Assembly (NCBI GenBank): GCA_002478275.1
Contig: DLMY01000031.1
Location: 62,001 to 126,000, forward strand
Length of the DNA stretch: 64,000 nucleotides
Source of the DNA: Actinobacteria bacterium UBA7524
Lineage (GTDB): Bacteria > Actinomycetota > Coriobacteriia > Anaerosomatales > UBA912
Direction: 5' to 3'
A model generated the notes under the pieces. That model worked only from the letters and a program-made list of their open reading frames with translations. It did no database searches and was not told the origin of the DNA. This document shows positions 1-64,000 of this stretch, one piece after another. How positions within the stretch are numbered: position 1 is the first letter of the stretch; each line of letters starts with the position of its first letter. The position numbers and the translations under genes were made by a program.

Positions 1-608
1 AGATCGTGGAGAACCTGATCCACGCGGACTTCAACGAGACCGTGGTGTCCGTGCTCGACAATGGGAGCATCGTGCGTTTCGCCGACCAAGGCCCCGGAAT
101 CCCTCACAAGGACCGGGCTCTGATGCCGGGCTTCACAACAGCGAGCCACGCCATGAAGCAGCTCATCCGGGGAGTTGGCTCGGGGCTTCCCTTGGTCAAG
201 GAGTACCTTGAGCACCAGGGTGGGAGTCTGTCGATCGAAGACAACCTGTGCTCAGGAACCGTTGTCACTGTCACTTCCCGGCAAACGGTTCCGCAGGGTT
301 CACCCGATCGTGTCGTGCCCGGGACCCACGGCGTCGGGGTTGAAGGCGAGCTCTCACTGTCCGATCGTCTCTTGGAGGTTCCTGCACTTCCTCGAATGTC
401 TACCAGACACAAGAAGGTTCTCTCACTTCTCTTAGAACTCGGCGAGGTCGGACCCACCCTCGTCTCGAAAGAGTTGTCCGTCGGTCTTTCGACCGCATAT
501 CGGGACCTGTCGTTTCTTGAGACCCACGGACTGATTGAGTCAGACGCTGCCGGCAAGCGCGTGCTCACAGATCTTGGATCGACCTGCCTTGACAGTCTGT
601 TCGCGTAG
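1..608 (+). CDS. HATPase_c (GHKL) domain protein with C-terminal winged HTH; 5'-truncated by window edge
   Basis: N-box ENLIHA, G1 DQGPGI, G2 GVGSGL; C-terminal 'VGPTLVSKELSVGLSTAYRDLSFLETHGLI' is wHTH-like; frame open to window start. Confidence 0.8.
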   Translation, partial: IVENLIHADFNETVVSVLDNGSIVRFADQGPGIPHKDRALMPGFTTASHAMKQLIRGVGSGLPLVKEYLEHQGGSLSIEDNLCSGTVVTVTSRQTVPQGSPDRVVPGTHGVGVEGELSLSDRLLEVPALPRMSTRHKKVLSLLLELGEVGPTLVSKELSVGLSTAYRDLSFLETHGLIESDAAGKRVLTDLGSTCLDSLFA

Positions 609-618
609 GAATGGGAGC

Positions 619-2022
619 ATGGTGAAAACTGGAGCAACAACCGCGGCGGAAGATCTCGGTCGTGTTTGGTCAGACGTCCTGGAGGTCGTCAAGTCTGAAC
701 TGAACACCCCTACGTTCAAGACCTGGTTCGAACACACGACGCCTCAGGATATCGACGGCGATCGTCTTGTTGTCGCGGTTCAGAACGACTTCGCCCGCGA
801 CTGGCTTGAATCAAGGTATTCGGGACTACTTAAGAGCGCTCTCGAACAGGTCACTGGGGTCCCGTTGGGTCTCGAGTTCACGGTTCCGGAGAACTACGTC
901 GATCTCAAGCCCCCAAGTGATGAGACAGACACTCAACCGGTCCCTCCTGAGCCTCACGAATTTGAAGCGGCCCACTCAACCCACTCACCTAGGCTCTCCT
1001 TCGATCCTAAGTACTCCTTTGAGGCATTCGTCATCGGGGCGTCTAACCGTTTCGCTCATGCGGCAGCCCTCGCGGTGGCAGAAGCCCCGGGCCGCGCCTA
1101 TAACCCTCTGTTCGTATATGGCGGGGTAGGTCTGGGTAAGACCCACCTCCTGCATGCAATCGGGCGCTACGTCCAGATGAGCTTCCCTCACATGAAGGTG
1201 AAGTACGTTACCTCTGAGCAGTTCACCAATGACTTCATCAAGTCGATCAGCGACAAGAGGCGCATCGACGGTTTCCGGCATCAATACAGGACCAACGATG
1301 TTCTGCTGATCGACGACATCCAGTTCCTCAAGGGTAAGGAAGGGACCCAGGAGGAGTTCTTCCACACGTTCAACACCCTTCAGCAGGCGGGCAAGCAAGT
1401 GGTCCTGTCATCCGATCGGCCTCCGAAGGATATCGCCACACTGGAAGAGCGACTCCGGAGCCGCTTCGAGATGGGCCTTATCACCGATATCCAGCCCCCT
1501 GACCTTGAGACCAGGATCGCAATCTTGAAGAGGAAGGTGGAGGTTGAGAATCTTGATGTCCCGTATGAGGTTCTCTCATATGTAGCAGACAGGGTCTCCT
1601 CGAACATTCGAGAGCTTGAAGGGGCCCTCATTAGGGTCGTCGCGTACAGTTCTTTGACTCGACATCCCGTCAGTATCGATATAGCCCGGAGTGTATTGAA
1701 AGACATCTTCCCTGAGCGTTCTATCAGACCTATATCGGTCTCCACTATCCAAAGAGAGGTCTGTAAGTTCTACTCGATAAGCCATCCCGAACTCGTCGGA
1801 GGTAAGCGCTCCCAGAACATCGTCTATCCTCGGCAAGTGGCGATGTATCTTTCTCGGGAGTTGACCGATCTCTCGCTTCCTCGAATAGGTAGTGAATTCG
1901 GGGGACGGGATCACACGACTGTGATGCACGCAACCGCGAAGATCACGAAACTCATGAATGAAGAGAGAGAGGTTTACAACCAGATCCAGAACCTAACCAA
2001 CACTATTCGTCAGAAGAGCTGA
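619..2022 (+). CDS. dnaA: Chromosomal replication initiator DnaA
   Basis: YNPLFVYGGVGLGKTHL Walker A, LLIDDIQFL Walker B, FGGRDHTTVMHA domain IV signature; start reassigned to ATG 619 (GTG 622 also possible). Confidence 0.99.
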   Translation: MVKTGATTAAEDLGRVWSDVLEVVKSELNTPTFKTWFEHTTPQDIDGDRLVVAVQNDFARDWLESRYSGLLKSALEQVTGVPLGLEFTVPENYVDLKPPSDETDTQPVPPEPHEFEAAHSTHSPRLSFDPKYSFEAFVIGASNRFAHAAALAVAEAPGRAYNPLFVYGGVGLGKTHLLHAIGRYVQMSFPHMKVKYVTSEQFTNDFIKSISDKRRIDGFRHQYRTNDVLLIDDIQFLKGKEGTQEEFFHTFNTLQQAGKQVVLSSDRPPKDIATLEERLRSRFEMGLITDIQPPDLETRIAILKRKVEVENLDVPYEVLSYVADRVSSNIRELEGALIRVVAYSSLTRHPVSIDIARSVLKDIFPERSIRPISVSTIQREVCKFYSISHPELVGGKRSQNIVYPRQVAMYLSRELTDLSLPRIGSEFGGRDHTTVMHATAKITKLMNEEREVYNQIQNLTNTIRQKS

Positions 2023-2256
2023 GTTGTGATGGCTGTGTATATCCTTGTTGATTCCCGCTTGAAAAAGTGGGGAAGGTTCTTTCGGGCTGTGGAGTACGTC
2101 TTCTTCGTGTGGACACTGTGGGTGACAGGAACAATCCTTCAACAAGGCCTACACAATAGACACGCCTGCTTCCATCTGGGTTTTATGGGGTTCTCAACAG
2201 TACCCACAGCCCTTATTACTACTACTACTTGTTAGATATAGAAGAGAGGAACAGTA
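2023..2256. other. oriC (dnaA-dnaN intergenic): DnaA-box cluster plus DnaA-trio unwinding element
   Basis: Degenerate boxes TGTGTATAT 2034, TGTGGAGTA 2088, TGTGGACAC 2108, TGTGGGTGA 2117, tandem TTCTCAACA 2191 / GTACCCACA 2200, then GCCC and TTATTACTACTACTACT 2213-2229. Confidence 0.9.
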
Positions 2257-3360
2257 ATGAAACTGACTATGGCCCGTGGAGAGTTGCTGGAGTCTCTTTC
2301 AATTGCGGCAAGAGGTCTGTCCTCTCGGTCTACTCTCCCGATCCTGTCAGGGATATTGGTCGAAGCGACGGAGGAAGGAAACGTATCCTTCACGTCGACG
2401 GATCTTGAAGTCTCAATCAGGAACATCTCATCGGCCTTAGTGGAGAAAGCAGGGGCTGCTGTCATTCCAGGGCGGTTGATGACAGACATCATCAAGTCCC
2501 TTCCTGAAGCGGCCGTAACGATGAGTATTGAAGGAGAGATCGTCTCGATATCTTGTGGAAACTCGTCGTTCACGATGAAGACCTTGAGAGCAGATGATTT
2601 TCCGAAGTTTCCGGAAGTGGATCCTGAGCAAGAGACTGTCTTGAAGACAGAGGAACTGACTCAGACCGTCAGCCGGGTGATCAGAGCAGTGAGTAAGGAC
2701 GAGACAAGACCGATACTCACAGGAGTACTTCTGTCGCTTGAAGGTCCCGTTCTCCGGATGGTGGCGACGGATTCCTATCGCCTTGCTGTCAAAGAGACGG
2801 TCTCGGAGAGCGATCGGACCGAGAGCATTGAAGTCATAGTCCCGGGTCGTGCTCTTGAAGAGGTAGTGAGATTGGCGGCGAGCCAAAAAGAAGTGAAGCT
2901 TGGAGTCACAGAAAATCAAATAGTCTTCAAGATCGGAGAGACTACCTTCGTGACCCGAAGGATAGAAGGGACGTTTCCTAACTATCGACAGCTGATACCT
3001 AAGGAATTCGAGACGAAGGTCTCAGTCGCGAGAGAGGATCTCGTTCAAGCGGTCAAGAGGGTCTCCTTGCTGGCGCAGCACAACACTCCTCTCCGGCTTA
3101 CGGTCTCCTCCGAAGACAAGACGATTTCCCTGTCGGCGACGACACAGGATGTGGGAGACGCCTCAGAGGACCTGATGGCAGAAGTGAGCGGTCCGGATGT
3201 GGAGATCGCCTTCAATCACTCCTTCTTGGCTGACGGGGTGGGCACGGTTTCTGGCGAGACAGCGACGATCGAGATCGTCAGTCCACTGAAGCCCGGTGTC
3301 TTGAAAGCACAAGAGGACGAGGGACTCCTCTATTTGTTGATGCCAGTTCGCTTGAGCTGA
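2257..3360 (+). CDS. dnaN: DNA polymerase III beta clamp
   Basis: STLPILSGI, TDLEV, ATDSYRLA, GTFPNYRQLIP, C-terminal LMPVRL; synteny. Confidence 0.99.
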   Translation: MKLTMARGELLESLSIAARGLSSRSTLPILSGILVEATEEGNVSFTSTDLEVSIRNISSALVEKAGAAVIPGRLMTDIIKSLPEAAVTMSIEGEIVSISCGNSSFTMKTLRADDFPKFPEVDPEQETVLKTEELTQTVSRVIRAVSKDETRPILTGVLLSLEGPVLRMVATDSYRLAVKETVSESDRTESIEVIVPGRALEEVVRLAASQKEVKLGVTENQIVFKIGETTFVTRRIEGTFPNYRQLIPKEFETKVSVAREDLVQAVKRVSLLAQHNTPLRLTVSSEDKTISLSATTQDVGDASEDLMAEVSGPDVEIAFNHSFLADGVGTVSGETATIEIVSPLKPGVLKAQEDEGLLYLLMPVRLS

Positions 3361-3370
3361 TACTCAGCGA

Positions 3371-4486
3371 ATGACGTGGGCGGCCAGAAAGCTCCTTCTC
3401 AGATGCTTCAGGAATTGGGAACTCTTGGATCTTGAGTTAGCCGAGGGTTTGACCGTCCTGCTGGGGCCGAACGCCACCGGTAAGACCAACGTCGTAGAGG
3501 CTCTTCAATTGATGACGGCCGGAAGGTCTTTCAGGAACCCCGCGCCCGAAACACTGGTCAAGCACGGTTCAGACGAAGCACTCGTGGTGTTGTCTGTGAA
3601 TCAGGACGACGTCGCTGCTGAGATCAAGCTTCGTGTGTCCGGCGGAAGGCGTCGCGTCTACGAAATAAATGGTACGCCCGTACGTAGTGCATCGGATGTG
3701 CAAGGCCGCCTGAGTAGCGTGGTGTTCACTCCCGACGACCTGAACATGATCAAGCGAGCATCCGATGTCAGGAGAGCGGGCGTTGACGAGGTAGGAGAAC
3801 AGGTCTCCAAAGCCTACTCGGCGACGAAGAAGGAGTACGGTCGACTTCTGCGCCAGAGGAACGTTCTCCTCAAGACGGACGGAGACGCGGATCTCATCGA
3901 TGTGGCAACCGAGCAGCTTGTCCGGTCTGGAGCGCGACTGACGGCTTCAAGGGCAAGGCTTGCCGAGAGGATCGCGCACCTCGCAGTAGGCTTGTATGCA
4001 GAGATATCCGGAGGGGAGAACCTGGAGATCCGCTTCGTTCCTTCATGGGAGCGAGCGGGTCTGGATGAAGAGGTTGACCCCTCGAGCGAAGAGAGCACGT
4101 CGTGCGCACTTGTCGAGTCACTCGCCCTTGTCGCTACAGAAGAGCGCGCAAGAGGGACGAGTCTCGTAGGTCCACATAGGGACGATCTGGCGTTCACCAT
4201 CGAAGGTAGAGACGCCCGTGACTTCGCTTCACAAGGCCAACAGAGATCCATCGCTCTTGCATGGAAGCTCGCGGAGGTGGAAGTGATGGAGGAGATCACC
4301 CACCAAAGGCCGCTCCTCTTGCTCGACGATGTGATGTCAGAACTCGACGAAGGGCGTCGGAACCGCCTCGCCGCGACCGTTCAGGGCGGCATTCAGACAG
4401 TCATGACCACTACGAACCTCGAGTATTTCGATGAATCGATCATCAGAAAGGCGTCCATCGTGGATCTTGGAAATGTGCCCTCGTAA
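3371..4486 (+). CDS. recF: DNA replication/repair protein RecF
   Basis: GPNATGKTN Walker A, GPHRDDL, SQGQQRS, LLLLDDVMSELD. Confidence 0.98.
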   Translation: MTWAARKLLLRCFRNWELLDLELAEGLTVLLGPNATGKTNVVEALQLMTAGRSFRNPAPETLVKHGSDEALVVLSVNQDDVAAEIKLRVSGGRRRVYEINGTPVRSASDVQGRLSSVVFTPDDLNMIKRASDVRRAGVDEVGEQVSKAYSATKKEYGRLLRQRNVLLKTDGDADLIDVATEQLVRSGARLTASRARLAERIAHLAVGLYAEISGGENLEIRFVPSWERAGLDEEVDPSSEESTSCALVESLALVATEERARGTSLVGPHRDDLAFTIEGRDARDFASQGQQRSIALAWKLAEVEVMEEITHQRPLLLLDDVMSELDEGRRNRLAATVQGGIQTVMTTTNLEYFDESIIRKASIVDLGNVPS

Positions 4487-5042
4487 GGGCAAGGAAGTCA
4501 GGCTGGGCGACGCGCTCGGCTCATTCATCAAGAAGGCGGACCGGGACGGCCGCAGTGGTCAATCACGTGCGGTCGAGGTGTGGCGTAAGGTCGTGGGTCC
4601 GGACGTGGCGAAACACACCTTCGGAATCACCTTAAGGCGAGGAGAACTCGTCGTAGCAGTCGACTCGGCACCCTGGGCTTCCGAGCTGTCGATCATGAGC
4701 GATGAGCTTCGAGCCAGAATCAATTCAGAGATGGGTCAGGAAACGGTAAGAGAGATACGCTTCACTGTCTCTCGTCGAGTCGAAGATGAACACAGGACCG
4801 AGCAAGCCGTCCAAGATGCGGTCCGCAAGTACTCACCCGAGATCAAGACACGGCCAATCAGTCTGTCACCCGAGGAAATCGAAGCGGTGAGAAAGAGCGT
4901 TTCGGTCATCTCGGATGAGGAGCTCAGAGACGCAGCATTCAAGGCCACCGTAGTCGACCTTGAGTGGAAAAAGGGTCACGAGCGCCTGAACGTGTCAGAG
5001 AAGGGCACAGGAGGCGCAGAGGGGCCAGAAACGGAGCCGTAA
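4473..5042 (+). CDS. dciA: DUF721/DciA family helicase-loader-like protein
   Basis: W..VVGP.VA.HT...GELVVAVDSAPWASEL...IRF pattern; conserved position between recF and gyrB; start ATG 4473 inferred. Confidence 0.75.
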   Translation: MCPRKGKEVRLGDALGSFIKKADRDGRSGQSRAVEVWRKVVGPDVAKHTFGITLRRGELVVAVDSAPWASELSIMSDELRARINSEMGQETVREIRFTVSRRVEDEHRTEQAVQDAVRKYSPEIKTRPISLSPEEIEAVRKSVSVISDEELRDAAFKATVVDLEWKKGHERLNVSEKGTGGAEGPETEP

Positions 5043-5103
5043 CCCAATCCGTTGTGGTAGAATTCAGTCGTCCACCACAAGATGATGTGGTGTCGTCCCG
5101 TAG

Positions 5104-7053
<1,950 letters not shown>

Positions 7054-7074
7054 ACATATTCCAGGTAGGAGCAC

Positions 7075-7590
7075 ATGGGTCAGACGCCGGACAACTACCG
7101 CCCGAAGAAATTCGAGCCGCCGCCTTGGGAAAGAGCGCAATTCGAGGAACTCGAGCGGTCGAGGGCGGAAGCTCGGGAAGAAGAGGAACTTGCCGCGGCA
7201 CTGAGCGAGTTGGAAGTCCAGGCCACGCCGGAGGAATCACCGGACTCGGAGGCGGCACCGGAGATAGTCCCCGAAGACACTGCCGGAGCCGGCGAATCGG
7301 GGCCGCGGCAAGATCCGCTAACGGATCCCCGCATAGAGGCCATGTTCCTGGAGTTATCCGTATCGGAGCAGAAGGCGGGGGCGGATCTCTGGAAGATCGG
7401 CTTGTTCGGGTCCCTGGTCCTGGCGTGCATCGGCGCGATGCTCTTGGTCTGGGGCGTAGTCGCTGCGGTGCGAACGTCAGGTTCGGGAGGAATGGTGGGC
7501 GCGAGCGTCTTGATAGCGTTCGGCACGGGTTTCGTGGCGCTTGCCGCATGGATGACCATAAGAAGTCTGCGACAACGAGGAGCACACTAA
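7075..7590 (+). CDS. Hypothetical membrane protein (acidic N-terminal region, two C-terminal TM helices)
   Basis: AGGAG RBS before ATG; stop TAA directly abuts gyrA GTG; two hydrophobic segments. Confidence 0.75.
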   Translation: MGQTPDNYRPKKFEPPPWERAQFEELERSRAEAREEEELAAALSELEVQATPEESPDSEAAPEIVPEDTAGAGESGPRQDPLTDPRIEAMFLELSVSEQKAGADLWKIGLFGSLVLACIGAMLLVWGVVAAVRTSGSGGMVGASVLIAFGTGFVALAAWMTIRSLRQRGAH

Positions 7591-10173
7591 GTGGCTGACG
7601 AACCGATCGAACAGACGATACTGCCTGTCGATATCCAGCAGGAGTTGCGGGAGTCGTTCCTCGAGTACTCGATGAGTGTCATCGTGTCGAGGGCCTTGCC
7701 TGATGTGAGGGACGGGCTCAAGCCGGTACACCGACGCATTCTCTACGCCATGAATGAGTCGGGGCTGACCCCGGGGCGGCCCTACAAGAAATCCGCCTGG
7801 ACGGTCGGTGAGGTCATCGGTAAGTACCACCCACACGGAGACGCGGCAGTGTACGCCACGATGGTGCGCATGGCCCAGGACTTCTCGATGAGGATCCCGC
7901 TCGTAGACGGACACGGCAACTTCGGTTCGGTGGACGGCGATCCTGCGGCGGCGATGCGCTATACGGAGGCCCGGCTTCAGAGAGCCGCAGGTGAGTTGCT
8001 TCGTGACCTGGACAAAGAAACGGTGGATTTCGGACCCAACTACGATGAGTCTCTTGAGGAGCCTCTGGTGCTGCCAGCCAGGTTCCCGAACCTTCTGGTC
8101 AATGGTAGTGCAGGCATCGCGGTTGGTATGGCTACGAACATCCCTCCTCACAACCTGGGAGAGACGATCGACGCCGTCACCCACGTCATCGACAATCCCG
8201 ATGCCACAGCGTCGGACATCCTCGGACTCATGCCGGGCCCCGACTTCCCTACTGGCGGCAGCATCATGGGGTGCGAGGGCATTGCGAATTACTACGAGAC
8301 GGGACGCGGGTCGATCAGGGTCAGGGGAAAGGCCCACATCGAACAGACCAGCACCGGCCGGACGCGCATCATCATCACTGAGATCCCTTACACCGTGAAC
8401 AAGTCGAGGCTTGTGACCAAGATCGCTGAGCTCGTGCGCGAGAAGAAGCTGACGGAGATATCCGATCTGCGTGACGAGTCCGATCGCAAGGGCATGCGCG
8501 TGGTCATCGAGCTGAAGAGCTCGTGTGTACCTCAGGTCGTCTTGAACAAGCTGTTCAAGCATACCCAGCTACAGACCGGATTCGGCGTCATCATGCTTGC
8601 ACTGGTCGACGGCGTTCCGCGTACCCTGACCATGGTCGAGATGCTCAAGTACTACATCGAGCACCAGAAACAGGTCGTCACGCGCAGAACCCAGTACGAG
8701 CTGCGCAAAGCCGAGGAGCGCGCGCATATCCTCGAAGGTTACGTCATAGCCCTGGACAACATCGACGAAGTCATCAAGATCATCAGAGGTAGCCAGGACG
8801 ATTCTGAAGCCAAGGCTCGGCTCATCGAGCGATTCGGGCTGAGCGAAGCTCAGACGGACGCTATCCTCGAGATGCGCCTGCGCCGGTTGACGGGCCTTGA
8901 GCGTCACAAGATAGAAGACGAACTCAAGGACCTGCGTGAGCGTATCGCCTGGTACCAGAAGGTGCTCGCAGATGTGAAGCTCGTCTTGCAGATCGTCAAG
9001 GATGAACTCGCCGAGATACGCAGCAAGTACGCGAATCCTCGCAGGACCGAGATCGCAGGAGACGCCGCGGATCTCGATGTGGAGGACCTCATCGCCGAGG
9101 AAGACATGGTGGTGACGATCACGAAGGCGGGGTACGTCAAGCGCCTTCCCGTCGCCACATACCGTCAGCAGAAGCGTGGCGGCAAGGGCGTCAGTGGCGT
9201 CAACCTCAAGGAGAGCGACTTCGTCGAACAGCTGTTCATCAGTTCTACCCACGACTACGTACTCTTCTTCTCCACGAAGGGCAAGGTCTACCGGCTCAAG
9301 GTCCACGAACTGCCGGTGGGCTCCCGGCATGCCCGTGGGACCGCAGCCGTCAACCTGCTGCCTTTCGCACAAGACGAGAAGATCGCCGCTGCGATCACCA
9401 CACGCGAGTTCGGAGCGGAAGACTATCTCCTGTTCGCTACCCGTGAGGGGATGGTCAAGAAGACCGCCTTGCAGGCCTACGACCGTTCCAGGCGGGATGG
9501 GATCATCGCCATCAATCTGCGCGAGGGAGACGAGCTGATAAGTGTCCGGCGAGTCAGGCCGGGCGAGAAGGCGATGATGGTCTCCACAGCAGGCAAGGCC
9601 ATCAAGTGGGACGAGAGCGATGCCCGGCCGATGGGTCGAGACACCATGGGTGTTCGCGGCATGAACATCAAGACAGGAGAAGCCGTCCTCGGCATGGAGA
9701 TAGCGCCGCCCGACGCAGAGCTGTTCGTGGTCACAGAGCGGGGTTATGGCAAGAGGACCCCCGTGAGTGAGTACCCTGAACAGAAGCGCGGGGGTATGGG
9801 AGTCAAGACGATCCAGATCACCGAGAAGAAGGGCCCGTTGGCGGGCATGAAGATCGTCCTGCCTCAGCATGAGTTGATGCTGATCAGCGTCGACGGAGTC
9901 GTCATCCGCGTGAGGGCCAACGACATCTCGAAGCTGGGTCGATCCACGCAAGGCGTGAAGGTGATGAACGTGTGCGCGACCGATAGAGTAGTCGCGATAG
10001 CTCGGGTGGCTGGCAAGCACCGGGCAAAGAGCCAGCCCGTCCCGGAGGGACAGGAGTCATTGCTGGATTCTGAGAGCGGCGAAACGCAGGCCGGTTCCGG
10101 GGCTGTCGACGCACGCGAGGCGGCGGCAGAGGAGTTGGCTAGCGAGGAGTTCGAGGACATAGGTGACGAGTAG
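7591..10173 (+). CDS. gyrA: DNA gyrase subunit A
   Basis: [30 protein letters not shown] catalytic Tyr, GyrA-box QKRGGKG. Confidence 0.99.
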
Positions 10174-10894
10174 CGCGAATTCCCGAGGCGGGGCCGGTGC
10201 CGAGTCCGGTCCCGCCTCACGTGTTCGGGCGGTGCTCTTCGATCTGGACGGTACCCTGCTCGACTCCATCCCGCTCATCCTGTCTTCGTTCAGGCACGCG
10301 ACCGAGACGGTGCTCGGCCAGGCGTTGCCCGACGAAGTCATGCTTCACAACGTCGGCGTACCGCTCGCCACGCAGATGAGGCAACTGGCGCCCGACCATG
10401 CGGAAGAACTCCTGCGCGTCTACAGGGCCCACAACGCGGAGCACCACGACACCTCTGTCGCGGCTTACCCAGGCGTAGCCGAGGCGCTGTCAAAGCTCCA
10501 GAGTGCCGGGTATCCGATGGCGGTTGTCACCTCGAAGATGGGGCCTTTGGCCAGGCGCGGTCTGGAGTTGTTCGGACTCGATAGCTACATGTCGGCTGTG
10601 GTCGGGTGTGAGGACACGCAGACGCACAAGCCCGACCCAGAGCCCCTTCGGGTGGCGGCGGAGCTACTCGGCGTGCCTTTGGAGGCATGCGCGTATGTGG
10701 GAGACAGCGAACACGACATGGCTGCAGCTCTGGCCGGTGGAGCAGTAGCGATCGCTGCCTTATGGGGTCCGTTCGAGCCGGAGCGCGTGCTGGCACCGGG
10801 TCCCGACTACGCATTACCTGAGATAGGGCGACTACCCGAGCTACTGGCTGGGGATGAACAGCGGTATGGTGTGAATGACGTGGTCCGCACCTGA
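10163..10894 (+). CDS. HAD-IA family hydrolase (PpaX/Gph-like)
   Basis: [10 protein letters not shown] motif [21 protein letters not shown]. Confidence 0.93.
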
Positions 10895-10913
10895 CAGGCC
10901 GAGGAGGTCTATC

Positions 10914-12398
10914 GTGTCTCGTAAGGCGAAAGTGATAGCGGGGCTCGCAGCTCTGATTCTAGTCGCGGGAGGTGTGGCCTACGCGGTGGTCGGTCTGGGA
11001 GGTGCGTCTCCGGAAGTCGAGGTGGCCACCGCGGAGAGGGCCGACCTGGCCGTCACCGTCACCGCCTCGGGCAGGGTGGAGTCGGGTGTGCGGGCCGATG
11101 TCTTCCCTCCGACGGCTGCGATCGTTGCGAACGTGTTCGTCGATGACGGGCAGCGAGTTGAAGCGGGAACGGTGCTTGCGAGGTTGGAGACAGAGCCGCT
11201 TGAACTGCAAGCGGAGCAGGCTCGTGCAGGCGTGATACAAGCGGAATCGCAGCTCGCCCTGCTCGAAAAACAGCGGCCCAGCAGTGCTGAGTTGCAGGCC
11301 GCACGGGCAGCCACGGATGCGGCCTGGAGACAGTATCAGGCTGCGCTCACGGGTGTCGGCGCAGTAGACCAGCAAGCGCCCAGCGCCTCGGACCGCGCAG
11401 CGGCCGTGGCTGCGGTTACTGCGGCCTACAACGCCTACATCACCGCCCGGGATGCATACGATGCGCTCAAGGCCGCGTACGACATCATGCCCACACCGTC
11501 ACTTGAGGCGACGCTGACCCAGGCGGGGATCGCCAAAGACCAGGCGTATGCGGGGTACCTACAGGCCAAGGCGGCGCGCGACAAGATCGACGCATACGAC
11601 TCGAGCGCCCCGCGCGCGCAAGCACAGGCGGGCGCCGATCAGGCGTACGCGGGCTACCTTGCGGCGAGAGCCCAGCAACAGAGGCTTGAGACGACGAACC
11701 TCTCAGCAGAGCAGCGAGCCGCGCAAGCGGCTGTCGACCAGGCCAGGGAGGCTCTTGTGCTTGCCCAGGACAATCTCGGCAAGTCCGCTCTGACCGCTCC
11801 GATCGGCGGCGTTGTCCTGTTCAACGCGATAGGCACGCCGGGCGCCGATGGACAACCGTCTAAGGTGTCCGCAGGTGCAGCCATCGCCCCGCAGGCCGCC
11901 CCGTTCACGGTCGTGGATATGGGCGCGTTGCGGTTCGTAGCGGAGGTCGACGAAGTCGACGTGGGCGCGATCGCACCAGGCATGCCCGTTTCCGTGAATC
12001 TCGATGCGTTTCCCCGGGACTCATTCGAGTCGACGGTCACCCAGATCCTGTCCGCCGCGACGCTGACGCCTACGGGAGGCACGGTCTTTCCCGTTCATGT
12101 CGATCTGAGCATGATCGAGCAGAGGCTTCTCATAGGAATGAAGGGCGACGCTCAGATCGAGGTGGACTCGGTTCCGGAGGCGGTCACGGTGCCCATCGAG
12201 GCCCTGTTCGATGAGGGCGGAACAAGCTACGTGTACGTGGTGACCGGGCAGGATACCCTGAAGCGCACCCCGGTCGAACTCGGGACCCTGACCGAAACCC
12301 GGATACAGGTGCGTTCCGGCCTGAACGCGGGCGACGTAGTCGCGCTCACCGGTCCCGTAGAGCTTTCGGACGGTCTCCAGATACGCCCGAAGAAGTGA
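10914..12398 (+). CDS. MacA-like membrane fusion/adaptor protein of ABC exporter
   Basis: N-terminal TM, VTVTASGRV, long coiled coil, LTAPIGGVV, VDEVDV, VPIEAL; GAGGAGG RBS at 10901 favours GTG 10914. Confidence 0.88.
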   Translation: MSRKAKVIAGLAALILVAGGVAYAVVGLGGASPEVEVATAERADLAVTVTASGRVESGVRADVFPPTAAIVANVFVDDGQRVEAGTVLARLETEPLELQAEQARAGVIQAESQLALLEKQRPSSAELQAARAATDAAWRQYQAALTGVGAVDQQAPSASDRAAAVAAVTAAYNAYITARDAYDALKAAYDIMPTPSLEATLTQAGIAKDQAYAGYLQAKAARDKIDAYDSSAPRAQAQAGADQAYAGYLAARAQQQRLETTNLSAEQRAAQAAVDQAREALVLAQDNLGKSALTAPIGGVVLFNAIGTPGADGQPSKVSAGAAIAPQAAPFTVVDMGALRFVAEVDEVDVGAIAPGMPVSVNLDAFPRDSFESTVTQILSAATLTPTGGTVFPVHVDLSMIEQRLLIGMKGDAQIEVDSVPEAVTVPIEALFDEGGTSYVYVVTGQDTLKRTPVELGTLTETRIQVRSGLNAGDVVALTGPVELSDGLQIRPKK

Positions 12399-12402
12399 AC
12401 AC

Positions 12403-13197
12403 GTGCCCGACGAGATCCATAACCCCGGTGCGACCGGAGTCTGCGCGGATGGCCGCAGAGCGGTCTTGAGGGCCGCTGGCGTAAGCAAGCGCTATATACT
12501 CGACGAGATCGTCGTGAACGCTCTCAACGGCGTAGACCTGTCGATCTGCGACGGGGAGATGCTTGCCATCATGGGCCCGTCGGGGTCGGGCAAGTCCACA
12601 CTGATGCACATCATCGGTCTGCTCGATCGCCCCACCGAAGGCACCGTCGTGGTCGAAGAAGAGGACGTCTCGCGCATGGCGCCCAATCAGCTGGCGGCGG
12701 TCCGTAACAAGCGCATCGGCTTCGTCTTCCAGGCGTTCAACCTACTCGCCCGTACCAGCGCGTTGGCCAACGTCGAGCTTCCATTGGTCTATGCTGGGAT
12801 GTCGGGTGCAGCGCGGGCGGAGCGGGCCAAGGCAGCCCTGGAGCAGGTCGGCCTCGGCGACCGGCTCGGCCATCATCCCAGTCAGCTGTCGGGCGGACAG
12901 CAGCAGAGAGTCGCGATCGCCCGGGCTCTGGTGACCGACCCAAGCATCGTCCTTGCCGACGAGCCGACCGGCAACCTCGACTCGCGTTCCGGCATCGAGG
13001 TCATGGTTATCTTGCAGCAGCTCAACGAGCAGGGCATCACGGTCGTCCTGGTCACGCACGACGAGAGTGTGGCTCGACACGCGCAGCGCATCGTCCACAT
13101 CGCTGACGGGCGGGTCGTGCGCGAAGAAATCCTAACCGAACGCATCTTCGCCGCCGACCGGATGAAGCTTCTCGACGCCGAGGAGAACCTGTCGTGA
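12403..13197 (+). CDS. ABC transporter ATP-binding protein (MacB/LolD family)
   Basis: [45 protein letters not shown]. Confidence 0.97.
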
Positions 13198-14387
13198 ACT
13201 TCCTGGAGAGCGTGCGGATAGCGATGCGGGCGCTTAACGCCAACAAGGTCAGGAGTGCGCTGACCATGCTTGGCGTCATCATCGGAGTCGCAGCGGTGAT
13301 TCTCCTGGTCGCCATAGGGACAGGCGTACAAGATGAGGTGACCGGCTCTATCGAGGGTCTCGGCAGCAATCTGATCTTCGTGTTCGCCGGCAACTTCGAA
13401 GAAGGCGGAAGCTCCGGCGGCGGCGGTATCGCGATACGCAAACAGTTCACGATAGACGACGCGGACATGCTGCAACGGCGTCTCGGTCCCGAAGAGCTGG
13501 TGGTGCCCCTGGTCCAAGGTCCCGCCATACTCAAGGCCGGGAACCGGACGATGCGCTCAACGCTCGCGGCGGGAAACGAGCACGCCGACGCAGTCTTCAC
13601 AGCCGAGTATCTGGGCGGGAGAGCCTATCGCAGGAGTGAAGTCGCCGCCGCGTCTCGAGTGGCCGTGATCGGCAGCACGGTGAGGGATCGCCTCTTTCCG
13701 CATGTGGACCCGGTTGGCCGCCAGATGAGCGTCAACGGTCAGCGCTTCACAGTCATCGGGCACGTCGCCTCGCAGGGCGGATCGCTGACGGGGGATCAGG
13801 ACAATCAGATCTACATCCCGGTGACCACGGCGCAGCGACTGCTAGGCTCCAGGGATGTGAGCTCGATCATCGTGCGTGCGTCGGATCCCGACAAGATCGA
13901 CGAGCTACAAGCCCAGATCAGGCAGGTCTTCACTCCATCATTCGGAGAGGAGTTCAGCGTATTCACCCAGGAACAGACGCTGGGAATACTCTCACAGCTT
14001 CTCGGAACGCTCACGGTCATGCTCGCGGGCATCGCGGGGATATCCCTGCTTGTCGGCGGGATCGGCATCATGAACATCATGCTCGTGAGTGTGAGCGAAC
14101 GCACCAGGGAGATAGGCATACGCAAGGCGGTCGGCGCCAAGACGTACGATATTCTTTCCCAGTTCGTGATCGAGGCGGTGGTGCTGTCAGTGGCTGGCGG
14201 CATGGTGGGGATCGCTCTGGGGTGGAGCGGTGCTCTTGTTCTGCAGCAGTGGGTGCCCACCGAGGTCACCGCGTGGGCGGTCGCGCTCGCATTCTTCTTC
14301 TCGGCGGCGGTAGGCGTGTTCTTCGGTGTGTACCCGGCGTACCGGGCGTCCCGTCTCGACCCGATCGTCGCCCTGCGCTACGAATAG
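13194..14387 (+). CDS. ABC transporter permease (MacB/FtsX family)
   Basis: [52 protein letters not shown]. Confidence 0.96.
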
Positions 14388-14433
14388 GGACAGGCGTCCG
14401 GGGGCTCAGGGGCACCCGTGCTCAAACATACTC

Positions 14434-14458
14434 GAAGGGCCGCTATCGCGGCCCTTCT
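14434..14458. terminator. Hairpin between convergent genes
   Basis: GAAGGGCCGC-TATC-GCGGCCCTTC inverted repeat; weak U-tract. Confidence 0.5.
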
Positions 14459-14495
14459 GCGTAACTGCGCGCGGGATCCCTGAGCCCGCGGCCGC

Positions 14496-14993
14496 TTAAC
14501 CCTGGAAGTCGCTGGGGTCGACCTGCTCGAGGAAGTCGCGGAACTGCTCGACTTCCGCCTCCTCGTCGACCTCGACCTCGACCTCGGCGAGGACGGCCGC
14601 CTCCTTCATGACTTCCTCGGCGACGTAGATCGGAGAGCCGGTTCTCACGGCCAGTGCGATGGAGTCGCTGGGGCGGGCGTCTATCGCGACGCTGTGCTCC
14701 TCGCCCCGCAAGACGAGGGCTGCGTAGAACGTGCCCTCTTCCAGCCGCGTGATCTCGACGCGCTCGATGATATGGCCGAACGAGGTTATGACGTTGTGGA
14801 GCAGGTCGTGCGTCATGGGCCGCGGCGGCTCGACATCCTGCAGTGCGAGCAGAATCGCGGTGGCCTCGGGGTGGCCGATCCAGATGGGGAGCAGGCGCGC
14901 CTCGGAGCCCTCCTCGTCGACGGGTCTCAAGATGATCACCGGCTGGTTGGAGACTGCGTCCACCGATAGTGACGCTATCCGTACATGTATCAT
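14496..14993 (-). CDS. Bifunctional nuclease family (DUF151) protein
   Basis: LPIWIGHPEATAI, RPMTHDL, IDARPSDSIALA. Confidence 0.93.
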   Translation of the reverse strand: MIHVRIASLSVDAVSNQPVIILRPVDEEGSEARLLPIWIGHPEATAILLALQDVEPPRPMTHDLLHNVITSFGHIIERVEITRLEEGTFYAALVLRGEEHSVAIDARPSDSIALAVRTGSPIYVAEEVMKEAAVLAEVEVEVDEEAEVEQFRDFLEQVDPSDFQG

Positions 14994-15101
14994 GACGCAC
15001 CTCCTCTCTGGCTTCTTGTTAGGTAGGTTCCACTATCATACTGGAAGCAACCGGCATCACGGTTTGTGGCCGGTCGGGCATGGACAGGCAGGGGAGGAGC
15101 C

Positions 15102-15518
15102 ATGACACGAATCGAGTTACGTACGACAGCTCGCGAGGAACTGGTCGACGTCACCGATCAGGTCGTGGCGTCGGTGCGCGCCAGCGGGGTCACCGAGGGG
15201 TGGGCACTCGTCTACTGCCCGCATACGACGGCCGGAGTGACGATCAACGAGAACGCCGATCCGGATGTAGGACAGGACCTTCTCGACGGGTTACGCCGGC
15301 TCGCGCCGCGCGACGGCGGGTGGAGGCACCGGGAAGGCAACTCAGACGGACACCTGAAAGCGTCGCTTGTGGGCGCCAGCGTCATGGTGCCGGTCGAGGG
15401 TGGCCGTCTTGCGCTCGGGACGTGGCAGGGCGTGTACTTCTGCGAGTTCGACGGGCCGAGGACACGCGCGCTCAGCGTGACGGTTTCGGTTGCCGAGACG
15501 AACACGAGGCAGGCCTAG
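15102..15518 (+). CDS. yjbQ: YjbQ/UPF0047 family protein
   Basis: PHTTAGVTINENADPDV, HREGNSDGHLKASL, LGTWQGVYFCEFDGPR; GGAGGAG RBS before ATG 15102. Confidence 0.93.
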   Translation: MTRIELRTTAREELVDVTDQVVASVRASGVTEGWALVYCPHTTAGVTINENADPDVGQDLLDGLRRLAPRDGGWRHREGNSDGHLKASLVGASVMVPVEGGRLALGTWQGVYFCEFDGPRTRALSVTVSVAETNTRQA

Positions 15519-16264
15519 TCAGGCTTGCGCGCCTCCAGCACGAGCGTTTCGAACAGCGCCAAGGAAGCGTTCCCGATGTTGTCGCCGTGCGATTCGAGGC
15601 CTCGGAATTCCTCGCAATCGGACTCGCCGCACTCATGGCGCGAGATGCTGGTGAAGCCGCACGCCTCCAATGCGCGTTCGAGCAGGTCTGCATCCCAGAG
15701 GACCTGGTGACCCCAGTTACCGTACGCATTGGCGAGAATACGTGCCGGATGCGAATCGAGTTCGCACTCACCGGTCATCTGCGGAGCGGGCAGGAAATCT
15801 CGCGCGATACACTCGCGGTACTCCCTGTTCGCGGGCTCGTCCGGCTCCACATAGACGCCAAGGAGAACCTCGAGGTCGGGAGTCGCGATCCGCAGCGCCC
15901 CGCCCGGCTTCAGAACACGGTGGCACTCTTCGAGCATGGCGACCGCACCGCCCCAGGGAACATGCTCGATCATGTGCTCGCTGTAGACGTAGTCGAAAGT
16001 CGCGTCGCCGAATGGGAATCGTTTCGTCGCGTTCATGTAGATGCTTCCGGGGCCGGGACGGATGTCCGTGCGCAACCATCCGGCTGCCATGCTCGGCCCC
16101 GAACCGATGTCGAGCTTATGGACGTCGTGGCTGTTCAGGTAGCGCTGTATCCGCCAGCGACGACCCAGGGGCCCGAGCCCGCTCAACCAGGCGGATACGT
16201 CGCGGCAGTCGCACGCCATGCCGATCAGCGTGTTCGAACGTAAGGCAAGAGTCCTGATGCTCAA
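15515..16264 (-). CDS. Class I SAM-dependent methyltransferase (Methyltransf_11-like)
   Basis: KLDIGSG, FDYVYSEHMIEHV, ECHRVLKPGGALRIATPD; start uncertain (TTG 16264 after GAGGTG). Confidence 0.85.
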   Translation of the reverse strand: MSIRTLALRSNTLIGMACDCRDVSAWLSGLGPLGRRWRIQRYLNSHDVHKLDIGSGPSMAAGWLRTDIRPGPGSIYMNATKRFPFGDATFDYVYSEHMIEHVPWGGAVAMLEECHRVLKPGGALRIATPDLEVLLGVYVEPDEPANREYRECIARDFLPAPQMTGECELDSHPARILANAYGNWGHQVLWDADLLERALEACGFTSISRHECGESDCEEFRGLESHGDNIGNASLALFETLVLEARKPD

Positions 16265-16364
16265 AAGGTCACCTCTCGGACTTGCGCAACGGCAGTTCCG
16301 TCGGTCAGGGCCACGAGAGACATGATACCCGCTTCGCGTCCGGCGACGAGGCATCCTGGATGAT

Positions 16365-16394
16365 TTGACGCTTCCGTCGCTGCTCGGGTATGGT
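16365..16394 (+). promoter_or_regulatory. Housekeeping-sigma promoter of tRNA-Ile
   Basis: TTGACG-N18-TATGGT about 20 nt upstream of the tRNA. Confidence 0.6.
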
Positions 16395-16415
16395 ATCGAA
16401 GCTTGTTCGCAAGCC

Positions 16416-16492
16416 GGGCCCGTAGCTCAGTTGGTTAGAGCGCACGGCTGATAACCGTGAGGTCACTGGTTCGAATCCAGTCGGGCCCACCA
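16416..16492 (+). tRNA. tRNA-Ile(GAT)
   Basis: Cloverleaf: GGGCCCG/CGGGCCC acceptor, TAGCTCAGTTGGTTAGAGC D-arm, CTGATAA anticodon loop, TTCGAAT T-loop, encoded CCA. Confidence 0.98.
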
Positions 16493-16504
16493 TCACAGTG
16501 AACG

Positions 16505-16539
16505 AACGCCCCTTCGCGGCCATACGCGACGGGGCGTTT
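16505..16539. terminator. Terminator hairpin after tRNA-Ile / convergent ybaN
   Basis: AACGCCCC...GGGGCGTT inverted repeat with inner TCGCG/CGCGA. Confidence 0.7.
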
Positions 16540-16540
16540 G

Positions 16541-16912
16541 TCATTCGGAAGTCGGCAGCCCGACCAGGTAAAGGGTCACGCTCACCGCGATCACGATGAG
16601 CAGAAGGTCTATCCAGAAGAACGGGACGAAGAATGCGATGCTCGCCAGGATGCTCGCCCACATCGTGCCGATAGCGACCCACTTCGTGGAACGTCTGAGC
16701 CCCTTGCCCGCGAAGTAATCGCGCACCTGAGGGCCGTACTTCGGGTGTGTAAGCAGCCAGCGATGCAGACGCTCCGAGCTCCTCAGGAAGCATGCCGCCG
16801 CCACCAGCATGAACGGCGTGGTCGGCAATACCGGGAAGATAGCGCCGATGGCGCCCAGCGTGAATGCCGTCCAGCCGCAAAGCAGCAGAAGATATCTCGT
16901 CACGGTGCGCAT
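16541..16912 (-). CDS. YbaN/DUF454 family membrane protein
   Basis: LGAIGAIFPVLPTTPFMLVAAACFLRSSERLHRWLL; TAGACT -10 six nt before ATG suggests a leaderless start. Confidence 0.93.
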   Translation of the reverse strand: MRTVTRYLLLLCGWTAFTLGAIGAIFPVLPTTPFMLVAAACFLRSSERLHRWLLTHPKYGPQVRDYFAGKGLRRSTKWVAIGTMWASILASIAFFVPFFWIDLLLIVIAVSVTLYLVGLPTSE

Positions 16913-16943
16913 GCGACGAGTCTACCAGGCAAGCGAGATGGGC

Positions 16944-18251
<1,308 letters not shown>

Positions 18252-18258
18252 AGAAGAT

Positions 18259-18331
18259 CTCCTTTCGTGTGCGCCACATCGGGATCGCACTGCGGGTAGA
18301 CGCAGTCGACGTGAGGCTCACACGAGGGGAG
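18259..18331 (-). promoter_or_regulatory. Structured 5' leader occluding the helicase RBS
   Basis: Nested stems CTCC/GGAG, TCGTGTG/CACACGA, CACGTCG/CGATGTG, ACTGCG/CGCAGT; TATACT -10 at 18380-18375. Confidence 0.6.
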
Positions 18332-18450
18332 TCAGAGGACAACCGAGTCTTGGGGTGTTGCGAACAACCCGCCGAGTATAGCCGCTTACGAGCGGAAAAG
18401 CGAATCGGGTCATCTGACGCGAGGCGAAAGCGCGCCCGGAAGCGGTCCCC

Positions 18451-19656
18451 CTACGGCTCCAGCGTCACCTGCATCACGTCGATCACGCCGTTGCGAAAGC
18501 CGGTGCGGCAGTAGGCGAGGTAGTAGCGCCACATGCGCACGAAGCGCTCGTCGAAGCCCATCGCCCGCACCTCGGGCAGGACCTGCTCGAACCGCTCGAG
18601 CCACTTCTCGAGCGTGGCGGCGTAGCACGGGCCGAAGAACTCCGGCTCACCGACGCGCAGTCCAACGTCCGACGCGGCTCGCTCGAAGCGCTCCGGCGAA
18701 GGCAGCATGCCGCCCGGGAAGATATAGCGCTGGATGAAGTCCGGATGGGTCCGGTAGTGCTCGAAGGTATCCTCGGCGATGGTGATGGTCTGTATGGCCG
18801 CCCGGCCTCCCGCATCGAGAAGCTCACGCATCCGCCCGAAGAACACCGGCCACCACCGCTCGCCCACGGCCTCGAACATTTCGATCGATGCGATGCCGTC
18901 GAATCGCCCGGGAACGGCGCGGTAGTCCTGCAGCCGGATGTCGATCAGGCCGTCGAGTCCTTCCTCGGCGATGCGGCGGCGGGCCCAGTCGTGCTGTTGC
19001 TGCGAGAGCGTGACTCCGGTGACCTTGCAGCCGGCCTCGCGCGCGGCGTGCATCGCGAAGCCGCCCCATCCGCAGCCGATCTCGAGCAGGTGGTCGCCAC
19101 GCGACGGTTGAAGCAGGCCGAGGAGAGCGTCCCACTTGCGACGCTGCGCCTGGGCGAGGGAGTCGGCCTCGCACGTGCCGGGCGGGTCGAACATGGCGGC
19201 CGAGTACGTCATGTCCTCGTCGAGCCACAGCTCGTAGAAGTCGTTGCCCAGGTCGTAGTGGTACTTGATGTTGCGGCGCGAGCCGGACGGGTGGTTGTCG
19301 CGCAGGCGGTGCAGCAGCCGTTGCAGGGGCGCGGCGAGGTCCGGGAGCCGCGGCAGCGAGTCGGCGCGCGCGAGGTTCTCCATCCCCAGCTCGAGGACCG
19401 CGCCGAGGTCGGGGGTGTCCCAGTCCTGCTCCATGTAGCCTTCGGCGAGGCCAAGGGCTCCTCGGCGGATGATACGGCGCGCGGCGGCGGCGGAGTGCAC
19501 GTCTACGCGGGCATCGGGGCCGGGAGCCGCGCCTTCGTAGTGGCGCTCGCCGCCTGGCCACGAGAGCTCGAGCGAGCCTGCGGGCATGCGAGCGAGCAGC
19601 GGGTCTAGCGCCCGCACGGACAGCGGCATCCCTCGTGTGCTGCCGGTCGCGCTCAC
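18451..19656 (-). CDS. Cyclopropane-fatty-acyl-phospholipid synthase family methyltransferase (Cfa/UfaM-like)
   Basis: HYDLGNDFY, MTYS, LEIGCGWG, SIEMFEAVG, FIQRYIFPGGMLPS; GTG overlaps upstream stop. Confidence 0.95.
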   Translation of the reverse strand: MSATGSTRGMPLSVRALDPLLARMPAGSLELSWPGGERHYEGAAPGPDARVDVHSAAAARRIIRRGALGLAEGYMEQDWDTPDLGAVLELGMENLARADSLPRLPDLAAPLQRLLHRLRDNHPSGSRRNIKYHYDLGNDFYELWLDEDMTYSAAMFDPPGTCEADSLAQAQRRKWDALLGLLQPSRGDHLLEIGCGWGGFAMHAAREAGCKVTGVTLSQQQHDWARRRIAEEGLDGLIDIRLQDYRAVPGRFDGIASIEMFEAVGERWWPVFFGRMRELLDAGGRAAIQTITIAEDTFEHYRTHPDFIQRYIFPGGMLPSPERFERAASDVGLRVGEPEFFGPCYAATLEKWLERFEQVLPEVRAMGFDERFVRMWRYYLAYCRTGFRNGVIDVMQVTLEP

Positions 19657-20414
19657 GTGGTCTCCTTGTCGGGCGGTGGTGGTTGCGGGACGAACCAGAT
19701 CCGCTTCGAGATGATCTTGAGCGCCTGGAAGTGGATGAGCAGCCATGCTCGAAGCGAGATCGGGCCATACCGGGCCACGGTGCGAAACAGGTTCGCGTCG
19801 GTGAGCTCGCGTGCGTGCAGCGCGACAGAGGCGATGAGGAGCAGAGGCCCCTTCACGTAATCGTAGATTGAGACGGCGAGCTTCTCGCCGGGGACCGAGA
19901 AGTGGAATTCGTAGCGCGCGTCGATGTCGATGAACGGCGAGACGTGGAAGACCTTGACCTTCTCGGGGCGAGTGGTCGCAAGGTCCATCGGCCGGCCGCC
20001 GTCGTGCATGAGGTAGTTGTGGTGTCCGCCGAAGGTGTTGCGGACCTCGGCGAGAATCGCCCGGATGCCGCCATCGGCGCCGAAACAGTACCAGAAGCTC
20101 ACCGGGTAGAACCCGAAGCCGACCACGCGCGGGAACGTCAGCAGGCAGACCCGGCCGCCGGTAAGGTCGACGTCCGCCTCGGCGAGCAGCGCATCGATCC
20201 AGGGGCGAAGCGCACTGCCGTCCCTGGGTCCGTGGTCGCGGTCGCGTACTCTGACCAGCCCGCCGCGGTTGTGCCCGAACCAGCGCAGCGAGCGGCTGAG
20301 CTCGTCGAGCTCGTCGAGGTCGACGTAGACGTAGTAGATCCCGTAGCGGAAGCGGTTGCGTCGGGGGATCTTGCGGTCATGTGCCACATGCCCCACGTAA
20401 AGGCGGCTGTTCAT
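19653..20414 (-). CDS. DUF1365 family protein (UfaO-like)
   Basis: LYVGHVAHDR..P.RNRFRY, LLTFPRVVGFGFYPVSFWYC, EVRNTFG, KVFHVSPF. Confidence 0.93.
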   Translation of the reverse strand: MNSRLYVGHVAHDRKIPRRNRFRYGIYYVYVDLDELDELSRSLRWFGHNRGGLVRVRDRDHGPRDGSALRPWIDALLAEADVDLTGGRVCLLTFPRVVGFGFYPVSFWYCFGADGGIRAILAEVRNTFGGHHNYLMHDGGRPMDLATTRPEKVKVFHVSPFIDIDARYEFHFSVPGEKLAVSIYDYVKGPLLLIASVALHARELTDANLFRTVARYGPISLRAWLLIHFQALKIISKRIWFVPQPPPPDKETT

Positions 20415-21730
20415 CGCACGCGCGGTCTTTCTCCGAGGACGGCTGTGCGGGCCTCATCGAGCTCATCGCCCCATGGAAGTGTTGCGCCGAGGAACCTTTC
20501 GGCGACCCGGACCGCAGAGAGCATGCCGTCCTCGTGGAACCCGTAGCGGGTCCACGCGCCCGCGTAGTACAGGCCGCCCGCGCCCTGGATCTCGCCCAGA
20601 CGCTTCTGCGCCGCGATGGCGTCTGCCGAGTACATCGGGTGGTCGAAGACCATGCGGGCAAGTTCGGTTCCGGGGGCCGGTGGGCGGTGTTCGTTGAGCG
20701 TCTCGATGACGGGGGTGTCGACGGGAAGCGATTGCAGGCGGTTGAGGTAGTACGACAGCACGAGCATGTCTTTGGTGATGTCGCCCGTGGCGGCATACCA
20801 GTTCCAGCCCGACCAGGCCTTGCGGTGTTTCGGCAGGAAGCCCGGGTCGGTGTGGAGCACGATCGGGTTGGGCCAGAAACGGAAGGCACCGAGTACCTCG
20901 CGCTCGGCAGGCGACGCTCCATCGCCCAGCATCTCGAGCGTCTGAGGGGGGTGGCTCGCCAGGATCGCTGCGTCGTAGACCTCGGAACGGCGCGAGGTGT
21001 GCACGCGCACGCCTGTCGTGATGCGCTCGATGCGCTCGACGGGCTCCTCGGCATGGACCTCGCCGCTGAACGTGCGTGCCGCCGCCTCGACGTAGCGTTT
21101 GCTGCCGCCGGTCACGCTGCGCCAGATCGGCTTGCCGGTGATGTGGAGCAACCCGTGGTTGTCGCAGAAGCGCAGGAAGGTCGCGGCCGGGTAGTCTAGC
21201 ATCTCACCCGGCGGTGTCGACCAGATCGCGTCGCCCATCGGGATGAGGTACCAGTCGGTGAAGCCGCCGCTGTAGCCTTCACGCTGGAGCAGCTGGCCCA
21301 GCGTAAGGCCCTCGACGGTGGGGTCGTGCAGCAGGCGGTCGGCATCGCGCGAGAAGCGCACGATATCGGCGAGCATCTTGAGGAACTTCGGGTTCACGAT
21401 GTTCTTTCGCTGGGCGAAGATCGAGTCGAGGCTGTCGCCTGACCACTCGATGTCGTCGCCTTCGATGTGGACGGAAAAGGACATGTCGGACTCGGTGTGC
21501 GCGATGCCGAGCCGTTCGAAGAAGCGGACGATGTTGGGATAGGTGCGTTCGTTGTAGACCATGAAGCCGGCGTCGACCGCGAAGGTCTGTCCATCGACGG
21601 TGACGTCGACGGTGCGGGCGTGGCCTCCGAGCCAGTCCTCGGCCTCGTAGAGGTCGACGGTGTGCTCGGGAGATAGGAGCCACGTAGAGGCGATACCCGC
21701 GATCCCGGCGCCCGCGACTGCGATCCGCAC
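20411..21730 (-). CDS. FAD-dependent oxidoreductase, COG2907/UfaD-like
   Basis: GAGIAG, GGHARTV, VDAGFMVYNERTYPN, GAWTRYGFHEDG. Confidence 0.93.
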   Translation of the reverse strand: MRIAVAGAGIAGIASTWLLSPEHTVDLYEAEDWLGGHARTVDVTVDGQTFAVDAGFMVYNERTYPNIVRFFERLGIAHTESDMSFSVHIEGDDIEWSGDSLDSIFAQRKNIVNPKFLKMLADIVRFSRDADRLLHDPTVEGLTLGQLLQREGYSGGFTDWYLIPMGDAIWSTPPGEMLDYPAATFLRFCDNHGLLHITGKPIWRSVTGGSKRYVEAAARTFSGEVHAEEPVERIERITTGVRVHTSRRSEVYDAAILASHPPQTLEMLGDGASPAEREVLGAFRFWPNPIVLHTDPGFLPKHRKAWSGWNWYAATGDITKDMLVLSYYLNRLQSLPVDTPVIETLNEHRPPAPGTELARMVFDHPMYSADAIAAQKRLGEIQGAGGLYYAGAWTRYGFHEDGMLSAVRVAERFLGATLPWGDELDEARTAVLGERPRVR

Positions 21731-21812
21731 GACTAGACCTCCGTAGATAGGGGACTATACGGGTAGTGATTCCCAAATCACGTGCGAGAACATCGCGAAC
21801 CAGGAGGCGCGC

Positions 21813-22634
21813 ATGCCGCTCATAGTCATCACAGGGGTGTCGACCGGCATCGGCCGGGCGTGCGCCGAGCTCTATGCGCGCAGGGGCTGGCAGGTCGTAG
21901 GCACCGCGCGCGACCCGGGGCGGCTTGGCGACATCGCCTGGCCCGGGCCGGGAAGCGTGCACCTCGAGCCGCTCGACCTGGAGGCGGTGGGCTCGGGGGC
22001 CGGATTCGCCCAGGCCGTGCTGGAGCGCTACGGCGCGCCAGAGGTCGTGCTGGCCAACGCCGGGATGGTGCAGTTCGGGCCCGTGGAGGCCGCGCCCGCG
22101 GCGGAGATCGAGCGCATCTTCCGGGTCAACACCTTCGAGCAGGTCGGCATGGCGACGGCGTTCGTCCCCGCGATGCGGGAGCGCGGCAGCGGCACGCTGG
22201 CGTTCGTCACCTCGCTCGGCGGGCGCATGACCTTTCCGTTCTTCGCGGTCTACAACGCGAGCAAACACGCGATGGAAGGCTTCTCCGAAGGGCTGTGGCA
22301 CGAACTCAGAAGCTCCGGCATCCGCGTCAAGGCGATCGAGCCGGGCTTCGTGGAGACCGCCATCTGGGGCAAGGCGCTGCCCTCCGACCCCGGCGAGCTT
22401 GATGCGCCTGCCGCGTACCGCGAGCAGATGCTCGCCATGCTGCGCTTCGAGGCGGGCATCTCAAGCCGCACCACGCCTGAGCGCTCTGCCGAGGAGATCG
22501 CCCGCGCTCTCGACGATCCCGGCGACCGGCTACGCTATCCGGTCGCGGCGTACGCGCGTCCTTTACTGGCGGCCCGCCGACTGTTCGGCGATCAACGGAT
22601 GATGCGCTTCTTCCACCGTCGCTGGCTGGGGTGA
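21813..22634 (+). CDS. Short-chain dehydrogenase/reductase
   Basis: TGVSTGIG, NAG, YNASK, IEPGFVET. Confidence 0.93.
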   Translation: MPLIVITGVSTGIGRACAELYARRGWQVVGTARDPGRLGDIAWPGPGSVHLEPLDLEAVGSGAGFAQAVLERYGAPEVVLANAGMVQFGPVEAAPAAEIERIFRVNTFEQVGMATAFVPAMRERGSGTLAFVTSLGGRMTFPFFAVYNASKHAMEGFSEGLWHELRSSGIRVKAIEPGFVETAIWGKALPSDPGELDAPAAYREQMLAMLRFEAGISSRTTPERSAEEIARALDDPGDRLRYPVAAYARPLLAARRLFGDQRMMRFFHRRWLG

Positions 22635-22685
22635 GCCGTCGCGGGCTGTTGCGCCGGCACGCCCCTCGCCGCCGAGCGCCCGCCT

Positions 22686-25600
22686 CTAGCCACCCAGCAA
22701 CGTGACGCGCACCTCGTGTTCGGCGCCGTCGCGTGCCAGCGGCACGAGCAGCCCGGGGAGGTCCTCGCCGTCCAGTGCCACGCGCTCGACACCGCGGTTC
22801 ACGCCACGGGGATTCTCCACGGTGATCCGGTAGAGGGTGCCTTGGTCCCGGTACTCAAGTTCATAGCTCTTCCATGACCTCGGGATGCAGGGATCGACCC
22901 TCAGATGTCGCTTCTCGTCCTTGACCACGACCCATAAGCCCAGGTGGTGACGTATCACCACTTGATAGAACCATGAGGCCGAGCCGGTGTACCAGGTCCA
23001 GCCGCCACGGCCCACGTGCGGCTCTGCTGCATAGACATCGGCGGCGACGACGTAGGGTTCTACCTTGTAGACATCGGCCGCTTCCCGGGTCAGGGCGTGC
23101 TTCACCGGGTTGATCAGGTCGAGGAGCCCATGTGCCTCGTCACCGTCACCCTGGAGGAGGTAGGCCAGCACCACCCATACGGCTGCATGGGTGTACTGGC
23201 CGCCGTTCTCCCGCACGCCCGGCACGTAGCCCTTGATGTAGCCGGGGTCGTGTTCCATCTTGTCGAACGGCGGCGCCAGCAGTGCCACGATCCCGGTCTC
23301 GCGCTTGATGAGCTTCTCCTCGACCGCGTCGAGTGCGCGCTGTGCGCGGTTCGGGTCGCCGCTTCCGGAGATCGTAGCCCAGGCCTGCGCGATCGCATCG
23401 ATCCGGCACTCCTCGGCATGCCGGGTTCCCAGAGGCGTGCCGTCATCGAAGTAAGCGCGGCGGTACCATGAGCCGTCCCAGCCCTCGGACTCGACGGCCT
23501 GGATGAAGCGCTTCGCGCGTTCGCGGTACTCGGAAGCCCGCTCGGGTTCGTCCATCAGCTCGCACAGTGGTGCGAAGCGCCGGAGCACCACGTCGAGGAA
23601 CCAGCCGAGCCACACGCTCTCTCCCGTACCATCGATGCCTACCCGGTTCATGCCGTCGTTCCAGTCNNNNNNNNNNNNNNNNNNNNNNNNNNNNNNNNNN
23701 NNNNNNNNNNNNNNNNNNNNNNNNNNNNNNNNNNNNNNNNNNNNNNNNNNNNNNNNNNNNNNNNNNNNNNNNNNNNNNNATGCCGTCGTTCCAGTCGCCG
23801 CCTCCCATCAGCGGCAGACCGTGCGGACCCGTCCCTGCTCCCGCCTCCAGCGCCGCGACGCAGTGCTCGTAGACGGTCGCCGCTTGCTCGGACGTTGTGG
23901 GCTGCATGTAGTTGTCCTCGCGACCCTCCTCGAGCGGCGGTCCTTCGATGAACGCCGTGCGTTCGTGCAATACGCTGGTGTCCCCGGTCGCCTCGACGTA
24001 CTCGGCGACGACATAGGGCAGCCAGTGCCGGTCGTCCGTGATGCGTGTGCGTACCCCCCGGCCCGAGACCGGCTGCCACCAGTGCAGCACGTCGCCTTCG
24101 GGGAATTGGTGCCTGCTGGCTTCCACGATCTGTTCGCGCACGAGGTCCGGCCGCGCGACCATCAGGGCGAGTACATCCTGGAGCTGGTCGCGGAAACCGT
24201 ACGCGCCGCTGCTCTGGTATGTCGCTGTGCGGCCCCACAAGCGGCAGGCGAGGGCCTGGTACAGAAGCCGCTCGTTGACGAGAAGGTCGAGAGCGGGATC
24301 GGGCGTCTTGGCCTGTACCGTGCCGAGGAGATCCCGCCACATCCCCCTCGCTTCTTCGAGTGCAGCATCGACTTCGCCCGGCATCCGGTACTTCGCCACC
24401 AGATCACGTGACTCGTCCAGGGTAGGTGTCTGGCCGAGCAGGAACGTCACGACCACGGATGCCCCAGGCTCCAGCTCGAGCTGTGTCATGAGCGCGCCGC
24501 AGTTGTCGTGGTAGCGGCCCGTGTGTCGCCCGAGCTCCCTGCGGTGCATCGCGGCGGGATCGGAGGGTCTGCGATTGCGGCCTACGAACTCGGTCCGGCT
24601 TCCGGTGAAGGAATGAAGCGGCCTGTCGCATGCCAGGAACGCCGCGCGGCCCGGGAAGTCCGGGTTGTGGTGATTGTGGGCGGTGAGCGTCTCGCGTTCC
24701 GCGTCGTACCAGGTGACGACGAGGTGCTGCGCCTTGCTGCGTGAGTTGCCGAGCACCCACTCGACGAACTGAGTGACGGACAGGCGTCGCGTGCGATCGG
24801 TGAGGTTCTCCAGCTTCAGACGAGCGACCCGCACCGGGTCTTCGACCGGCACGAACAGGTCGAGGGTGCTTGCGATCCCGTGTGATGTGTGTTCGAAGCG
24901 ACTCGAACCCTTCGAATGACGGACCATGTAGGGCGCAGTCCCACGGACCGGCAGCGGGGTGGGGCTCCAGAACTGGCCGGTCTCCTCGTCGCGCAGGTAG
25001 ATGACCTCGCCGCTGCCGTCGGAGACGGGATCGTTGTTCCAGGTGGTGATTCGGTTCTCGTGGCTGTTCTCCGCCCACGTGCAGGCGATGCCCGCCTCGC
25101 TGACCATCGTGCCGAAGCGCGGTGAAGCCATCACGTTGATCCACGGTGCGGGCGTCACGGTGCTCTCATCAAGGACCATCACGTAGTCGCCGGTCTCAGG
25201 GTCGAAGCCGCCGTAGCTGTTGTCGTAGAGAAGCTCGGGACGCGCGAACGGCGGTTGCGGGTCATCCTGTGCGGGACGCGAGGGCACCAGCCGGGGAGGT
25301 TCGACCGGGCGAGTCGCCCTGCGGTTGAGCTGGACTTCAAGAGCCCCGCCGTCACCTTCCAGCGTCGCGCGGGCGACGGACAGCAGCAGGTTCATCACGT
25401 CGGGGTGCATCTGGTCCGCACGGCGCAGGTAGACCCCGCCCGGCTTGTCGACCAGTTGCAGCGCGTGCCCGGTTCGCACCAGAAGACGCAGGCGCTCGTC
25501 GAGCTCATCGGCGTAGGAGGTCGGGCGCGTGTTCAGAACGACCAGGTCGGCGACGAGCCCTTTGTGACGCCAATACTGGTGGGCGAGAAGCGCCTGGCGC

Positions 25601-28600
25601 ACCAGAGGCGTGTGCTCCAGGTCTTCGATCCGGACAAGGAGTATCGGGTAGTCGCCCGAGACCCCGATCGACCAGAGCCCGGAGAGCGGCAGACCGTTCT
25701 CAGTCGGAGTCTTCACCTTCAGAACGGAGTGGGGGTCTGTCAGTAGCAGTCGAGACGCGAGTCGCTGGAGCGTCACGGCTTCCTGGGGAGTGATGCCGAG
25801 GTCCCGCAGTTCGATCTGTGCTGTGGTCCAGGCCAGGTCGATCGCCCTTTGCGCGCTGCGGACGTCGTGATACGTCTCCGCGAGACGAAGCGCTGCCTCG
25901 CGCGTGTCCGCCACACCTGTCACGAACACCAGGCGCACGCTCGAACCGGCGGGGATCGTGACGCCCTGGCGGATCGCGCACGCGGGATCCAGGACCGCGC
26001 CTGTCGTTCTGGAGAGCGGGCCTCCTGCGACTACTGCAGCGGGTGCGTCGGTGCCGTTGAGGCGGCCGATGAACCTGGCCCGGTCCGTCTCGTAGGACCA
26101 TTCGCACTTCTCTTCGGCCTCGCACGCCATGACATGCAGACCGAAGGGCCGGGGTTCCTCGGCGGAGCGGGGTCTGCGGGAGAAGACGATCGCGTGCAGG
26201 TGCTCGATCGCCTCGGTCTCGACGAAGAGGTTCGAGAAAGACTTGTGCATCTGGTCGGCCGCCTGGTCGGCGAGTGAGATCTCGAAGTAAGAGGTGACCT
26301 CGATGCGGCGCGGCTCCCGGCTGCGATTCGCCAGTGTCAGGCGCCTGACTTCGACATCGTCTTCCGGGGAGACTGATACTTCCACGTGTGTTTCGATATC
26401 GCCGTCGACGCGGCGATACTCGGCCTTGTCCGCCGAGTAGGTCACGTGGTAATCCTCGGGCTTCAGGATCCCCGGGTTGTGGGCGGCAGTCCAGATCACA
26501 TCGTTGTCGACATCACGCAGGTAGAAGAACTGGCCCCAGCAGTCCCGCGTCACGTCCTCCCGGTAGCGGGTGACCGCCATGTCCTGCCAGCGGCTGTATC
26601 CGCCGCCGCCGTTGGTCACCATTACGGAGTAGCGCCCGTTGGACAGGAAGTGAGTGGACGGCACAGGCGTATCCGCGAGGGGGTACGCTCGAATGACGGG
26701 AGGCGGCAACTCGCGAACGGAGCGGACGTGCTTGACCTCCTCCACATGGGGCTGTGTGAGCTGGGCGCGGCTGGGAACGCGCTCCTGGAGCAGCAGTTCG
26801 GCCGAGCCGACCATCGGGTCGCCGTGGAAGCGGTCGTGCATGCGGTACCCGGTCAGTTCGTTGCCGATGGCTACCAGGCTCATCCCCTGGTGGTGGGCGA
26901 AGTACGCGCGCACCACGGCGCGCCGAGCGCCAGCAGGCACTCGTCCTGGCGTGTAGTCGAGCGCCTCGTAATAGCCGTAACGGCCGCGTCCGCCCTGTTC
27001 GGCGAGTACGCGCAGGTTCTCGTACGCCTCACTCGCACTCACCGGAAGCGCAAGCACCGTCGCGTAGGGCGCGATGACGATATCGTCCGACAGGCCGCGC
27101 TTGAGTCCCAGGCCCGGCACGCCGAAAGCCTGGTACTGATAGACGAGTGCAGCGTCCTTCGCGTTGAAAGCGGACTCCGAGACCCCCCAGGGCACGCCGC
27201 GCTCCTGGCCGTACTGTATCTGCCGCTTCACGACGGAACGAACTGTCTCGTCGAGCATGGTCAGCGGCCAGGTGCGCATGACGAGCATCGGCATGAGGTA
27301 CTCGAACATCGAAGCGCTCCACGACAGTAGCGCGCGCCCTCCCGCAGTGCCGGTCACGGCCCGGCCGAGCCGGAACCAGTGCTCCTGGGGCACATCGCCC
27401 TTCGCGATCGCAAGGAAGCTCGCCAGCCTGCATTCGCTTGCGAGCATGTCGTAGTACGAGGGGTCGAGCCTGCCCTCGGCGGTGTTGAAGCCGATGGAGA
27501 ANNNNNNNNNNNNNNNNNNNNNNNNNNNNNNNNNNNNNNNNNNNNNNNNNNNNNNNNNNNNNNNNNNNNNNNNNNNNNNNNNNNNNNNNNNNNNNNNNNN
27601 NNNNNNNNNNNNNNNNGCGGTGTTGAAGCCGATGGAGAAGAGCAGCCGTCGCGCGTCGAACAACAGGCGGAAGTCCGTGTGCTCCCACATCTGTCGCGCG
27701 ATCGCCGCATCAAGACGTAGGCGACCGAGCAGTTCCTGGCAGTCGGGCCGGGCGGCCCTGATACCGTTGGCGACTTCCGAGGCCCAGCGCGCGGCCTCCT
27801 GCCGTTCTTCTGCCGAGGAACCCGGAGGATCGTCAGCGAAAGAGTCGAGGACCTGCAGCACGACTTCGAGACCCTCCGCCAGTCCGACCAGGCTCGGGAC
27901 GTAGTCGAGTATCGGCGCGAGCTGAGGCCAGCGTGGGTCCGATGCGACAGCTACCGGGACCCGGGTCAGGGATTCCGCCCACGGCGCCAGGTCTTCGAGG
28001 AGGACGCGAGCCTTGCTGACGCGCTCCTCGATCGCGTGTATCGAGGCGCGCACTCTTGCCAGGGGTGATGCCGGGTGAGGAGTGCCCGTTGTAGCGTCCG
28101 GGTCCCCGTCCTCCAGCTCACAGGCTGAAGCGGTGGCGGCCTTGACCAGGGTCTCCAGACGGGCAAGCAGAGCGCTCCAGGCGCCGAGGTCGACGAGTTC
28201 TTCGTCCAGGGCGACGTCACGCTCGAGTTCATCGAGGCTCTCACGCAGCAGGCGTACGGTTTCGTCCGGACTCAGTCTGTCCCTGTCGACGAACAGGTCC
28301 TCGATCGCCAACGAGATCGTGTCCACGAGTCCTTCCAGCAGCTGTTTGTCGAGCAAGGGGCCTTCCGAGGCCTCCAGGAGCCCCATTCGCAGCACCAGAA
28401 GATGTCCCGCGAGGTTGCCACTGTCGACCGTCGAGATGTATTTGGGAGGGAGTGGTTCGAGTGTGCGACAGTCGTACCAGTTGTAGTAGTGGCCTCCGAA
28501 GCGTTCGAGTCCCACCATCGTGTTGAGTGTGTCGGCGGTACGGGAGATCAGTTCTCGCAGCGTGACGTAGCCCAGGTCGAAGGCGGTCAGCGCTGAGAGC

Positions 28601-31600
28601 AGCTGCAGACCGATGTTGGTCGGCGATGTCCGCCACGCGACCTCCCCGTTGGGATCTTCCTGGAAGTTGTCGGGCGCCAGGTGGTGGCCGTAAGGCGTCA
28701 CGAAGGTCTCGAAGAAGCGCCATGTCCTCCTGGCAGTGCGGCGCAGGTCACGGCGGGCGTGTCCGTCGAGCGGCTCGGGTTCGGTCACCCGTACTTGCGA
28801 GATCCGCCATGCGATGTATGGAGCCGATGCCCAGACTGCCGCCAGAAGCAGCGAGGGTGCGATCCGTTCCAGGTGCGTGACGCACCCGGGTATCAGTAGG
28901 GCGATCGCTACCGCCGAGGAAGGCGCGAGCCGCCTTGTGAATCCGGCCAGGTCGTCTTTGAGGCGCTTCTCGGCATCGGCCGCAGTCTCCCATTCCAGCA
29001 GACCGCGGTGCGAGACGGCCATACGCCACAGGGCTCGGCAGATGGCGTCGGTCATCACCTGGGCCTGATGCGGTATGAGCGCGAGTGTCAGCAGGGCCCG
29101 GGCGGAGTCCCTGCCGAACTCTCGCCATGCAGCTGCAGCGACCGTCGCGAAGGGGATGGTCGCTGGGCGTGCCACGATTGCGTCCGCCAGCGCGAAGTAG
29201 GCGGGGAAGAAGACCACAAGACCGAAGGCGAGAGGCCAGACCCACAACGGACCCGGCAGCAAGAACCATCCGAGCGTGATGAGGGCGAGCGATGAGGGGG
29301 CAACCAGACTTCGTCGCAGGTTGTCCAGTATCTTCCAACGATGCAGGCGGGAAAGCGGGTTCGGTGTCAGGCCGTGTTCGCCGCGGACGCGCGGAGTGAG
29401 CCAGGGAAGGGTTTGCCAGTCACCGCGGACCCAGCGGTGGAGCCGTGCCATGTGTGCGAGATAACTCGCCGGGTGATCGTCGAACACCTCCACATCGGAG
29501 GCCAGTGCGACGCGCAGGAAGCTTCCCTCGATCAGGTCGTGCGACAACAGGGTGTTCTCCGGGAAACGACCATCCAGCAGCGTGTTGAACAGACTGACCT
29601 CGTATATGCCTTTGCCGGTGAAACTCCCTTCACCGAACACGTCTTGATAGGTGTCGGACACCGCCCCGGCATACGGATCGATCCCGGTTGGACCTGAGTA
29701 CAGCCAGGCGAAGAATGAGCGGGACGATGCGGGCAGCGACATGCTGACCCGTGGTTGCACCAACCCGTAACCTCCGAGCACTCGCTCGTCTCCGGGTGCG
29801 ACCCTCGCGCGGTTGAGCGGGTGCGCGATCGTGCTGACGAGTTTGCGCGCTCCGTCGCGCGGCAGTACCGTGTCCGCATCGAGTGTCAGTACGAAAGTGA
29901 CCGCTCGCAAGAACTCTTCATCGCCGGTGACGTGCGCGAACGAGGTGTCCGAAGACGCCCGCAGCCAGTGATTGAGCTCCATCAGCGATCCGCGCTTGCG
30001 CTCCCATCCCATCCACGAGTTCTCTGCTTCGTTGAAGCGTCGCTCCCGAATGAACAGCGCGAACGGCCGCCTGCCGTGTTCCACCTCGTACCGCTCGTTG
30101 AGTGAGGCTATACCTTCGATAGCGGCCTCGATGATGGCGGCGTCTCCTACTACCCGCTGGTGTTCGGAGGCCCTCAGGTCGCCGAGGAGACCGAAGCCCA
30201 CGTTGTCGTCCCTATTGGCGAGGTACGCGACCTCCAGGTTGTCCAGCACTTTGCGCACCGCTGGAACGGACGTGATGAGCGCGGGAACTATCACGAGGGT
30301 GCGGTGTGACTCCGACAGGGGCTGAAGATAGTCGAGCTTCGGTAGTACCCGCGGTGGGAATACCCATGCAGAAAGCCGGTTGGTCATGCTCAACGCGAGG
30401 TCAGAGAGCGGGATCAGCGCCAGTAGCGCCACTATCGCCAGTGCCCTCGTGCCGGAGCCCTCAAGCAGCAGCCAGGTCGCCAGCATGCCAAGCAGGGCGA
30501 CGGTCAGAACGGCAAGAACACCCCAGTAGAACAGTCCCTTGTTGGCGAGAGGCCCTCGGTATAGCACCTCTCTGAAGTGCGGACGGTAGCGGACCGAGCG
30601 TTCGAACTTGAACCGGCTTGCGCTGATCAGGTAGTGGCCTACGTGCCCTGCCACCTGGTCGCTGGGGTCCGTGATCAGGGCTTGGACACAGTGAGAGATG
30701 ACTGCTTCGGCCACGGTGATCTCATCGAGGGGCGTCCGCCTGGCGAGAGACTCGAGCGCGTGCCGGTACCGGTCGCGGCTCTTGAAGTCCATACGGGGGT
30801 AGACCCCTGATGGGTCCTGCCTCAGGATCTGTTCGACGACACAGGCGGTCTCGAAGAACGTCCGCCATTCGTAGGCGTCGAGGAAGCGGATGGACGTGAT
30901 GGTGTTCGCGATGGATATCTGGTCAGCGGCTTGCGCCTGCTGCAGGTCGTGAGCCAGTTGGTCGAGTGTGATCCCAAGGGCAGACAGCCGCCGCTCCAAC
31001 CACGCCCCGATAGGCTCGACCCCGATGTCTTGTCCGCTCAGGCGCTGAGAGAGCCTCATGAGGAACACCGGAGACGCCTTGGCCACTTCCGATTCCAGGG
31101 CATCGATCAACTCGCGAAGGCTCTCGGTCTGTTCGGGGGCGGCGAGCAAGAGCCTGTCTGCCCAGACATCCGCCCTTCGTCCGGCGACGTGCGCCTCGGC
31201 GACACTCCGAGCCAGCCGGCGTGCGTTCTCGACGAGAGCCACGCGCAACATGATCGGGACCGCCCACACTTCACCGATGGACCATGGGCTCGAGTCCTGG
31301 AAACCGTCGCTGAACTCAAGCAGGTACTCTTCATCGATGCGCGCGTCGGTGTGTGCTATGAGCGTGACCGCGCATGCGTACACTCGGGGCAGTCCGGCGA
31401 ATGGACCCTCGAGCACCCGCGGCAGTTCGCGTCCGTATCCCGACGGCAGATCGGAACGTACCGTTTGCACCTGCTCCTCGATGAGATAGTAGTTGTCGAG
31501 GAGCCATTCGCTCGCCGGCGAGATGGGGTGCTGAAGACGTACCGCTTCGGCTAACAAGGAGTTGTGGCTGCCCATCTCGGCCCCGGCATCGTCGACCATC

Positions 31601-31758
31601 TGGCGCAGCGGAGTGTCCCGCGTTGCCGGGGTCGTGCTCCATGTCAGTTGTTCGGCCAGCTCCCGGGCGCGCACTCTGAGACGTTCGGCAGTCAGCAGGG
31701 TGGCGCGGAAGGGGCCCGAATCGGCAACGGTCTGTGTATTCGGCGCCTGGAAGGGCAC
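22686..31758 (-). CDS. ndvB: Cyclic beta-1,2-glucan synthase (NdvB/ChvB/Cgs-like), ~2934 aa once two gap overlaps are collapsed
   Basis: WERKRG, LDADT, SHDLIEG, RLHRWVRGDWQ (GT domain); TSPTNIG, WSASMFEY, PWGVSES; GH94-like GFRDQLQD, GDWNDGMNRVG (rebuilt across gap), RENGGQYTH, WTWYTGSA; 9073-268=8805 nt in frame. Confidence 0.9.
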
Positions 31759-31884
31759 AGCTCACTCCCCTGATCGGCCGCGTGGGCCGGTCGCTGTTGG
31801 TCGTATCCTTGCTAAGCAAGGTGGCAACGCGATAGGTGTATTATCCACAACGGCGGCGGGGAGAGGACAGGGTACTGGCGACTA

Positions 31885-31902
31885 TATACCCCAGGGGGTA
31901 TA
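31885..31902. promoter_or_regulatory. CsoR/CstR/RicR-type operator overlapping -10
   Basis: Perfect palindrome TATACCCC-AG-GGGGTATA overlapping TATACT 31899-31904, 40 nt upstream of the rhodanese ATG. Confidence 0.75.
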
Positions 31903-31941
31903 CTGAGCGCACATCGGCAAAGAGTCAGGAGTCATGATCTC

Positions 31942-32649
31942 ATGAAGAACCCAGGCAAGATCGCCATATGGGCAGTCATAGGGATAGCGGTGCTGGTCAT
32001 AGGCTTCATGGCATTCTCGCCGGCGGAAGGCACGGTCGAGAATGTCGATGCGAGGAGACTGGCAGACCTCGTCGCTTCCGGCGTGAGGGTGATAGACGTC
32101 CGAACGGAAGGTGAGTACGCGGCCGGGCACATCGCAGGTGCAGAGCTCGTACCGATCGACCGGTTCGCTCAGGCGGCGGCTACATGGGACCGCACTGTGC
32201 CGCTCGCGGTGTACTGTGCGACCGGACAGCGCTCGACGACTGCAGTGAACCACCTGTCCGGCCAGGGATTCGAGAAGGTATATCACTTCAATGCCGGACT
32301 CGTGGCCTGGAGCGGAACACTGGAAAGAGGTGCCACTGCCGCGGCGCCAGCCCCAGAGCCGACAGCCAGTGCGCTGCCGGTCGTCTACGAGTTCTTCACT
32401 GACACTTGACCCGCCTGCGTCCAGGTGAAGCCTGTGGTCGACAGGCTGGTCAAGGAGTATGAGGGCAAGATTGAGTTCAGGCTCCTCAACGCGGGTACCG
32501 ACGCTGAAGCCACTGATCTGATGATGAGATTCGGAGTGACGGCCGTGCCGACGTTCGTGTTCCTCGGCAGTGATGGCGCGAACGAGGGCAAGATCATCGG
32601 GGCGGCGTCCGAGCAGGAACTGCGCGCCAAGCTCGACTCGCTCAAGTGA
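31942..32649 (+). CDS. Selenocysteine-containing rhodanese-thioredoxin fusion (235 aa, Sec156, UPAC)
   Basis: ORFs 31942..32409 and 32425..32649 share a frame; TGA 32407 sits at the first Cys of a Trx CxxC (YEFFTDT-U-PAC); rhodanese IDVR, GHIAGA, CATGQRS; Trx VPTFVF. Confidence 0.88.
32406..32453 (+). promoter_or_regulatory. Bacterial SECIS-like element
   Basis: AGCCTGT-GGTCG-ACAGGCT hairpin (32429-32447), loop starts with G 26 nt after UGA; lower stem TTGACC/GGTCAA. Confidence 0.75.
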
Positions 32650-32691
32650 CGTTGGTGTTGGACGCTCGTGCGACGTGGGTATATTCATTAC

Positions 32692-33124
32692 ATACCGGGT
32701 CTGAGCCCGGAAGGTACGTTGATAACGGCAAAGGAGTAGACCCGGTGACAGAAGTCGTTTCAGGCCGGGATGGCAGATGAAGGCCTCTGGATCGGCCCAG
32801 GACTGAAAGAGTCGGTACGTAGAGAGTCACTGTACTGTCGGTTCGATCGGTAAGGGCGCCGGAGAGGCGCCGACTTGTGGGATCGTATTGTAGGAAGCGA
32901 GTCGGGTCACCAGAGAGTCGGGCATAAGCCTCTGGATCGAAGAGGGTGCGGCCGAGAGGGACCGCTCACTCGGCCAAGAGCCCTCAAGGATATCCCTTTG
33001 GAGGGGACCCTCAGGCGGTGCGAAGGTCATCCCGGCATCACCAAGCAGTGAAACCGGCTACTCTGAATGGTCGTTACAGTCGATATCTGCGTGGCCCACG
33101 GGTTGGTACCGTGGGCCACGTTTT
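32692..33124 (+). ncRNA. Candidate large structured ncRNA (6S/Ms1-like topology, family unassigned)
   Basis: TTGGAC-N16-TATATT promoter at 32658-32685, nested long-range helices, no credible ORF, perfect terminator. Confidence 0.7.
33090..33124 (+). terminator. Intrinsic terminator
   Basis: CGTGGCCCACGG-N7-CCGTGGGCCACG followed by TTTT. Confidence 0.9.
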
Positions 33125-33197
33125 GTATCGCGCATGCTATAGTGTGTGTCCGTTCGGACCGTCCGGCGCTTCGCCGGTGCGCTCCGGGTGAGACTAT

Positions 33198-33272
33198 GGG
33201 CGAGTGGCGCAACGGGAGCGCACCTGCTTTGCACGCAGGGGGTTGTCGGTTCGAATCCGATCTCGTCCACCA
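33198..33272 (+). tRNA. tRNA-Ala(TGC)
   Basis: Acceptor GGGCGAG/CTCGTCC with G3:U70, CCTGC-TTTGCAC-GCAGG anticodon arm, TTCGAAT T-loop, CCA; TGCTATAGT extended -10 upstream. Confidence 0.95.
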
Positions 33273-33434
33273 NNNNNNNNNNNNNNNNNNNNNNNNNNNN
33301 NNNNNNNNNNNNNNNNNNNNNNNNNNNNNNNNNNNNNNNNNNNNNNNNNNNNNNNNNNNNNNNNNNNNNNNNNNNNNNNNNNNNNNNNNNNNNNNNNNNN
33401 NTTCGAATCCGATCTCGTCCACCATGAGAAGTCG

Positions 33435-33469
33435 AGGCGGCTTGCCACCGGGGTGGTGGGCCGCCTTTT
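33435..33469 (+). terminator. Intrinsic terminator after tRNA-Ala
   Basis: AGGCGGC...GCCGCCT stem with inner CCACC/GGTGG followed by T tract. Confidence 0.75.
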
Positions 33470-33484
33470 GCGAGAGGACCGGCC

Positions 33485-34560
33485 ATGACACCACAGTCCC
33501 TTAGCGGAGAGATGGTCGAGCGTTGGCTGGAGGCCGCCAGTGTGCGCCGCTCGCGGCGCAGCTACGACGAAAGCGGCGTCGCAAAACCCGCACTCACCCG
33601 GCTCAGCGAGCTGAGCGAGGCGTTTCGCCCGTATCCCTTCGCACGCGCTGTGGTGATCGAATCTGCGCCTGCCGACATCTTCACGGGCATCGTCGGGGCG
33701 TACGGACGCATNNNNNNNNNNNNNNNNNNNNNNNNNNNNNNNNNNNNNNNNNNNNNNNNNNNNNNNNNNNNNNNNNNNNNNNNNNNNNNNNNNNNNNNNN
33801 NNNNNNNNNNNNNNNNNNNNNNNNNNNNNNNNNATCGTCGGGGCGTACGGACGCATATCCGGCGCGCCGTCCGCGGTGGCGTTCCTCGGCAATACCGGAC
33901 ACGCCGGCGTCGAGGCCGCTGTCGGGTATACGGGACAAGCGCTCGTGCTCGAGGCCACCGCGCTCGGTTTGTCGACGTGTTGGGTGGGCGGCTTGTTCAG
34001 GGCAAGCCGGGTCGGCGAGGCAGTGGGTCTCGGCGCCGGCGAGAAAGTCTTCGCCGTGACGCCTCTCGGTGTCGCTGCCGAGCGCATCACCGGCACCGAG
34101 CGTCTCGTCTATCGCATGCGTCCGNNNNNNNNNNNNNNNNNNNNNNNNNNNNNNNNNNNNNNNNNNNNNNNNNNNNNNNNNNNNNNNNNNNNNNNNNNNN
34201 NNNNNNNNNNNNNNNNNNNNNNNNNGTCTCGTCTATCGCATGCGTCCGGAAGGCAAGTCCCGTAAGCCCGCCGAGGAGATCGCTCCCGGTTGCGATGCAT
34301 GGCCGCGTTGGGCGCAGGCGGGGGTGGAGGCGGCGCGGCTGGCTCCGAGCGCGATGCACCGCCAGCCGTGGCGTTTCGCGCTTCACGGCGAGGCGGTCAC
34401 GGTGTCGTTCGCGGGACCCGATACTTACAAGGTATCCAAGCGTCTCGACTGCGGTATCGCCATGCTGCACTTCGAGCTTGGCGCGCTTGGCGAGGGTGTT
34501 GCCGGACGGTGGGAGCTGGTGGACAGCGGAGCGACTGTCGCGAGGTACGCCCGAGACTAG
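33485..34560 (+). CDS. Nitroreductase family protein (TM1586-like), split only by two assembly gaps
   Basis: RRSRRSY, LEATALGLSTCWVGG, ARLAPSAMHRQPWRF, LDCGIAMLHFEL; frames join when 23-nt gap overlaps are collapsed. Confidence 0.88.
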
Positions 34561-34664
34561 GTGTCAGGCGAACAGGTGCGACATCACCCTCACCGTGCGG
34601 CTACGACCGAGAAGCGGTGCTATCATCTTCCGCGGCGGACATGCTACCCGGAGGTGAGGCGCCC

Positions 34665-35606
34665 ATGAGCGGGATCGTCGAAGTCAATGGTCTCACCAAG
34701 CTATTCGGGGACCTGGTCGCGGTCGACCACGTGGAGTTCTCCATAGCCCAGGGCGAGATCTTCGGGCTGCTCGGTCCCAATGGAGCAGGCAAGACCACGA
34801 CGATCTCGATGATCTCCGGGCTGCTCGAGCCCACTGGCGGTGATGTTCTCGTCGACGGCCACTCGGTCCGCACGGAGCCGCGAGCCGTCAAGCGTAAACT
34901 CGGCGTCGTGCCTCAGGAGGTCGCGCTCTATCCCACGCTGACCGCTCGCGAGAACCTGCAGTTCTGGGGACGGATGTACGGACTGCGTGGCAAGGAGCTT
35001 TCCTCGGCGGTTGATGAAGCGCTCGAACTCGCCGGGCTCGCCGATCGCGCCAGGGAGCGCATCGAGAAATACTCCGGTGGTATGAAGCGCCGCATCAATA
35101 TCGCGGCGGGGATCCTGCATCACCCGAAAGTGTTGCTCATGGACGAGCCGACCGTCGGAATCGACCCCCAGAGCCGAAATCACATCCTCGAGCAGGTCAA
35201 GGGACTGCGCGGCTCCGGGATGACGGTGCTCTACACGAGTCACTACATGGAGGAGGTCGAGTTCCTCTGCGATCGCGTGGCCATCGTCGATCACGGCAAG
35301 GTCATCGCCATGGGGACGCTGGAAGAGCTGCGCAAGCTCGTCGGTGACGCGGACATCGTGCGCATCGGCGTAGACGAGACGCTCGCCGAGGAAAGCCTTG
35401 TCGCGGTGAGGGCGGTACCGGGCGTCATCCAGGCTGAACGCGCGGACAGCGTGCTCGAGGCCCTGGCTGCCGATGGCGGCGGAGCGCTTGCGGGCATCAT
35501 CTCCGCGCTGAACGCCGCCGGAGAGAAGGTGCACTCCGCCGAGGTGGTGGAGCCGAACCTCGAGAGCGTCTTCCTGCATCTGACCGGCAAATCGCTCAGG
35601 GACTAG
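34665..35606 (+). CDS. ABC-2 type exporter ATP-binding protein (LnrL-like)
   Basis: GPNGAGKTT, YSGGMKRRINIAAG, DEPTVGIDPQSR; GGAGGTGA RBS before ATG 34665. Confidence 0.95.
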   Translation: MSGIVEVNGLTKLFGDLVAVDHVEFSIAQGEIFGLLGPNGAGKTTTISMISGLLEPTGGDVLVDGHSVRTEPRAVKRKLGVVPQEVALYPTLTARENLQFWGRMYGLRGKELSSAVDEALELAGLADRARERIEKYSGGMKRRINIAAGILHHPKVLLMDEPTVGIDPQSRNHILEQVKGLRGSGMTVLYTSHYMEEVEFLCDRVAIVDHGKVIAMGTLEELRKLVGDADIVRIGVDETLAEESLVAVRAVPGVIQAERADSVLEALAADGGGALAGIISALNAAGEKVHSAEVVEPNLESVFLHLTGKSLRD

Positions 35607-35618
35607 GGAGCCGAGCCG

Positions 35619-36863
35619 GTGAAGCGCCTGCTGCATATCGCGCTCAAAGACCTCATGACCTGGTTGCGTGACCCGGCCGCGCTGGGCGTCATGCTCGGCA
35701 TGCCGGTGATCCTGATATTGATACTCGGATCCGCGATGGGCGGCCTGGGCGGTGGAGAAGCCGGTGGCGGCGGGATCAAGGTCGCGATCGTAGACCAGGA
35801 CGAGCCGGTCGCCGACCCGGCGCGTCAGGAACTCGCACTCGGGCGTGAGATCACCACGATGCTCGTCGACAACGATGAGCTTTCGTCGCTGTTCGCCATC
35901 GAGATCTCAGAAGACGCCGACGAGGTGCGCGCCTCTGTCGAGCGCGGTGACCTCGCGGCTGCGCTGATCGTCCCGTCAGGCTTCTCTCGTAGCGTCAACG
36001 AAGGGCAGCCGGTCGAACTCGAGGTCTTGCGCGATCCGGGGGCCGACCTGTCCGCAGGCATCTGGGAGGGCGTGGTTCGCTCGGTCGCAGTCGAGCTCTC
36101 ACGCGTCTCGGTCATCGCGCAGACAGCCGGGCGTGTCGCCGGTGAACAAGGCCTGCCCCCCGAGGCGGTTGGCGCGATCGTCGGTAAGGCTGTCGAGCAG
36201 GCGGCGGCGAGCGAGGAGCGTGCCGTGCGCGTCGAGGTCCGTCAGGCCGAGCGCGAGGGCGAGCCGTTCGGACCGCTGGATTACTACTCGCTGTCCATGA
36301 CCGCGATGTTCCTTCTGTTCGGCTCGATGTTCGGCGCCTTCTCGCTCATCACTGAGAGGCGCGAGCAAACCATGTCCCGCCTCCTTACGACGCCGACTCC
36401 GCGGGCGAGTTTCATAGGCGGCAAGATGCTCGGCATATTCCTGCTGGGCGCCCTGCAGTTCGGAGTTCTCTATGCGTACACCAGCGGTATGATGCGGGTG
36501 GACTGGGGAGGAGACCCGATTGCGACATTGAGCATCGGCATCGCGGAGCTGGCCGCAACCGCGGGACTCGCCGTGCTGATCGCCTCCATCGCGCGGACCG
36601 AGCGGGGAGCGGGCGGGCTCGGACCCCTCGTGATACAGGTGATGGCATTGTTGGGCGGGGCGTTCTTCCCGCTCACCATCCTGCCTGACTGGCTGCAGCC
36701 GGTCCGCTACATCTCCGTGGTCGGGTGGGCGCTCGATGGCTTCCAGGCGGTTCAGACCCGCGGGGCCGGACTGGTCGATGTGATACCGAACATTGCGGCG
36801 CTTGCCGGGTTCGCGGTGGTGTTCTTCGGCATCGGCGTGTGGCGACTGAAGGACGCGAGATGA
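35619..36863 (+). CDS. ABC-2 type exporter permease
   Basis: N-terminal TM, extracellular domain, ERREQTMSRLLTTP, multiple C-terminal TMs. Confidence 0.92.
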   Translation: MKRLLHIALKDLMTWLRDPAALGVMLGMPVILILILGSAMGGLGGGEAGGGGIKVAIVDQDEPVADPARQELALGREITTMLVDNDELSSLFAIEISEDADEVRASVERGDLAAALIVPSGFSRSVNEGQPVELEVLRDPGADLSAGIWEGVVRSVAVELSRVSVIAQTAGRVAGEQGLPPEAVGAIVGKAVEQAAASEERAVRVEVRQAEREGEPFGPLDYYSLSMTAMFLLFGSMFGAFSLITERREQTMSRLLTTPTPRASFIGGKMLGIFLLGALQFGVLYAYTSGMMRVDWGGDPIATLSIGIAELAATAGLAVLIASIARTERGAGGLGPLVIQVMALLGGAFFPLTILPDWLQPVRYISVVGWALDGFQAVQTRGAGLVDVIPNIAALAGFAVVFFGIGVWRLKDAR

Positions 36864-38074
36864 GACGCATCTTGGCCATGCTTTGGGTCTCGGTGATGCA
36901 GGTCGCACGTGACCGCAGCGAACTGGCGAGCCTGATTCTGCTGCCGTTGCTGCTGACGTACGTCTTCGGGGTGGCGTTCGGGTCTCAAGGCGCCGAGCGG
37001 CCGGTCCAGGTCGCGTGGTTGGAGGGCGACCGGAGCGAGTATGCGCTCACGATCCGGGGACTCGTTGACGCCGAGGACGCGATCGAGGTCCGTGAGGTCA
37101 CGCGAGCAGAAGCCGACAGGATGATGAGCGACGGTGAGGCGTCCGTCATCGTGCGGGTCCCGGAGGGGTTCGGCGAGGCCATCGAGGGTGGCGAACCGGC
37201 CTTCGTCGAGGTCGAGCAGGACCCCGATTCCCAGCGGGGTAGCGCTGCGCTTGAAGTGCTCACGGGTGCCGTGGCGCGCGTGAACGCCAACGTCGAAGCG
37301 TCGAGGGCCGCCTTCGATGGGGTGACCGGCCGCATGAAAGGCCTGATCCTGAAGGATGCAGCCGAGCAGCGGATCGCCGGATACTACGAGGTCGCCGACT
37401 CGTTCTGGGAACCCGAGCCTCCGATCGGCGTGACCGGTACGGCGGTGACAGCTTCGGACGTACGGGGCGACAGCGTACTGGCGGCCAGCAATATCCATTA
37501 CTCGGTCGGCTTCACGGTCATGTTCGTGCTCTTCATGGCGTTCGGCTCCGCGGGAGGCATCCTCGAGGAGCGCGAGCAGGGGACACTCAGGCGCCTGGTC
37601 GTCACGCCTTCCCTTCGCGCGCACATCCTCGGGGGGAAGATCGCAGGGGTGATCGGCACATCGACGCTTGAGGCTGTGATCCTCGTGGGGCTCGGCGCGT
37701 TGGCCTTCGCCGTCCCCTGGGGCCGCGACCCCGGTGCGCTGCTACTGGTCCTGGCAGCGTACATCCTTGCGAGCGCCGGCCTCGCAGTCTTCGTGACGGC
37801 GGTCGTGCGGACGAGAGGTCAGCTCTCCGCGATCGGCCCGATAGCCGCGACCGGCCTTTCCATGCTCGGCGGCTGCTACTGGCCGATCGAGGTCACACCG
37901 CCCTTCATGCAGACCATCGCCAAGTTCACGCCCACTGGCTGGGCGATGAGCGGGTTGCTCGATGTCGTCGCCCGGGGACAAGGCCTTGATGCGGCGTGGC
38001 TGCCGGCGGCCGTTCTGTCAGCCTTCGCGGCGCTGGCGTTCAGCGCGGGACTGGCCTTCCTGAAGGTGGAGTAG
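36860..38074 (+). CDS. ABC-2 type exporter permease
   Basis: ATGA overlap with previous gene; EEREQGTLRRLVVTP, LGGCYWPIE. Confidence 0.92.
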   Translation: MRRILAMLWVSVMQVARDRSELASLILLPLLLTYVFGVAFGSQGAERPVQVAWLEGDRSEYALTIRGLVDAEDAIEVREVTRAEADRMMSDGEASVIVRVPEGFGEAIEGGEPAFVEVEQDPDSQRGSAALEVLTGAVARVNANVEASRAAFDGVTGRMKGLILKDAAEQRIAGYYEVADSFWEPEPPIGVTGTAVTASDVRGDSVLAASNIHYSVGFTVMFVLFMAFGSAGGILEEREQGTLRRLVVTPSLRAHILGGKIAGVIGTSTLEAVILVGLGALAFAVPWGRDPGALLLVLAAYILASAGLAVFVTAVVRTRGQLSAIGPIAATGLSMLGGCYWPIEVTPPFMQTIAKFTPTGWAMSGLLDVVARGQGLDAAWLPAAVLSAFAALAFSAGLAFLKVE

Positions 38075-38081
38075 CGCACAC

Positions 38082-38969
38082 ATGCCGGACACCTGGCGTA
38101 AAGAGCCGCTGACATGGGCCGCGATCGGCGTGGCCCTTCTGTTGTGGGCGGCCGCGTTCGCAGGAATCAGGGCGGGCCTGGAGTCCTTCGGCCCGGGCCA
38201 GGTGGCCTTGTTCCGCTTCGGCACGGCTTCGATCGCGCTTGCAGGCTATGCGCTCGCCACCCGGATGCGCCTGCCCGACGCCCGTGACCTCCCGGCCATG
38301 ATGGCGGCAGGTCTTCTGGGCATCACCATCTACCATGTGGCACTCAACTTCGGTGAACGCACGGTGACCGCCGGCGCCGCATCCCTGCTGATATCGACCA
38401 GCCCGGTGTTCACGGCCATACTCTCGGCCAGCGTGCTCAAGGAGCGCGTCACTCCCTGGGGCTGGACCGGCATCGGGATATCCTTCGCCGGTATCGCGCT
38501 GATCACGTTCGGCGAGGGGGGCGAGCTCGGGTTGGAGCCTAACGCGCTACTGATACTCCTTGCTGCTGTGGCAACGTCGGTCTACTTCATCGTCTCCAAG
38601 CGCCCCCTCAAACGCTACACCGCATTGGAGTTCACCACGTACGCGATCTGGGCCGGCACATTGCCGCTGCTCGTGTTCGCCCCCGGGCTGGTCCGCGAGT
38701 TCCCGCACGCCACACCTGAGGCGATCCGGGCCGTGCTGTTCCTCGGGCTGTTCCCGGGTGCGGTGAGCTACCTTCTGTGGAACCATGCGCTCTCAAGGAT
38801 GCCCGCCAGTGTGCTCTCGACGTTCCTGTACTTCCAGCCGGTCAACGCCGTGTGGATCGCATGGCTGTGGCTGGGGGAGGTGCCCTCGCTCCTGGCGATC
38901 GCGGGCGGCGCGATATCGCTGCTCGGGGTGGTGGTCGTCAACACGAAGGGGATAGCGCCGGCGCGATGA
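38082..38969 (+). CDS. DMT/EamA family transporter
   Basis: About 10 TM segments, two EamA repeats, LKERV, WLGEVP. Confidence 0.92.
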   Translation: MPDTWRKEPLTWAAIGVALLLWAAAFAGIRAGLESFGPGQVALFRFGTASIALAGYALATRMRLPDARDLPAMMAAGLLGITIYHVALNFGERTVTAGAASLLISTSPVFTAILSASVLKERVTPWGWTGIGISFAGIALITFGEGGELGLEPNALLILLAAVATSVYFIVSKRPLKRYTALEFTTYAIWAGTLPLLVFAPGLVREFPHATPEAIRAVLFLGLFPGAVSYLLWNHALSRMPASVLSTFLYFQPVNAVWIAWLWLGEVPSLLAIAGGAISLLGVVVVNTKGIAPAR

Positions 38970-39008
38970 CGACAGCTGTGCGACGCGTCGCGCGGCGAGT
39001 GCGTCCGG

Positions 39009-39287
39009 TCAGCCCGTCACGCGGAAACCGGTCAGGCCCTCGACGGGTTCCCCGAAGGTCTGTACGCTGTCGACCCTCGCGCGGTCGGGCCCATGCCCGC
39101 ACCAGGCGACCGCCTGCTCGACGCGTGCCGGGACTCCCTCGAACACCGCCTCGACACTACCGTCCGGCAGGTTACGCACCCATCCCGCGAGCCCGAGGCC
39201 CTCGGCCATCTCGACCGTGCGTTGCCGGAACCAGACGCCCTGGACGCGACCGGTGACGATCACTCGGGTCCTGATCGGTTCGGACAT
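39009..39287 (-). CDS. acyP: Acylphosphatase
   Basis: VTGRVQGVWFR, GWVRNLPDGSVEAVFEG; GAGGAGG RBS. Confidence 0.95.
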   Translation of the reverse strand: MSEPIRTRVIVTGRVQGVWFRQRTVEMAEGLGLAGWVRNLPDGSVEAVFEGVPARVEQAVAWCGHGPDRARVDSVQTFGEPVEGLTGFRVTG

Positions 39288-39356
39288 GGTGTCGACCTCC
39301 TCGGATTGGGAGGATAGCATGTGCGGGCATGCGGGGTCTCGTGGACGAGGCGCGAC

Positions 39357-41705
39357 CTAAGGGACCGCGCACAGCTCGCGGATCGAGTCGTATACACCAT
39401 TCGAGATCGCGGCTTCGCCTCCGAATACGGCGATGCTCTCGATCCTGTTGCGGTTGATGAGCAGCATCGAGCGGGTGTCGGTGACGAGAACGTCCGGCCT
39501 GGTGAGCAGTAGCACGCCGCCGCCGGCGCCGGTCGCCGCTCCCCCTCCCAGGGCGTCGGGGAAAACGAGGCCGGTCGCGACGCCCACGCGTGAACAGGAG
39601 GCCCAGCCCTTCGAGACGGCGTGGTCGGCGAATGCGCGGGCGGTAGCGTAGCGGTCTGGTCCGGCCACACGGGTCCACGCGACATCCGAGCCGGTGAGCG
39701 CATCGGTCACGGCGGAGGAGACGGCGTTCTCACCGCCTACGACCGTCGCCGAGGAGATCCTGATGTCGTCGATGGCCCTGGCGGTGGCGTCGGGGAGCTG
39801 CGAAGGTCGCACGAGCAGAACAGGGGCCCTTCGCGCGTACGCGACTGGAGCGGCGGCCAGCGCATCGGCGAAGCCGTCCCCGCGCACCATGAACGCTTCG
39901 CGCTTGAACGCGGACCCCTGGAGGTCGGCGATCTCACGCGCAACCTCCGCGGCGGTCCCATAGCGGTCTTCCCCTGCGATGCGCGTGGTCAGGAGTCCGC
40001 TTCGCTGCAAGGACAGCTCGACCTGCTCGGATATGGCGCCCGGGCCGCCGACAAGCACGGCCCTCTTGGCGCCGAGCCGGACCAGCTCGGAGAGAGTGTC
40101 GGTTCTCAGAGTGTCGCGTGGCGTCAGGAGCAGCGGTGAACGGTATGCGCCCGCGAGTCCGGAAGCAGAGAGCGCATCGGGGAAGTCGTGGCCTACCGCC
40201 AAGACCACAGTGTCGGCCTGACCGGCCTCGTACGTCGCACGAGAGATCTCGAGTGCGGTCGCGTAACGATCGGGACCAGCGATGCGGGTGAGGCTCATGG
40301 GCATGATGGGGGCAGAGGGGGGGCCGTAGAGTGCGACGATGCCCGCCCGGTCCCCTTCGGCCAAGACCCTCTTCGTCGTTCCGGACTTCGACATGCCGTA
40401 CATCACCTTGGGGGCATCCGCTTCTCCGTACAGGTCACCCAGGGCAAGCCAGTGCCCGAACTCATGGGCGGCGACCGACTGCACGTCGAACGTGCCTGGT
40501 GAACCGTCCCCCCAGTTGCTCACCGAGTCACTGAAGATGACGTCGGCCTCGCATATGTCGTACCTGCCATCGCCGTTGGAGTCGCGGCGGTAGAACCAGA
40601 CGCGGGCCTCGGCCAGGGCGCCAGAGAAGCTCGTCGTGCCCCACCACACCTCATTGACCGCGTTCTCCCCGCGCGGGGCGCTGGTCGTGCCGTCGGCCGC
40701 GAAGAGCAGCCCAGAGCTGCCGTTCCATGCCGATGCTCCCCGTTCTACCTGTGTACGTCTCGTAGAGCTGACGTTCGAGGAGACCTTGAACGGTACGGTT
40801 GCGTTAGGCCATGCCGCCGGACCCAGTGAGTACGGGACATCCAGGTGGAAGCCGGGGGAGGAGCCCTGTGCCGCACTCCACACTAGTACCGGCCCCGAGC
40901 TGATCGAGCCTGGCACTTCCACCAGTATCGAGCCGTCGGACCACGAAACGACATTGGTGGCCGGAAGATAGGTACTCGCGGCGTAGTAGAAGTAGACCTC
41001 TCCACGCGTGTCGCCGAAGCCGGTTCCAGTGATCGTGATGAGCGCGCCGGCTCCGGCGGGTGCCTGAGCGGGACTGATGCTGGAGATCATCGGTCCTCCG
41101 GCGGACGAAGCGGTACCTTCCACGTCGCCGGTCGCCTCCGGAGACGTTCCGGTCAGGGCGGCGACCGGGGACGTCTCGAATGTCTGGACGGGTGGTGGCG
41201 AAACGACCGGGAAGCCCTGGCGCGCAAGGCGTACCCTGTGCTCGAAGAGCTGCAGGGGCTCGCCGGTGCGCTCGATCCGTTCGTCGCGCACCCTGAGCAC
41301 TCCCTGGTAGCCACCCACCACACGGCGTCGGGCGTCGAGGAACACGACCACGCGCTCCCCTCGGTGAAACGAAGGCGCGCCTGACACCCATAGGGTCTTG
41401 TCGCCGAGAGAGCCGCCGGGAACGGCCAGCACCACATCATCGGGCAGGGAGCCGGCCATGTGGGCACTCACCGCGAGCCGCACCTCGGTGACGATGCCAC
41501 TCTCGTTGTCTGACCGGGCGACAGTCGACACGACCTCAGCGACAACGACGTCGCGGGCCGCCAACGACAGTGCGGCGTCGTTCATCGGCTGCATCAATGC
41601 GTCGGCCGGTGACGGCATCGCGAATAGCGCACTCGCCAGCGTGGCGACCGATATCGCGCAAGCTGCGATGCAGCGGGGGAACGTTGTGAGACCTCGACTC
41701 AGCAC
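39357..41705 (-). CDS. Secreted metzincin-like metalloprotease with IPT/TIG domain and three CWB2 repeats
   Basis: Signal peptide; ITITGTGFG..W.D.SI.V.VP (IPT); HEFGHWLALGD + VMY Met-turn; RIAG.DRY.TA and (F)PDAL/ADAL...LL repeats; start GTG 41705 inferred. Confidence 0.85.
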   Translation of the reverse strand: MLSRGLTTFPRCIAACAISVATLASALFAMPSPADALMQPMNDAALSLAARDVVVAEVVSTVARSDNESGIVTEVRLAVSAHMAGSLPDDVVLAVPGGSLGDKTLWVSGAPSFHRGERVVVFLDARRRVVGGYQGVLRVRDERIERTGEPLQLFEHRVRLARQGFPVVSPPPVQTFETSPVAALTGTSPEATGDVEGTASSAGGPMISSISPAQAPAGAGALITITGTGFGDTRGEVYFYYAASTYLPATNVVSWSDGSILVEVPGSISSGPVLVWSAAQGSSPGFHLDVPYSLGPAAWPNATVPFKVSSNVSSTRRTQVERGASAWNGSSGLLFAADGTTSAPRGENAVNEVWWGTTSFSGALAEARVWFYRRDSNGDGRYDICEADVIFSDSVSNWGDGSPGTFDVQSVAAHEFGHWLALGDLYGEADAPKVMYGMSKSGTTKRVLAEGDRAGIVALYGPPSAPIMPMSLTRIAGPDRYATALEISRATYEAGQADTVVLAVGHDFPDALSASGLAGAYRSPLLLTPRDTLRTDTLSELVRLGAKRAVLVGGPGAISEQVELSLQRSGLLTTRIAGEDRYGTAAEVAREIADLQGSAFKREAFMVRGDGFADALAAAPVAYARRAPVLLVRPSQLPDATARAIDDIRISSATVVGGENAVSSAVTDALTGSDVAWTRVAGPDRYATARAFADHAVSKGWASCSRVGVATGLVFPDALGGGAATGAGGGVLLLTRPDVLVTDTRSMLLINRNRIESIAVFGGEAAISNGVYDSIRELCAVP

Positions 41706-41974
41706 GTTTCCTTCCTGATCCGTTCGGCGTCCATTGTATCGGTCGAACCGGCCGCCGAGCCCAGGGCGTCTCGCCGGGCGGTCGAAACGAACCGCTGACG
41801 CCTGGCCGTATATCAGTGTCACCTGCTCGTTACCCTCCCGCCACCGGGACTGAACGTTATCGACCGACTCTAGTATCAGGCCGTGGGAACCACAGGGCCT
41901 GACATGACGAGGAGGGCGAGGGCCGCGTTACCGGGCCCGACGCTCAGGACAGCAAATGGAAGGCCGGATCGAAA

Positions 41975-42307
41975 GTGTCGAGTGTACGAGTGTCGCCAGC
42001 GAGAAGGTTGATGATTGCCGTGGGGATCGCCGCGATGGCGTGTTCCGGAATGCTCTCCCTCGCCCTGGCAGGGCCCAGCGGCCGTAGTGAAGTGGATGTT
42101 CCCGAGCTACCGGTCCCGACGACATCCGTCGTCATCGCGCGGGAAGTGGAGGCGGTCGCGCGTGGGTGGCGGCTCGTGAGGAAGCGGCAGGGCAAGATGA
42201 GTCTCCCGGTCGGCGGCGCCGCGGTGATAGCATGTACTAGTCGTGCCCCGGAGTCGCCACCAGGGTGTACGGTCGTGAGACCGAAGATTTCCGTGCCACC
42301 CATCTGA
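41975..42307 (+). CDS. Hypothetical small secreted/membrane protein
   Basis: Fills gap; basic N-terminus followed by hydrophobic stretch; GGAAGG upstream; no recognisable motif. Confidence 0.35.
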   Translation: MSSVRVSPARRLMIAVGIAAMACSGMLSLALAGPSGRSEVDVPELPVPTTSVVIAREVEAVARGWRLVRKRQGKMSLPVGGAAVIACTSRAPESPPGCTVVRPKISVPPI

Positions 42308-42327
42308 TGAGAGGCCATTTCGTTTCG

Positions 42328-42984
42328 ATGCATGAGGTTGCCGAATCCAAACGCATCGCTCGCCCGTACAGTCTGGGCGAGGAGATCGCCAACAGCATCA
42401 TCCACGGCCTGGGGATCGGGCTGAGCGTCGCGGGCCTGACCCTGCTTGTCGTGTTCTCCGTGTCCGCAGGTGACGGTTGGCGCCTTGCGGCTTCCATAGT
42501 GTTCGGCGTGACGCTCGTGCTGGAGTACACCGCGTCGACCCTGTACCACAGCTTCCCGCAGCCCCAGGTCAAACATGTGTTCAAGATCCTGGACCACGCG
42601 GGCATCTATCTGCTGATCGCCGGTTCTTACACGCCCTTCACCCTCGTAACGTTAAGGGATGCGGGCGGGTGGTGGTTGTTCGCTTTCGTCTGGGTCTTCG
42701 CGGTCATCGGCATCTCGACCGAAGCGTTTTGGGCGTATCGTCCCCGATGGGTCTCGGTGGCCGTCTATCTTGCCATGGGTTGGGTGGTTGTGCTCGCCGT
42801 GCGTCCGCTCATGGAGAACCTGGCGCCCGCCGGCCTGTGGCTTCTGGTCGCCGGAGGACTCTCATACACCCTCGGCACGGTCTTCTACTTGCTCAAGCGT
42901 GTCCCGTACATGCACGCGGTGTGGCATCTCTTCGTTCTCGGAGGAAGTGCGTGCCACTTCCTGGCGGCTCTCCTGTACGTCTGA
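42328..42984 (+). CDS. Hemolysin III/PAQR family membrane protein (TrhA-like)
   Basis: EEIANSIIHG, STLYHS, LDHAGIYLLIAGSYTP, HAVWHLFV. Confidence 0.95.
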   Translation: MHEVAESKRIARPYSLGEEIANSIIHGLGIGLSVAGLTLLVVFSVSAGDGWRLAASIVFGVTLVLEYTASTLYHSFPQPQVKHVFKILDHAGIYLLIAGSYTPFTLVTLRDAGGWWLFAFVWVFAVIGISTEAFWAYRPRWVSVAVYLAMGWVVVLAVRPLMENLAPAGLWLLVAGGLSYTLGTVFYLLKRVPYMHAVWHLFVLGGSACHFLAALLYV

Positions 42985-43126
42985 CGGTACCGACCGTTCA
43001 GCATGCGTGAGAACCGTTCGTCCCCGCTACCTGCCGCTCGCCTGAAGTCCCCTGTATCTTCCCGGCTGTTGTGACGATGAATACAGTATCCGTGCGAGTG
43101 GACGCAGCCTGAGGAAGCCGAGTCCG

Positions 43127-44536
43127 ATGCACATCAGAGCACCTAGGACGGACGTCCGCGTTCCGGCGCGGGTGTCGCGAGCTGTGGGCATGGCCATTCT
43201 TGGCCTTGCCCTTGTAGTGGTTGTGATCGCATCTCCCGCTCGTGCGTTCGCCGAGGAACCCGCCGGCGAAGTGCTCGTTCTCACGTTTCCACAGGTGCCG
43301 GATTCCTATCTCGGATGGCGCAGGTCTCCGACGTTCCTCACTGTGGTGCCGCTCTCCCCCGGCACGGTCTACTACACGTGGGACGATCCGTTCGGTGGCT
43401 GGCGACCACTGACAGGCCCGATCGTCGTACCTGAAGGCAAGCGGACGTTCATGACCCGGATCATGCGACCGGACGGTCGCCCCTCCGCCATAGAGCGTTT
43501 CGAGACACGTCTCGATTACCGTCTCGTCACGGCCAAGCCGAGGGTCTCTGCGCAGGCCGCCCCGTCGAGCACGAGTGTGAGGGTCACGGCTCGTATCAGG
43601 GCCCAGCCGGGTACGCGTATCCTGCGCATCGGTGGCGCGGACCGCTATGACACCTCCGCCCGCATCTCCGAAGCCAACTTCACCAGCGCACACACCGTCA
43701 TCGTCGCGACGGGCACGAACTATGCGGACGCGCTTTCGGCCTCCGGCCTCGCCGGCTGTCTCGATGCACCCGTGTTACTGACCCGCCCCACCAGGCTTTC
43801 CGGATACGCCGCCGAGGAGATACGTCGACTCCGCGCATCTCGGGCGATCGTCGTCGGCGGGGAGGCGGCGGTGAGCCGCGCAGTCGCGAGTGACCTCGTC
43901 GCTCTCGGGCTGGCCGTCGAACGCATCGGCGGCAGGGACCGCTACGAGACCGCGGCGTTCATCGGCAACCGGGTCATGACGTACGGCAATCCGGGTGGGC
44001 GTGTCTTCATTGCGAGAGGCGATGATTTCGCTGATGCGTTGTCCCTGGGGCCATTGGCTTACTCCTCGAACGCTCCACTCGTACTGGTCAGACCAGCGAC
44101 CGTGCCGCCTGCGACGCGCTCCTTCTTGGGCGCTCATAGTTTCTCCTCAGGCTGCATCGCGGGCGGTACGGTCGCGGTTTCAGAGGCGGTGGAGCGAGAG
44201 GTCGACCGTTATGTCGGGCAAGTGATCAGGCTGGCGGGCAATTCGCGCTACAGCACTTCGGTCGCGGTAGCGGCGTGGGCCGTAAGCGAGGGGATCGCTT
44301 CGTACGAGATGGTCGGCATCGCGACGGGTGTCGATTTCGCGGATGCCCTGTGCGGAGGAATCGCCGCAGGTGCGAACGGAGGGGTGATCCTGCTCACGCG
44401 GCCGGGAGATCTTCCGGCCGCCACAAGCGATGCCATGCAAGCGGTGATCCGTGACATCCGAGACGTCCAGGTATACGGTGGTGAGGTAGCCATACAGCCG
44501 GGGGTCATCAGCTCGATCTCTTCCATGGCGAGATGA
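43127..44536 (+). CDS. Secreted cell-wall-binding repeat 2 (CWB2) protein
   Basis: Signal peptide ending AFA; RIGGADRYDTS, NYADAL, DFADAL x2, PVLLT/VILLT. Confidence 0.9.
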   Translation: MHIRAPRTDVRVPARVSRAVGMAILGLALVVVVIASPARAFAEEPAGEVLVLTFPQVPDSYLGWRRSPTFLTVVPLSPGTVYYTWDDPFGGWRPLTGPIVVPEGKRTFMTRIMRPDGRPSAIERFETRLDYRLVTAKPRVSAQAAPSSTSVRVTARIRAQPGTRILRIGGADRYDTSARISEANFTSAHTVIVATGTNYADALSASGLAGCLDAPVLLTRPTRLSGYAAEEIRRLRASRAIVVGGEAAVSRAVASDLVALGLAVERIGGRDRYETAAFIGNRVMTYGNPGGRVFIARGDDFADALSLGPLAYSSNAPLVLVRPATVPPATRSFLGAHSFSSGCIAGGTVAVSEAVEREVDRYVGQVIRLAGNSRYSTSVAVAAWAVSEGIASYEMVGIATGVDFADALCGGIAAGANGGVILLTRPGDLPAATSDAMQAVIRDIRDVQVYGGEVAIQPGVISSISSMAR

Positions 44537-44559
44537 CGTCCAAGTCATGAGGAGTGCCG

Positions 44560-45258
44560 ATGGGGCAGGGTTTTCGCGTCGGCCTTTTGTCCAGCGAGCG
44601 CTGCGGTTCGGATATCCTTACCTGCCGTTTCGCGCGACCGGAGGCCTACGATTTCACGCCCGGTCAGCACGCGATGTTGACGCTCGCTACATCGGAGGGA
44701 CTGCAGGCGAAACCTTTCAGTCTTGCCGCGGCCCCGCATGATGACTACGTCGAATTCACCACACGATTGTCGGATTCAGCTTTCAAGCGTTCTCTTTCGG
44801 CACTCGAAGTCGGCGACGAGGCCACGATATCGGCTGCCAGGGGCCGCTTCGTCCTGCCTGAGGGTGTCCGCAGCGCGATCTTCCTCGCAGGTGGCATCGG
44901 GATCACTCCGATGCGAAGCATCCTCCGGGATGCTGTTCAGCGGAAGACCGGGATGAATGCCGTGCTGTTCTTCGGGAACCGGGACGAGACATGCATCCCG
45001 TACCGGGAGGAATTCGACGCGATGGAACCGCAAGGCGTCAAGGTGGTGCACGTCCTGGAGAGACCGCAGGAAGACTGGCCAGGACCCCGCGGTTACATCA
45101 CATCCGATCTCGTTCGCGAGATCGTGGACCCTGCCAAGTGGGAGCTTTTCGTCGTCGCAGGTCCGCCCGTGATGGTCGAGGTGATGCAGCGAATCCTGGA
45201 CGAACTCGAGGTGGATCCCGGTCGTCTGATGGTGGAACGGTTCAGCGGCTACGCGTGA
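44560..45258 (+). CDS. FNR-like FAD/NAD(P)-binding oxidoreductase
   Basis: FTPGQH, KPFSLA, LAGGIGITPMRS, VAGPP. Confidence 0.9.
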   Translation: MGQGFRVGLLSSERCGSDILTCRFARPEAYDFTPGQHAMLTLATSEGLQAKPFSLAAAPHDDYVEFTTRLSDSAFKRSLSALEVGDEATISAARGRFVLPEGVRSAIFLAGGIGITPMRSILRDAVQRKTGMNAVLFFGNRDETCIPYREEFDAMEPQGVKVVHVLERPQEDWPGPRGYITSDLVREIVDPAKWELFVVAGPPVMVEVMQRILDELEVDPGRLMVERFSGYA

Positions 45259-45372
45259 CCGATGTCACCGAGGGGTATGAAACGTGCAGAGACCTGGAGG
45301 AGTTCAGGTGTGCGTTCATGCCGGGGATCTGTCGGGACGTGTCGAGCCAGTCGTTGACGAGGGGAGTCAGAC

Positions 45373-45777
45373 ATGGAGCTGCTTGCCAGGACGTGTAACA
45401 CCGATCGGATGAACGTGCAGCGCCTGGCGGCCAGGTTGTTCGTGGCCGCGGGTGGGTTGTTCTGGGTCGCTGCCGCATTCGGCGCGAGCTTCTCGTATCA
45501 GGGCAAGAGTCTCGCCGAGAGCGCAGGCACGGCACTCATCCCGCTCGCCATCGCGGTCGTCGCGTTGGCTCTGGGCTGGATGTACGAGGTCCTCACGGCT
45601 GCGCTTCTGTTCGCGGGTACTGCAGGCGTCATCATCTGGGGAGTCACAGGTTCTTGGGAGGCGGGCGTGTGGATGATCAACGCCGCGGTTCTCATCGCGC
45701 CCATGGTATTGGCCGCGATCCTGTTCCTGCTGGCGGCGCGCATGCAGAACATCTGTCAGCTGGAAGAGCACTCGTAG
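45373..45777 (+). CDS. Hypothetical 4-TM membrane protein
   Basis: GGGGAG RBS; four hydrophobic helices. Confidence 0.75.
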   Translation: MELLARTCNTDRMNVQRLAARLFVAAGGLFWVAAAFGASFSYQGKSLAESAGTALIPLAIAVVALALGWMYEVLTAALLFAGTAGVIIWGVTGSWEAGVWMINAAVLIAPMVLAAILFLLAARMQNICQLEEHS

Positions 45778-45842
45778 CAGCGCGGAGAGTGCATTTGAGG
45801 CTCGTGCGGGTGGCTCGAGACCAAGAGGTCGGCGAGAACGGC

Positions 45843-46271
45843 CTACTCGGGCTCGTCAGCTTCCACGAGGGTGATCATGAAGGTCAGCGGTTGTCCAGCC
45901 AGCGGGTGGTTGAAGTCGAGCTTGACCATCTCTTCGCCGACTTCGATCACCGAGGCGGCAAGCTCCTGCTTGTCGGGGCCGATGAGACGTACTACCATGC
46001 CGACCTCCGGGGTCTCCCAGAACTGCGAGAGGGGCACTTCTTGCACCGCCTCATCGATTCGGGGGCCGTACGCTTCTTCTGCGTCGAGAGTGACCATGGC
46101 GCTGCTTCCGACATCCAGGCTGCAGACGGCTTCCTCGAAGCCTGCGATCACCTGCTGTTCGCCCACGGTGAACTCAAGGGGCTCGCGCCCTTCGCTCGAG
46201 TCGAATTCGGTCCCGTCCTCAAGAGTGCCACGGTAGTGGACGCGGACTGTCGTGCCGTGCGGAAGTGCCAT
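45843..46271 (-). CDS. FKBP-type peptidyl-prolyl isomerase (SlyD/FkpB-like, no His-rich tail)
   Basis: VHYRGTLEDGTEFDSS, EEAYG, LDFNHPLAG. Confidence 0.95.
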   Translation of the reverse strand: MALPHGTTVRVHYRGTLEDGTEFDSSEGREPLEFTVGEQQVIAGFEEAVCSLDVGSSAMVTLDAEEAYGPRIDEAVQEVPLSQFWETPEVGMVVRLIGPDKQELAASVIEVGEEMVKLDFNHPLAGQPLTFMITLVEADEPE

Positions 46272-46571
46272 AGCGGATCCCTCATCTCTGCCGGTGACTC
46301 GGATGCGATATGCCTCACAACCCTACATCAATCAGCTGAGCTGTCTACTCATACGGGTCGGGAGGTTAGATCATGACCGCTTGTATCGCCGTCCGCGCAA
46401 GAGAAGTACCGTTCAGGACCGAATCGAGCCCGTCGGTCGTGGGTGGCTGGAATTTGTTCGGTCATAAGCTAAACTCTAGGCGCTTCGAATGACGATAATC
46501 ATGCCAGGGGCATCGAGACCCTTGCCTACCGTTGCTTCGGCGGTAGCCCATCAGACACAGGGACGGCACTA

Positions 46572-46928
46572 GTGTATGACCTCGAAGGGGTTCTCGGACC
46601 CTCGGTCATGGAGTTCGTGGAACGCCACGTCAGGTCTCTACTGACGTGGGACATCCTTGTGTTCTTCCACCGCAACCCGGACGCCGTCCTCGATGTCAAT
46701 GGGCTGGCGTCTCGCTTGGGTCGTCGTATAGAGGAGCTCGAACCGGAGATCGAGGCTCTCTGCGCTGGGCGGATACTCCAGTGTGCCGGGGGGTTGATAC
46801 GCTACAAGCCGACTCCCGAACTACGGGAGACGATCGGTGGGTTTGTCGAGGCATGCCAGGACCGAGGACGCCGGTTGGCGTTGATCGCGCTGGTGTTGCA
46901 CAAGATCAACCCGCAACAACCAGCCTAG
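46572..46928 (+). CDS. Hypothetical winged-helix-like protein
   Basis: ILVFFHRNP...LASRLGRRIEELEPEIEALCAGRIL...YKP helix-turn-helix/wing pattern; converges on HD-GYP gene with overlapping stops. Confidence 0.7.
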   Translation: MYDLEGVLGPSVMEFVERHVRSLLTWDILVFFHRNPDAVLDVNGLASRLGRRIEELEPEIEALCAGRILQCAGGLIRYKPTPELRETIGGFVEACQDRGRRLALIALVLHKINPQQPA

Positions 46929-48241
46929 AGGTGTTCTGACACCGAGACTGCGAGACTCGCCGGGTCGACCACTTCAACGATAGGCAGATCGTGTTCGGCC
47001 GTGTCGATCTCGTAGGGTTCTTCGAGAGGCAGGCCACCCTGGTCGTAGACGATGCGCACGATCGGCCTCAAGGACTCCTCCCCGGGCCGGCTCACGACGC
47101 CAACGGACTGGTCGGAGAGACGCACCAGGCACCCGACGGGAAACACGCCCATCGCCTTGGCGAACAGTCGCGCGAACATGGGATCGAGAGCCGTGCCCGA
47201 CTCTCTGAGTACCTGGAGTATGGCCTTGTCGGGGGTCATGGCTTCCCGCTCTGCGGTCTCCGTCGTGAGGTTGGTGTAGCGATCGGCTATCGCGACCATC
47301 CTGCTGAATGGGTGTCCCACGTAGTCCCCGGGGTGCTCGGGGAATCCCCCACCGTCCACGTGCATATGGTGTTCGTACGCCACGAGCATGGGCGAGGGGT
47401 CCTCGTCCGAGTGCCTCGCGAGCAACTCGGCGCCGATCTGTGGATGCATCCTTCTCATCGGCTCCGCCTGGGCCGGATCGTCGGTCTTGAAGGCGGCCTT
47501 GCCGATGTCGTGCATCAGCGCCGCGAGACCGAGAGAGGTCAGCCCTTCCTCAGGCAGACCCAGCGCGCTTCCGAGCGTCATCGAGTAGATCATCACGTTG
47601 ATCGAATGGAAGAGATGCGCTTCGTTCATCCCGCGCATGGTCGCAAGGCCGAGCACTGAAGCCTGGTCCTCCAGCATCCGCTGCATGATGTTGTCGACCA
47701 TCTCGCCGGCGGCGGCCGTGTCGGGCCGGCCGCTCTGGGCGATCTGGGCCGACATGGCCTTGAGCACGGCAACGAGTCTGTTGTACAGAGCTCTGTCCTG
47801 CTCGCGTTTGCGGTCCCGCTCCTCTCGTTCCTCCCGCTCTTCGTCGAGCAGGAACGAGACCGTGACTGCAGTGACGCCCCGTCGCTGCAGCTCGGCCTCG
47901 ACGTCGAGTTCCGGGGAGGGGCGCAGACCCAGGACCTCTACCAACCCAGTGGCGTCCGTTCGGCTGAAGTGCGCCTGGAGCGTGAGACTCTCGACCTTTC
48001 TTGATTCCAGCGCTTCGGCGATGGCTGCGCAGCCGGGGTTATCGTCGGGTATGACGCTGCTCGCGTGATACAGATGACCTTGATGCAGGTTGAGGGTGAT
48101 CGGTCCTGAGGCGGTTGCGGCAGACACAGCTGTGACCAACGCATCGATCGCTTCGATGAACGCGGGGTGCGTGGGCGGATACAGTTGTGAGGCCTTGCGA
48201 CCGGAGGCCAATGAGGTGATGACGCTTGCGGCTGCCTTCAC
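46925..48241 (-). CDS. HD-GYP-family protein (degenerate GFP variant)
   Basis: HSINV, MHDIGK, HPQIG, EHHMHVDGGGFP, VAIAD, GTALDP, GVFPVGCLVRL. Confidence 0.85.
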   Translation of the reverse strand: MKAAASVITSLASGRKASQLYPPTHPAFIEAIDALVTAVSAATASGPITLNLHQGHLYHASSVIPDDNPGCAAIAEALESRKVESLTLQAHFSRTDATGLVEVLGLRPSPELDVEAELQRRGVTAVTVSFLLDEEREEREERDRKREQDRALYNRLVAVLKAMSAQIAQSGRPDTAAAGEMVDNIMQRMLEDQASVLGLATMRGMNEAHLFHSINVMIYSMTLGSALGLPEEGLTSLGLAALMHDIGKAAFKTDDPAQAEPMRRMHPQIGAELLARHSDEDPSPMLVAYEHHMHVDGGGFPEHPGDYVGHPFSRMVAIADRYTNLTTETAEREAMTPDKAILQVLRESGTALDPMFARLFAKAMGVFPVGCLVRLSDQSVGVVSRPGEESLRPIVRIVYDQGGLPLEEPYEIDTAEHDLPIVEVVDPASLAVSVSEHL

Positions 48242-50238
48242 CGTGCACCTCCTTGTCCGGACTGAAGTGCGATGGCCTGGCGCACGAGCTCCTGGACTTC
48301 TGCGTGGTGGCCGCGCTTGATCAGCGCCTTGCGTTCGGAAAGCCGCTTGAGTGCATCGGTGGCCTCCGGCTCGGTTCTCCGGGCCAGCGCGCCGATCAGT
48401 TCGCGCGCGAGCAGGAAGTCCTTCGAGTCGACATCGATCTCACCAAGCCGCTTGGCAAGAAGGGCGGCTGCGCTGGGTGATGCGCTGCGTCCCAGCGCGC
48501 GAGTCGCGATGATGGCCACCTCCGTGTTGCCATCGCTGATCATCTCGCCGAGGAGTGACGTGCCCGCTTCTGTGTTCGCGGCAGCAAGCCCTTGCGCGAC
48601 TTCACGGCGGGACTGTTCGTCCTGTCGGCTCAGCAGGGCCTTCGCGAGCTGCATGGAGCGGGTGTCTCCCTCGCGAGCGAGGCGCTCCGCGATTGGAGCG
48701 AGCTGGAACCACTGCGCCTTCGCGGACGCGACTATCAGAAGATCCAGGACGTGGCGGCCGATGACGGCTTCCGCGGCGGCAAGCCCGGGTTGTTTGAGAG
48801 AGATGCCTTCTGAGACCATCGTCGCCGCGGCGGTGTCGCCCGCCAGAGCCATGATCTCCTTGGCTAGCGGTACCAGACTCTCGTCTTCCGCGACGGCCGT
48901 GACGATGGCCCTGATGGACCGGGGGGACAGGGCTTTCGCGATGGCCTCGCGCAGCCGTCCGGTCAGTTCGGGCCAGGGCTGTGAGGTGCGCGCTTCCCGG
49001 ACGGAGAGCTCTCTCAGAACCCGAAGCGCCAGCTCGAGGTTCCCTTCTTCGATCAGTCTGGGAACGAGTCCCGCAAGTCCATCGACACTCTCACAGTACA
49101 GTTCGAAATCGCGTTGCTGGTCGAGTAGGGTGAGCATGGTGGTGACGCCCGAGGTGGCTGCGTTTCGGGTCGAAGCCTCGGTCTGCTCGCGTAGCTGGAC
49201 GATCTCATCGGCCTCCATCTTGGCGACTTCAGCGACGTTGACGTAGCTGCTGTCGGCGTCGATGAGCGCGGGTTCCGGCTCGGTGCGGCGGCGCACCTCC
49301 ATCATGTGTTCGAGGAACGCGCCCTCTTTGTCCGTGTGTCCCCCTTCGGCGAGCATCGCCTGTACCTCTGCGTACACCCGGTCGATGCGCTCCTGCAGGG
49401 GGAGGTTGGAAAGTGCATGGGACACGGAAAGGACGTTCTGGCCGTAGGCCCCCTCGGTCACGGCCCCCGCGATCGATGAGTCGCCCAGGAAACCGAACAT
49501 GCCTTCGGCGAGGTCCCGGACCCCGCCCGGCTCCAGAGAAAGGCCTATCAAGGCGTCCTTGGCGTCGGGCTCCTGGGCCTCGAAGGCCGCGGCGAGCGTC
49601 TCCTGGAGTCGTTTGATGCCCTCGGGCCCGGCGACGTCCGTAAGTTCGCCGAGACCCTCGGCGAACGCCGCGGGGTCTCCGGCCGCAGCCGCCGCCATCC
49701 AGGTCGAAAGGCGATCTGCATCACCCGCGAGTTCTCGCAGGAATTCATCCACGTCTTCATCGGGAGCCGGGCCGACGTCTTCGGCCACAGTGAGCTGGAC
49801 CTCCACGGCGCGTATGCCCTCAACGCCCGCCGAGGCGAGAGCTGCTCCCAGGCCACCCGTCGTGCTCAACTCGTCAGGTTCGCGTGCGAGGATCTCCAGG
49901 AACGAGATGAGTTCCTCGGCGGAGCAGCCGGGCATGAACGCGATCTCGGCGATGTCATGATCGCGCAGAGCGTCGGCCAGGTCGGCGATGCCCGGGACGC
50001 CGGAGGCAACAGGTTGTCCTCGCCAGGTGAGTCCTCCACGGGCGATCGAGAGGGACAGCATGTTTTCCGCTGCGAGGAACTCGTCGAGCGAGGCCGTCGC
50101 CGCAGTGATCGATTGCCGGGGGATGGGACTGGTCGGCGGATACAGTTTGAGCGCTTTGGCGGCAGCCGCTATCCCTCGCACGACGTCATCGAGGTTGCGT
50201 TGTGCAAGGTTATCGGCAGGGTTGTCGGCCACGCGCAC
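48238..50238 (-). CDS. HEAT-repeat protein with N-terminal 'LYP' domain
   Basis: C-terminal HEAT/PBS-like repeats (RREVAQGLA, IATRALGR, LIGALAR); GTGA overlap with HD-GYP gene. Confidence 0.8.
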   Translation of the reverse strand: MRVADNPADNLAQRNLDDVVRGIAAAAKALKLYPPTSPIPRQSITAATASLDEFLAAENMLSLSIARGGLTWRGQPVASGVPGIADLADALRDHDIAEIAFMPGCSAEELISFLEILAREPDELSTTGGLGAALASAGVEGIRAVEVQLTVAEDVGPAPDEDVDEFLRELAGDADRLSTWMAAAAAGDPAAFAEGLGELTDVAGPEGIKRLQETLAAAFEAQEPDAKDALIGLSLEPGGVRDLAEGMFGFLGDSSIAGAVTEGAYGQNVLSVSHALSNLPLQERIDRVYAEVQAMLAEGGHTDKEGAFLEHMMEVRRRTEPEPALIDADSSYVNVAEVAKMEADEIVQLREQTEASTRNAATSGVTTMLTLLDQQRDFELYCESVDGLAGLVPRLIEEGNLELALRVLRELSVREARTSQPWPELTGRLREAIAKALSPRSIRAIVTAVAEDESLVPLAKEIMALAGDTAAATMVSEGISLKQPGLAAAEAVIGRHVLDLLIVASAKAQWFQLAPIAERLAREGDTRSMQLAKALLSRQDEQSRREVAQGLAAANTEAGTSLLGEMISDGNTEVAIIATRALGRSASPSAAALLAKRLGEIDVDSKDFLLARELIGALARRTEPEATDALKRLSERKALIKRGHHAEVQELVRQAIALQSGQGGAR

Positions 50239-50373
50239 CCCCGTATCAACGCTCGCGGTCTTCGGTGATGATTGTCTAGTAATCGGTCAGACTCGTCCAA
50301 TACTGCAGCCCGGATCGCCCCGGCGCTGCGGGCAAGACCTCCCTTACCTGAGCGATCAAGGGCTTCAGATAGG

Positions 50374-50401
50374 TTATCGGCCGCCACTTACTGGTAATGT
50401 A
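50374..50401 (-). promoter_or_regulatory. sigma28/WhiG-type promoter facing the HEAT/HD-GYP operon
   Basis: Minus strand TACA-N16-GCCGATAA (perfect sigma28 -10). Confidence 0.5.
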
Positions 50402-50407
50402 TGGCCC

Positions 50408-51718
50408 ATGAGCGACTACGCGTTCGAGATCGCCTTCATCTTCGGCCTTGTTGTGCTCAACGGGTACTTCGCCGCGGCTGAGATCGCGCTCATCAGTGCG
50501 CGAAGAGCGGTGTTGGTTCAGAAGGCGGAGGCCGGTTCCAAGGGCGCACGCGTCGCCATCGGCCTCCTGGAAGATCCCTCCAGACTTCTGGCGACGATAC
50601 AGATCGGAATCACGCTGGTCGGCTTTCTCGCTTCGGCAACGGCGGCCGTCAGTCTGTCTCAGCCGCTTGCCGAGTGGCTCCGGACCGCCGGGTTCGGCCC
50701 GGTGAGTAGGGCCGCCTCTGCGGTAGCGCTCTTCGTGGTGACTCTGGCCATCGCATACTTCACGCTCGTGTTCGGCGAGTTGGCCCCTAAGAGGCTGGGC
50801 TTACAGAGGTCCGAGGGTGTGGCGACTGCCGTGGCTCGTCCGGTGGCAGTGCTGGCCGCGTTGGTTTCGCCCGTCGTGTGGCTGCTCGCTCGCTCGACCG
50901 ACGTCGCGGCGTTGTTGCTGGGGGTCAAACCGGGCCAGGGCAGACCGGGTGTCTCCGAGGAGGAGATCAAACTCCTGGTCACCGAGCAGGGTACGCTTCT
51001 CGAAGAGGAGAAGCGAATGATCCATGAGATCTTCGAGCTCGGGGACACCGTGGCCCGCGAGATCATGGTTCCCCGCGTCGATATGGTCTTGGTCGACGAC
51101 GAGACGACCGTGCGGGAAGCATTGGCGATCTTCAGAAGGTCGGGCTTCTCCCGTTTGCCGGTTCACAGCGCAAGCCCCGACAAGATCGTCGGTATCGTGT
51201 TGCTCAAGGACCTGGTGGAGCCTGCGGCAAGAGGCGAGCTCGACCAGGCGGTCTCCGCCTACGTTCGTCAACCGGTCTTCGTCCCCGAGACCAAGGGAAT
51301 CCTGGCGTTGCTCTCGGACATGCAGGCGTTGCGCAACCACATGGCGATCGTGATTGACGAGCATGGCGGGACGGCCGGCCTCGTCACCATCGAGGACATC
51401 GTCGAGGAGATCATCGGCGAGGTGGTCGATGAGTTCGATCGCGATCACCGCTACATCACGACCGTAGCGCCCGGCCGCTGGGTGGTCGACGGTCGTTTGC
51501 CGGTCGAGGATGCCGAGGAGATGGGACTTCCTGTCGACGAATCCGATGAGTACGAGACGATCGCAGGCTGGCTTCTCTACAGATTCGGGCATATACCCGT
51601 GGTGGGTGAGATCGTGGACACCGGCGGTGTGCGTTTCACGGTCCAGGCGGTGAGACGCCGCCGCATCTCCAGGGTCTTCGTCGAGCGCTATCGAGAAGAC
51701 GACGGAAGGGGCGCATGA
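50408..51718 (+). CDS. Hemolysin family (CNNM/DUF21-CBS-CorC) protein
   Basis: NGYFAAAEIAL, ATIQIGIT, FGELAPK, REIMVPR, IDEHGGTAGLVTIEDIVEEIIGE; TAATGT seven nt before ATG 50408. Confidence 0.95.
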   Translation: MSDYAFEIAFIFGLVVLNGYFAAAEIALISARRAVLVQKAEAGSKGARVAIGLLEDPSRLLATIQIGITLVGFLASATAAVSLSQPLAEWLRTAGFGPVSRAASAVALFVVTLAIAYFTLVFGELAPKRLGLQRSEGVATAVARPVAVLAALVSPVVWLLARSTDVAALLLGVKPGQGRPGVSEEEIKLLVTEQGTLLEEEKRMIHEIFELGDTVAREIMVPRVDMVLVDDETTVREALAIFRRSGFSRLPVHSASPDKIVGIVLLKDLVEPAARGELDQAVSAYVRQPVFVPETKGILALLSDMQALRNHMAIVIDEHGGTAGLVTIEDIVEEIIGEVVDEFDRDHRYITTVAPGRWVVDGRLPVEDAEEMGLPVDESDEYETIAGWLLYRFGHIPVVGEIVDTGGVRFTVQAVRRRRISRVFVERYREDDGRGA

Positions 51719-52941
51719 TGAGCGATAGGGAAGACGTGACGATGACACCGGATTCTCCGCCTCCGCCTCCGCCCGGATACACGCCTGGTCCCCCGCCGCC
51801 TCCGGCCGGGGCTCCCGTGGCGACGGATTCGGGAGGTTCGCGGCGCGGTGGAGGTGCGGTCTGGCTCGGCGTCGTACTGGTCGCTGTCGGCGGACTCATG
51901 CTGGCGCGCCTGCTGTTGCCGGGCTTCGGCCTGTCTGGCGCCTGGCCGGTGGGCATCGTCGCGCTCGTGGTGATGCTGCTTGGTGTCAAACAGATGCTCA
52001 CTCCGGGCAAGGAAGGCGAATATCGCCTCAATCGCGTGATCGAGGGACTGACGACCATCTCCATCGGAGTCATCCTGCTCGCGCAATCGGTCGGTGCGCT
52101 GAGGTGGGACGCATGGCTCTCGGTTCTGTCCTTGTGGCCGCTGCTGCTGGTGGCGATCGGAATCGATCTGATCGGGAAAGGGACGGGCACCGGGCTACTG
52201 CGAGTGGCGTCCAGTGCGATCGTTCTGGCAGGGCTCTTGTACGGCGCGTTCGTGTTGCCGGGTGCCGGATCGCTGTGGCGGGGCGGCTGGGGCATGTATG
52301 GCATGCACGGTCGAGCCGGACAGGAGTTCGAACGCTCCGCTCCTCCCGCCCGCGGTATCACTCAGGGAAGGGCGAGCGTCGAAGGTGCAGTCGGAGAGCT
52401 CACCGTCGCCGACGGTGATGACCTGGCCGCAGCGTCAGGGCGCACGCCCTTCGGCGAACCTGTGTTTCAGGTCGACACGAGTGGCCGCCGTGCTGATGTC
52501 GAGATATCGATGGGTGATCGGGGGGTGTCGTTCTGGCCCGGCCCCGACGCCTTCATGGACGTGGAACTGTCACGCGACGTGGAGTGGGACCTGGTGATCG
52601 ACTCGGGCGTGAGCAAGCTGGAGGCCGATCTCTCCGCTTTGCAGCTGTCGGCGCTCAAAGTCTCCGCGGGTGTGACAGATGCGAGAGTGACGCTCGGGTC
52701 CGATCTCGAGGGCGAGGTGCCGGTGGCGATCGAAGCCGGTGTGTCCTCGATAGTCGTGCGCGTGCCCCGGAGCGTCGAGGCGAGGGTAGTTGCCGAGACG
52801 GGGCTCTCCAACGTGTCCGTGGGAGAAGGGTTCGATAGTGTCGATGGCGGGCGGCAGACCAGCGGCTATGGTCGTGCCCGCGACCGATACGTGATCAGCG
52901 TGAAGAGCGGCATCACTGACGTGAAGATAGAATTGTACTGA
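51715..52941 (+). CDS. LiaF/DUF5668-like membrane protein with C-terminal beta-rich domain
   Basis: Pro-rich N-terminus, TM hairpins with LWPLLLVAIGIDLI, C-terminal (S/A)GV repeats. Confidence 0.7.
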   Translation: MMSDREDVTMTPDSPPPPPPGYTPGPPPPPAGAPVATDSGGSRRGGGAVWLGVVLVAVGGLMLARLLLPGFGLSGAWPVGIVALVVMLLGVKQMLTPGKEGEYRLNRVIEGLTTISIGVILLAQSVGALRWDAWLSVLSLWPLLLVAIGIDLIGKGTGTGLLRVASSAIVLAGLLYGAFVLPGAGSLWRGGWGMYGMHGRAGQEFERSAPPARGITQGRASVEGAVGELTVADGDDLAAASGRTPFGEPVFQVDTSGRRADVEISMGDRGVSFWPGPDAFMDVELSRDVEWDLVIDSGVSKLEADLSALQLSALKVSAGVTDARVTLGSDLEGEVPVAIEAGVSSIVVRVPRSVEARVVAETGLSNVSVGEGFDSVDGGRQTSGYGRARDRYVISVKSGITDVKIELY

Positions 52942-52988
52942 GACGAGCCGGCGGCCTCGATGCCGCCCGACGATCCACGGAGGCGAGG

Positions 52989-53456
52989 ATGTCCGACCAA
53001 GGGCGTGACAGGAACAACCTTCCCGTACTCATACTCGGCGGTGTGCTACTGCTGGTAGGCATCTCGGCTATCGGAGGACAGTCCGGACTGTTCATGTCCC
53101 CGGCCCTTCGCTCGCTGGGGGCCACGGTCAGGGAGGTCCGTACGTGGTTCGGCCCCGCACTTATCATCGTGGCCGGCATACTGTTGATCGTGACCGGGGG
53201 CCGGGGCGGCCTGGGTGTCACCGCTCCACCGCCCGGCACCCGCCTATACCGTTCCGTCGCTGACAAGCGCGTATCAGGTGTGCTCGGCGGCCTGGCCGAG
53301 TACTACTCCATCGACCCGTCTTTACTGCGTTTCCTCTTCGTCATTCTCGCGCTGCTCACCGATGCGGGCGCGTTCCTGATCGGCTACATCATCGCCAGCT
53401 TCGTGATACCCGTGCGGCCCGCCGAGGAGCCACCTCCTCCCCCGGCCACCCCATAG
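52989..53456 (+). CDS. PspC domain-containing membrane protein
   Basis: RLYRSVADKRVSGVLGGLAEYYSIDPSLLR...YIIASFVIP. Confidence 0.9.
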   Translation: MSDQGRDRNNLPVLILGGVLLLVGISAIGGQSGLFMSPALRSLGATVREVRTWFGPALIIVAGILLIVTGGRGGLGVTAPPPGTRLYRSVADKRVSGVLGGLAEYYSIDPSLLRFLFVILALLTDAGAFLIGYIIASFVIPVRPAEEPPPPPATP

Positions 53457-53466
53457 GGCGCCCGAG

Positions 53467-54402
53467 GTGTCTGACGCTTCCTGCATCCCGCTTCCGCCAG
53501 CGCCACCGACGCGGGCGGGCCAGGTGGTCGACGCGCACGTTCACCTGTTCACCCTGGGTCTGCTCCAGGAGTACGTGGAGAAGGAGCCGAAGGCAAACGA
53601 GCGCTTTCGCAAGGCGGTCGAGGAGCGGCGGTTCGGCCGCCGCAACGAACGGTTGCCCGACATGACGCCGCAAGAGACCGCGTGTTGGTACGTGGAGCGA
53701 CTCGCGGCTGCCGATGTCGCCAAGGCACTGGTGGTCTCAGTGATTCCCGACAGCCAGTGGACACGCGATTTCGTCACCTCCGCCAGGGGACACATCCATG
53801 CTCTGGCGAACATCGATCCGCGTGATTCGCAGGCCCCCACCCAGCTGGAGAGAGAGATGGAAGCGGGGTTTCGTGGGGTCAAGCTGTTGCCCGTCAACCG
53901 CTGCTACCATCTGTCGGACCCCGCATGCCGCCCGTTCTTCGAGAAAGCAGCTGAACTCTCGGCGCCGATGATCGTCCATTACGGCGTCACCGTCGACCCC
54001 AACGGCGACCTGCGCTATGCGGACCCGGTCGACCTGAGTCCCGTTGCGCGCGACTACCCCGAGATCACTTTCGTGATCGCACATTTCGGTGCAGGCTGGC
54101 TGGACAGCGTGTTGCGCCTCGCCTATCAGTGCGCCAACGTGTGTGTCGATTCGAGCGGGACGAACAACTGGCTCGACCACTACGTCCCGAGGCTGACACT
54201 CGCCGACGTCTACGAGCGCTGTCTGACCGCTCTCGGTCCCGAGAGAGTGCTGTTCGGCACCGACAGCAACACCATCGCTCCGTACCGTACCTGGATACGC
54301 CGCATGCAGCATCGAACCCTCGAGGAGATGGGTGTCTCCTCGGCAGACATCGATTCCATCATGCGCGCCAACGCTGTGCGCATCTTCCGTCTCGACGAAT
54401 AG
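53467..54402 (+). CDS. Amidohydrolase_2 family protein
   Basis: VDAHVH, GFRGVKL, IVHYG, IAHFG, VLFGTD. Confidence 0.9.
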   Translation: MSDASCIPLPPAPPTRAGQVVDAHVHLFTLGLLQEYVEKEPKANERFRKAVEERRFGRRNERLPDMTPQETACWYVERLAAADVAKALVVSVIPDSQWTRDFVTSARGHIHALANIDPRDSQAPTQLEREMEAGFRGVKLLPVNRCYHLSDPACRPFFEKAAELSAPMIVHYGVTVDPNGDLRYADPVDLSPVARDYPEITFVIAHFGAGWLDSVLRLAYQCANVCVDSSGTNNWLDHYVPRLTLADVYERCLTALGPERVLFGTDSNTIAPYRTWIRRMQHRTLEEMGVSSADIDSIMRANAVRIFRLDE

Positions 54403-54420
54403 CGGGTAAGGAGAACGCTC

Positions 54421-55221
54421 ATGGCCGAGGAGAACCCTGCCGCGCCTGCGGCCGACTACGACCAGTTCGTGGACTGGGACAAGCGACTGGCTCGCGAGGC
54501 GCCGTTGTTCAAGTGGGCGTTTCGGACCGCTGACGTGCACTCGGTCGTGGACGTGGGCGCCGGGAGCGGGATGCATGCGATCATGTTCGCCGAGTGGGGG
54601 CTGAGCGTCGACGCGGTCGACCCGGCCGATTCTATGCTTGCCCGGGCGGAGGCGAATATCGAGACCGCCCGCCCGCGCTTCCACGACAAGGGCGGCCGGG
54701 TGAGGTTGCTCAAAGGCGGGTTCGGTGAGCTTGCCGGACTGGACCTGGACTATCCGGCGGATGCGCTCGTCTGCACGGGCAACGCACTTCCGCATGTCGA
54801 GGGCCGCGAGGGTCTGCGGGTCACTCTCGCGGACTTCGCCAGGGTCGTGAGACCGGACGGGGTGCTTGTCCTGCATCTGCTCAACCACGAACGTCTGATG
54901 CGTTCGCGAGTGCGCGCTATCCCCCCGGTGCTGCGTGACACCCCCGAGGGCGTGAAGGTGTTCCTGCGGGTGATCGGCTACCCTCCGGGTGACGAGTACC
55001 TGGATTTCGACTTCCTGACGCTCGTGCGCGACGCGGACGGGGAGTGGGAGCTCTCGCGCAGGTGTTCGATGCACGCCGCTCTGCCTGCGGACATGCTTGC
55101 GCAGGAGGTCGAAGCGGCGGGATTCGACCGGGTCGAGCTGTTCGGAGATCACGAGCGTTCCGGGTTCGATATTGAGCGGGACGAGAGTGTGATACTCGTG
55201 GCTCGGCGGCGAGTGGATTAG
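54421..55221 (+). CDS. Class I SAM methyltransferase (glycine/sarcosine N-methyltransferase-like)
   Basis: VDWDKRLAREAP, VDVGAGSGMH, DALVCTGNALPHV, RPDGVLV. Confidence 0.85.
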   Translation: MAEENPAAPAADYDQFVDWDKRLAREAPLFKWAFRTADVHSVVDVGAGSGMHAIMFAEWGLSVDAVDPADSMLARAEANIETARPRFHDKGGRVRLLKGGFGELAGLDLDYPADALVCTGNALPHVEGREGLRVTLADFARVVRPDGVLVLHLLNHERLMRSRVRAIPPVLRDTPEGVKVFLRVIGYPPGDEYLDFDFLTLVRDADGEWELSRRCSMHAALPADMLAQEVEAAGFDRVELFGDHERSGFDIERDESVILVARRRVD

Positions 55222-55958
55222 GGCAGAGCAGTCTCGATGACCCGAGGCCCCAGGAGGCAGTTGCGACAAAGGGCCTCGTCACACCGTTCGAGTGGCGATG
55301 TGGGCGTCGGTGCACCCGGCCATCGTGACGCCGGGCCGGAGGTCAGAGCGGCGTACAAGTGACATAGCGGCAGTCCGGCGACGTTCTGGTAGCACTCCGA
55401 GCCGGTCACTGCGGCTACCTGTCCCTCGATGTTATAGGCGCCCGCGCAGCCCAGGTACTCGCCAGAGGCCATCCATTTCTCGATGCGTCGATCGTCCAGG
55501 TCAGCCATGAGCACATCGGTCGTGACTGCGAACGTGAAGGTCTCGAACGCTGTTTCTCCTCCGAGACGGGACAGGGCGCACCCGGTGATGACCTGGTGGG
55601 TGCGTCCCGACAGGGCCCGCAGCATCCGCCACGCATCGGTCTCGTCGATAGGCTTGCCCAGCAGTTCGCCGTCGAGTACGACGATCGTATCGAACGTCAT
55701 GACGAGCGTGCCGGCGGACTCGTCGGCAACGGTGCTGACGTTCGTGTCTGGTGCTGCGGCTACCAGCTCGGTCGCTGCCGCGGCTTTCTCCTCGGCCAGT
55801 GAGATGGCGAGCGTCTCGGGCATCGAAGCGAGCGGGGAATCGAGCGATTCGGGCGTATCTACGGCCAGTACGTCGAAGGGCAGGCCGAGCCAGGACAGCA
55901 GTCGCCGGCGGCGCGGTGAGGCGGAGGCGAGAACGATGCGTGTGGGCTGCGATATCAT
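55218..55958 (-). CDS. maf: Maf family nucleotide pyrophosphatase
   Basis: IVLASASPRR, FDTIV, LGKP, LSGRTHQV, AGAY, NVAGLP; TATCAT seven nt before ATG 55958. Confidence 0.9.
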   Translation of the reverse strand: MISQPTRIVLASASPRRRRLLSWLGLPFDVLAVDTPESLDSPLASMPETLAISLAEEKAAAATELVAAAPDTNVSTVADESAGTLVMTFDTIVVLDGELLGKPIDETDAWRMLRALSGRTHQVITGCALSRLGGETAFETFTFAVTTDVLMADLDDRRIEKWMASGEYLGCAGAYNIEGQVAAVTGSECYQNVAGLPLCHLYAALTSGPASRWPGAPTPTSPLERCDEALCRNCLLGPRVIETALP

Positions 55959-56055
55959 GCGGGCGATGATACCACCCACGACGGGCGCACTTCCGTATAA
56001 TGAGGGAGCCCTGCGCACGCGCGTGGGGCCGGATCGCGAGTGAGGGAGGATCTGC

Positions 56056-58218
56056 GTGGTCCTCGAGCCTGAAGCCAAAGCAAAGGTGCCCCTGGTCGTC
56101 GAGCGCTTCGTCAAGCAGCTCGTGGTGACGATGAAGGCCGTGCGACTCTATCCTCGGCGCAGCAGTATACCGAGGGAGAATGCGCAGGAGGCGGCGAAGA
56201 TGCTCGCCGAGTTCTTCAGAGACCGTGCGGAGATGCGGCTGTCTGTACACCGGGACGGACTGGCGTTCGACGAGACCCTGGCATTCGAGGGACAACCTGC
56301 GTTCCAGGCCTTCGCGAGGGAGCTCTATAACCGAGGTCTCGCCGACGTGCGGTTCCACCCGGGGGCCGACGGTGAGAGCATACTCTCGTTTCTGGAGACG
56401 ATCGAAGTCGCTCCTGATGAGCTTGCTGCGGCGGGCGGCTTCGAAACGCGGCTTTGGGACATGGGCGTCGATACGATCACCGTCACCGAGGCCTCCGTTC
56501 GCATCGTGCAGTCCGAGAGCGAGGAGGGCGAGATCGCGTATCAGGACGATGAGCCCTGGCCGCCCGTCCCCTCGCGCATCGACGAGATAGTCACAGGTGC
56601 CCTGGGTGGCCGCCCGCGCGACCAGAGGATCCTTACCCGGGTCGTCGGCGATCCGGGAGCGCTACATGCGTACATCCGGGAGTCGTCGGCCGCGAGAGGT
56701 CGCGATCCGGGAGAAGTCGCTCGTGAGATGCGGATAGAGGTGCTCGCGAACGCCGCGGCAAAGGCTGAAAAGGGGCAACATGCCGCTCTGTTCAGGACCC
56801 TCGCTGAAGCCATGCTGGACCTCGATCCGGCCGTACGGCGGGCGATGCTGACGACACGACTCCTGCCCGAGGCGCGCACCAACGATGCGATGGCCCAGGT
56901 CGTCAGACAGATGGGGGTCGATGAGGTCTGTGCCATCCTGGCCGAAGGCGCTACTGAAGACGAGGCATCGCTGGAGGGCCTGGCCCGGGCGATACGGAAC
57001 CTGACCCTGATCTCGGTCGCCGAGCGCGAGGAAGTGTTCAACGCGGCGGGAGCGGCGATGCTGAGCTCCGGGCTTTCAGAGGGAGCCGTCAACTCAGTGT
57101 TCGAAACCGTTGCGCCAAGCCGTTTGCGGGTGCGCGAACACGGGGGTCACTCGAAGGAGGTGCACGAGGTCGACTCGATATTGCAGCTGGTCGACCTCGC
57201 GCCGGGCTCCGTGTCTCAGGGTTTCGAGGACGACATGGGCTTTGTGACCCTGCAAGAGGAATCCAGGCGAGGCATCACTGACGGCGACGTCGTGGCGGCC
57301 CTGGTCACGTTGGTGACAGTCGACGCCAAGGGCGTGAACTTCGGGTCGATGATGGCCCTTCTCGAGGACAATCTCGAGTTGACCGTCGAGCGCGGTGACT
57401 ACGAAGTGGCTGCAGACGCCGCTGACGCGCTCATGCGGGTCCTCGAGGAGCCCGACCTGCCGGACGTGCGCAACAAGCGGATATCCGCGGCTCTTTCCAG
57501 GCTGGCGGGAGCTCAGGAGATCGGCGAGATCACCACTGCGATGCGTCTGTACCCACCGGACTCTTCCGAGTACGTCGCATGCCGCCGCCTGATAGATGCG
57601 TTAGGCGGAGCGGCGGTCGAGCCGCTGCTCGAGACGTTGGCCGATCAACCGGACATGGCCGCACGTAAAGCACTCGTGGACCTGGTCGCCGGTATGGCCG
57701 ACCAGCACATCGATCAGCTCGGGGAGCATGTCAAAGATTCCAGGTGGTACTTCGTGCGCAACGTGGTGGCCATCCTCGGCAAGACGAAGATGCCCGAAGC
57801 CGTGCCCTATCTCGGCCGCACCCTGCGTCACGGCGATGCCCGGGTCAGGCGCGAGACGATACGAGCGCTGTCGGGGATCCCGGACCGCCTGGCCGATGAG
57901 ATGCTCATCGCCGCCCTCGACGATGCGGACGCCCAGAACGTCCAGCTCGCAGCACGTTACCTGGGCGCATCGCGAGAGCGCGGAGCGGAGGCGGCCCTCA
58001 AGGCCGTGGCCGCCGGAGAGGGAAGAGGTAATCGCGAACTCGGGCCTCGCATCGAGGCGATCGAGGCGCTCGGCAGACTCGGCGCGGTCTCTGCGGCGCC
58101 GATGCTTGAGTCTCTTGCGAGCAAGCGCTCGATCATCGGCGGCGGGCGCACGCGGGAGCTGCGTACCGCAGCCGAACATGCGCTTGCGAAGATCCGCGCG
58201 AAGGGAGGCCAGCAGTGA
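56056..58218 (+). CDS. HEAT-repeat protein with N-terminal 'LYP' domain
   Basis: DSRWYFVRNVVAILG, HGDARVRRETIRALS, AIEALGRL; TATAAT at 55996, GAGGGAGG RBS. Confidence 0.88.
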   Translation: MVLEPEAKAKVPLVVERFVKQLVVTMKAVRLYPRRSSIPRENAQEAAKMLAEFFRDRAEMRLSVHRDGLAFDETLAFEGQPAFQAFARELYNRGLADVRFHPGADGESILSFLETIEVAPDELAAAGGFETRLWDMGVDTITVTEASVRIVQSESEEGEIAYQDDEPWPPVPSRIDEIVTGALGGRPRDQRILTRVVGDPGALHAYIRESSAARGRDPGEVAREMRIEVLANAAAKAEKGQHAALFRTLAEAMLDLDPAVRRAMLTTRLLPEARTNDAMAQVVRQMGVDEVCAILAEGATEDEASLEGLARAIRNLTLISVAEREEVFNAAGAAMLSSGLSEGAVNSVFETVAPSRLRVREHGGHSKEVHEVDSILQLVDLAPGSVSQGFEDDMGFVTLQEESRRGITDGDVVAALVTLVTVDAKGVNFGSMMALLEDNLELTVERGDYEVAADAADALMRVLEEPDLPDVRNKRISAALSRLAGAQEIGEITTAMRLYPPDSSEYVACRRLIDALGGAAVEPLLETLADQPDMAARKALVDLVAGMADQHIDQLGEHVKDSRWYFVRNVVAILGKTKMPEAVPYLGRTLRHGDARVRRETIRALSGIPDRLADEMLIAALDDADAQNVQLAARYLGASRERGAEAALKAVAAGEGRGNRELGPRIEAIEALGRLGAVSAAPMLESLASKRSIIGGGRTRELRTAAEHALAKIRAKGGQQ

Positions 58219-59711
58219 GCGAAGACGTCCCTCACGACGATCCGCGGCAGACACCCGTCGATGGTCAGGGAATCCAAGAGCCGGCCTCGCAGACCATGGA
58301 AGGGGTTCCGGCGCTGCCCGTGCGGGAGGAGCCGCAAGCCGTCACCGCGTACTCGAGCAAGCAGCTCAAGCGCGTTCGTGACCTGCTCACGCGGCTGTAC
58401 GCGGTCAGGCGCACCGCGCGCTTCTACCCGATGGACCACCCCGCCACCGTCGAGGCGGTCTCAGCGCTCAAAGACGTCGTCGACCGCTACCACCAGGAAG
58501 GAGTCGACGTTCAGCTCGCGTTCTTCGAAGGTGAGCTGATCTTCGGTGATCGCCTCCTTGCCGAGGAAAGCCTGCTGTTCGAGCAACTCGTGCGCGACAT
58601 GACCGCGATCGGTGTCGGAAGCCTCGTGGTCGGCCGTGGCGTCGACCTGAACGAGTTCTCGCGCGCAATCGCCGTGCTCGCTGCAGACTCCTTTGAGGTC
58701 GCTCGCAACGGCGGCATCATGCGGATGATCGCCGAAGCGAACGTGCCCCACATAGAGGTGGGCACGGTCAAGGTCTTCGAGAGAGAAGACGTCGGAGAGC
58801 TCTCGCCGGAAGAGGCCCGCGAGACCTATGACAATGCGCTTGAACTCATGCGCGAGATCGACCTGCTCATCAACCGCAACAAGTCCGTGAACGCCGGGCA
58901 GGTGAAGACCGTAGTGCGGTCGCTCGTCGACAACGTGTTGTCGAATCGCTACGCGATGCTCGAGCTGACGGGCTTGAAGGACTATGACGAGTACACGTTC
59001 TATCACAGTGCCAACGTTGCGATACTCTCGCTCGCGCTTGGATCCGCGGTGACCAACGACTACCGGTTCCTGTCATCGTTGGGTGTCGGCGCTCTGCTGC
59101 ACGACATCGGCAAGATGACCGTAAGCCTCGACATCTTGAACAAGCCCGGCGCGTTGACCGCCGAGGAGTGGGCGCTCGTCAGGCAGCATCCGGTCTACGG
59201 AGCCCAACAGGCCGCGCTCGTTCCCGGGTTGGACAAGTCGGCTGTGGTGACGATCCTCGAGCACCACATGCGCTTCGACGGGAGCGGCTATCCGAACCGG
59301 ACTCCCCGGCGACCGCAGCATCTGGCCTCGCGTATCGTGGCGGTGGCCGACGCGTTCGATGCGATGACCTCAAGGCGATCGTACAGCGCCGCCCGGGTGC
59401 AGGACGAGGCGATGACCTTGCTCGTGCAGAGCGCAGGGACAGCGCTCGACCCGGCCCTCACGCGGTTGTTCGTGAGCATCATGGGAGTCTACCCTCCCAG
59501 GACGGTGGTGCGTCTGGAGGACGGTCGAACGGGTATAGTCATTCGACCGAGTGAGTCGGACCTGACTCGTCCGCTGGTGCGCGTGATCGCGCAGGCCGAC
59601 GGCGAGATGATCGACCCGTTCTCGGTGGACCTGTCCGCTGAGGGACAGCCGGGCATAGCGATGTGCCTGGATGCGGCAGACCTCAACATCGAGGTGGACG
59701 ACTACATCTAG
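58215..59711 (+). CDS. HD-GYP cyclic di-nucleotide phosphodiesterase
   Basis: DEYTFYHSANV, LLHDIGK, KPGALTAEEW, EHHMRFDGSGYP, VAVADAFDAMTSRRSY. Confidence 0.92.
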   Translation: MSEDVPHDDPRQTPVDGQGIQEPASQTMEGVPALPVREEPQAVTAYSSKQLKRVRDLLTRLYAVRRTARFYPMDHPATVEAVSALKDVVDRYHQEGVDVQLAFFEGELIFGDRLLAEESLLFEQLVRDMTAIGVGSLVVGRGVDLNEFSRAIAVLAADSFEVARNGGIMRMIAEANVPHIEVGTVKVFEREDVGELSPEEARETYDNALELMREIDLLINRNKSVNAGQVKTVVRSLVDNVLSNRYAMLELTGLKDYDEYTFYHSANVAILSLALGSAVTNDYRFLSSLGVGALLHDIGKMTVSLDILNKPGALTAEEWALVRQHPVYGAQQAALVPGLDKSAVVTILEHHMRFDGSGYPNRTPRRPQHLASRIVAVADAFDAMTSRRSYSAARVQDEAMTLLVQSAGTALDPALTRLFVSIMGVYPPRTVVRLEDGRTGIVIRPSESDLTRPLVRVIAQADGEMIDPFSVDLSAEGQPGIAMCLDAADLNIEVDDYI

Positions 59712-59724
59712 GGGTGATCACCAG

Positions 59725-62613
59725 ATGTCCTCTGTACCCGCTACACGTGGCGGCCGAATCTGGCTTGCCATCGCTCTCGTGGCCTTCGTGGGATTCCCGA
59801 TGCTCACGGCCCTGGCCACGCTGCTCACCGATTACTGGTGGTATGCGGATCTCGGGCAGGAGCAGGTGTTCGTCACGCGTATCGTGAGCGCGACCGCGAC
59901 GGGATCCGTCTTCGGGCTCGTCACGTTCGTACTGTTGCTCGTGAATATGCGGCTTGCCCGCTCCATGGCGCCGCGCACCGTGGTGACATCGATCGGGGGG
60001 CTGTCTCCTCAGCTCGCCGAGGCGATCGCGACGCTTCGCGATCGCGTGCGGCCGGTGGTGGACCGTGTCATCCTGTGGGGGTCGGCCGCGATCGCGCTCC
60101 TCACCGGACTGGCGATGGCGGCCGAATGGGAGACGTTCCGGCTCGCACTCGCGGCCGTTCCCTTCGGTGTGAGCGACCCGCAATTCGGGCGCGACGTGGG
60201 CTTCTACGTCTTCACGCTACCGGCTCTCCGTCTCGTGGCTGACTGGCTGCCGGCCATTCTCGTGATGGTCACGCTCGCTTCCGCCTTCGTGCACCTGGTA
60301 GACGGCGCCATCCAACCGCTCGCGCGCTTCAGGGGTTTCGCCCCTCATGTCAAAGCGCATCTCTCGGTTCTCCTCGGCATGATCGTCGCGAGCAAGGCGT
60401 TCGACTACTACCTGCGCATCTTCGAACTCAACTTCTCGCCGCGTGGTCAGGTCACCGGAGCGTCGTACACCGATGTCAACGCTCAACTCCCAGCGCTCAA
60501 CATCCTGATCGTCATCGCGGCCCTGTCCGCGATCGCGCTGCTTGTCAACATCCGCTTCCAGGGATGGCGCCTCCCGCTGGTGGCTCTCGGCGTGTGGATC
60601 GGCGCCTCGCTGCTGGTCGGTAGCGTGTATCCCGCACTCATCCAGCAGNNNNNNNNNNNNNNNNNNNNNNNNNNNNNNNNNNNNNNNNNNNNNNNNNNNN
60701 NNNNNNNNNNNNNNNNNNNNNNNNNNNNNNNNNNNNNNNNNNNNNNNNNNNNNNNNNNNNNNNNNNNNNNNTATCCCGCACTCATCCAGCAGTTCCGCGT
60801 CGAGCCGAACGAGCTTTCCGCCGAGGAGCCCTACATCCGCCGCAACATCGAGGCCACCCGGCGCGCGTTCGGGCTGGACGAGGTCGAGGTAAGGCAGTTC
60901 CCGGCGGCCGAGACGTTGACAGCCGAGGACGTTCTCGCCAACACCGACACGCTCGACAACGTGCGGCTCTGGGACCCGGACATCGTCACCGAGTCCTATC
61001 GGCAACTGCAGGTCATCAGGCAGTACTACCACTTCAGCGACGTCGACGTGGATCGCTACGAGATCGACGGACGCAAGAGGCAGGTGCTCGTTTCCGCCCG
61101 TGAGCTCGACGTCAATCAGCTCGATCCGCAAGCACAGACGTGGGTCAACCAGCATCTCGTCTACACGCATGGGTACGGCTTCGTGATGAGTCCCTCCAAC
61201 GAGGCCGACGCTCGTGGCTTCCCGCGCTTCCTGATCGCCGATATCCCGCCGGAGTCTTCTGTCGACGTGACCGTCGAGCAGCCAGCGGTGTACTTCGGCG
61301 AGCGCACGGACGGCTACGTCATCGTGAACACCACTCTGCCCGAATTCGATTACCCTGTGGGCGACACGAACGCGGAGACCTTCTACGAAGGTGCCGCGGG
61401 CATCGAGGTGGGTGGCTTCTCGAAGCGCGCGCTGTTCGCGATGCGTTTCGGTGCGAGCCAGTTCCTGTTCAGTCGCTACATCGAGCACGGGAGCAGGGTG
61501 CTGTTCGACCGCAACATCACCACCCGTGTCGAGCGACTTGCGCCCTGGCTCGCGCTGGACGATGACCCCTATCCGGTGGTAGCCGACGGCCGCATCGTCT
61601 GGGTCCTCGATGGATACACGCACACGAACAACTACCCGTACTCGCAGAGGCACCAGGGGCTCAACTACGTGCGCAACTCGGTTAAGGTCACCGTCGACGC
61701 GTATGACGGCACTACGACGCTTTACGCATTCGATCCCGAAGACCCGGTACTCGCTTCGTGGGGTGAGGTCTTCCCCGGGCTTCTCACACCCGCCGAGGAG
61801 ATCCCCGACGCCATCCGTGCCCACTTCCGCTATCCCGAGGATCTCTTCTCGCTTCAGGCGGAGGTCTACAAGCGCTATCACATGACCGATATCAGGGTCT
61901 TCTACAACAAGGAAGACCTGTGGGAGTTTCCCGGTGAAGGGACCACAGACGGGCCGATGAGTCCGTTCTACGTGCTCAGCCGTCTCCCGGGTGAGGCCGA
62001 AGAGGACTTCCAGATGATCATGCCGTTCACGCCGCGGGGCCGCGACAACATGATCGGCTGGATGGCGGTGAAGTCCGACCCGACTGATTACGGCAAACGA
62101 GTCGTCTACCAGTTCCCGAAGCAGCGCGTGGTGCTCGGTCCCGATCAGGTCCGTGCGCGAATCAACCAGGACGAGACGATCTCGCCGCAGCTGTCGCTGT
62201 GGAGCCAGCGTGGCAGCCAGGTGCTCTTCGGCAACATGCTGGTGATCCCGCTCGAGGAGTCGGTGGTCTACATCCAGCCGCTCTACCTGCGCGCCGAGCA
62301 GACCTCGATTCCCGAGCTGACGAGGGTGCTGGTCGTCTACGCCGACAAGGTCGAGATGCAGCCTGACCTCGCTTCGGCACTGCTGGCGGTCTTCGGAGAG
62401 GTCGCGCCGACCGAGCCTGAAGACGGCGCCGAGGACATCATCGTCGACGCCGCACTCGCTCGCGACATCTATGAACGAGCGCTGGCCGCACAGCGAGATG
62501 GTGACTGGGCCGCCTATGGGCGCCTGATCGATGAACTCGGCAACGTGCTGGCACGTCTTGCCGGAGCCATCGAGGCGCCTTCGCCCTCTACGGAGGAGAC
62601 CCTCGCGCCATAG
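59725..62613 (+). CDS. UPF0182 family membrane protein
   Basis: TDYWWYADLG, DPQFGRDVGFYVF, GASYTDV, NVRLWDP, YTHGYG, NYVRNSVK, HFRYPEDLF; gap 60649-60771 preserves frame. Confidence 0.95.
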   Translation: MSSVPATRGGRIWLAIALVAFVGFPMLTALATLLTDYWWYADLGQEQVFVTRIVSATATGSVFGLVTFVLLLVNMRLARSMAPRTVVTSIGGLSPQLAEAIATLRDRVRPVVDRVILWGSAAIALLTGLAMAAEWETFRLALAAVPFGVSDPQFGRDVGFYVFTLPALRLVADWLPAILVMVTLASAFVHLVDGAIQPLARFRGFAPHVKAHLSVLLGMIVASKAFDYYLRIFELNFSPRGQVTGASYTDVNAQLPALNILIVIAALSAIALLVNIRFQGWRLPLVALGVWIGASLLVGSVYPALIQQXXXXXXXXXXXXXXXXXXXXXXXXXXXXXXXXXXXXXXXXXYPALIQQFRVEPNELSAEEPYIRRNIEATRRAFGLDEVEVRQFPAAETLTAEDVLANTDTLDNVRLWDPDIVTESYRQLQVIRQYYHFSDVDVDRYEIDGRKRQVLVSARELDVNQLDPQAQTWVNQHLVYTHGYGFVMSPSNEADARGFPRFLIADIPPESSVDVTVEQPAVYFGERTDGYVIVNTTLPEFDYPVGDTNAETFYEGAAGIEVGGFSKRALFAMRFGASQFLFSRYIEHGSRVLFDRNITTRVERLAPWLALDDDPYPVVADGRIVWVLDGYTHTNNYPYSQRHQGLNYVRNSVKVTVDAYDGTTTLYAFDPEDPVLASWGEVFPGLLTPAEEIPDAIRAHFRYPEDLFSLQAEVYKRYHMTDIRVFYNKEDLWEFPGEGTTDGPMSPFYVLSRLPGEAEEDFQMIMPFTPRGRDNMIGWMAVKSDPTDYGKRVVYQFPKQRVVLGPDQVRARINQDETISPQLSLWSQRGSQVLFGNMLVIPLEESVVYIQPLYLRAEQTSIPELTRVLVVYADKVEMQPDLASALLAVFGEVAPTEPEDGAEDIIVDAALARDIYERALAAQRDGDWAAYGRLIDELGNVLARLAGAIEAPSPSTEETLAP

Positions 62614-62737
62614 GGTTCGTACCAGGTGACGCAGTGGGCGCTCGCGTGTCAGACCCGCCGCCTAGACTCAAGTTGCGAGCCGAAAATGACGATACGGTAA
62701 CAGTTCTGGTAGCATAGAACCTCACCCTTTGAGGAGG

Positions 62738-62980
62738 GCACTTGTGGCGCAGCAGTCGTGGAGACGACCGGGGGCGACTGCGTGGACCGGCGCCGGCAAG
62801 TGCGACACGATATCTGGTCGACTCGGATTCGATCCGCATGGGCGGATGACCGAAGGCTCGTGATGCTCAAGGTCCGGAGCCGAACAGCATACTCGCTTCG
62901 ATCGGCTGGAGACGACGGCGCGTGACGCCGCTCTCGCCGGGTGCGAGACAGCTAGCGACCCTCAACACACCTGTCTCAGG
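62738..62980 (+). promoter_or_regulatory. Long structured leader upstream of RlpA-like gene (riboswitch-like candidate)
   Basis: Stems GCACTTG/CAAGTGC, GCAGTCG/CGACTGC, ATCCGC/GCGGAT, GGCTC/GAGCC, CGGCG/CGCCG, TCTCGC/GCGAGA. Confidence 0.45.
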
Positions 62981-63039
62981 AACGCTCACGTTCCCACCGC
63001 ACTCCGTCGTCTGCACCGTCCCCTACCACGGAGGTCCGT

Positions 63040-63666
63040 GTGGCTTCAGCAAGACTGACCCATCGCATACTGTTCGCACTGAGCGTCATCGGCGTGATGT
63101 CGACGATACTCGGTGTGTCTCTCGGTGCGGGCTCGGCCCAGAGGGTGGCCTCGGCAAGTCCCGCCTCCCGTCCGGACGGGATACTCGGCATCGGTGAGCG
63201 TACGGTACCACCGGTAGAGGTGGTGCCTGCTTCGGAGAAGCTGGTCGTGAGCGACGAGTGGACGGTTCTTGAGACAACAGCGTCCGTGCGGGCTGCCGCG
63301 CCCATCCCCAAACCGGTGGTGCGGCGACCTGCGGTTCGTTCTGCGGCTGCGAGTAGCCGGGGAAGTGCGCCGGTGGCCGGAGGTGGCTGGCAGGTCGCGC
63401 GGGCTTCCTGGTACGGGCCCGGGTTCTACGGGCGCCGTACGGCCAGCGGCGCGGTCCTGACACAGGGCATGATGAACGTCGCCCACAAATCGCTGCCGTT
63501 CGGTACGCGTATCGAGTTCGAGTTCAACGGACGATCGTGCGTGGCGGTCGTCAACGACCGCGGCCCGTTCATAGCGGGACGCGTGTTCGATCTGGGCCCC
63601 GGTACGGCTGCGGCCCTGGGCTTCGGAGGCGTGCACAACGTGCGGTACCGGATCTTGGGCAGGTAG
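63040..63666 (+). CDS. RlpA-like (DPBB) lytic transglycosylase
   Basis: ASWYGPGFYGRRTASG, AHKSLPFGT, VNDRGPF, RVFDL; N-terminal TM; GGAGG RBS. Confidence 0.92.
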   Translation: MASARLTHRILFALSVIGVMSTILGVSLGAGSAQRVASASPASRPDGILGIGERTVPPVEVVPASEKLVVSDEWTVLETTASVRAAAPIPKPVVRRPAVRSAAASSRGSAPVAGGGWQVARASWYGPGFYGRRTASGAVLTQGMMNVAHKSLPFGTRIEFEFNGRSCVAVVNDRGPFIAGRVFDLGPGTAAALGFGGVHNVRYRILGR

Positions 63667-63768
63667 CCGGGTCGCCCCTCCTTCGCGTCACCCGCTGGGA
63701 CGTGTCTCGTTTGGGGTATCTTCGTCTATGTGTGTTGTTGACTCGACCCGACCGATGGAGGTACGAAC

Positions 63769-64000
63769 ATGCCCGACGCTGACCCCAAGCTGGGAGCGGA
63801 CGAGCGCACCATCATCGACGCGGTAGCCGACCTGCTTCAGACGGTCGTCGACTGGTTGCGCGACGAGGCCGAGGCCATCGTGCGCGAGAAGGTCGTGGGG
63901 CCGCTGCAGAAGCTCGGACTGACGGTCGCAGCGGCGTCGGCCGCGGCCAGCCTCGCGGTCCTTGGGCTCGCGTTCGTAGCCGTGGGGCTGTTCATGTTGC
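63769..64000 (+). CDS. YqjE/phage-holin-like membrane protein, truncated by window end
   Basis: GGAGGT RBS, ATG 63769; amphipathic helix then hydrophobic segment; open to window end. Confidence 0.55.
   Translation, partial: MPDADPKLGADERTIIDAVADLLQTVVDWLRDEAEAIVREKVVGPLQKLGLTVAAASAAASLAVLGLAFVAVGLFML

Follow-up and report, generated by a model that had tools for sequence, protein, structure and literature searches.

Do two short open reading frames that share one frame, and are parted by a single stop codon, encode two proteins or one? At this locus the frames 31942..32409 (155 aa) and 32425..32649 (74 aa) follow each other on the + strand, and the TGA at 32407-32409 is the sole break between them, with no frameshift and no other stop. 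Read through this codon, the translation runs ...PVVYEFFTDT-U-PAC-VQVKPVVD...VPTF, and the TGA stands exactly where a thioredoxin fold has its attacking cysteine, as the earlier note had already seen in the sequence. The answer reached here is that a single gene spans 31942-32649 and encodes a membrane-anchored rhodanese-thioredoxin selenoprotein, its UGA being decoded with the help of a hairpin at 32429-32447; we put the probability of this reading at roughly 0.8. The two adjoining gene calls are really one gene, currently unannotated as such:

31942..32649, + strand: single coding sequence of 235 residues, with its ATG at 31942, the Sec codon TGA at 32407-32409 and the true stop TGA at 32647-32649
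32407..32409, + strand: in-frame TGA proposed to be read as selenocysteine (U156), from the sequence, the orthologue and the homologue alignments

The predicted product consists of an anchor and two domains joined by a linker:

31960..32016, + strand: N-terminal membrane anchor, residues 7-25 (Kyte-Doolittle 2.73; AlphaFold2 helix 4-24)
32056..32313, + strand: rhodanese domain, residues 39-124 (Pfam PF00581, E 1.1e-14, 55.1 bits against a cut-off of 22.2)
32326..32373, + strand: Ala/Pro-rich linker, residues about 129-144 (from the sequence)
32374..32637, + strand: thioredoxin-fold domain, residues 145-232, with U156-P-A-C159 and cis-Pro203 (Pfam PF00085, E 3.9e-11, 43.3 bits against a cut-off of 23.5)

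The hydrophobic N-terminus, the CATGQR loop of the rhodanese and the Ala/Pro linker thus each lie where they had been placed before. A membrane segment like residues 7-25 is present in 73 of 74 family members, with a mean net charge across the family of +1.8 before the segment and -0.27 after it, while five of the 74 carry a lipobox-like L-x-[GAS]-C in place of the anchor. The most likely topology predicted from these sequences is single-pass with the N-terminus inside, which would put both domains outside the cytoplasmic membrane. In the rhodanese, the active-site Cys92 is encoded by the TGT at 32215-32217 and the loop, C92-ATGQ-R97, is of the form C-X4-R. Such a loop marks the sulfurtransferase type of rhodanese, C-X5-R marking the phosphatase type, and an arsenate-reductase or phosphatase-type rhodanese was set aside on this ground. 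Both C92 and R97 are invariant in the 24 sequences of alignment A2, and a cysteine occupies position 92 in all 34 homologues whose BLASTP alignments cover residues 92 to at least 215. AlphaFold2 gave a model with a mean pLDDT of 90.4 and a pTM of 0.60, least confident in the linker (mean pLDDT 54 over residues 131-140); at these values the docked arrangement of rhodanese and thioredoxin in the model is without support. Taken by itself, the thioredoxin domain finds spinach thioredoxin m as its top Foldseek match (1fb0_A, TM 0.80 by target, rmsd 1.3). No solved chain with both domains in the same order was found among the best 60 sequence matches or the listed fold matches.

What do relatives have where the TGA stands? 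The earlier note had proposed a search for homologues with cysteine aligned to the UGA, and this is what the alignments hold: cysteine is opposite U156 in all 34 full-length homologues (BLASTP alignment spanning residues 92 to at least 215), with no tryptophan and no true stop among them, and in all 22 non-TGA sequences of alignment A2, in which Cys159 and Pro203 are likewise invariant (as is Cys156, with the TGA forms left out of the count at that position). Translation across the site at 16 loci, chosen out of 34 as those whose match includes the thioredoxin part, gave cysteine in 15, and the sixteenth, L001, has TGA. The Cys-type rhodanese-thioredoxin fusions are 228-269 aa long and 24-36% identical, many with a lipoprotein-like signal and most with W-C-x-P-C at the redox site; they are predicted proteins, plus one Spirochaetia locus, L025. 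The earlier note knew of no characterised protein with this architecture, and none was found in the literature searched, but the architecture itself is not rare, since its Cys forms are common among predicted proteins.

L001, a locus from a Coriobacteriia MAG, is the only TGA-bearing orthologue among the 34 related loci retrieved. It is 54% identical, reads YEFYTDW-TGA-PSC, and keeps both the frame and the protein conservation across the TGA. The TGA forms examined as DNA are these two, 31942-32649 and L001, the other relatives being known as protein predictions. Among the latter, at least 73 distinct proteins end one residue before the redox site, on strand beta-1 of the thioredoxin, with endings of the type ...YEF[YF]TD[WST] and variants; they comprise 44 of the 120 listed in one protein search, the 155-aa frame described here included, with 29 more from the 150 that another search listed. 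These short relatives are 34-64% identical, and 64 of the 73 also passed a stricter, alignment-based test. The missing part can be found as well. While a single-sequence search with the downstream fragment gave two proteins among three candidates, a profile built from it was needed to reach 431 candidates, of which 360 had E <= 1e-6; 110 of the 120 tails listed are 74 aa long and the rest 70-75 aa. NCBI names the halves 'rhodanese-like domain-containing protein' and 'thioredoxin family protein', from Coriobacteriia or Actinobacteria MAGs. We infer that in these other short relatives and tails, too, the stop is TGA and the halves adjoin. Judged from the protein predictions, the same gene appears to be mis-split in many public genomes, and hundreds of the proteins called in public data look like one half or the other of a single selenoprotein.

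The following RNA structures lie at and behind the UGA:

32429..32447, + strand: candidate bacterial SECIS hairpin with a 7-bp stem, AGCCUGU/ACAGGCU (arms 32429-32435 and 32441-32447), from fold energy and conservation in L001
32406..32453, + strand: lower stem TTGACC/GGTCAA around the hairpin, from minimum-energy folds of this gene

The hairpin had been described as a 7-bp stem with a G-initiated loop, and so it is, the loop being GGUCG at 32436-32440. The distance of 26 nt given for it is right for the interval from the TGA to the start of the loop, but the stem itself starts 19 nt after the TGA. Folded alone, 32429-32447 has an energy of -11.6 kcal/mol (z = -3.61), and none of 200 shuffles was as stable. 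The hairpin of L001 also has a 7-bp stem, with the loop GUU, a UGA-to-loop distance of 27 nt and an energy of -11.6 kcal/mol (z -3.51). The two align in register, and in this comparison of two sequences two of the six consensus pairs are compensatory. The published bacterial SECIS model, in the available text of PMC13188914, has an apical loop of 3-9 nt, an upper stem of 4-16 bp, a G within the first two loop positions, a UGA-to-loop distance of 16-37 nt and a minimum free energy of -7.5 kcal/mol or lower. Both hairpins lie within these bounds, which bears out the earlier proposal of a SECIS. The lower stem fared less well: TTGACC (32406-32411) does pair with GGTCAA (32448-32453) in the minimum-energy fold here, which favours another, longer hairpin as the upper part, but the pairing is not conserved, being missing from L001, the one orthologue compared as DNA. 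In Rfam, neither a SECIS nor any other family matched the gene (E <= 1, 31700-33300), and at gathering thresholds the only hits were two tRNAs.

The flanks of the gene carry further signals:

31886..31901, no strand assigned: palindrome ATACCCCAGGGGGTAT, CsoR/CstR-family operator-like, 41 nt upstream of the start codon
31927..31931, + strand: AGGAG, resembling a Shine-Dalgarno sequence, 10 nt before the ATG, its role presumed from the sequence
32664..32680, + strand: weak stem-loop, terminator-like, that follows the stop codon (consensus match only; one found against 0.4 expected)

The pattern ATACCCCAGGGGGTAT occurs once in the window (the whole 64-kb stretch of DNA that was analysed) against 0.07 expected, and at least once in seven of 100 shuffles. 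Among the 34 retrieved loci it also occurs once, at 3017-3032 of L001, where it precedes the orthologue at a matching position. At 31899-31904 a TATACT that we read as -10-like shares bases with the right arm of the palindrome at 31886-31901; the promoter scan called no sigma-70-type site. As far as the available texts go, the palindrome is similar both to the CsoR consensus of Streptomyces (PMC3902906) and to the cst operator of S. mitis (PMC8643695), and it shares with the CstR and CsoR operons an AT-flanked palindrome with a G/C tract, ATACC...GGTAT, just upstream of the genes; the characterised sites, however, are TAC-N9-GTA (PMC3902906, PMC8643695), whereas this one is TAC-N8-GTA. In those sources CstR controls the rhodaneses RhdA and RhdB, and CsoR controls copZA (PMC8643695, PMC3902906); the gene downstream here encodes a rhodanese. 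A repressor of the CsoR/CstR family probably acts on ATACCCCAGGGGGTAT and holds transcription of the predicted selenoprotein gene, to judge by the palindrome and its place, although no gene for a CsoR-family regulator was found in the 64-kb window. If control of this type holds, the inducer would be reactive sulfur species or Cu(I).

What would such a protein do? Given that it is made, a persulfide relay can be envisaged, at somewhat less than even odds. Cys92 would accept sulfane sulfur, with thiosulfate, polysulfide or a persulfide as the donor; the selenolate of U156 would attack the resulting persulfide, so that sulfide is released or the sulfur passed on; Cys159 would resolve the intermediate to a selenenylsulfide; and a membrane reductant would reduce the selenenylsulfide again. 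No CcdA/DsbD-like reductant gene was found in the 64-kb window. The scheme would unite in one protein the reaction of rhodanese plus thioredoxin known for E. coli GlpE. Termination at the UGA might, as the earlier note suggested, also leave a rhodanese-only isoform. The Sec-thioredoxin of the same selenoprotein might instead reduce or isomerise disulfides in general outside the cytoplasm; made under copper stress through a CsoR-type repressor, it would repair copper-damaged thiols or make sulfide at the surface to precipitate metals, with the rhodanese as an accessory. We regard this as unlikely, while giving it some weight. A DUF411 gene, of the CopG copper-resistance family, lies 3 kb away from the Cys form within the distant locus L025, but no copper gene adjoins the gene in the window or in L001. 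To the extent that the operators are described in the sources, ATACCCCAGGGGGTAT fits those of the copper sensor CsoR as well as those of CstR. Sulfide release by the periplasmic rhodanese PspE was once considered as a means of metal detoxification, but in the text available its authors treat this as a mere possibility (PMC2593051). Against an accessory role stands the invariance of Cys92 and Arg97 in 24 of 24 aligned fusions, which argues for a catalytic rhodanese.

Might the full-length protein be made without selenium, with a near-cognate tRNA-Cys or tRNA-Trp reading the UGA, or with the codon reassigned? This is quite improbable. It gains some room from the span of the search for Sec machinery, which was of 64 kb only: neither selA, selB, selD nor a tRNA-Sec was found there, with Pfam run on 39 long and 38 short ORFs and ARAGORN reporting tRNA-Ile and tRNA-Ala only. 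Nothing useful on Sec use in Coriobacteriia was found in the literature. But TGA serves as a stop more often than TAA or TAG in the window, where it ends 17 of 36 long ORFs, and it also ends this very gene, so that it is not reassigned, and genetic codes 4 and 25 are ruled out. A scan for other in-frame TGA candidates in the window showed none in a UxxC or CxxU context, but it told little, as the high G+C gives many long spurious frames. A reading without selenium would also leave unexplained why a hairpin of the SECIS model is kept with compensatory changes, and why, in all 110 listed tails of 74 aa, the residue whose codon pairs with a Pro codon in the stem is Gly or Arg, as against just 3 of 34 Cys forms. 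Restriction to Gly and Arg in the TGA forms is what a constraint on the RNA would be expected to produce.

That the TGA is a genuine stop is very improbable. The locus would then make a rhodanese of 155 residues that ends in a beta strand of no use, and the 74-codon frame would be untranslated or would encode a separate thioredoxin fragment. Gene callers in public data do predict two separate proteins, possible start codons follow the TGA both here (GTG 32425) and in L001 (ATG 3540), and the lack of Sec machinery within 64 kb would agree with such a view. However, the downstream piece is without strand beta-1 and without CxxC, which is found in none of the 120 orphan thioredoxin tails listed, and it cannot therefore be a redox thioredoxin. 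The stop would moreover fall on the catalytic position, where every full-length homologue has cysteine; frame and sequence conservation persist beyond it; and a covarying hairpin follows it at SECIS distance. Finally, the chance of a decaying pseudogene, or of a TGA that is an assembly or sequencing error, is negligible: the window assembly does contain six masked N runs, but the same stop position recurs in at least 73 distinct relatives of 34-64% identity and in the independent genome of L001, and the gene has no frameshifts or further stops.

The reading as a selenoprotein, then, has consequences beyond this locus. A family model would mend the split calls and raise the selenoprotein count in Coriobacteriia-like genomes. 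That rhodanese and thioredoxin work as partners when they are separate proteins is known. Their natural fusion, extracytoplasmic and with an attacking Sec, would give a direct handle on the reduction of persulfide and polysulfide at the cell surface, and could show what selenium buys in persulfide chemistry. The conserved operator-like palindrome suggests a regulatory input, either sulfur species or copper, and the Gly/Arg-only position offers an example of a SECIS hairpin shaping protein sequence. Taken to its full extent, and as a tentative proposal that we would not expect to hold in every part, the gene would be the founding member of a large selenoprotein family in Coriobacteriia-like actinobacteria, one that gene callers systematically split in error. 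Its members would be Se-dependent reductases of persulfide, polysulfide or thiosulfate at the cell surface, in which the rhodanese persulfide is discharged in cis by the Sec-thioredoxin, under a switch of the CsoR/CstR type; they would serve an extracytoplasmic defence against reactive sulfur (or copper sulfide) without a characterised counterpart, and their SECIS would lie within the sequence for the conserved peptide K-P-V-V-D-[G/R]-L and restrict it.

How does this gene compare with known systems? One of the closest is the selenoprotein thioredoxin of the Treponema denticola type (PF00085, UxxC), which is experimentally verified according to the available part of a 2026 inventory (PMC13188914). 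As that source describes it, the two have in common the thioredoxin fold, Sec as the first residue of UxxC and the one that attacks, and a SECIS inside the coding region. The Treponema denticola type, however, is small, soluble and stands alone, whereas here the thioredoxin is the C-terminal domain of a membrane-anchored rhodanese fusion, with U-P-[AS]-C. The protein described here also scores below the cut-off of the equivalog for canonical TrxA (TIGR01068, 41.8 against 96.8). With E. coli GlpE and PspE the gene shares a single-domain rhodanese with a six-residue active-site loop, and PspE is likewise extracytoplasmic (PMC2593051, in the text available). For rhodaneses of this type thioredoxin is reported there as sulfur acceptor or reductant (PMC2593051, citing Ray et al. 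2000), but GlpE and PspE are separate proteins whose partner is a Cys-thioredoxin (PMC2593051), while here the partner is fused and would carry Sec. The NCBIfam models for both gave scores below cut-off (GlpE 40.8 against 102; PspE 27.4 against 102).

Rhodanese and selenocysteine are already joined in the rhodanese-type selenoproteins, forms 1-5, which in the available text of the inventory include the rhodanese/DsbD fusion-like TsoB (NF045694) and NF041203 (PMC13188914). In those forms, as described there, Sec lies within the rhodanese, next to it or in a part that resembles DsbD, whereas here the rhodanese keeps its cysteine and Sec is in the thioredoxin. The curated selenoprotein models again scored below their cut-offs: TsoB NF045694 at 30.7 against 805 and rhodanese_LYCAU NF041203 at 33.1 against 115, as did SaoT NF040730 (25.7 against 65) and PDO_seleno_TRX TIGR02187 (18.5 against 185). 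None of the curated NCBIfam selenoprotein models covers a rhodanese with a Sec-thioredoxin, and this form is not listed in the available part of the 2026 inventory (PMC13188914). The Cys-type rhodanese-thioredoxin fusions have the same order of domains but carry Cys where Sec stands here. The gene is a real variant of a kind already known, and it is unannotated.

The selenoprotein reading of 31942-32649 (+) is strongly supported. The earlier note had taken two predicted ORFs for one frame broken by a single TGA, and the ORF list and the sequence bear this out: one TGA only, at 32407-32409, separates them. The read-through is 235 residues long and contains ...PVVYEFFTDT-U-PAC-VQVKPVVD..., and the rhodanese and thioredoxin domains claimed for it were both recovered. 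The features are as follows:

31942..32409, +: upstream ORF, 155 aa, in the frame of the downstream ORF
32425..32649, +: downstream ORF, 74 aa, in the frame of the upstream ORF
Residues 39-124: rhodanese domain (Pfam E 1.1e-14, above the gathering score)
Residues 145-232: thioredoxin domain (Pfam E 3.9e-11, above the gathering score)
32429-32447, +: candidate SECIS hairpin, 7-bp stem, loop GGUCG, the loop starting 26 nt past the TGA
31886-31901: palindrome resembling a CsoR/CstR operator, ATACCCCAGGGGGTAT, 41 nt upstream of the ATG (pattern scan)
23443-31758, -: giant 2771-aa gene with GT2, glucoamylase-like and GH94 domains, upstream of and divergent to the selenoprotein gene

Reassignment of TGA in UBA7524 can be rejected, since TGA ends 17 of the 36 window ORFs with 200 aa or more (TAG 14, TAA 5) and terminates the selenoprotein gene as well. 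For one recoded ORF we put the probability at about 0.9; that selenocysteine itself is inserted at the TGA is likely, a little less firmly so.

Many predicted relatives of the gene product end at the same point. Of 8000 candidates scored in a protein search with the read-through, 172 reached E <= 1e-3 (120 listed), and an exhaustive representative search listed a further 150 matches. At least 73 distinct sequences, 44 of the 120 (including the window's own upstream product) and 29 of the 150, break off in strand beta-1 of the thioredoxin fold, with their last residue directly before the redox position. These truncated forms end in TDW (20), TDS (14), TDT (10), TST (6) or other tripeptides; 64 passed a stricter alignment-based test, and 72 carry the rhodanese loop Y-C-x4-R-S. 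Homologues with Cys aligned to the UGA, which the earlier note had proposed to look for, do exist: Cys stands at 92, 156 and 159 in every one of the 34 homologues whose alignment runs from residue 92 past 215. The closest Cys forms among the matches listed are P0003 (238 aa, 55% identical, ...YEFYTDW-C-PSC) and P0125, and in an alignment of 24 fusion sequences C92, R97, C156, C159 and P203 are invariant.

The fragment after the TGA, used as a profile, matched 360 of 431 candidate proteins at E <= 1e-6. Among the best 120 of these orphan tails, 110 are 74 aa long and the other ten 70-75 aa; they start with MKPVVD or MAPVVD, and CxxC occurs in none of the 120. The tails appear to be the remaining halves of the same mis-split genes as the truncated forms, and two pairs of matches (P0017 and P0296, longest contig 56615 for both; P0016 and P0306, 3967) give a hint, circumstantial only, of co-located halves. 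Among the 34 loci fetched with a homologue, the site was translated in the 16 whose match spans the thioredoxin part, with Cys in 15 and TGA in one, the Coriobacteriia MAG locus L001, whose DNA reads ...YEFYTDW-TGA-PSC... in one frame. Shorter relatives with only a membrane anchor and a thioredoxin domain are found in WOR-3 and uncultured-bacterium MAGs (L002, L003, L007, L009) and in the protein match P0193; they carry Cys, as W-C-[PG]-P-C or, in P0193, C-G-V-C, and have a K-E-Y-E-G-K-I-E motif in common.

The hairpin with a G-initiated loop described by the earlier note is likewise present. The bacterial SECIS model in the Fig. 2 legend of PMC13188914 has a 3-9 nt loop with G in its first two positions, a 4-16 bp stem, a UGA-to-loop distance of 16-37 nt and an MFE <= -7.5 kcal/mol, and the hairpins of both the window and L001 agree with it on all four counts. 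The window hairpin has an energy of -11.6 kcal/mol (z -3.61), equalled by none of 200 shuffles, and that of L001 has a 7-bp stem, a GUU loop 27 nt from the UGA and the same -11.6 kcal/mol. The two align in register with six consensus pairs kept, two of them compensatory (U-A to C-G and G-C to A-U), a covariation from two sequences. In the window, the minimum-energy fold here is a longer alternative hairpin rather than the SECIS candidate; a proposed lower stem, TTGACC/GGTCAA, pairs in that fold but is absent from L001.

The SECIS stem is encoded within the conserved peptide K-P-V-V-D-[R/G]-L, in which base pairing joins the Pro codon to the codon for Arg or Gly. The latter two both have G in second position, and accordingly residue 168 (codon 32443-32445) is Gly in 57 and Arg in 53 of the 110 listed 74-aa tails. 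Only 3 of the 34 Cys forms have Gly or Arg at this position, the usual residues there being K, E, S or A. This restriction in the selenoprotein forms probably represents an RNA constraint of the SECIS stem showing in protein sequences.

In an AlphaFold2 model of the read-through (24 aligned sequences; mean pLDDT 90.4, pTM 0.60), an N-terminal helix (4-24) is followed by a rhodanese alpha/beta unit and then by a thioredoxin fold. Confidence is low in the linker, and with this pTM the placement of the rhodanese relative to the thioredoxin domain is not fixed by the model. By fold, thioredoxin m (1fb0_A, TM 0.80 by target, rmsd 1.3) and single-domain rhodaneses rank highest. The rhodanese active site is a six-residue C-X4-R loop, which we take to be of the sulfurtransferase type.

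Where would such a protein act? A strongly hydrophobic N-terminal segment is present in 73 of 74 family members, with a mean net charge of +1.8 ahead of it and -0.27 behind; in five members a lipobox-like motif takes its place, and many distant Cys forms resemble lipoproteins. Together these suggest that the protein is anchored N-in, its two domains lying on the outer side of the cytoplasmic membrane. In E. coli the persulfide of the rhodanese GlpE is discharged by thioredoxin, and PspE is a periplasmic rhodanese, according to PMC2593051. A persulfide relay, as the earlier note proposed, is a plausible function. In the simplest version for two domains joined covalently, C92, U/C156 and C159 being invariant, C92 would capture sulfane sulfur, the U156 selenolate would attack it there, C159 would resolve the intermediate, and a membrane reductant would re-reduce the U156/C159 pair. 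We give this order of events only tentatively, at slightly less than even odds. No CcdA/DsbD-like gene is found in the window.

No second site of the palindrome's type occurs in the window, where 0.07 would be expected; of 100 shuffles, 7 contain one. Among the 34 loci the pattern occurs once, at L001 3017-3032, upstream of the orthologue. It resembles both the Streptomyces CsoR consensus ATATACCCCTNAGGGGTATAT (PMC3902906) and the operator ATATACCCTTATGGGGTATAT of S. mitis CstR, described as preceding rhodanese genes (PMC8643695), but its spacing in the window and L001 is TAC-N8-GTA, whereas the characterised CsoR/CstR sites have N9, one base longer. By our own reading, a -10-like hexamer (TATACT or TATGAT) may overlap its right arm in both loci; the promoter scan called no promoter, and no CsoR-family gene is present among the window ORFs scanned. 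The palindrome is a putative CsoR/CstR-type operator, for which reactive sulfur and Cu(I) as signals are not separable from sequence. In L025, a Spirochaetia MAG locus with a distant homologue (26% identity), the Cys-type fusion gene lies near genes for an ArsR-type HTH fused to rhodanese and for a DUF411 protein (8041-8706, 9890-10651 and 13592-14140, all +), a neighbourhood suggestive of regulation linked to sulfur or metals.

The window is a chromosomal origin region, with dnaA, dnaN, recF, a DciA-domain gene, gyrB and gyrA at 535-10173. Within its 64 kb there is no selA, selB or selD and no tRNA-Sec, the tRNAs being Ile and Ala only. The divergent 2771-aa gene resembles that of a cyclic beta-1,2-glucan synthase, and this GT2 + GH94 synteny is kept in L001 (1-2880, -). 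A non-coding block of some 270 nt, conserved in both loci (window 32764-33035, +; L001 3978-4234, +), is found between the selenoprotein gene and tRNA-Ala; 194 of 275 aligned columns are identical, many of them in long unbroken stretches, and the alignment lacks codon periodicity. Its consensus fold has -84.95 kcal/mol on the + strand (75 pairs, 7 compensatory, an 11-bp closing helix) and only -48.45 kcal/mol on the - strand; Rfam gave no family for either copy at E <= 1. From these two sequences, the block is a candidate structured RNA of no known family. Six masked N runs of 101-129 bases (23667-23779, 27502-27616, 33273-33401, 33712-33833, 34125-34225, 60649-60771) include two inside the 2771-aa gene and three that break a TM1586-type nitroreductase-like gene (~33485-34560). 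Elsewhere, two similar gene pairs (46925-50238, -; 56056-59711, +) each encode a HEAT-repeat protein and then an HD_5 (HD-GYP-like) protein, and two proteins (39357-41822, -; 43127-44536, +) have three CWB2 cell-wall-binding repeats each, one also with an IPT/TIG domain.

How does the protein compare with known families? In NCBIfam release 20.0 no model attains its cut-off on the read-through (thioredoxin 41.8 vs 96.8; TsoB 30.7 vs 805; rhodanese_LYCAU 33.1 vs 115; SaoT 25.7 vs 65). The inventory of 2026 (PMC13188914) contains a Sec-thioredoxin (PF00085, UxxC) and several rhodanese selenoproteins, and among its rhodanese, thioredoxin and fusion entries none joins these two domains with Sec on the thioredoxin side. 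Of 26 papers matching a phrase for rhodanese-thioredoxin fusions, the 20 listed do not describe such a protein, judged by title and abstract, and no solved chain with both domains in this order is among the best sequence and fold matches. Its absence from these inventory entries, models, papers and chains thus argues for a new form of UxxC thioredoxin-fold selenoprotein: the kind is known, and what is new is the architecture, the location and the large unrecognised family.

Follow-up and report, generated by a model that had tools for sequence, protein, structure and literature searches.

Introduction

What is encoded by the approximately 435 nt at positions 32690-33125(+) of the window, the whole 64,000-nt stretch of DNA that was analysed? 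An initial annotation had described this region as an unannotated, independently transcribed structured RNA with a 6S/Ms1-like architecture, and had offered two readings of it: a decoy RNA that binds RNA polymerase and carries a large extra domain, or a new large class of non-coding RNA. To our knowledge, few large bacterial RNAs have intricate, sequence-conserved folds. Those that are understood (the ribosomal RNAs, RNase P, tmRNA, SRP, 6S, riboswitches and ribozymes) perform fundamental tasks, and the orphan RNAs OLE, raiA, ROOL and GOLLD, each of which may hide new biochemistry, are under active study. The results described below indicate that 32690-33125(+) is very probably an independent gene whose product is a highly structured non-coding RNA.

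Locus and predicted fold

The upstream neighbour (31942-32649, +) encodes a membrane-anchored rhodanese-thioredoxin fusion that contains selenocysteine. An in-frame TGA at 32407 stands where the thioredoxin motif has its first cysteine, giving U-P-A-C, and the 42 database relatives aligned to the fusion protein all end exactly at the TGA codon, except for one full-length form. On the 3' side of the RNA in the window are a tRNA-Ala(TGC) gene (33198-33272) and then an ABC transporter. The window itself opens in the region of the chromosomal origin, with dnaA, dnaN, recF, a DciA-like gene, gyrB and gyrA.

The minimum free energy of 32690-33125(+) was -203.6 kcal/mol, compared with -164.9 +/- 6.5 kcal/mol for 100 dinucleotide shuffles (z -5.93), none of which was as good; the opposite strand gave -163.6 kcal/mol (z -3.80). 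The minimum-free-energy fold of the + strand includes the helices named in the initial annotation, and all of the sequence elements listed there were recovered in place by direct reading and in the fold. These are the 5' hairpin CCGGG/CCCGG (32695-32710), the helices TAACGGC (32723)/GTCGTTA (33070), GAGTAG (32734)/CTACTC (33058) and CCGGT (32742)/ACCGG (33053), the 17x16 bubble formed by unpaired nucleotides 32747-32763 (17 nt) and 33037-33052 (16 nt), the inner closing helix GCCGGGATGGC (32764)/GTCATCCCGGC (33026), also written GCCGGGAUGGC/GUCAUCCCGGC, and all of the inner hairpins. A terminator scan placed the terminator hairpin at 33089-33121, with a stem of 13 pairs instead of the 12 that had been counted.

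Collection of homologues

Relatives of the RNA were collected via the upstream protein. A genome scan with the window's fusion protein gave 80 loci, of which L001-L049 carry the fusion gene in uncultured Actinomycetota/Coriobacteriia bins and the other 31 belong to other phyla. The fusion proteins of the 49 loci have best-segment identities of 33-57% to that of the window.

A single-sequence nhmmer search with the window RNA matched 37 loci, in each case just 3' of the gene. An nhmmer profile recovered these 37 loci together with the window; every match was on the + strand immediately 3' of the gene, the window had just the one copy, and the 31 loci from other phyla had none. A covariance model covering the 3' domain (27 pairs) scored the profile's 38 sequences at 44-116 bits and added one locus, L031, at 29.4 bits; on reading, this had the same parts at the same position. 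Another match of the model (L043 3988-4080(-), 25.2 bits, E 0.007) was judged to be false, as it is on the opposite strand, 5' of the gene, and has neither helix P1 nor the GGGCAUAAG box described below.

The RNA was thus found directly 3' of the fusion gene in 38 of the 49 loci, making 39 members including the window, all of which come from a single synteny-based collection anchored on the fusion gene. The 11 loci without the RNA are mostly more distant copies of the gene; they include second gene copies in two bins whose RNA sits elsewhere, and one contig that stops at the gene. A blastn search of the RNA against plasmids and phages gave no match. As judged from these searches, the RNA is conserved in dozens of uncultured Actinomycetota.

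Structure of the conserved core

Conservation spans 32764-33036, short of the ends of the window transcript. The aligned sequences indicate that this conserved core is made of two stacked three-way junctions, P1-P2-P3 and P3-P4/P5-P6. The core is closed by P1 (5' strand 32764-32774, 3' strand 33026-33036), an uninterrupted helix of 11 pairs in which 97.6% of the cells are paired and 5 pairs have changed on both sides. The first junction, between P1, P2 and P3, has the strands AGAnnAA, GG and GAAG, the first of which is the near-invariant J1/2 (32775-32781, AGAUGAA in the window).

P2 and its extension together occupy 32782-32919. The helix (32782-32790/32910-32919) has 9 pairs, 8 of them changed on both sides, and the extension (32791-32909) belongs to a variable, multi-hairpin domain measuring 25-138 nt in the 19 members that were folded. 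This domain is a simple hairpin in L022, L025, L029 and L035 and is also short in L027. As the extension is so variable, and nearly absent in some members, the core is as short as 160 nt and as long as 284 nt among the 38 members. By this comparison the P2 extension is dispensable.

The 5' strands of P3, GGGCAUAAGCCU (32920-32931), contain an AUAA internal loop between P3a (32922-32923/33020-33021), which is invariant in 38/38, and P3b (32928-32931/33013-33016), which is 95.4% paired with both-side changes at three of its four pairs. The second junction joins P3, the coaxial P4/P5 hairpin and P6, and contains AAGGAUA. All six pairs of P4 (32942-32947/32980-32985) have changed on both sides; it encloses the P5 hairpin (32950-32960/32965-32975), for which the figure is 8 of 10. 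The P6 hairpin (32993-33007; 5 pairs, 93.2% paired) lies just 3' of the conserved AAGGAUA, and its register is set by the covarying columns 550 and 565 (GC 18, UA 11). The stretch made up of the 3' strands of P3, GAAG and the 3' strand of P1 (AGGCGGUGCGAAGGUCAUCCCGGC, 33013-33036) is the most conserved in the family. Some 45 columns show no variation or are conserved in at least 90% of the sequences, and most of them belong to the junctions and to GGGCAUAAG and GCGAAGG.

RNAalifold, given 31 sequences and no prior structure, predicted P1-P6 with 21/38 pairs compensated. When the model described above was scored on the 38-sequence alignment, 90.3% of 1763 cells were paired, and when the 3' partners were slid by 1-3 columns as a control this fell to 34-53%. 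Both-side changes were seen at 31/47 pairs (211 cells, compared with 27-62 cells in the slid controls), and none of 500 column shuffles reached the model on any of five measures. This conservation with covariation in 38 aligned sequences is the strongest sign that the fold is not due to chance. G-U pairs occur at fixed positions (for example, UG in 26/38 and 29/38 at two pairs) and work only on the + strand.

A mutual-information scan gave one notable extra pair, columns 441/578 (A32912/U33019), which may reflect clade structure. The same scan, with the limited power of 38 related sequences, gave no supported pseudoknot or ligand-pocket signature. Several GGA motifs are present in the RNA and brought a CsrA sponge to mind as a conceivable reading. 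A hammerhead-like reading of the junction, based on the GAUGA and GAA strands, was considered and rejected by eye, since the strands come in the wrong order and their bases are variable.

Outer helices

The helices outside P1 are those on which the 6S/Ms1-like description had been built. In the window fold, 32723-32746 pairs with 33053-33076 on either side of the 17x16 bubble. This arrangement is specific to the window and is not a feature of the family. For the 18 outer pairs, 41.0% of the cells are paired, a value equalled or exceeded by 306/500 shuffles and close to the slid controls (33-41%), although this count alone is weak evidence because the flanks align poorly. Independent of the alignment, and stronger as evidence, is the position of the terminator hairpin. 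In 13/38 members it begins no more than 16 nt after P1, so that in these no 3' strand is left for the outer stems, and where the spacer after P1 is longer it usually forms a local hairpin of its own. Pairing between leader and trailer is visible in the window and L005 only. On this comparison, the family conserves neither the outer closing stems nor the 17x16 bubble.

These results bear directly on the proposal that the RNA is a 6S/Ms1-like decoy. In such a molecule a rod interrupted by a central bubble would imitate an open promoter and tie up RNA polymerase, and the inner 250 nt would be accessory. In the window the two ends of the transcript do come together in three helices, which lie around an internal loop of 17x16 nt, and a hairpin is present at either end; drawn in this way the molecule resembles Ms1, which the available text of one report describes as an RNA of about 300 nt with a central bubble and short 5' and 3' hairpins that is abundant in stationary phase (PMC9130861). 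According to the same text, Ms1 is defined by structure, by synteny with HAD hydrolase and by binding to the polymerase core, and its homologues may be without detectable sequence similarity (PMC9130861); a missing match alone is therefore not exclusionary. A stress-type promoter, discussed below, would also fit a decoy. Against this, the outer helices are paired no better than in the controls (with the caveat on alignment of the flanks given above), the space they need is taken by the terminator or by a local hairpin, and the part that is conserved is a multi-junction core with near-invariant bases. The Rfam 6S model was unmatched at E up to 10. In the available text, Ms1 is accompanied by an oxidoreductase gene and a gene for a phosphoserine phosphatase-like HAD hydrolase (PMC9130861). 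This synteny is also missing: the flanks here are the rhodanese-thioredoxin gene and tRNA-Ala or glnK-amtB, and the sole HAD hydrolase gene found in the window (10163-10894) is 22 kb from the RNA.

The polymerase-decoy reading is, then, not supported by the comparison with relatives and is considered very unlikely; the RNA would not be a mimic of an open promoter. What had been taken for a large extra domain is in fact the conserved core, with its paired three-way junctions and near-invariant bases. A 6S-like drawing of a single sequence can thus mislead: here the relatives placed the functional part not in the rod but in what had been supposed to be accessory.

Proposed promoter and relationship to the upstream gene

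The initial annotation had proposed the promoter TTGGAC (32658-32663), N16, TATATT (32680-32685). Both elements are present, but a scan for sigma-70 promoters gave no site at the RNA because TTGGAC matches TTGACA at only 3/6 positions. The region is better read as GTTGGA-N14-GGGTAT, with a proposed -10 box GGGTATA (32677-32683, +), which overlaps the TATATT and is of SigB/SigF type by resemblance, and a -35-like GTTGGA (32657-32662, +) lying 14 nt 5' of GGGTAT, suggested by comparison with GTTTAA-N14-GGGTAT and GNNT-type boxes. In the family, GGGTATA is found 49-118 nt 5' of P1, exactly in 22/38 members and with a match of at least 6/7 in 33/38. The counts for the successive positions of GGGTAT among the 38 are G 37, G 35, G 38, T 32, A 37 and T 31. 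The -35 region is weakly conserved, with G at -20 in 25/38 followed by enrichment of T/G.

The available part of one study gives SigB-type promoters as GTTTAA-N14-GGGTAT, the Streptomyces form as GNNT...GGGTAY, and the -10 sequences of SigB homologues as GGGTAT, GGGTAC, GGGAAT and GGGTAG (PMC8346170). The RNA boxes share with these the GGGTAT-like -10, including the variants listed there. Some 14 nt before it is a G/T-rich stretch, comparable to the G/T-rich box 12-14 nt ahead of the -10 in SigB-type promoters, but as a -35 it is weakly conserved. No SigB-type sigma factor gene was present among the window genes scanned. From the likeness we infer that the RNA is transcribed from its own SigB/SigF-type stress promoter, GTTGGA-N14-GGGTAT.

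The word GGGTATA occurs 6 times in the window (1.08 expected). Two of these copies form the palindrome TATACCCC-A-GGGGGTATA just 5' of the fusion gene, and a palindrome ATACC-N3-9-GGTAT was found upstream of 45/50 fusion genes. In sequence the palindrome matches the type-2 operator of the CsoR family, given in the available part of its description as ATATACCCCTNAGGGGTATAT, of which a half-site does not bind (PMC3902906). The RNA box is only the half GGGTAT, without the upstream ATACC. The last base of its -10 is T in 9/33 members and TTG is present at -35 in 9/33; in the sigma-A-like promoter of the fusion gene the corresponding values are 41/45 for the last T and 41/45 for TTG at the -35 distance. 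With only a half-site, and with T and TTG in just 9/33 each, the promoter of the RNA differs in kind from that of the fusion gene.

This difference is relevant to the possibility that the RNA is a cis-acting or processed element in the 3' UTR of the selenoprotein mRNA, concerned with stability, translation or selenocysteine decoding, or giving rise to a 3'-UTR-derived sRNA. The linkage to one gene is strict, which makes a role in cis conceivable: the RNA is adjacent and in the same orientation in 39/50 genes (one locus ends at the gene), with proteins 38-57% identical to that of the window. GGGTAT stands upstream of both gene and RNA. In the window the GGGTATA box follows the stop codon after just 28 nt that contain no hairpin, so that read-through from the fusion gene is possible there. 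In 22/33 members, however, a hairpin followed by T separates the upstream stop codon from the box, and the spacing of the box is conserved with respect to the RNA and not with respect to the gene. The in-frame TGA is about 350 nt 5' of the RNA core and is kept in 11/11 fusion genes that have no RNA, which shows that the RNA is not needed for selenocysteine decoding. Together with the different type of promoter, these observations make a 3' UTR element unlikely, and a separate transcript is preferred.

Leader and coding potential

Transcription of the window copy is predicted to start at about 32690-32692, directly before the 5' hairpin (32695-32710, +) of the window fold. A hairpin is also found at the start of the leader in the homologues, with a different sequence. 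Further into the leader is a purine box resembling a Shine-Dalgarno sequence, AAAGGAG at 32730-32736 (+) and GGAGGUGA in many homologues. A Shine-Dalgarno match of at least 6 nt was found 29-49 nt 5' of P1 in 26/38 leaders, compared with 7.3 +/- 2.5 in 500 shuffles (maximum 16), and is absent from the other 12/38. The predicted accessibility of the box is not raised: its mean unpaired probability was 0.43, compared with 0.45 for the rest of the leader, and was higher in 10/26. Unconstrained folds of the full transcript were too noisy to assign pairing partners in the leader.

Such a box might be the ribosome-binding site of a decayed or very small protein gene. It is strong in the 26 leaders, and a start codon follows 3-13 nt past it in 13/26. 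The other 13/26, however, have no start codon at this distance, the peptides vary in frame and length, and a small ORF after the box was rejected as a candidate, a conserved ORF being absent in the 26 leaders. The core also speaks against a protein gene. Stop codons are present in all three frames in 36/38 cores, large indels alter its length (160-284 nt), the substitutions in its helices are compensatory, and none of the 6 ORFs that overlap or adjoin the RNA matches a Pfam family. A decayed coding sequence, raised in the initial annotation as a possible objection, is thus scarcely credible, and by these tests the core is non-coding. The description in that annotation of an unannotated, independently transcribed structured RNA is supported.

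Terminator and downstream genes

The intrinsic terminator of the window copy (33089-33125, +) has a 13-bp stem, a 7-nt loop and a T-rich tail (TTTGTAT after 33121). A simple scan written for this work found a GC-rich hairpin followed by T 9-63 nt past P1 in 33/38 members.

What lies beyond the terminator varies. A convergent gene of 112 aa is 3' of the RNA in 12/30 loci; it encodes P-II in 2/2 cases tested and adjoins amtB in 4/4 tested (glnK-amtB). tRNA-Ala is further downstream in 34/49 loci and carries its own promoter-like box, TGCTATAnT. The distance from the RNA to the next co-oriented gene varies widely across the loci. ORF calling was crude in the GC-rich loci, where many ORFs had no Pfam match; the reliable gene calls there are limited to amtB, P-II, a histidine kinase, a DUF255/thioredoxin-like protein (L013) and NAD_binding_1 (L041).

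A compact fold rich in junctions whose bases are conserved, with a terminator after it, is what would be expected of an aptamer with its expression platform, and on these grounds the RNA might be a riboswitch, or a 5' leader of another kind, whose terminator governs the genes downstream. As the downstream genes are convergent or variable, the RNA is not a leader of a downstream gene: the gene that follows either runs towards the RNA or is a tRNA gene that has a promoter-like box of its own, and the next co-oriented gene is at a highly variable distance. No alternative antiterminator pairing was seen. A riboswitch is consequently regarded as highly improbable.

Possible function

The most likely mechanism for an independent RNA of this kind can be proposed as follows. 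The promoter sequence suggests that levels of the RNA rise under stress or in the stationary phase. The 5' hairpin would protect the 5' end of the transcript, and transcription would stop at the intrinsic terminator. The folded core would then work in trans by binding one specific partner, either a protein or a small ligand; by analogy with raiA, 6S and Ms1 RNAs, the molecule would act as a whole and not by antisense pairing. The Shine-Dalgarno-like box of the leader could stabilise the transcript via 30S subunits, as in STAB-SD, or could be a second contact site; a 5' stabiliser of the STAB-SD type would be the conservative reading of the box.

This stress-induced, trans-acting, partner-binding mechanism is put forward tentatively, with the balance of probability slightly against it. 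The statement as a whole, that of an independent family of structured non-coding RNAs that is stress-induced and acts in trans via a partner-binding core, is one towards which we lean.

A further proposal, which must be seen as a long shot, is that the RNA represents a new class, large and complex in fold, with a biochemical job of its own, specific to a deep branch of uncultured Actinomycetota and driven by a general stress sigma factor. In the boldest form of this idea the box, extended up to GGAGGUGA with 8 nt complementary to the 3' end of 16S rRNA, would dock the RNA on the anti-Shine-Dalgarno of free 30S subunits and the core would act on the ribosome, by sequestration or in hibernation. 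Alternatively, the core might sense a ligand or act as a catalyst, in connection with the response of its constant selenoprotein neighbour to sulfur/selenium or copper stress.

Whichever partner is involved, the family comes from lineages known solely as metagenome bins and has a core of 160-284 nt with two junctions and about 45 fixed bases. It is, therefore, a well-defined target for structure work, pull-downs and checks of metatranscriptomes. Starting hypotheses are provided by its predicted stress-type promoter and by its constant association with a gene that encodes a selenoprotein and has a CsoR-type operator.

Comparison with known RNA families

With Rfam 15 at the gathering score, the whole window gave two tRNAs only. 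At E up to 10, the region 32500-33300 gave only chance-level snoRNA/lncRNA matches (E 4.3-10), and at E up to 1 seven whole homologous loci gave only tRNAs and one chance match; 6S was not matched in any of these searches. ARAGORN found two tRNAs and no tmRNA in the window. The absence of RNase P, tmRNA and SRP signatures, noted in the initial annotation, was thus borne out by Rfam and ARAGORN. The second of its two readings, a new large class of non-coding RNA, fits the lack of an Rfam match in the window or the seven loci, the 39 members, and the strong covariation that 38 of them display relative to the shuffle and slid controls. No description of this RNA was found in the literature searched. 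On the comparison with 6S, Ms1 and raiA, the RNA is filed under no known family. We regard it with high confidence as a real and independent family of structured non-coding RNAs that is previously unclassified and absent from the curated libraries.

The new RNA has in common with 6S and Ms1 that all are independent non-coding RNA genes of 180-300 nt or more, with expression in stationary phase or under stress, which in the present case is suggested by the promoter. The window copy can also be drawn as a rod with a bubble and terminal hairpins. The difference is that 6S and Ms1 keep their shape and not their sequence, whereas the new RNA keeps its sequence. The 6S hallmarks (closing stem, central bubble and terminal stem) are not conserved across the relatives, and the Ms1-like bubble and stems that can be drawn for the window copy are not common to the family. 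The lack of a match to the Rfam 6S model and of the HAD synteny, as the available text on Ms1 defines it, is a further difference.

STAB-SD sequences are Shine-Dalgarno-like 5' stabilisers of Gram-positive mRNAs that attract 30S subunits. The leader resembles them in having a Shine-Dalgarno-like sequence near the 5' end, without a conserved ORF, and a 5' hairpin. It differs in belonging to a non-coding RNA, in the position of the box about 40 nt into the transcript, and in a predicted accessibility that is not raised.

The orphan raiA RNA is found in Bacillota and Actinomycetota, including Coriobacteriia, according to the available parts of two reports (PMC10861870, PMC12968392). The junction layout and conserved sequences of the two RNAs differ. 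The raiA linker UUAGA(C/A)GUAA, as given there, is present in 0/38 members and the raiA Rfam model is unmatched. As described in the same sources, raiA has P1a-c with GU and GGU bulges and the pseudoknots PK1 and PK2; here P1 is an uninterrupted 11-bp helix, and the mutual-information scan, within the limited power of 38 related sequences, gave no convincing pseudoknot. Of the RNAs compared, raiA, as far as those sources describe it, is nevertheless the closest in style: both are stand-alone genes, probably single-copy, for structured non-coding RNAs.

The selenoprotein gene upstream of the RNA

The protein encoded directly upstream of the RNA (31942-32649, + strand) is a rhodanese-thioredoxin fusion anchored in the membrane. 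Its gene has an in-frame TGA at 32407-32409, at the position where the redox motif (U-P-x-C) would begin with a cysteine. The in-frame TGA was kept in all 50 rhodanese-thioredoxin genes compared (that of the window and those of the 49 loci, L047 having N nearby), and the database gene calls for relatives of the protein end at the TGA, after 152-157 aa. Because of the conserved TGA and these shortened calls, the fusion appears to represent a selenoprotein family that is conserved and for the most part missing from annotation.

A palindrome, ATATACCCC-A-GGGGGTATACT (31884-31904), overlaps the sigma-A-like promoter (TTG... TATACT) of this gene and is conserved upstream of 45 of the 50 genes. It matches the CsoR-family type-2 operator consensus (PMC3902906), suggesting that the selenoprotein gene is repressed in response to copper or persulfide. 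The scan of neighbouring genes showed none that is CsoR-like.

Genomic setting

The genes dnaA, dnaN, recF, a DciA-like gene, gyrB and gyrA follow one another in this order at 535-10173, and this gene order shows that the window begins at the chromosomal origin region. The genes are followed by tRNA-Ile (16416) and then tRNA-Ala (33198), which places the RNA gene near the origin. Among the loci, the distance between the RNA and tRNA-Ala varies between about 60 nt and 8 kb. Six N runs, of 101-129 nt each, are present in the window. One of them masks 33273-33401, after tRNA-Ala, and since an identical 23-nt tRNA 3' end flanks it on either side (33250-33425), the mask probably hides another copy of the tRNA in tandem.

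At 12 of 30 loci (L004, L008, L010, L017, L020, L021, L033, L036, L037, L039, L040 and L049) a convergent amtB-glnK pair, encoding an ammonium transporter and a P-II protein, ends beside the RNA terminator; the window lacks this pair.

Elsewhere in the window, a 2771-aa ORF (23443-31758, - strand), interrupted by two of the N runs, carries GT2, glucoamylase-like and GH94 domains and probably encodes a cyclic beta-1,2-glucan synthase. Two further ORFs (39357-41822, - strand, and 43127-44536, + strand) each encode three CWB2 cell-wall-binding repeats, and one of these two proteins also has TIG and matrixin-like domains.

Repeats within the RNA

The 12-mer GCCTCTGGATCG is present twice in the RNA, once as the 5' strand of helix P2 (32783-32794) and once as the 5' strand of P3 together with the junction that follows it (32928-32939). 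In the family consensus AU(G/A)AAG stands before each copy, a hint that the RNA contains two modules of similar structure or arose by an ancient duplication within itself.

A second repeat, the word GGUUCG/GGUAC, occurs two to three times in the variable P2 domain, at 32810-32860 in the window and in the P2 extension of the homologues. An example is CGGUUCGUACGUCACUGGUUCGUCGGUUCG, found at loci L010 and L013, with near-identical forms at L021 and L046. This repeat is not self-complementary, and it is similar to T-loop sequence.
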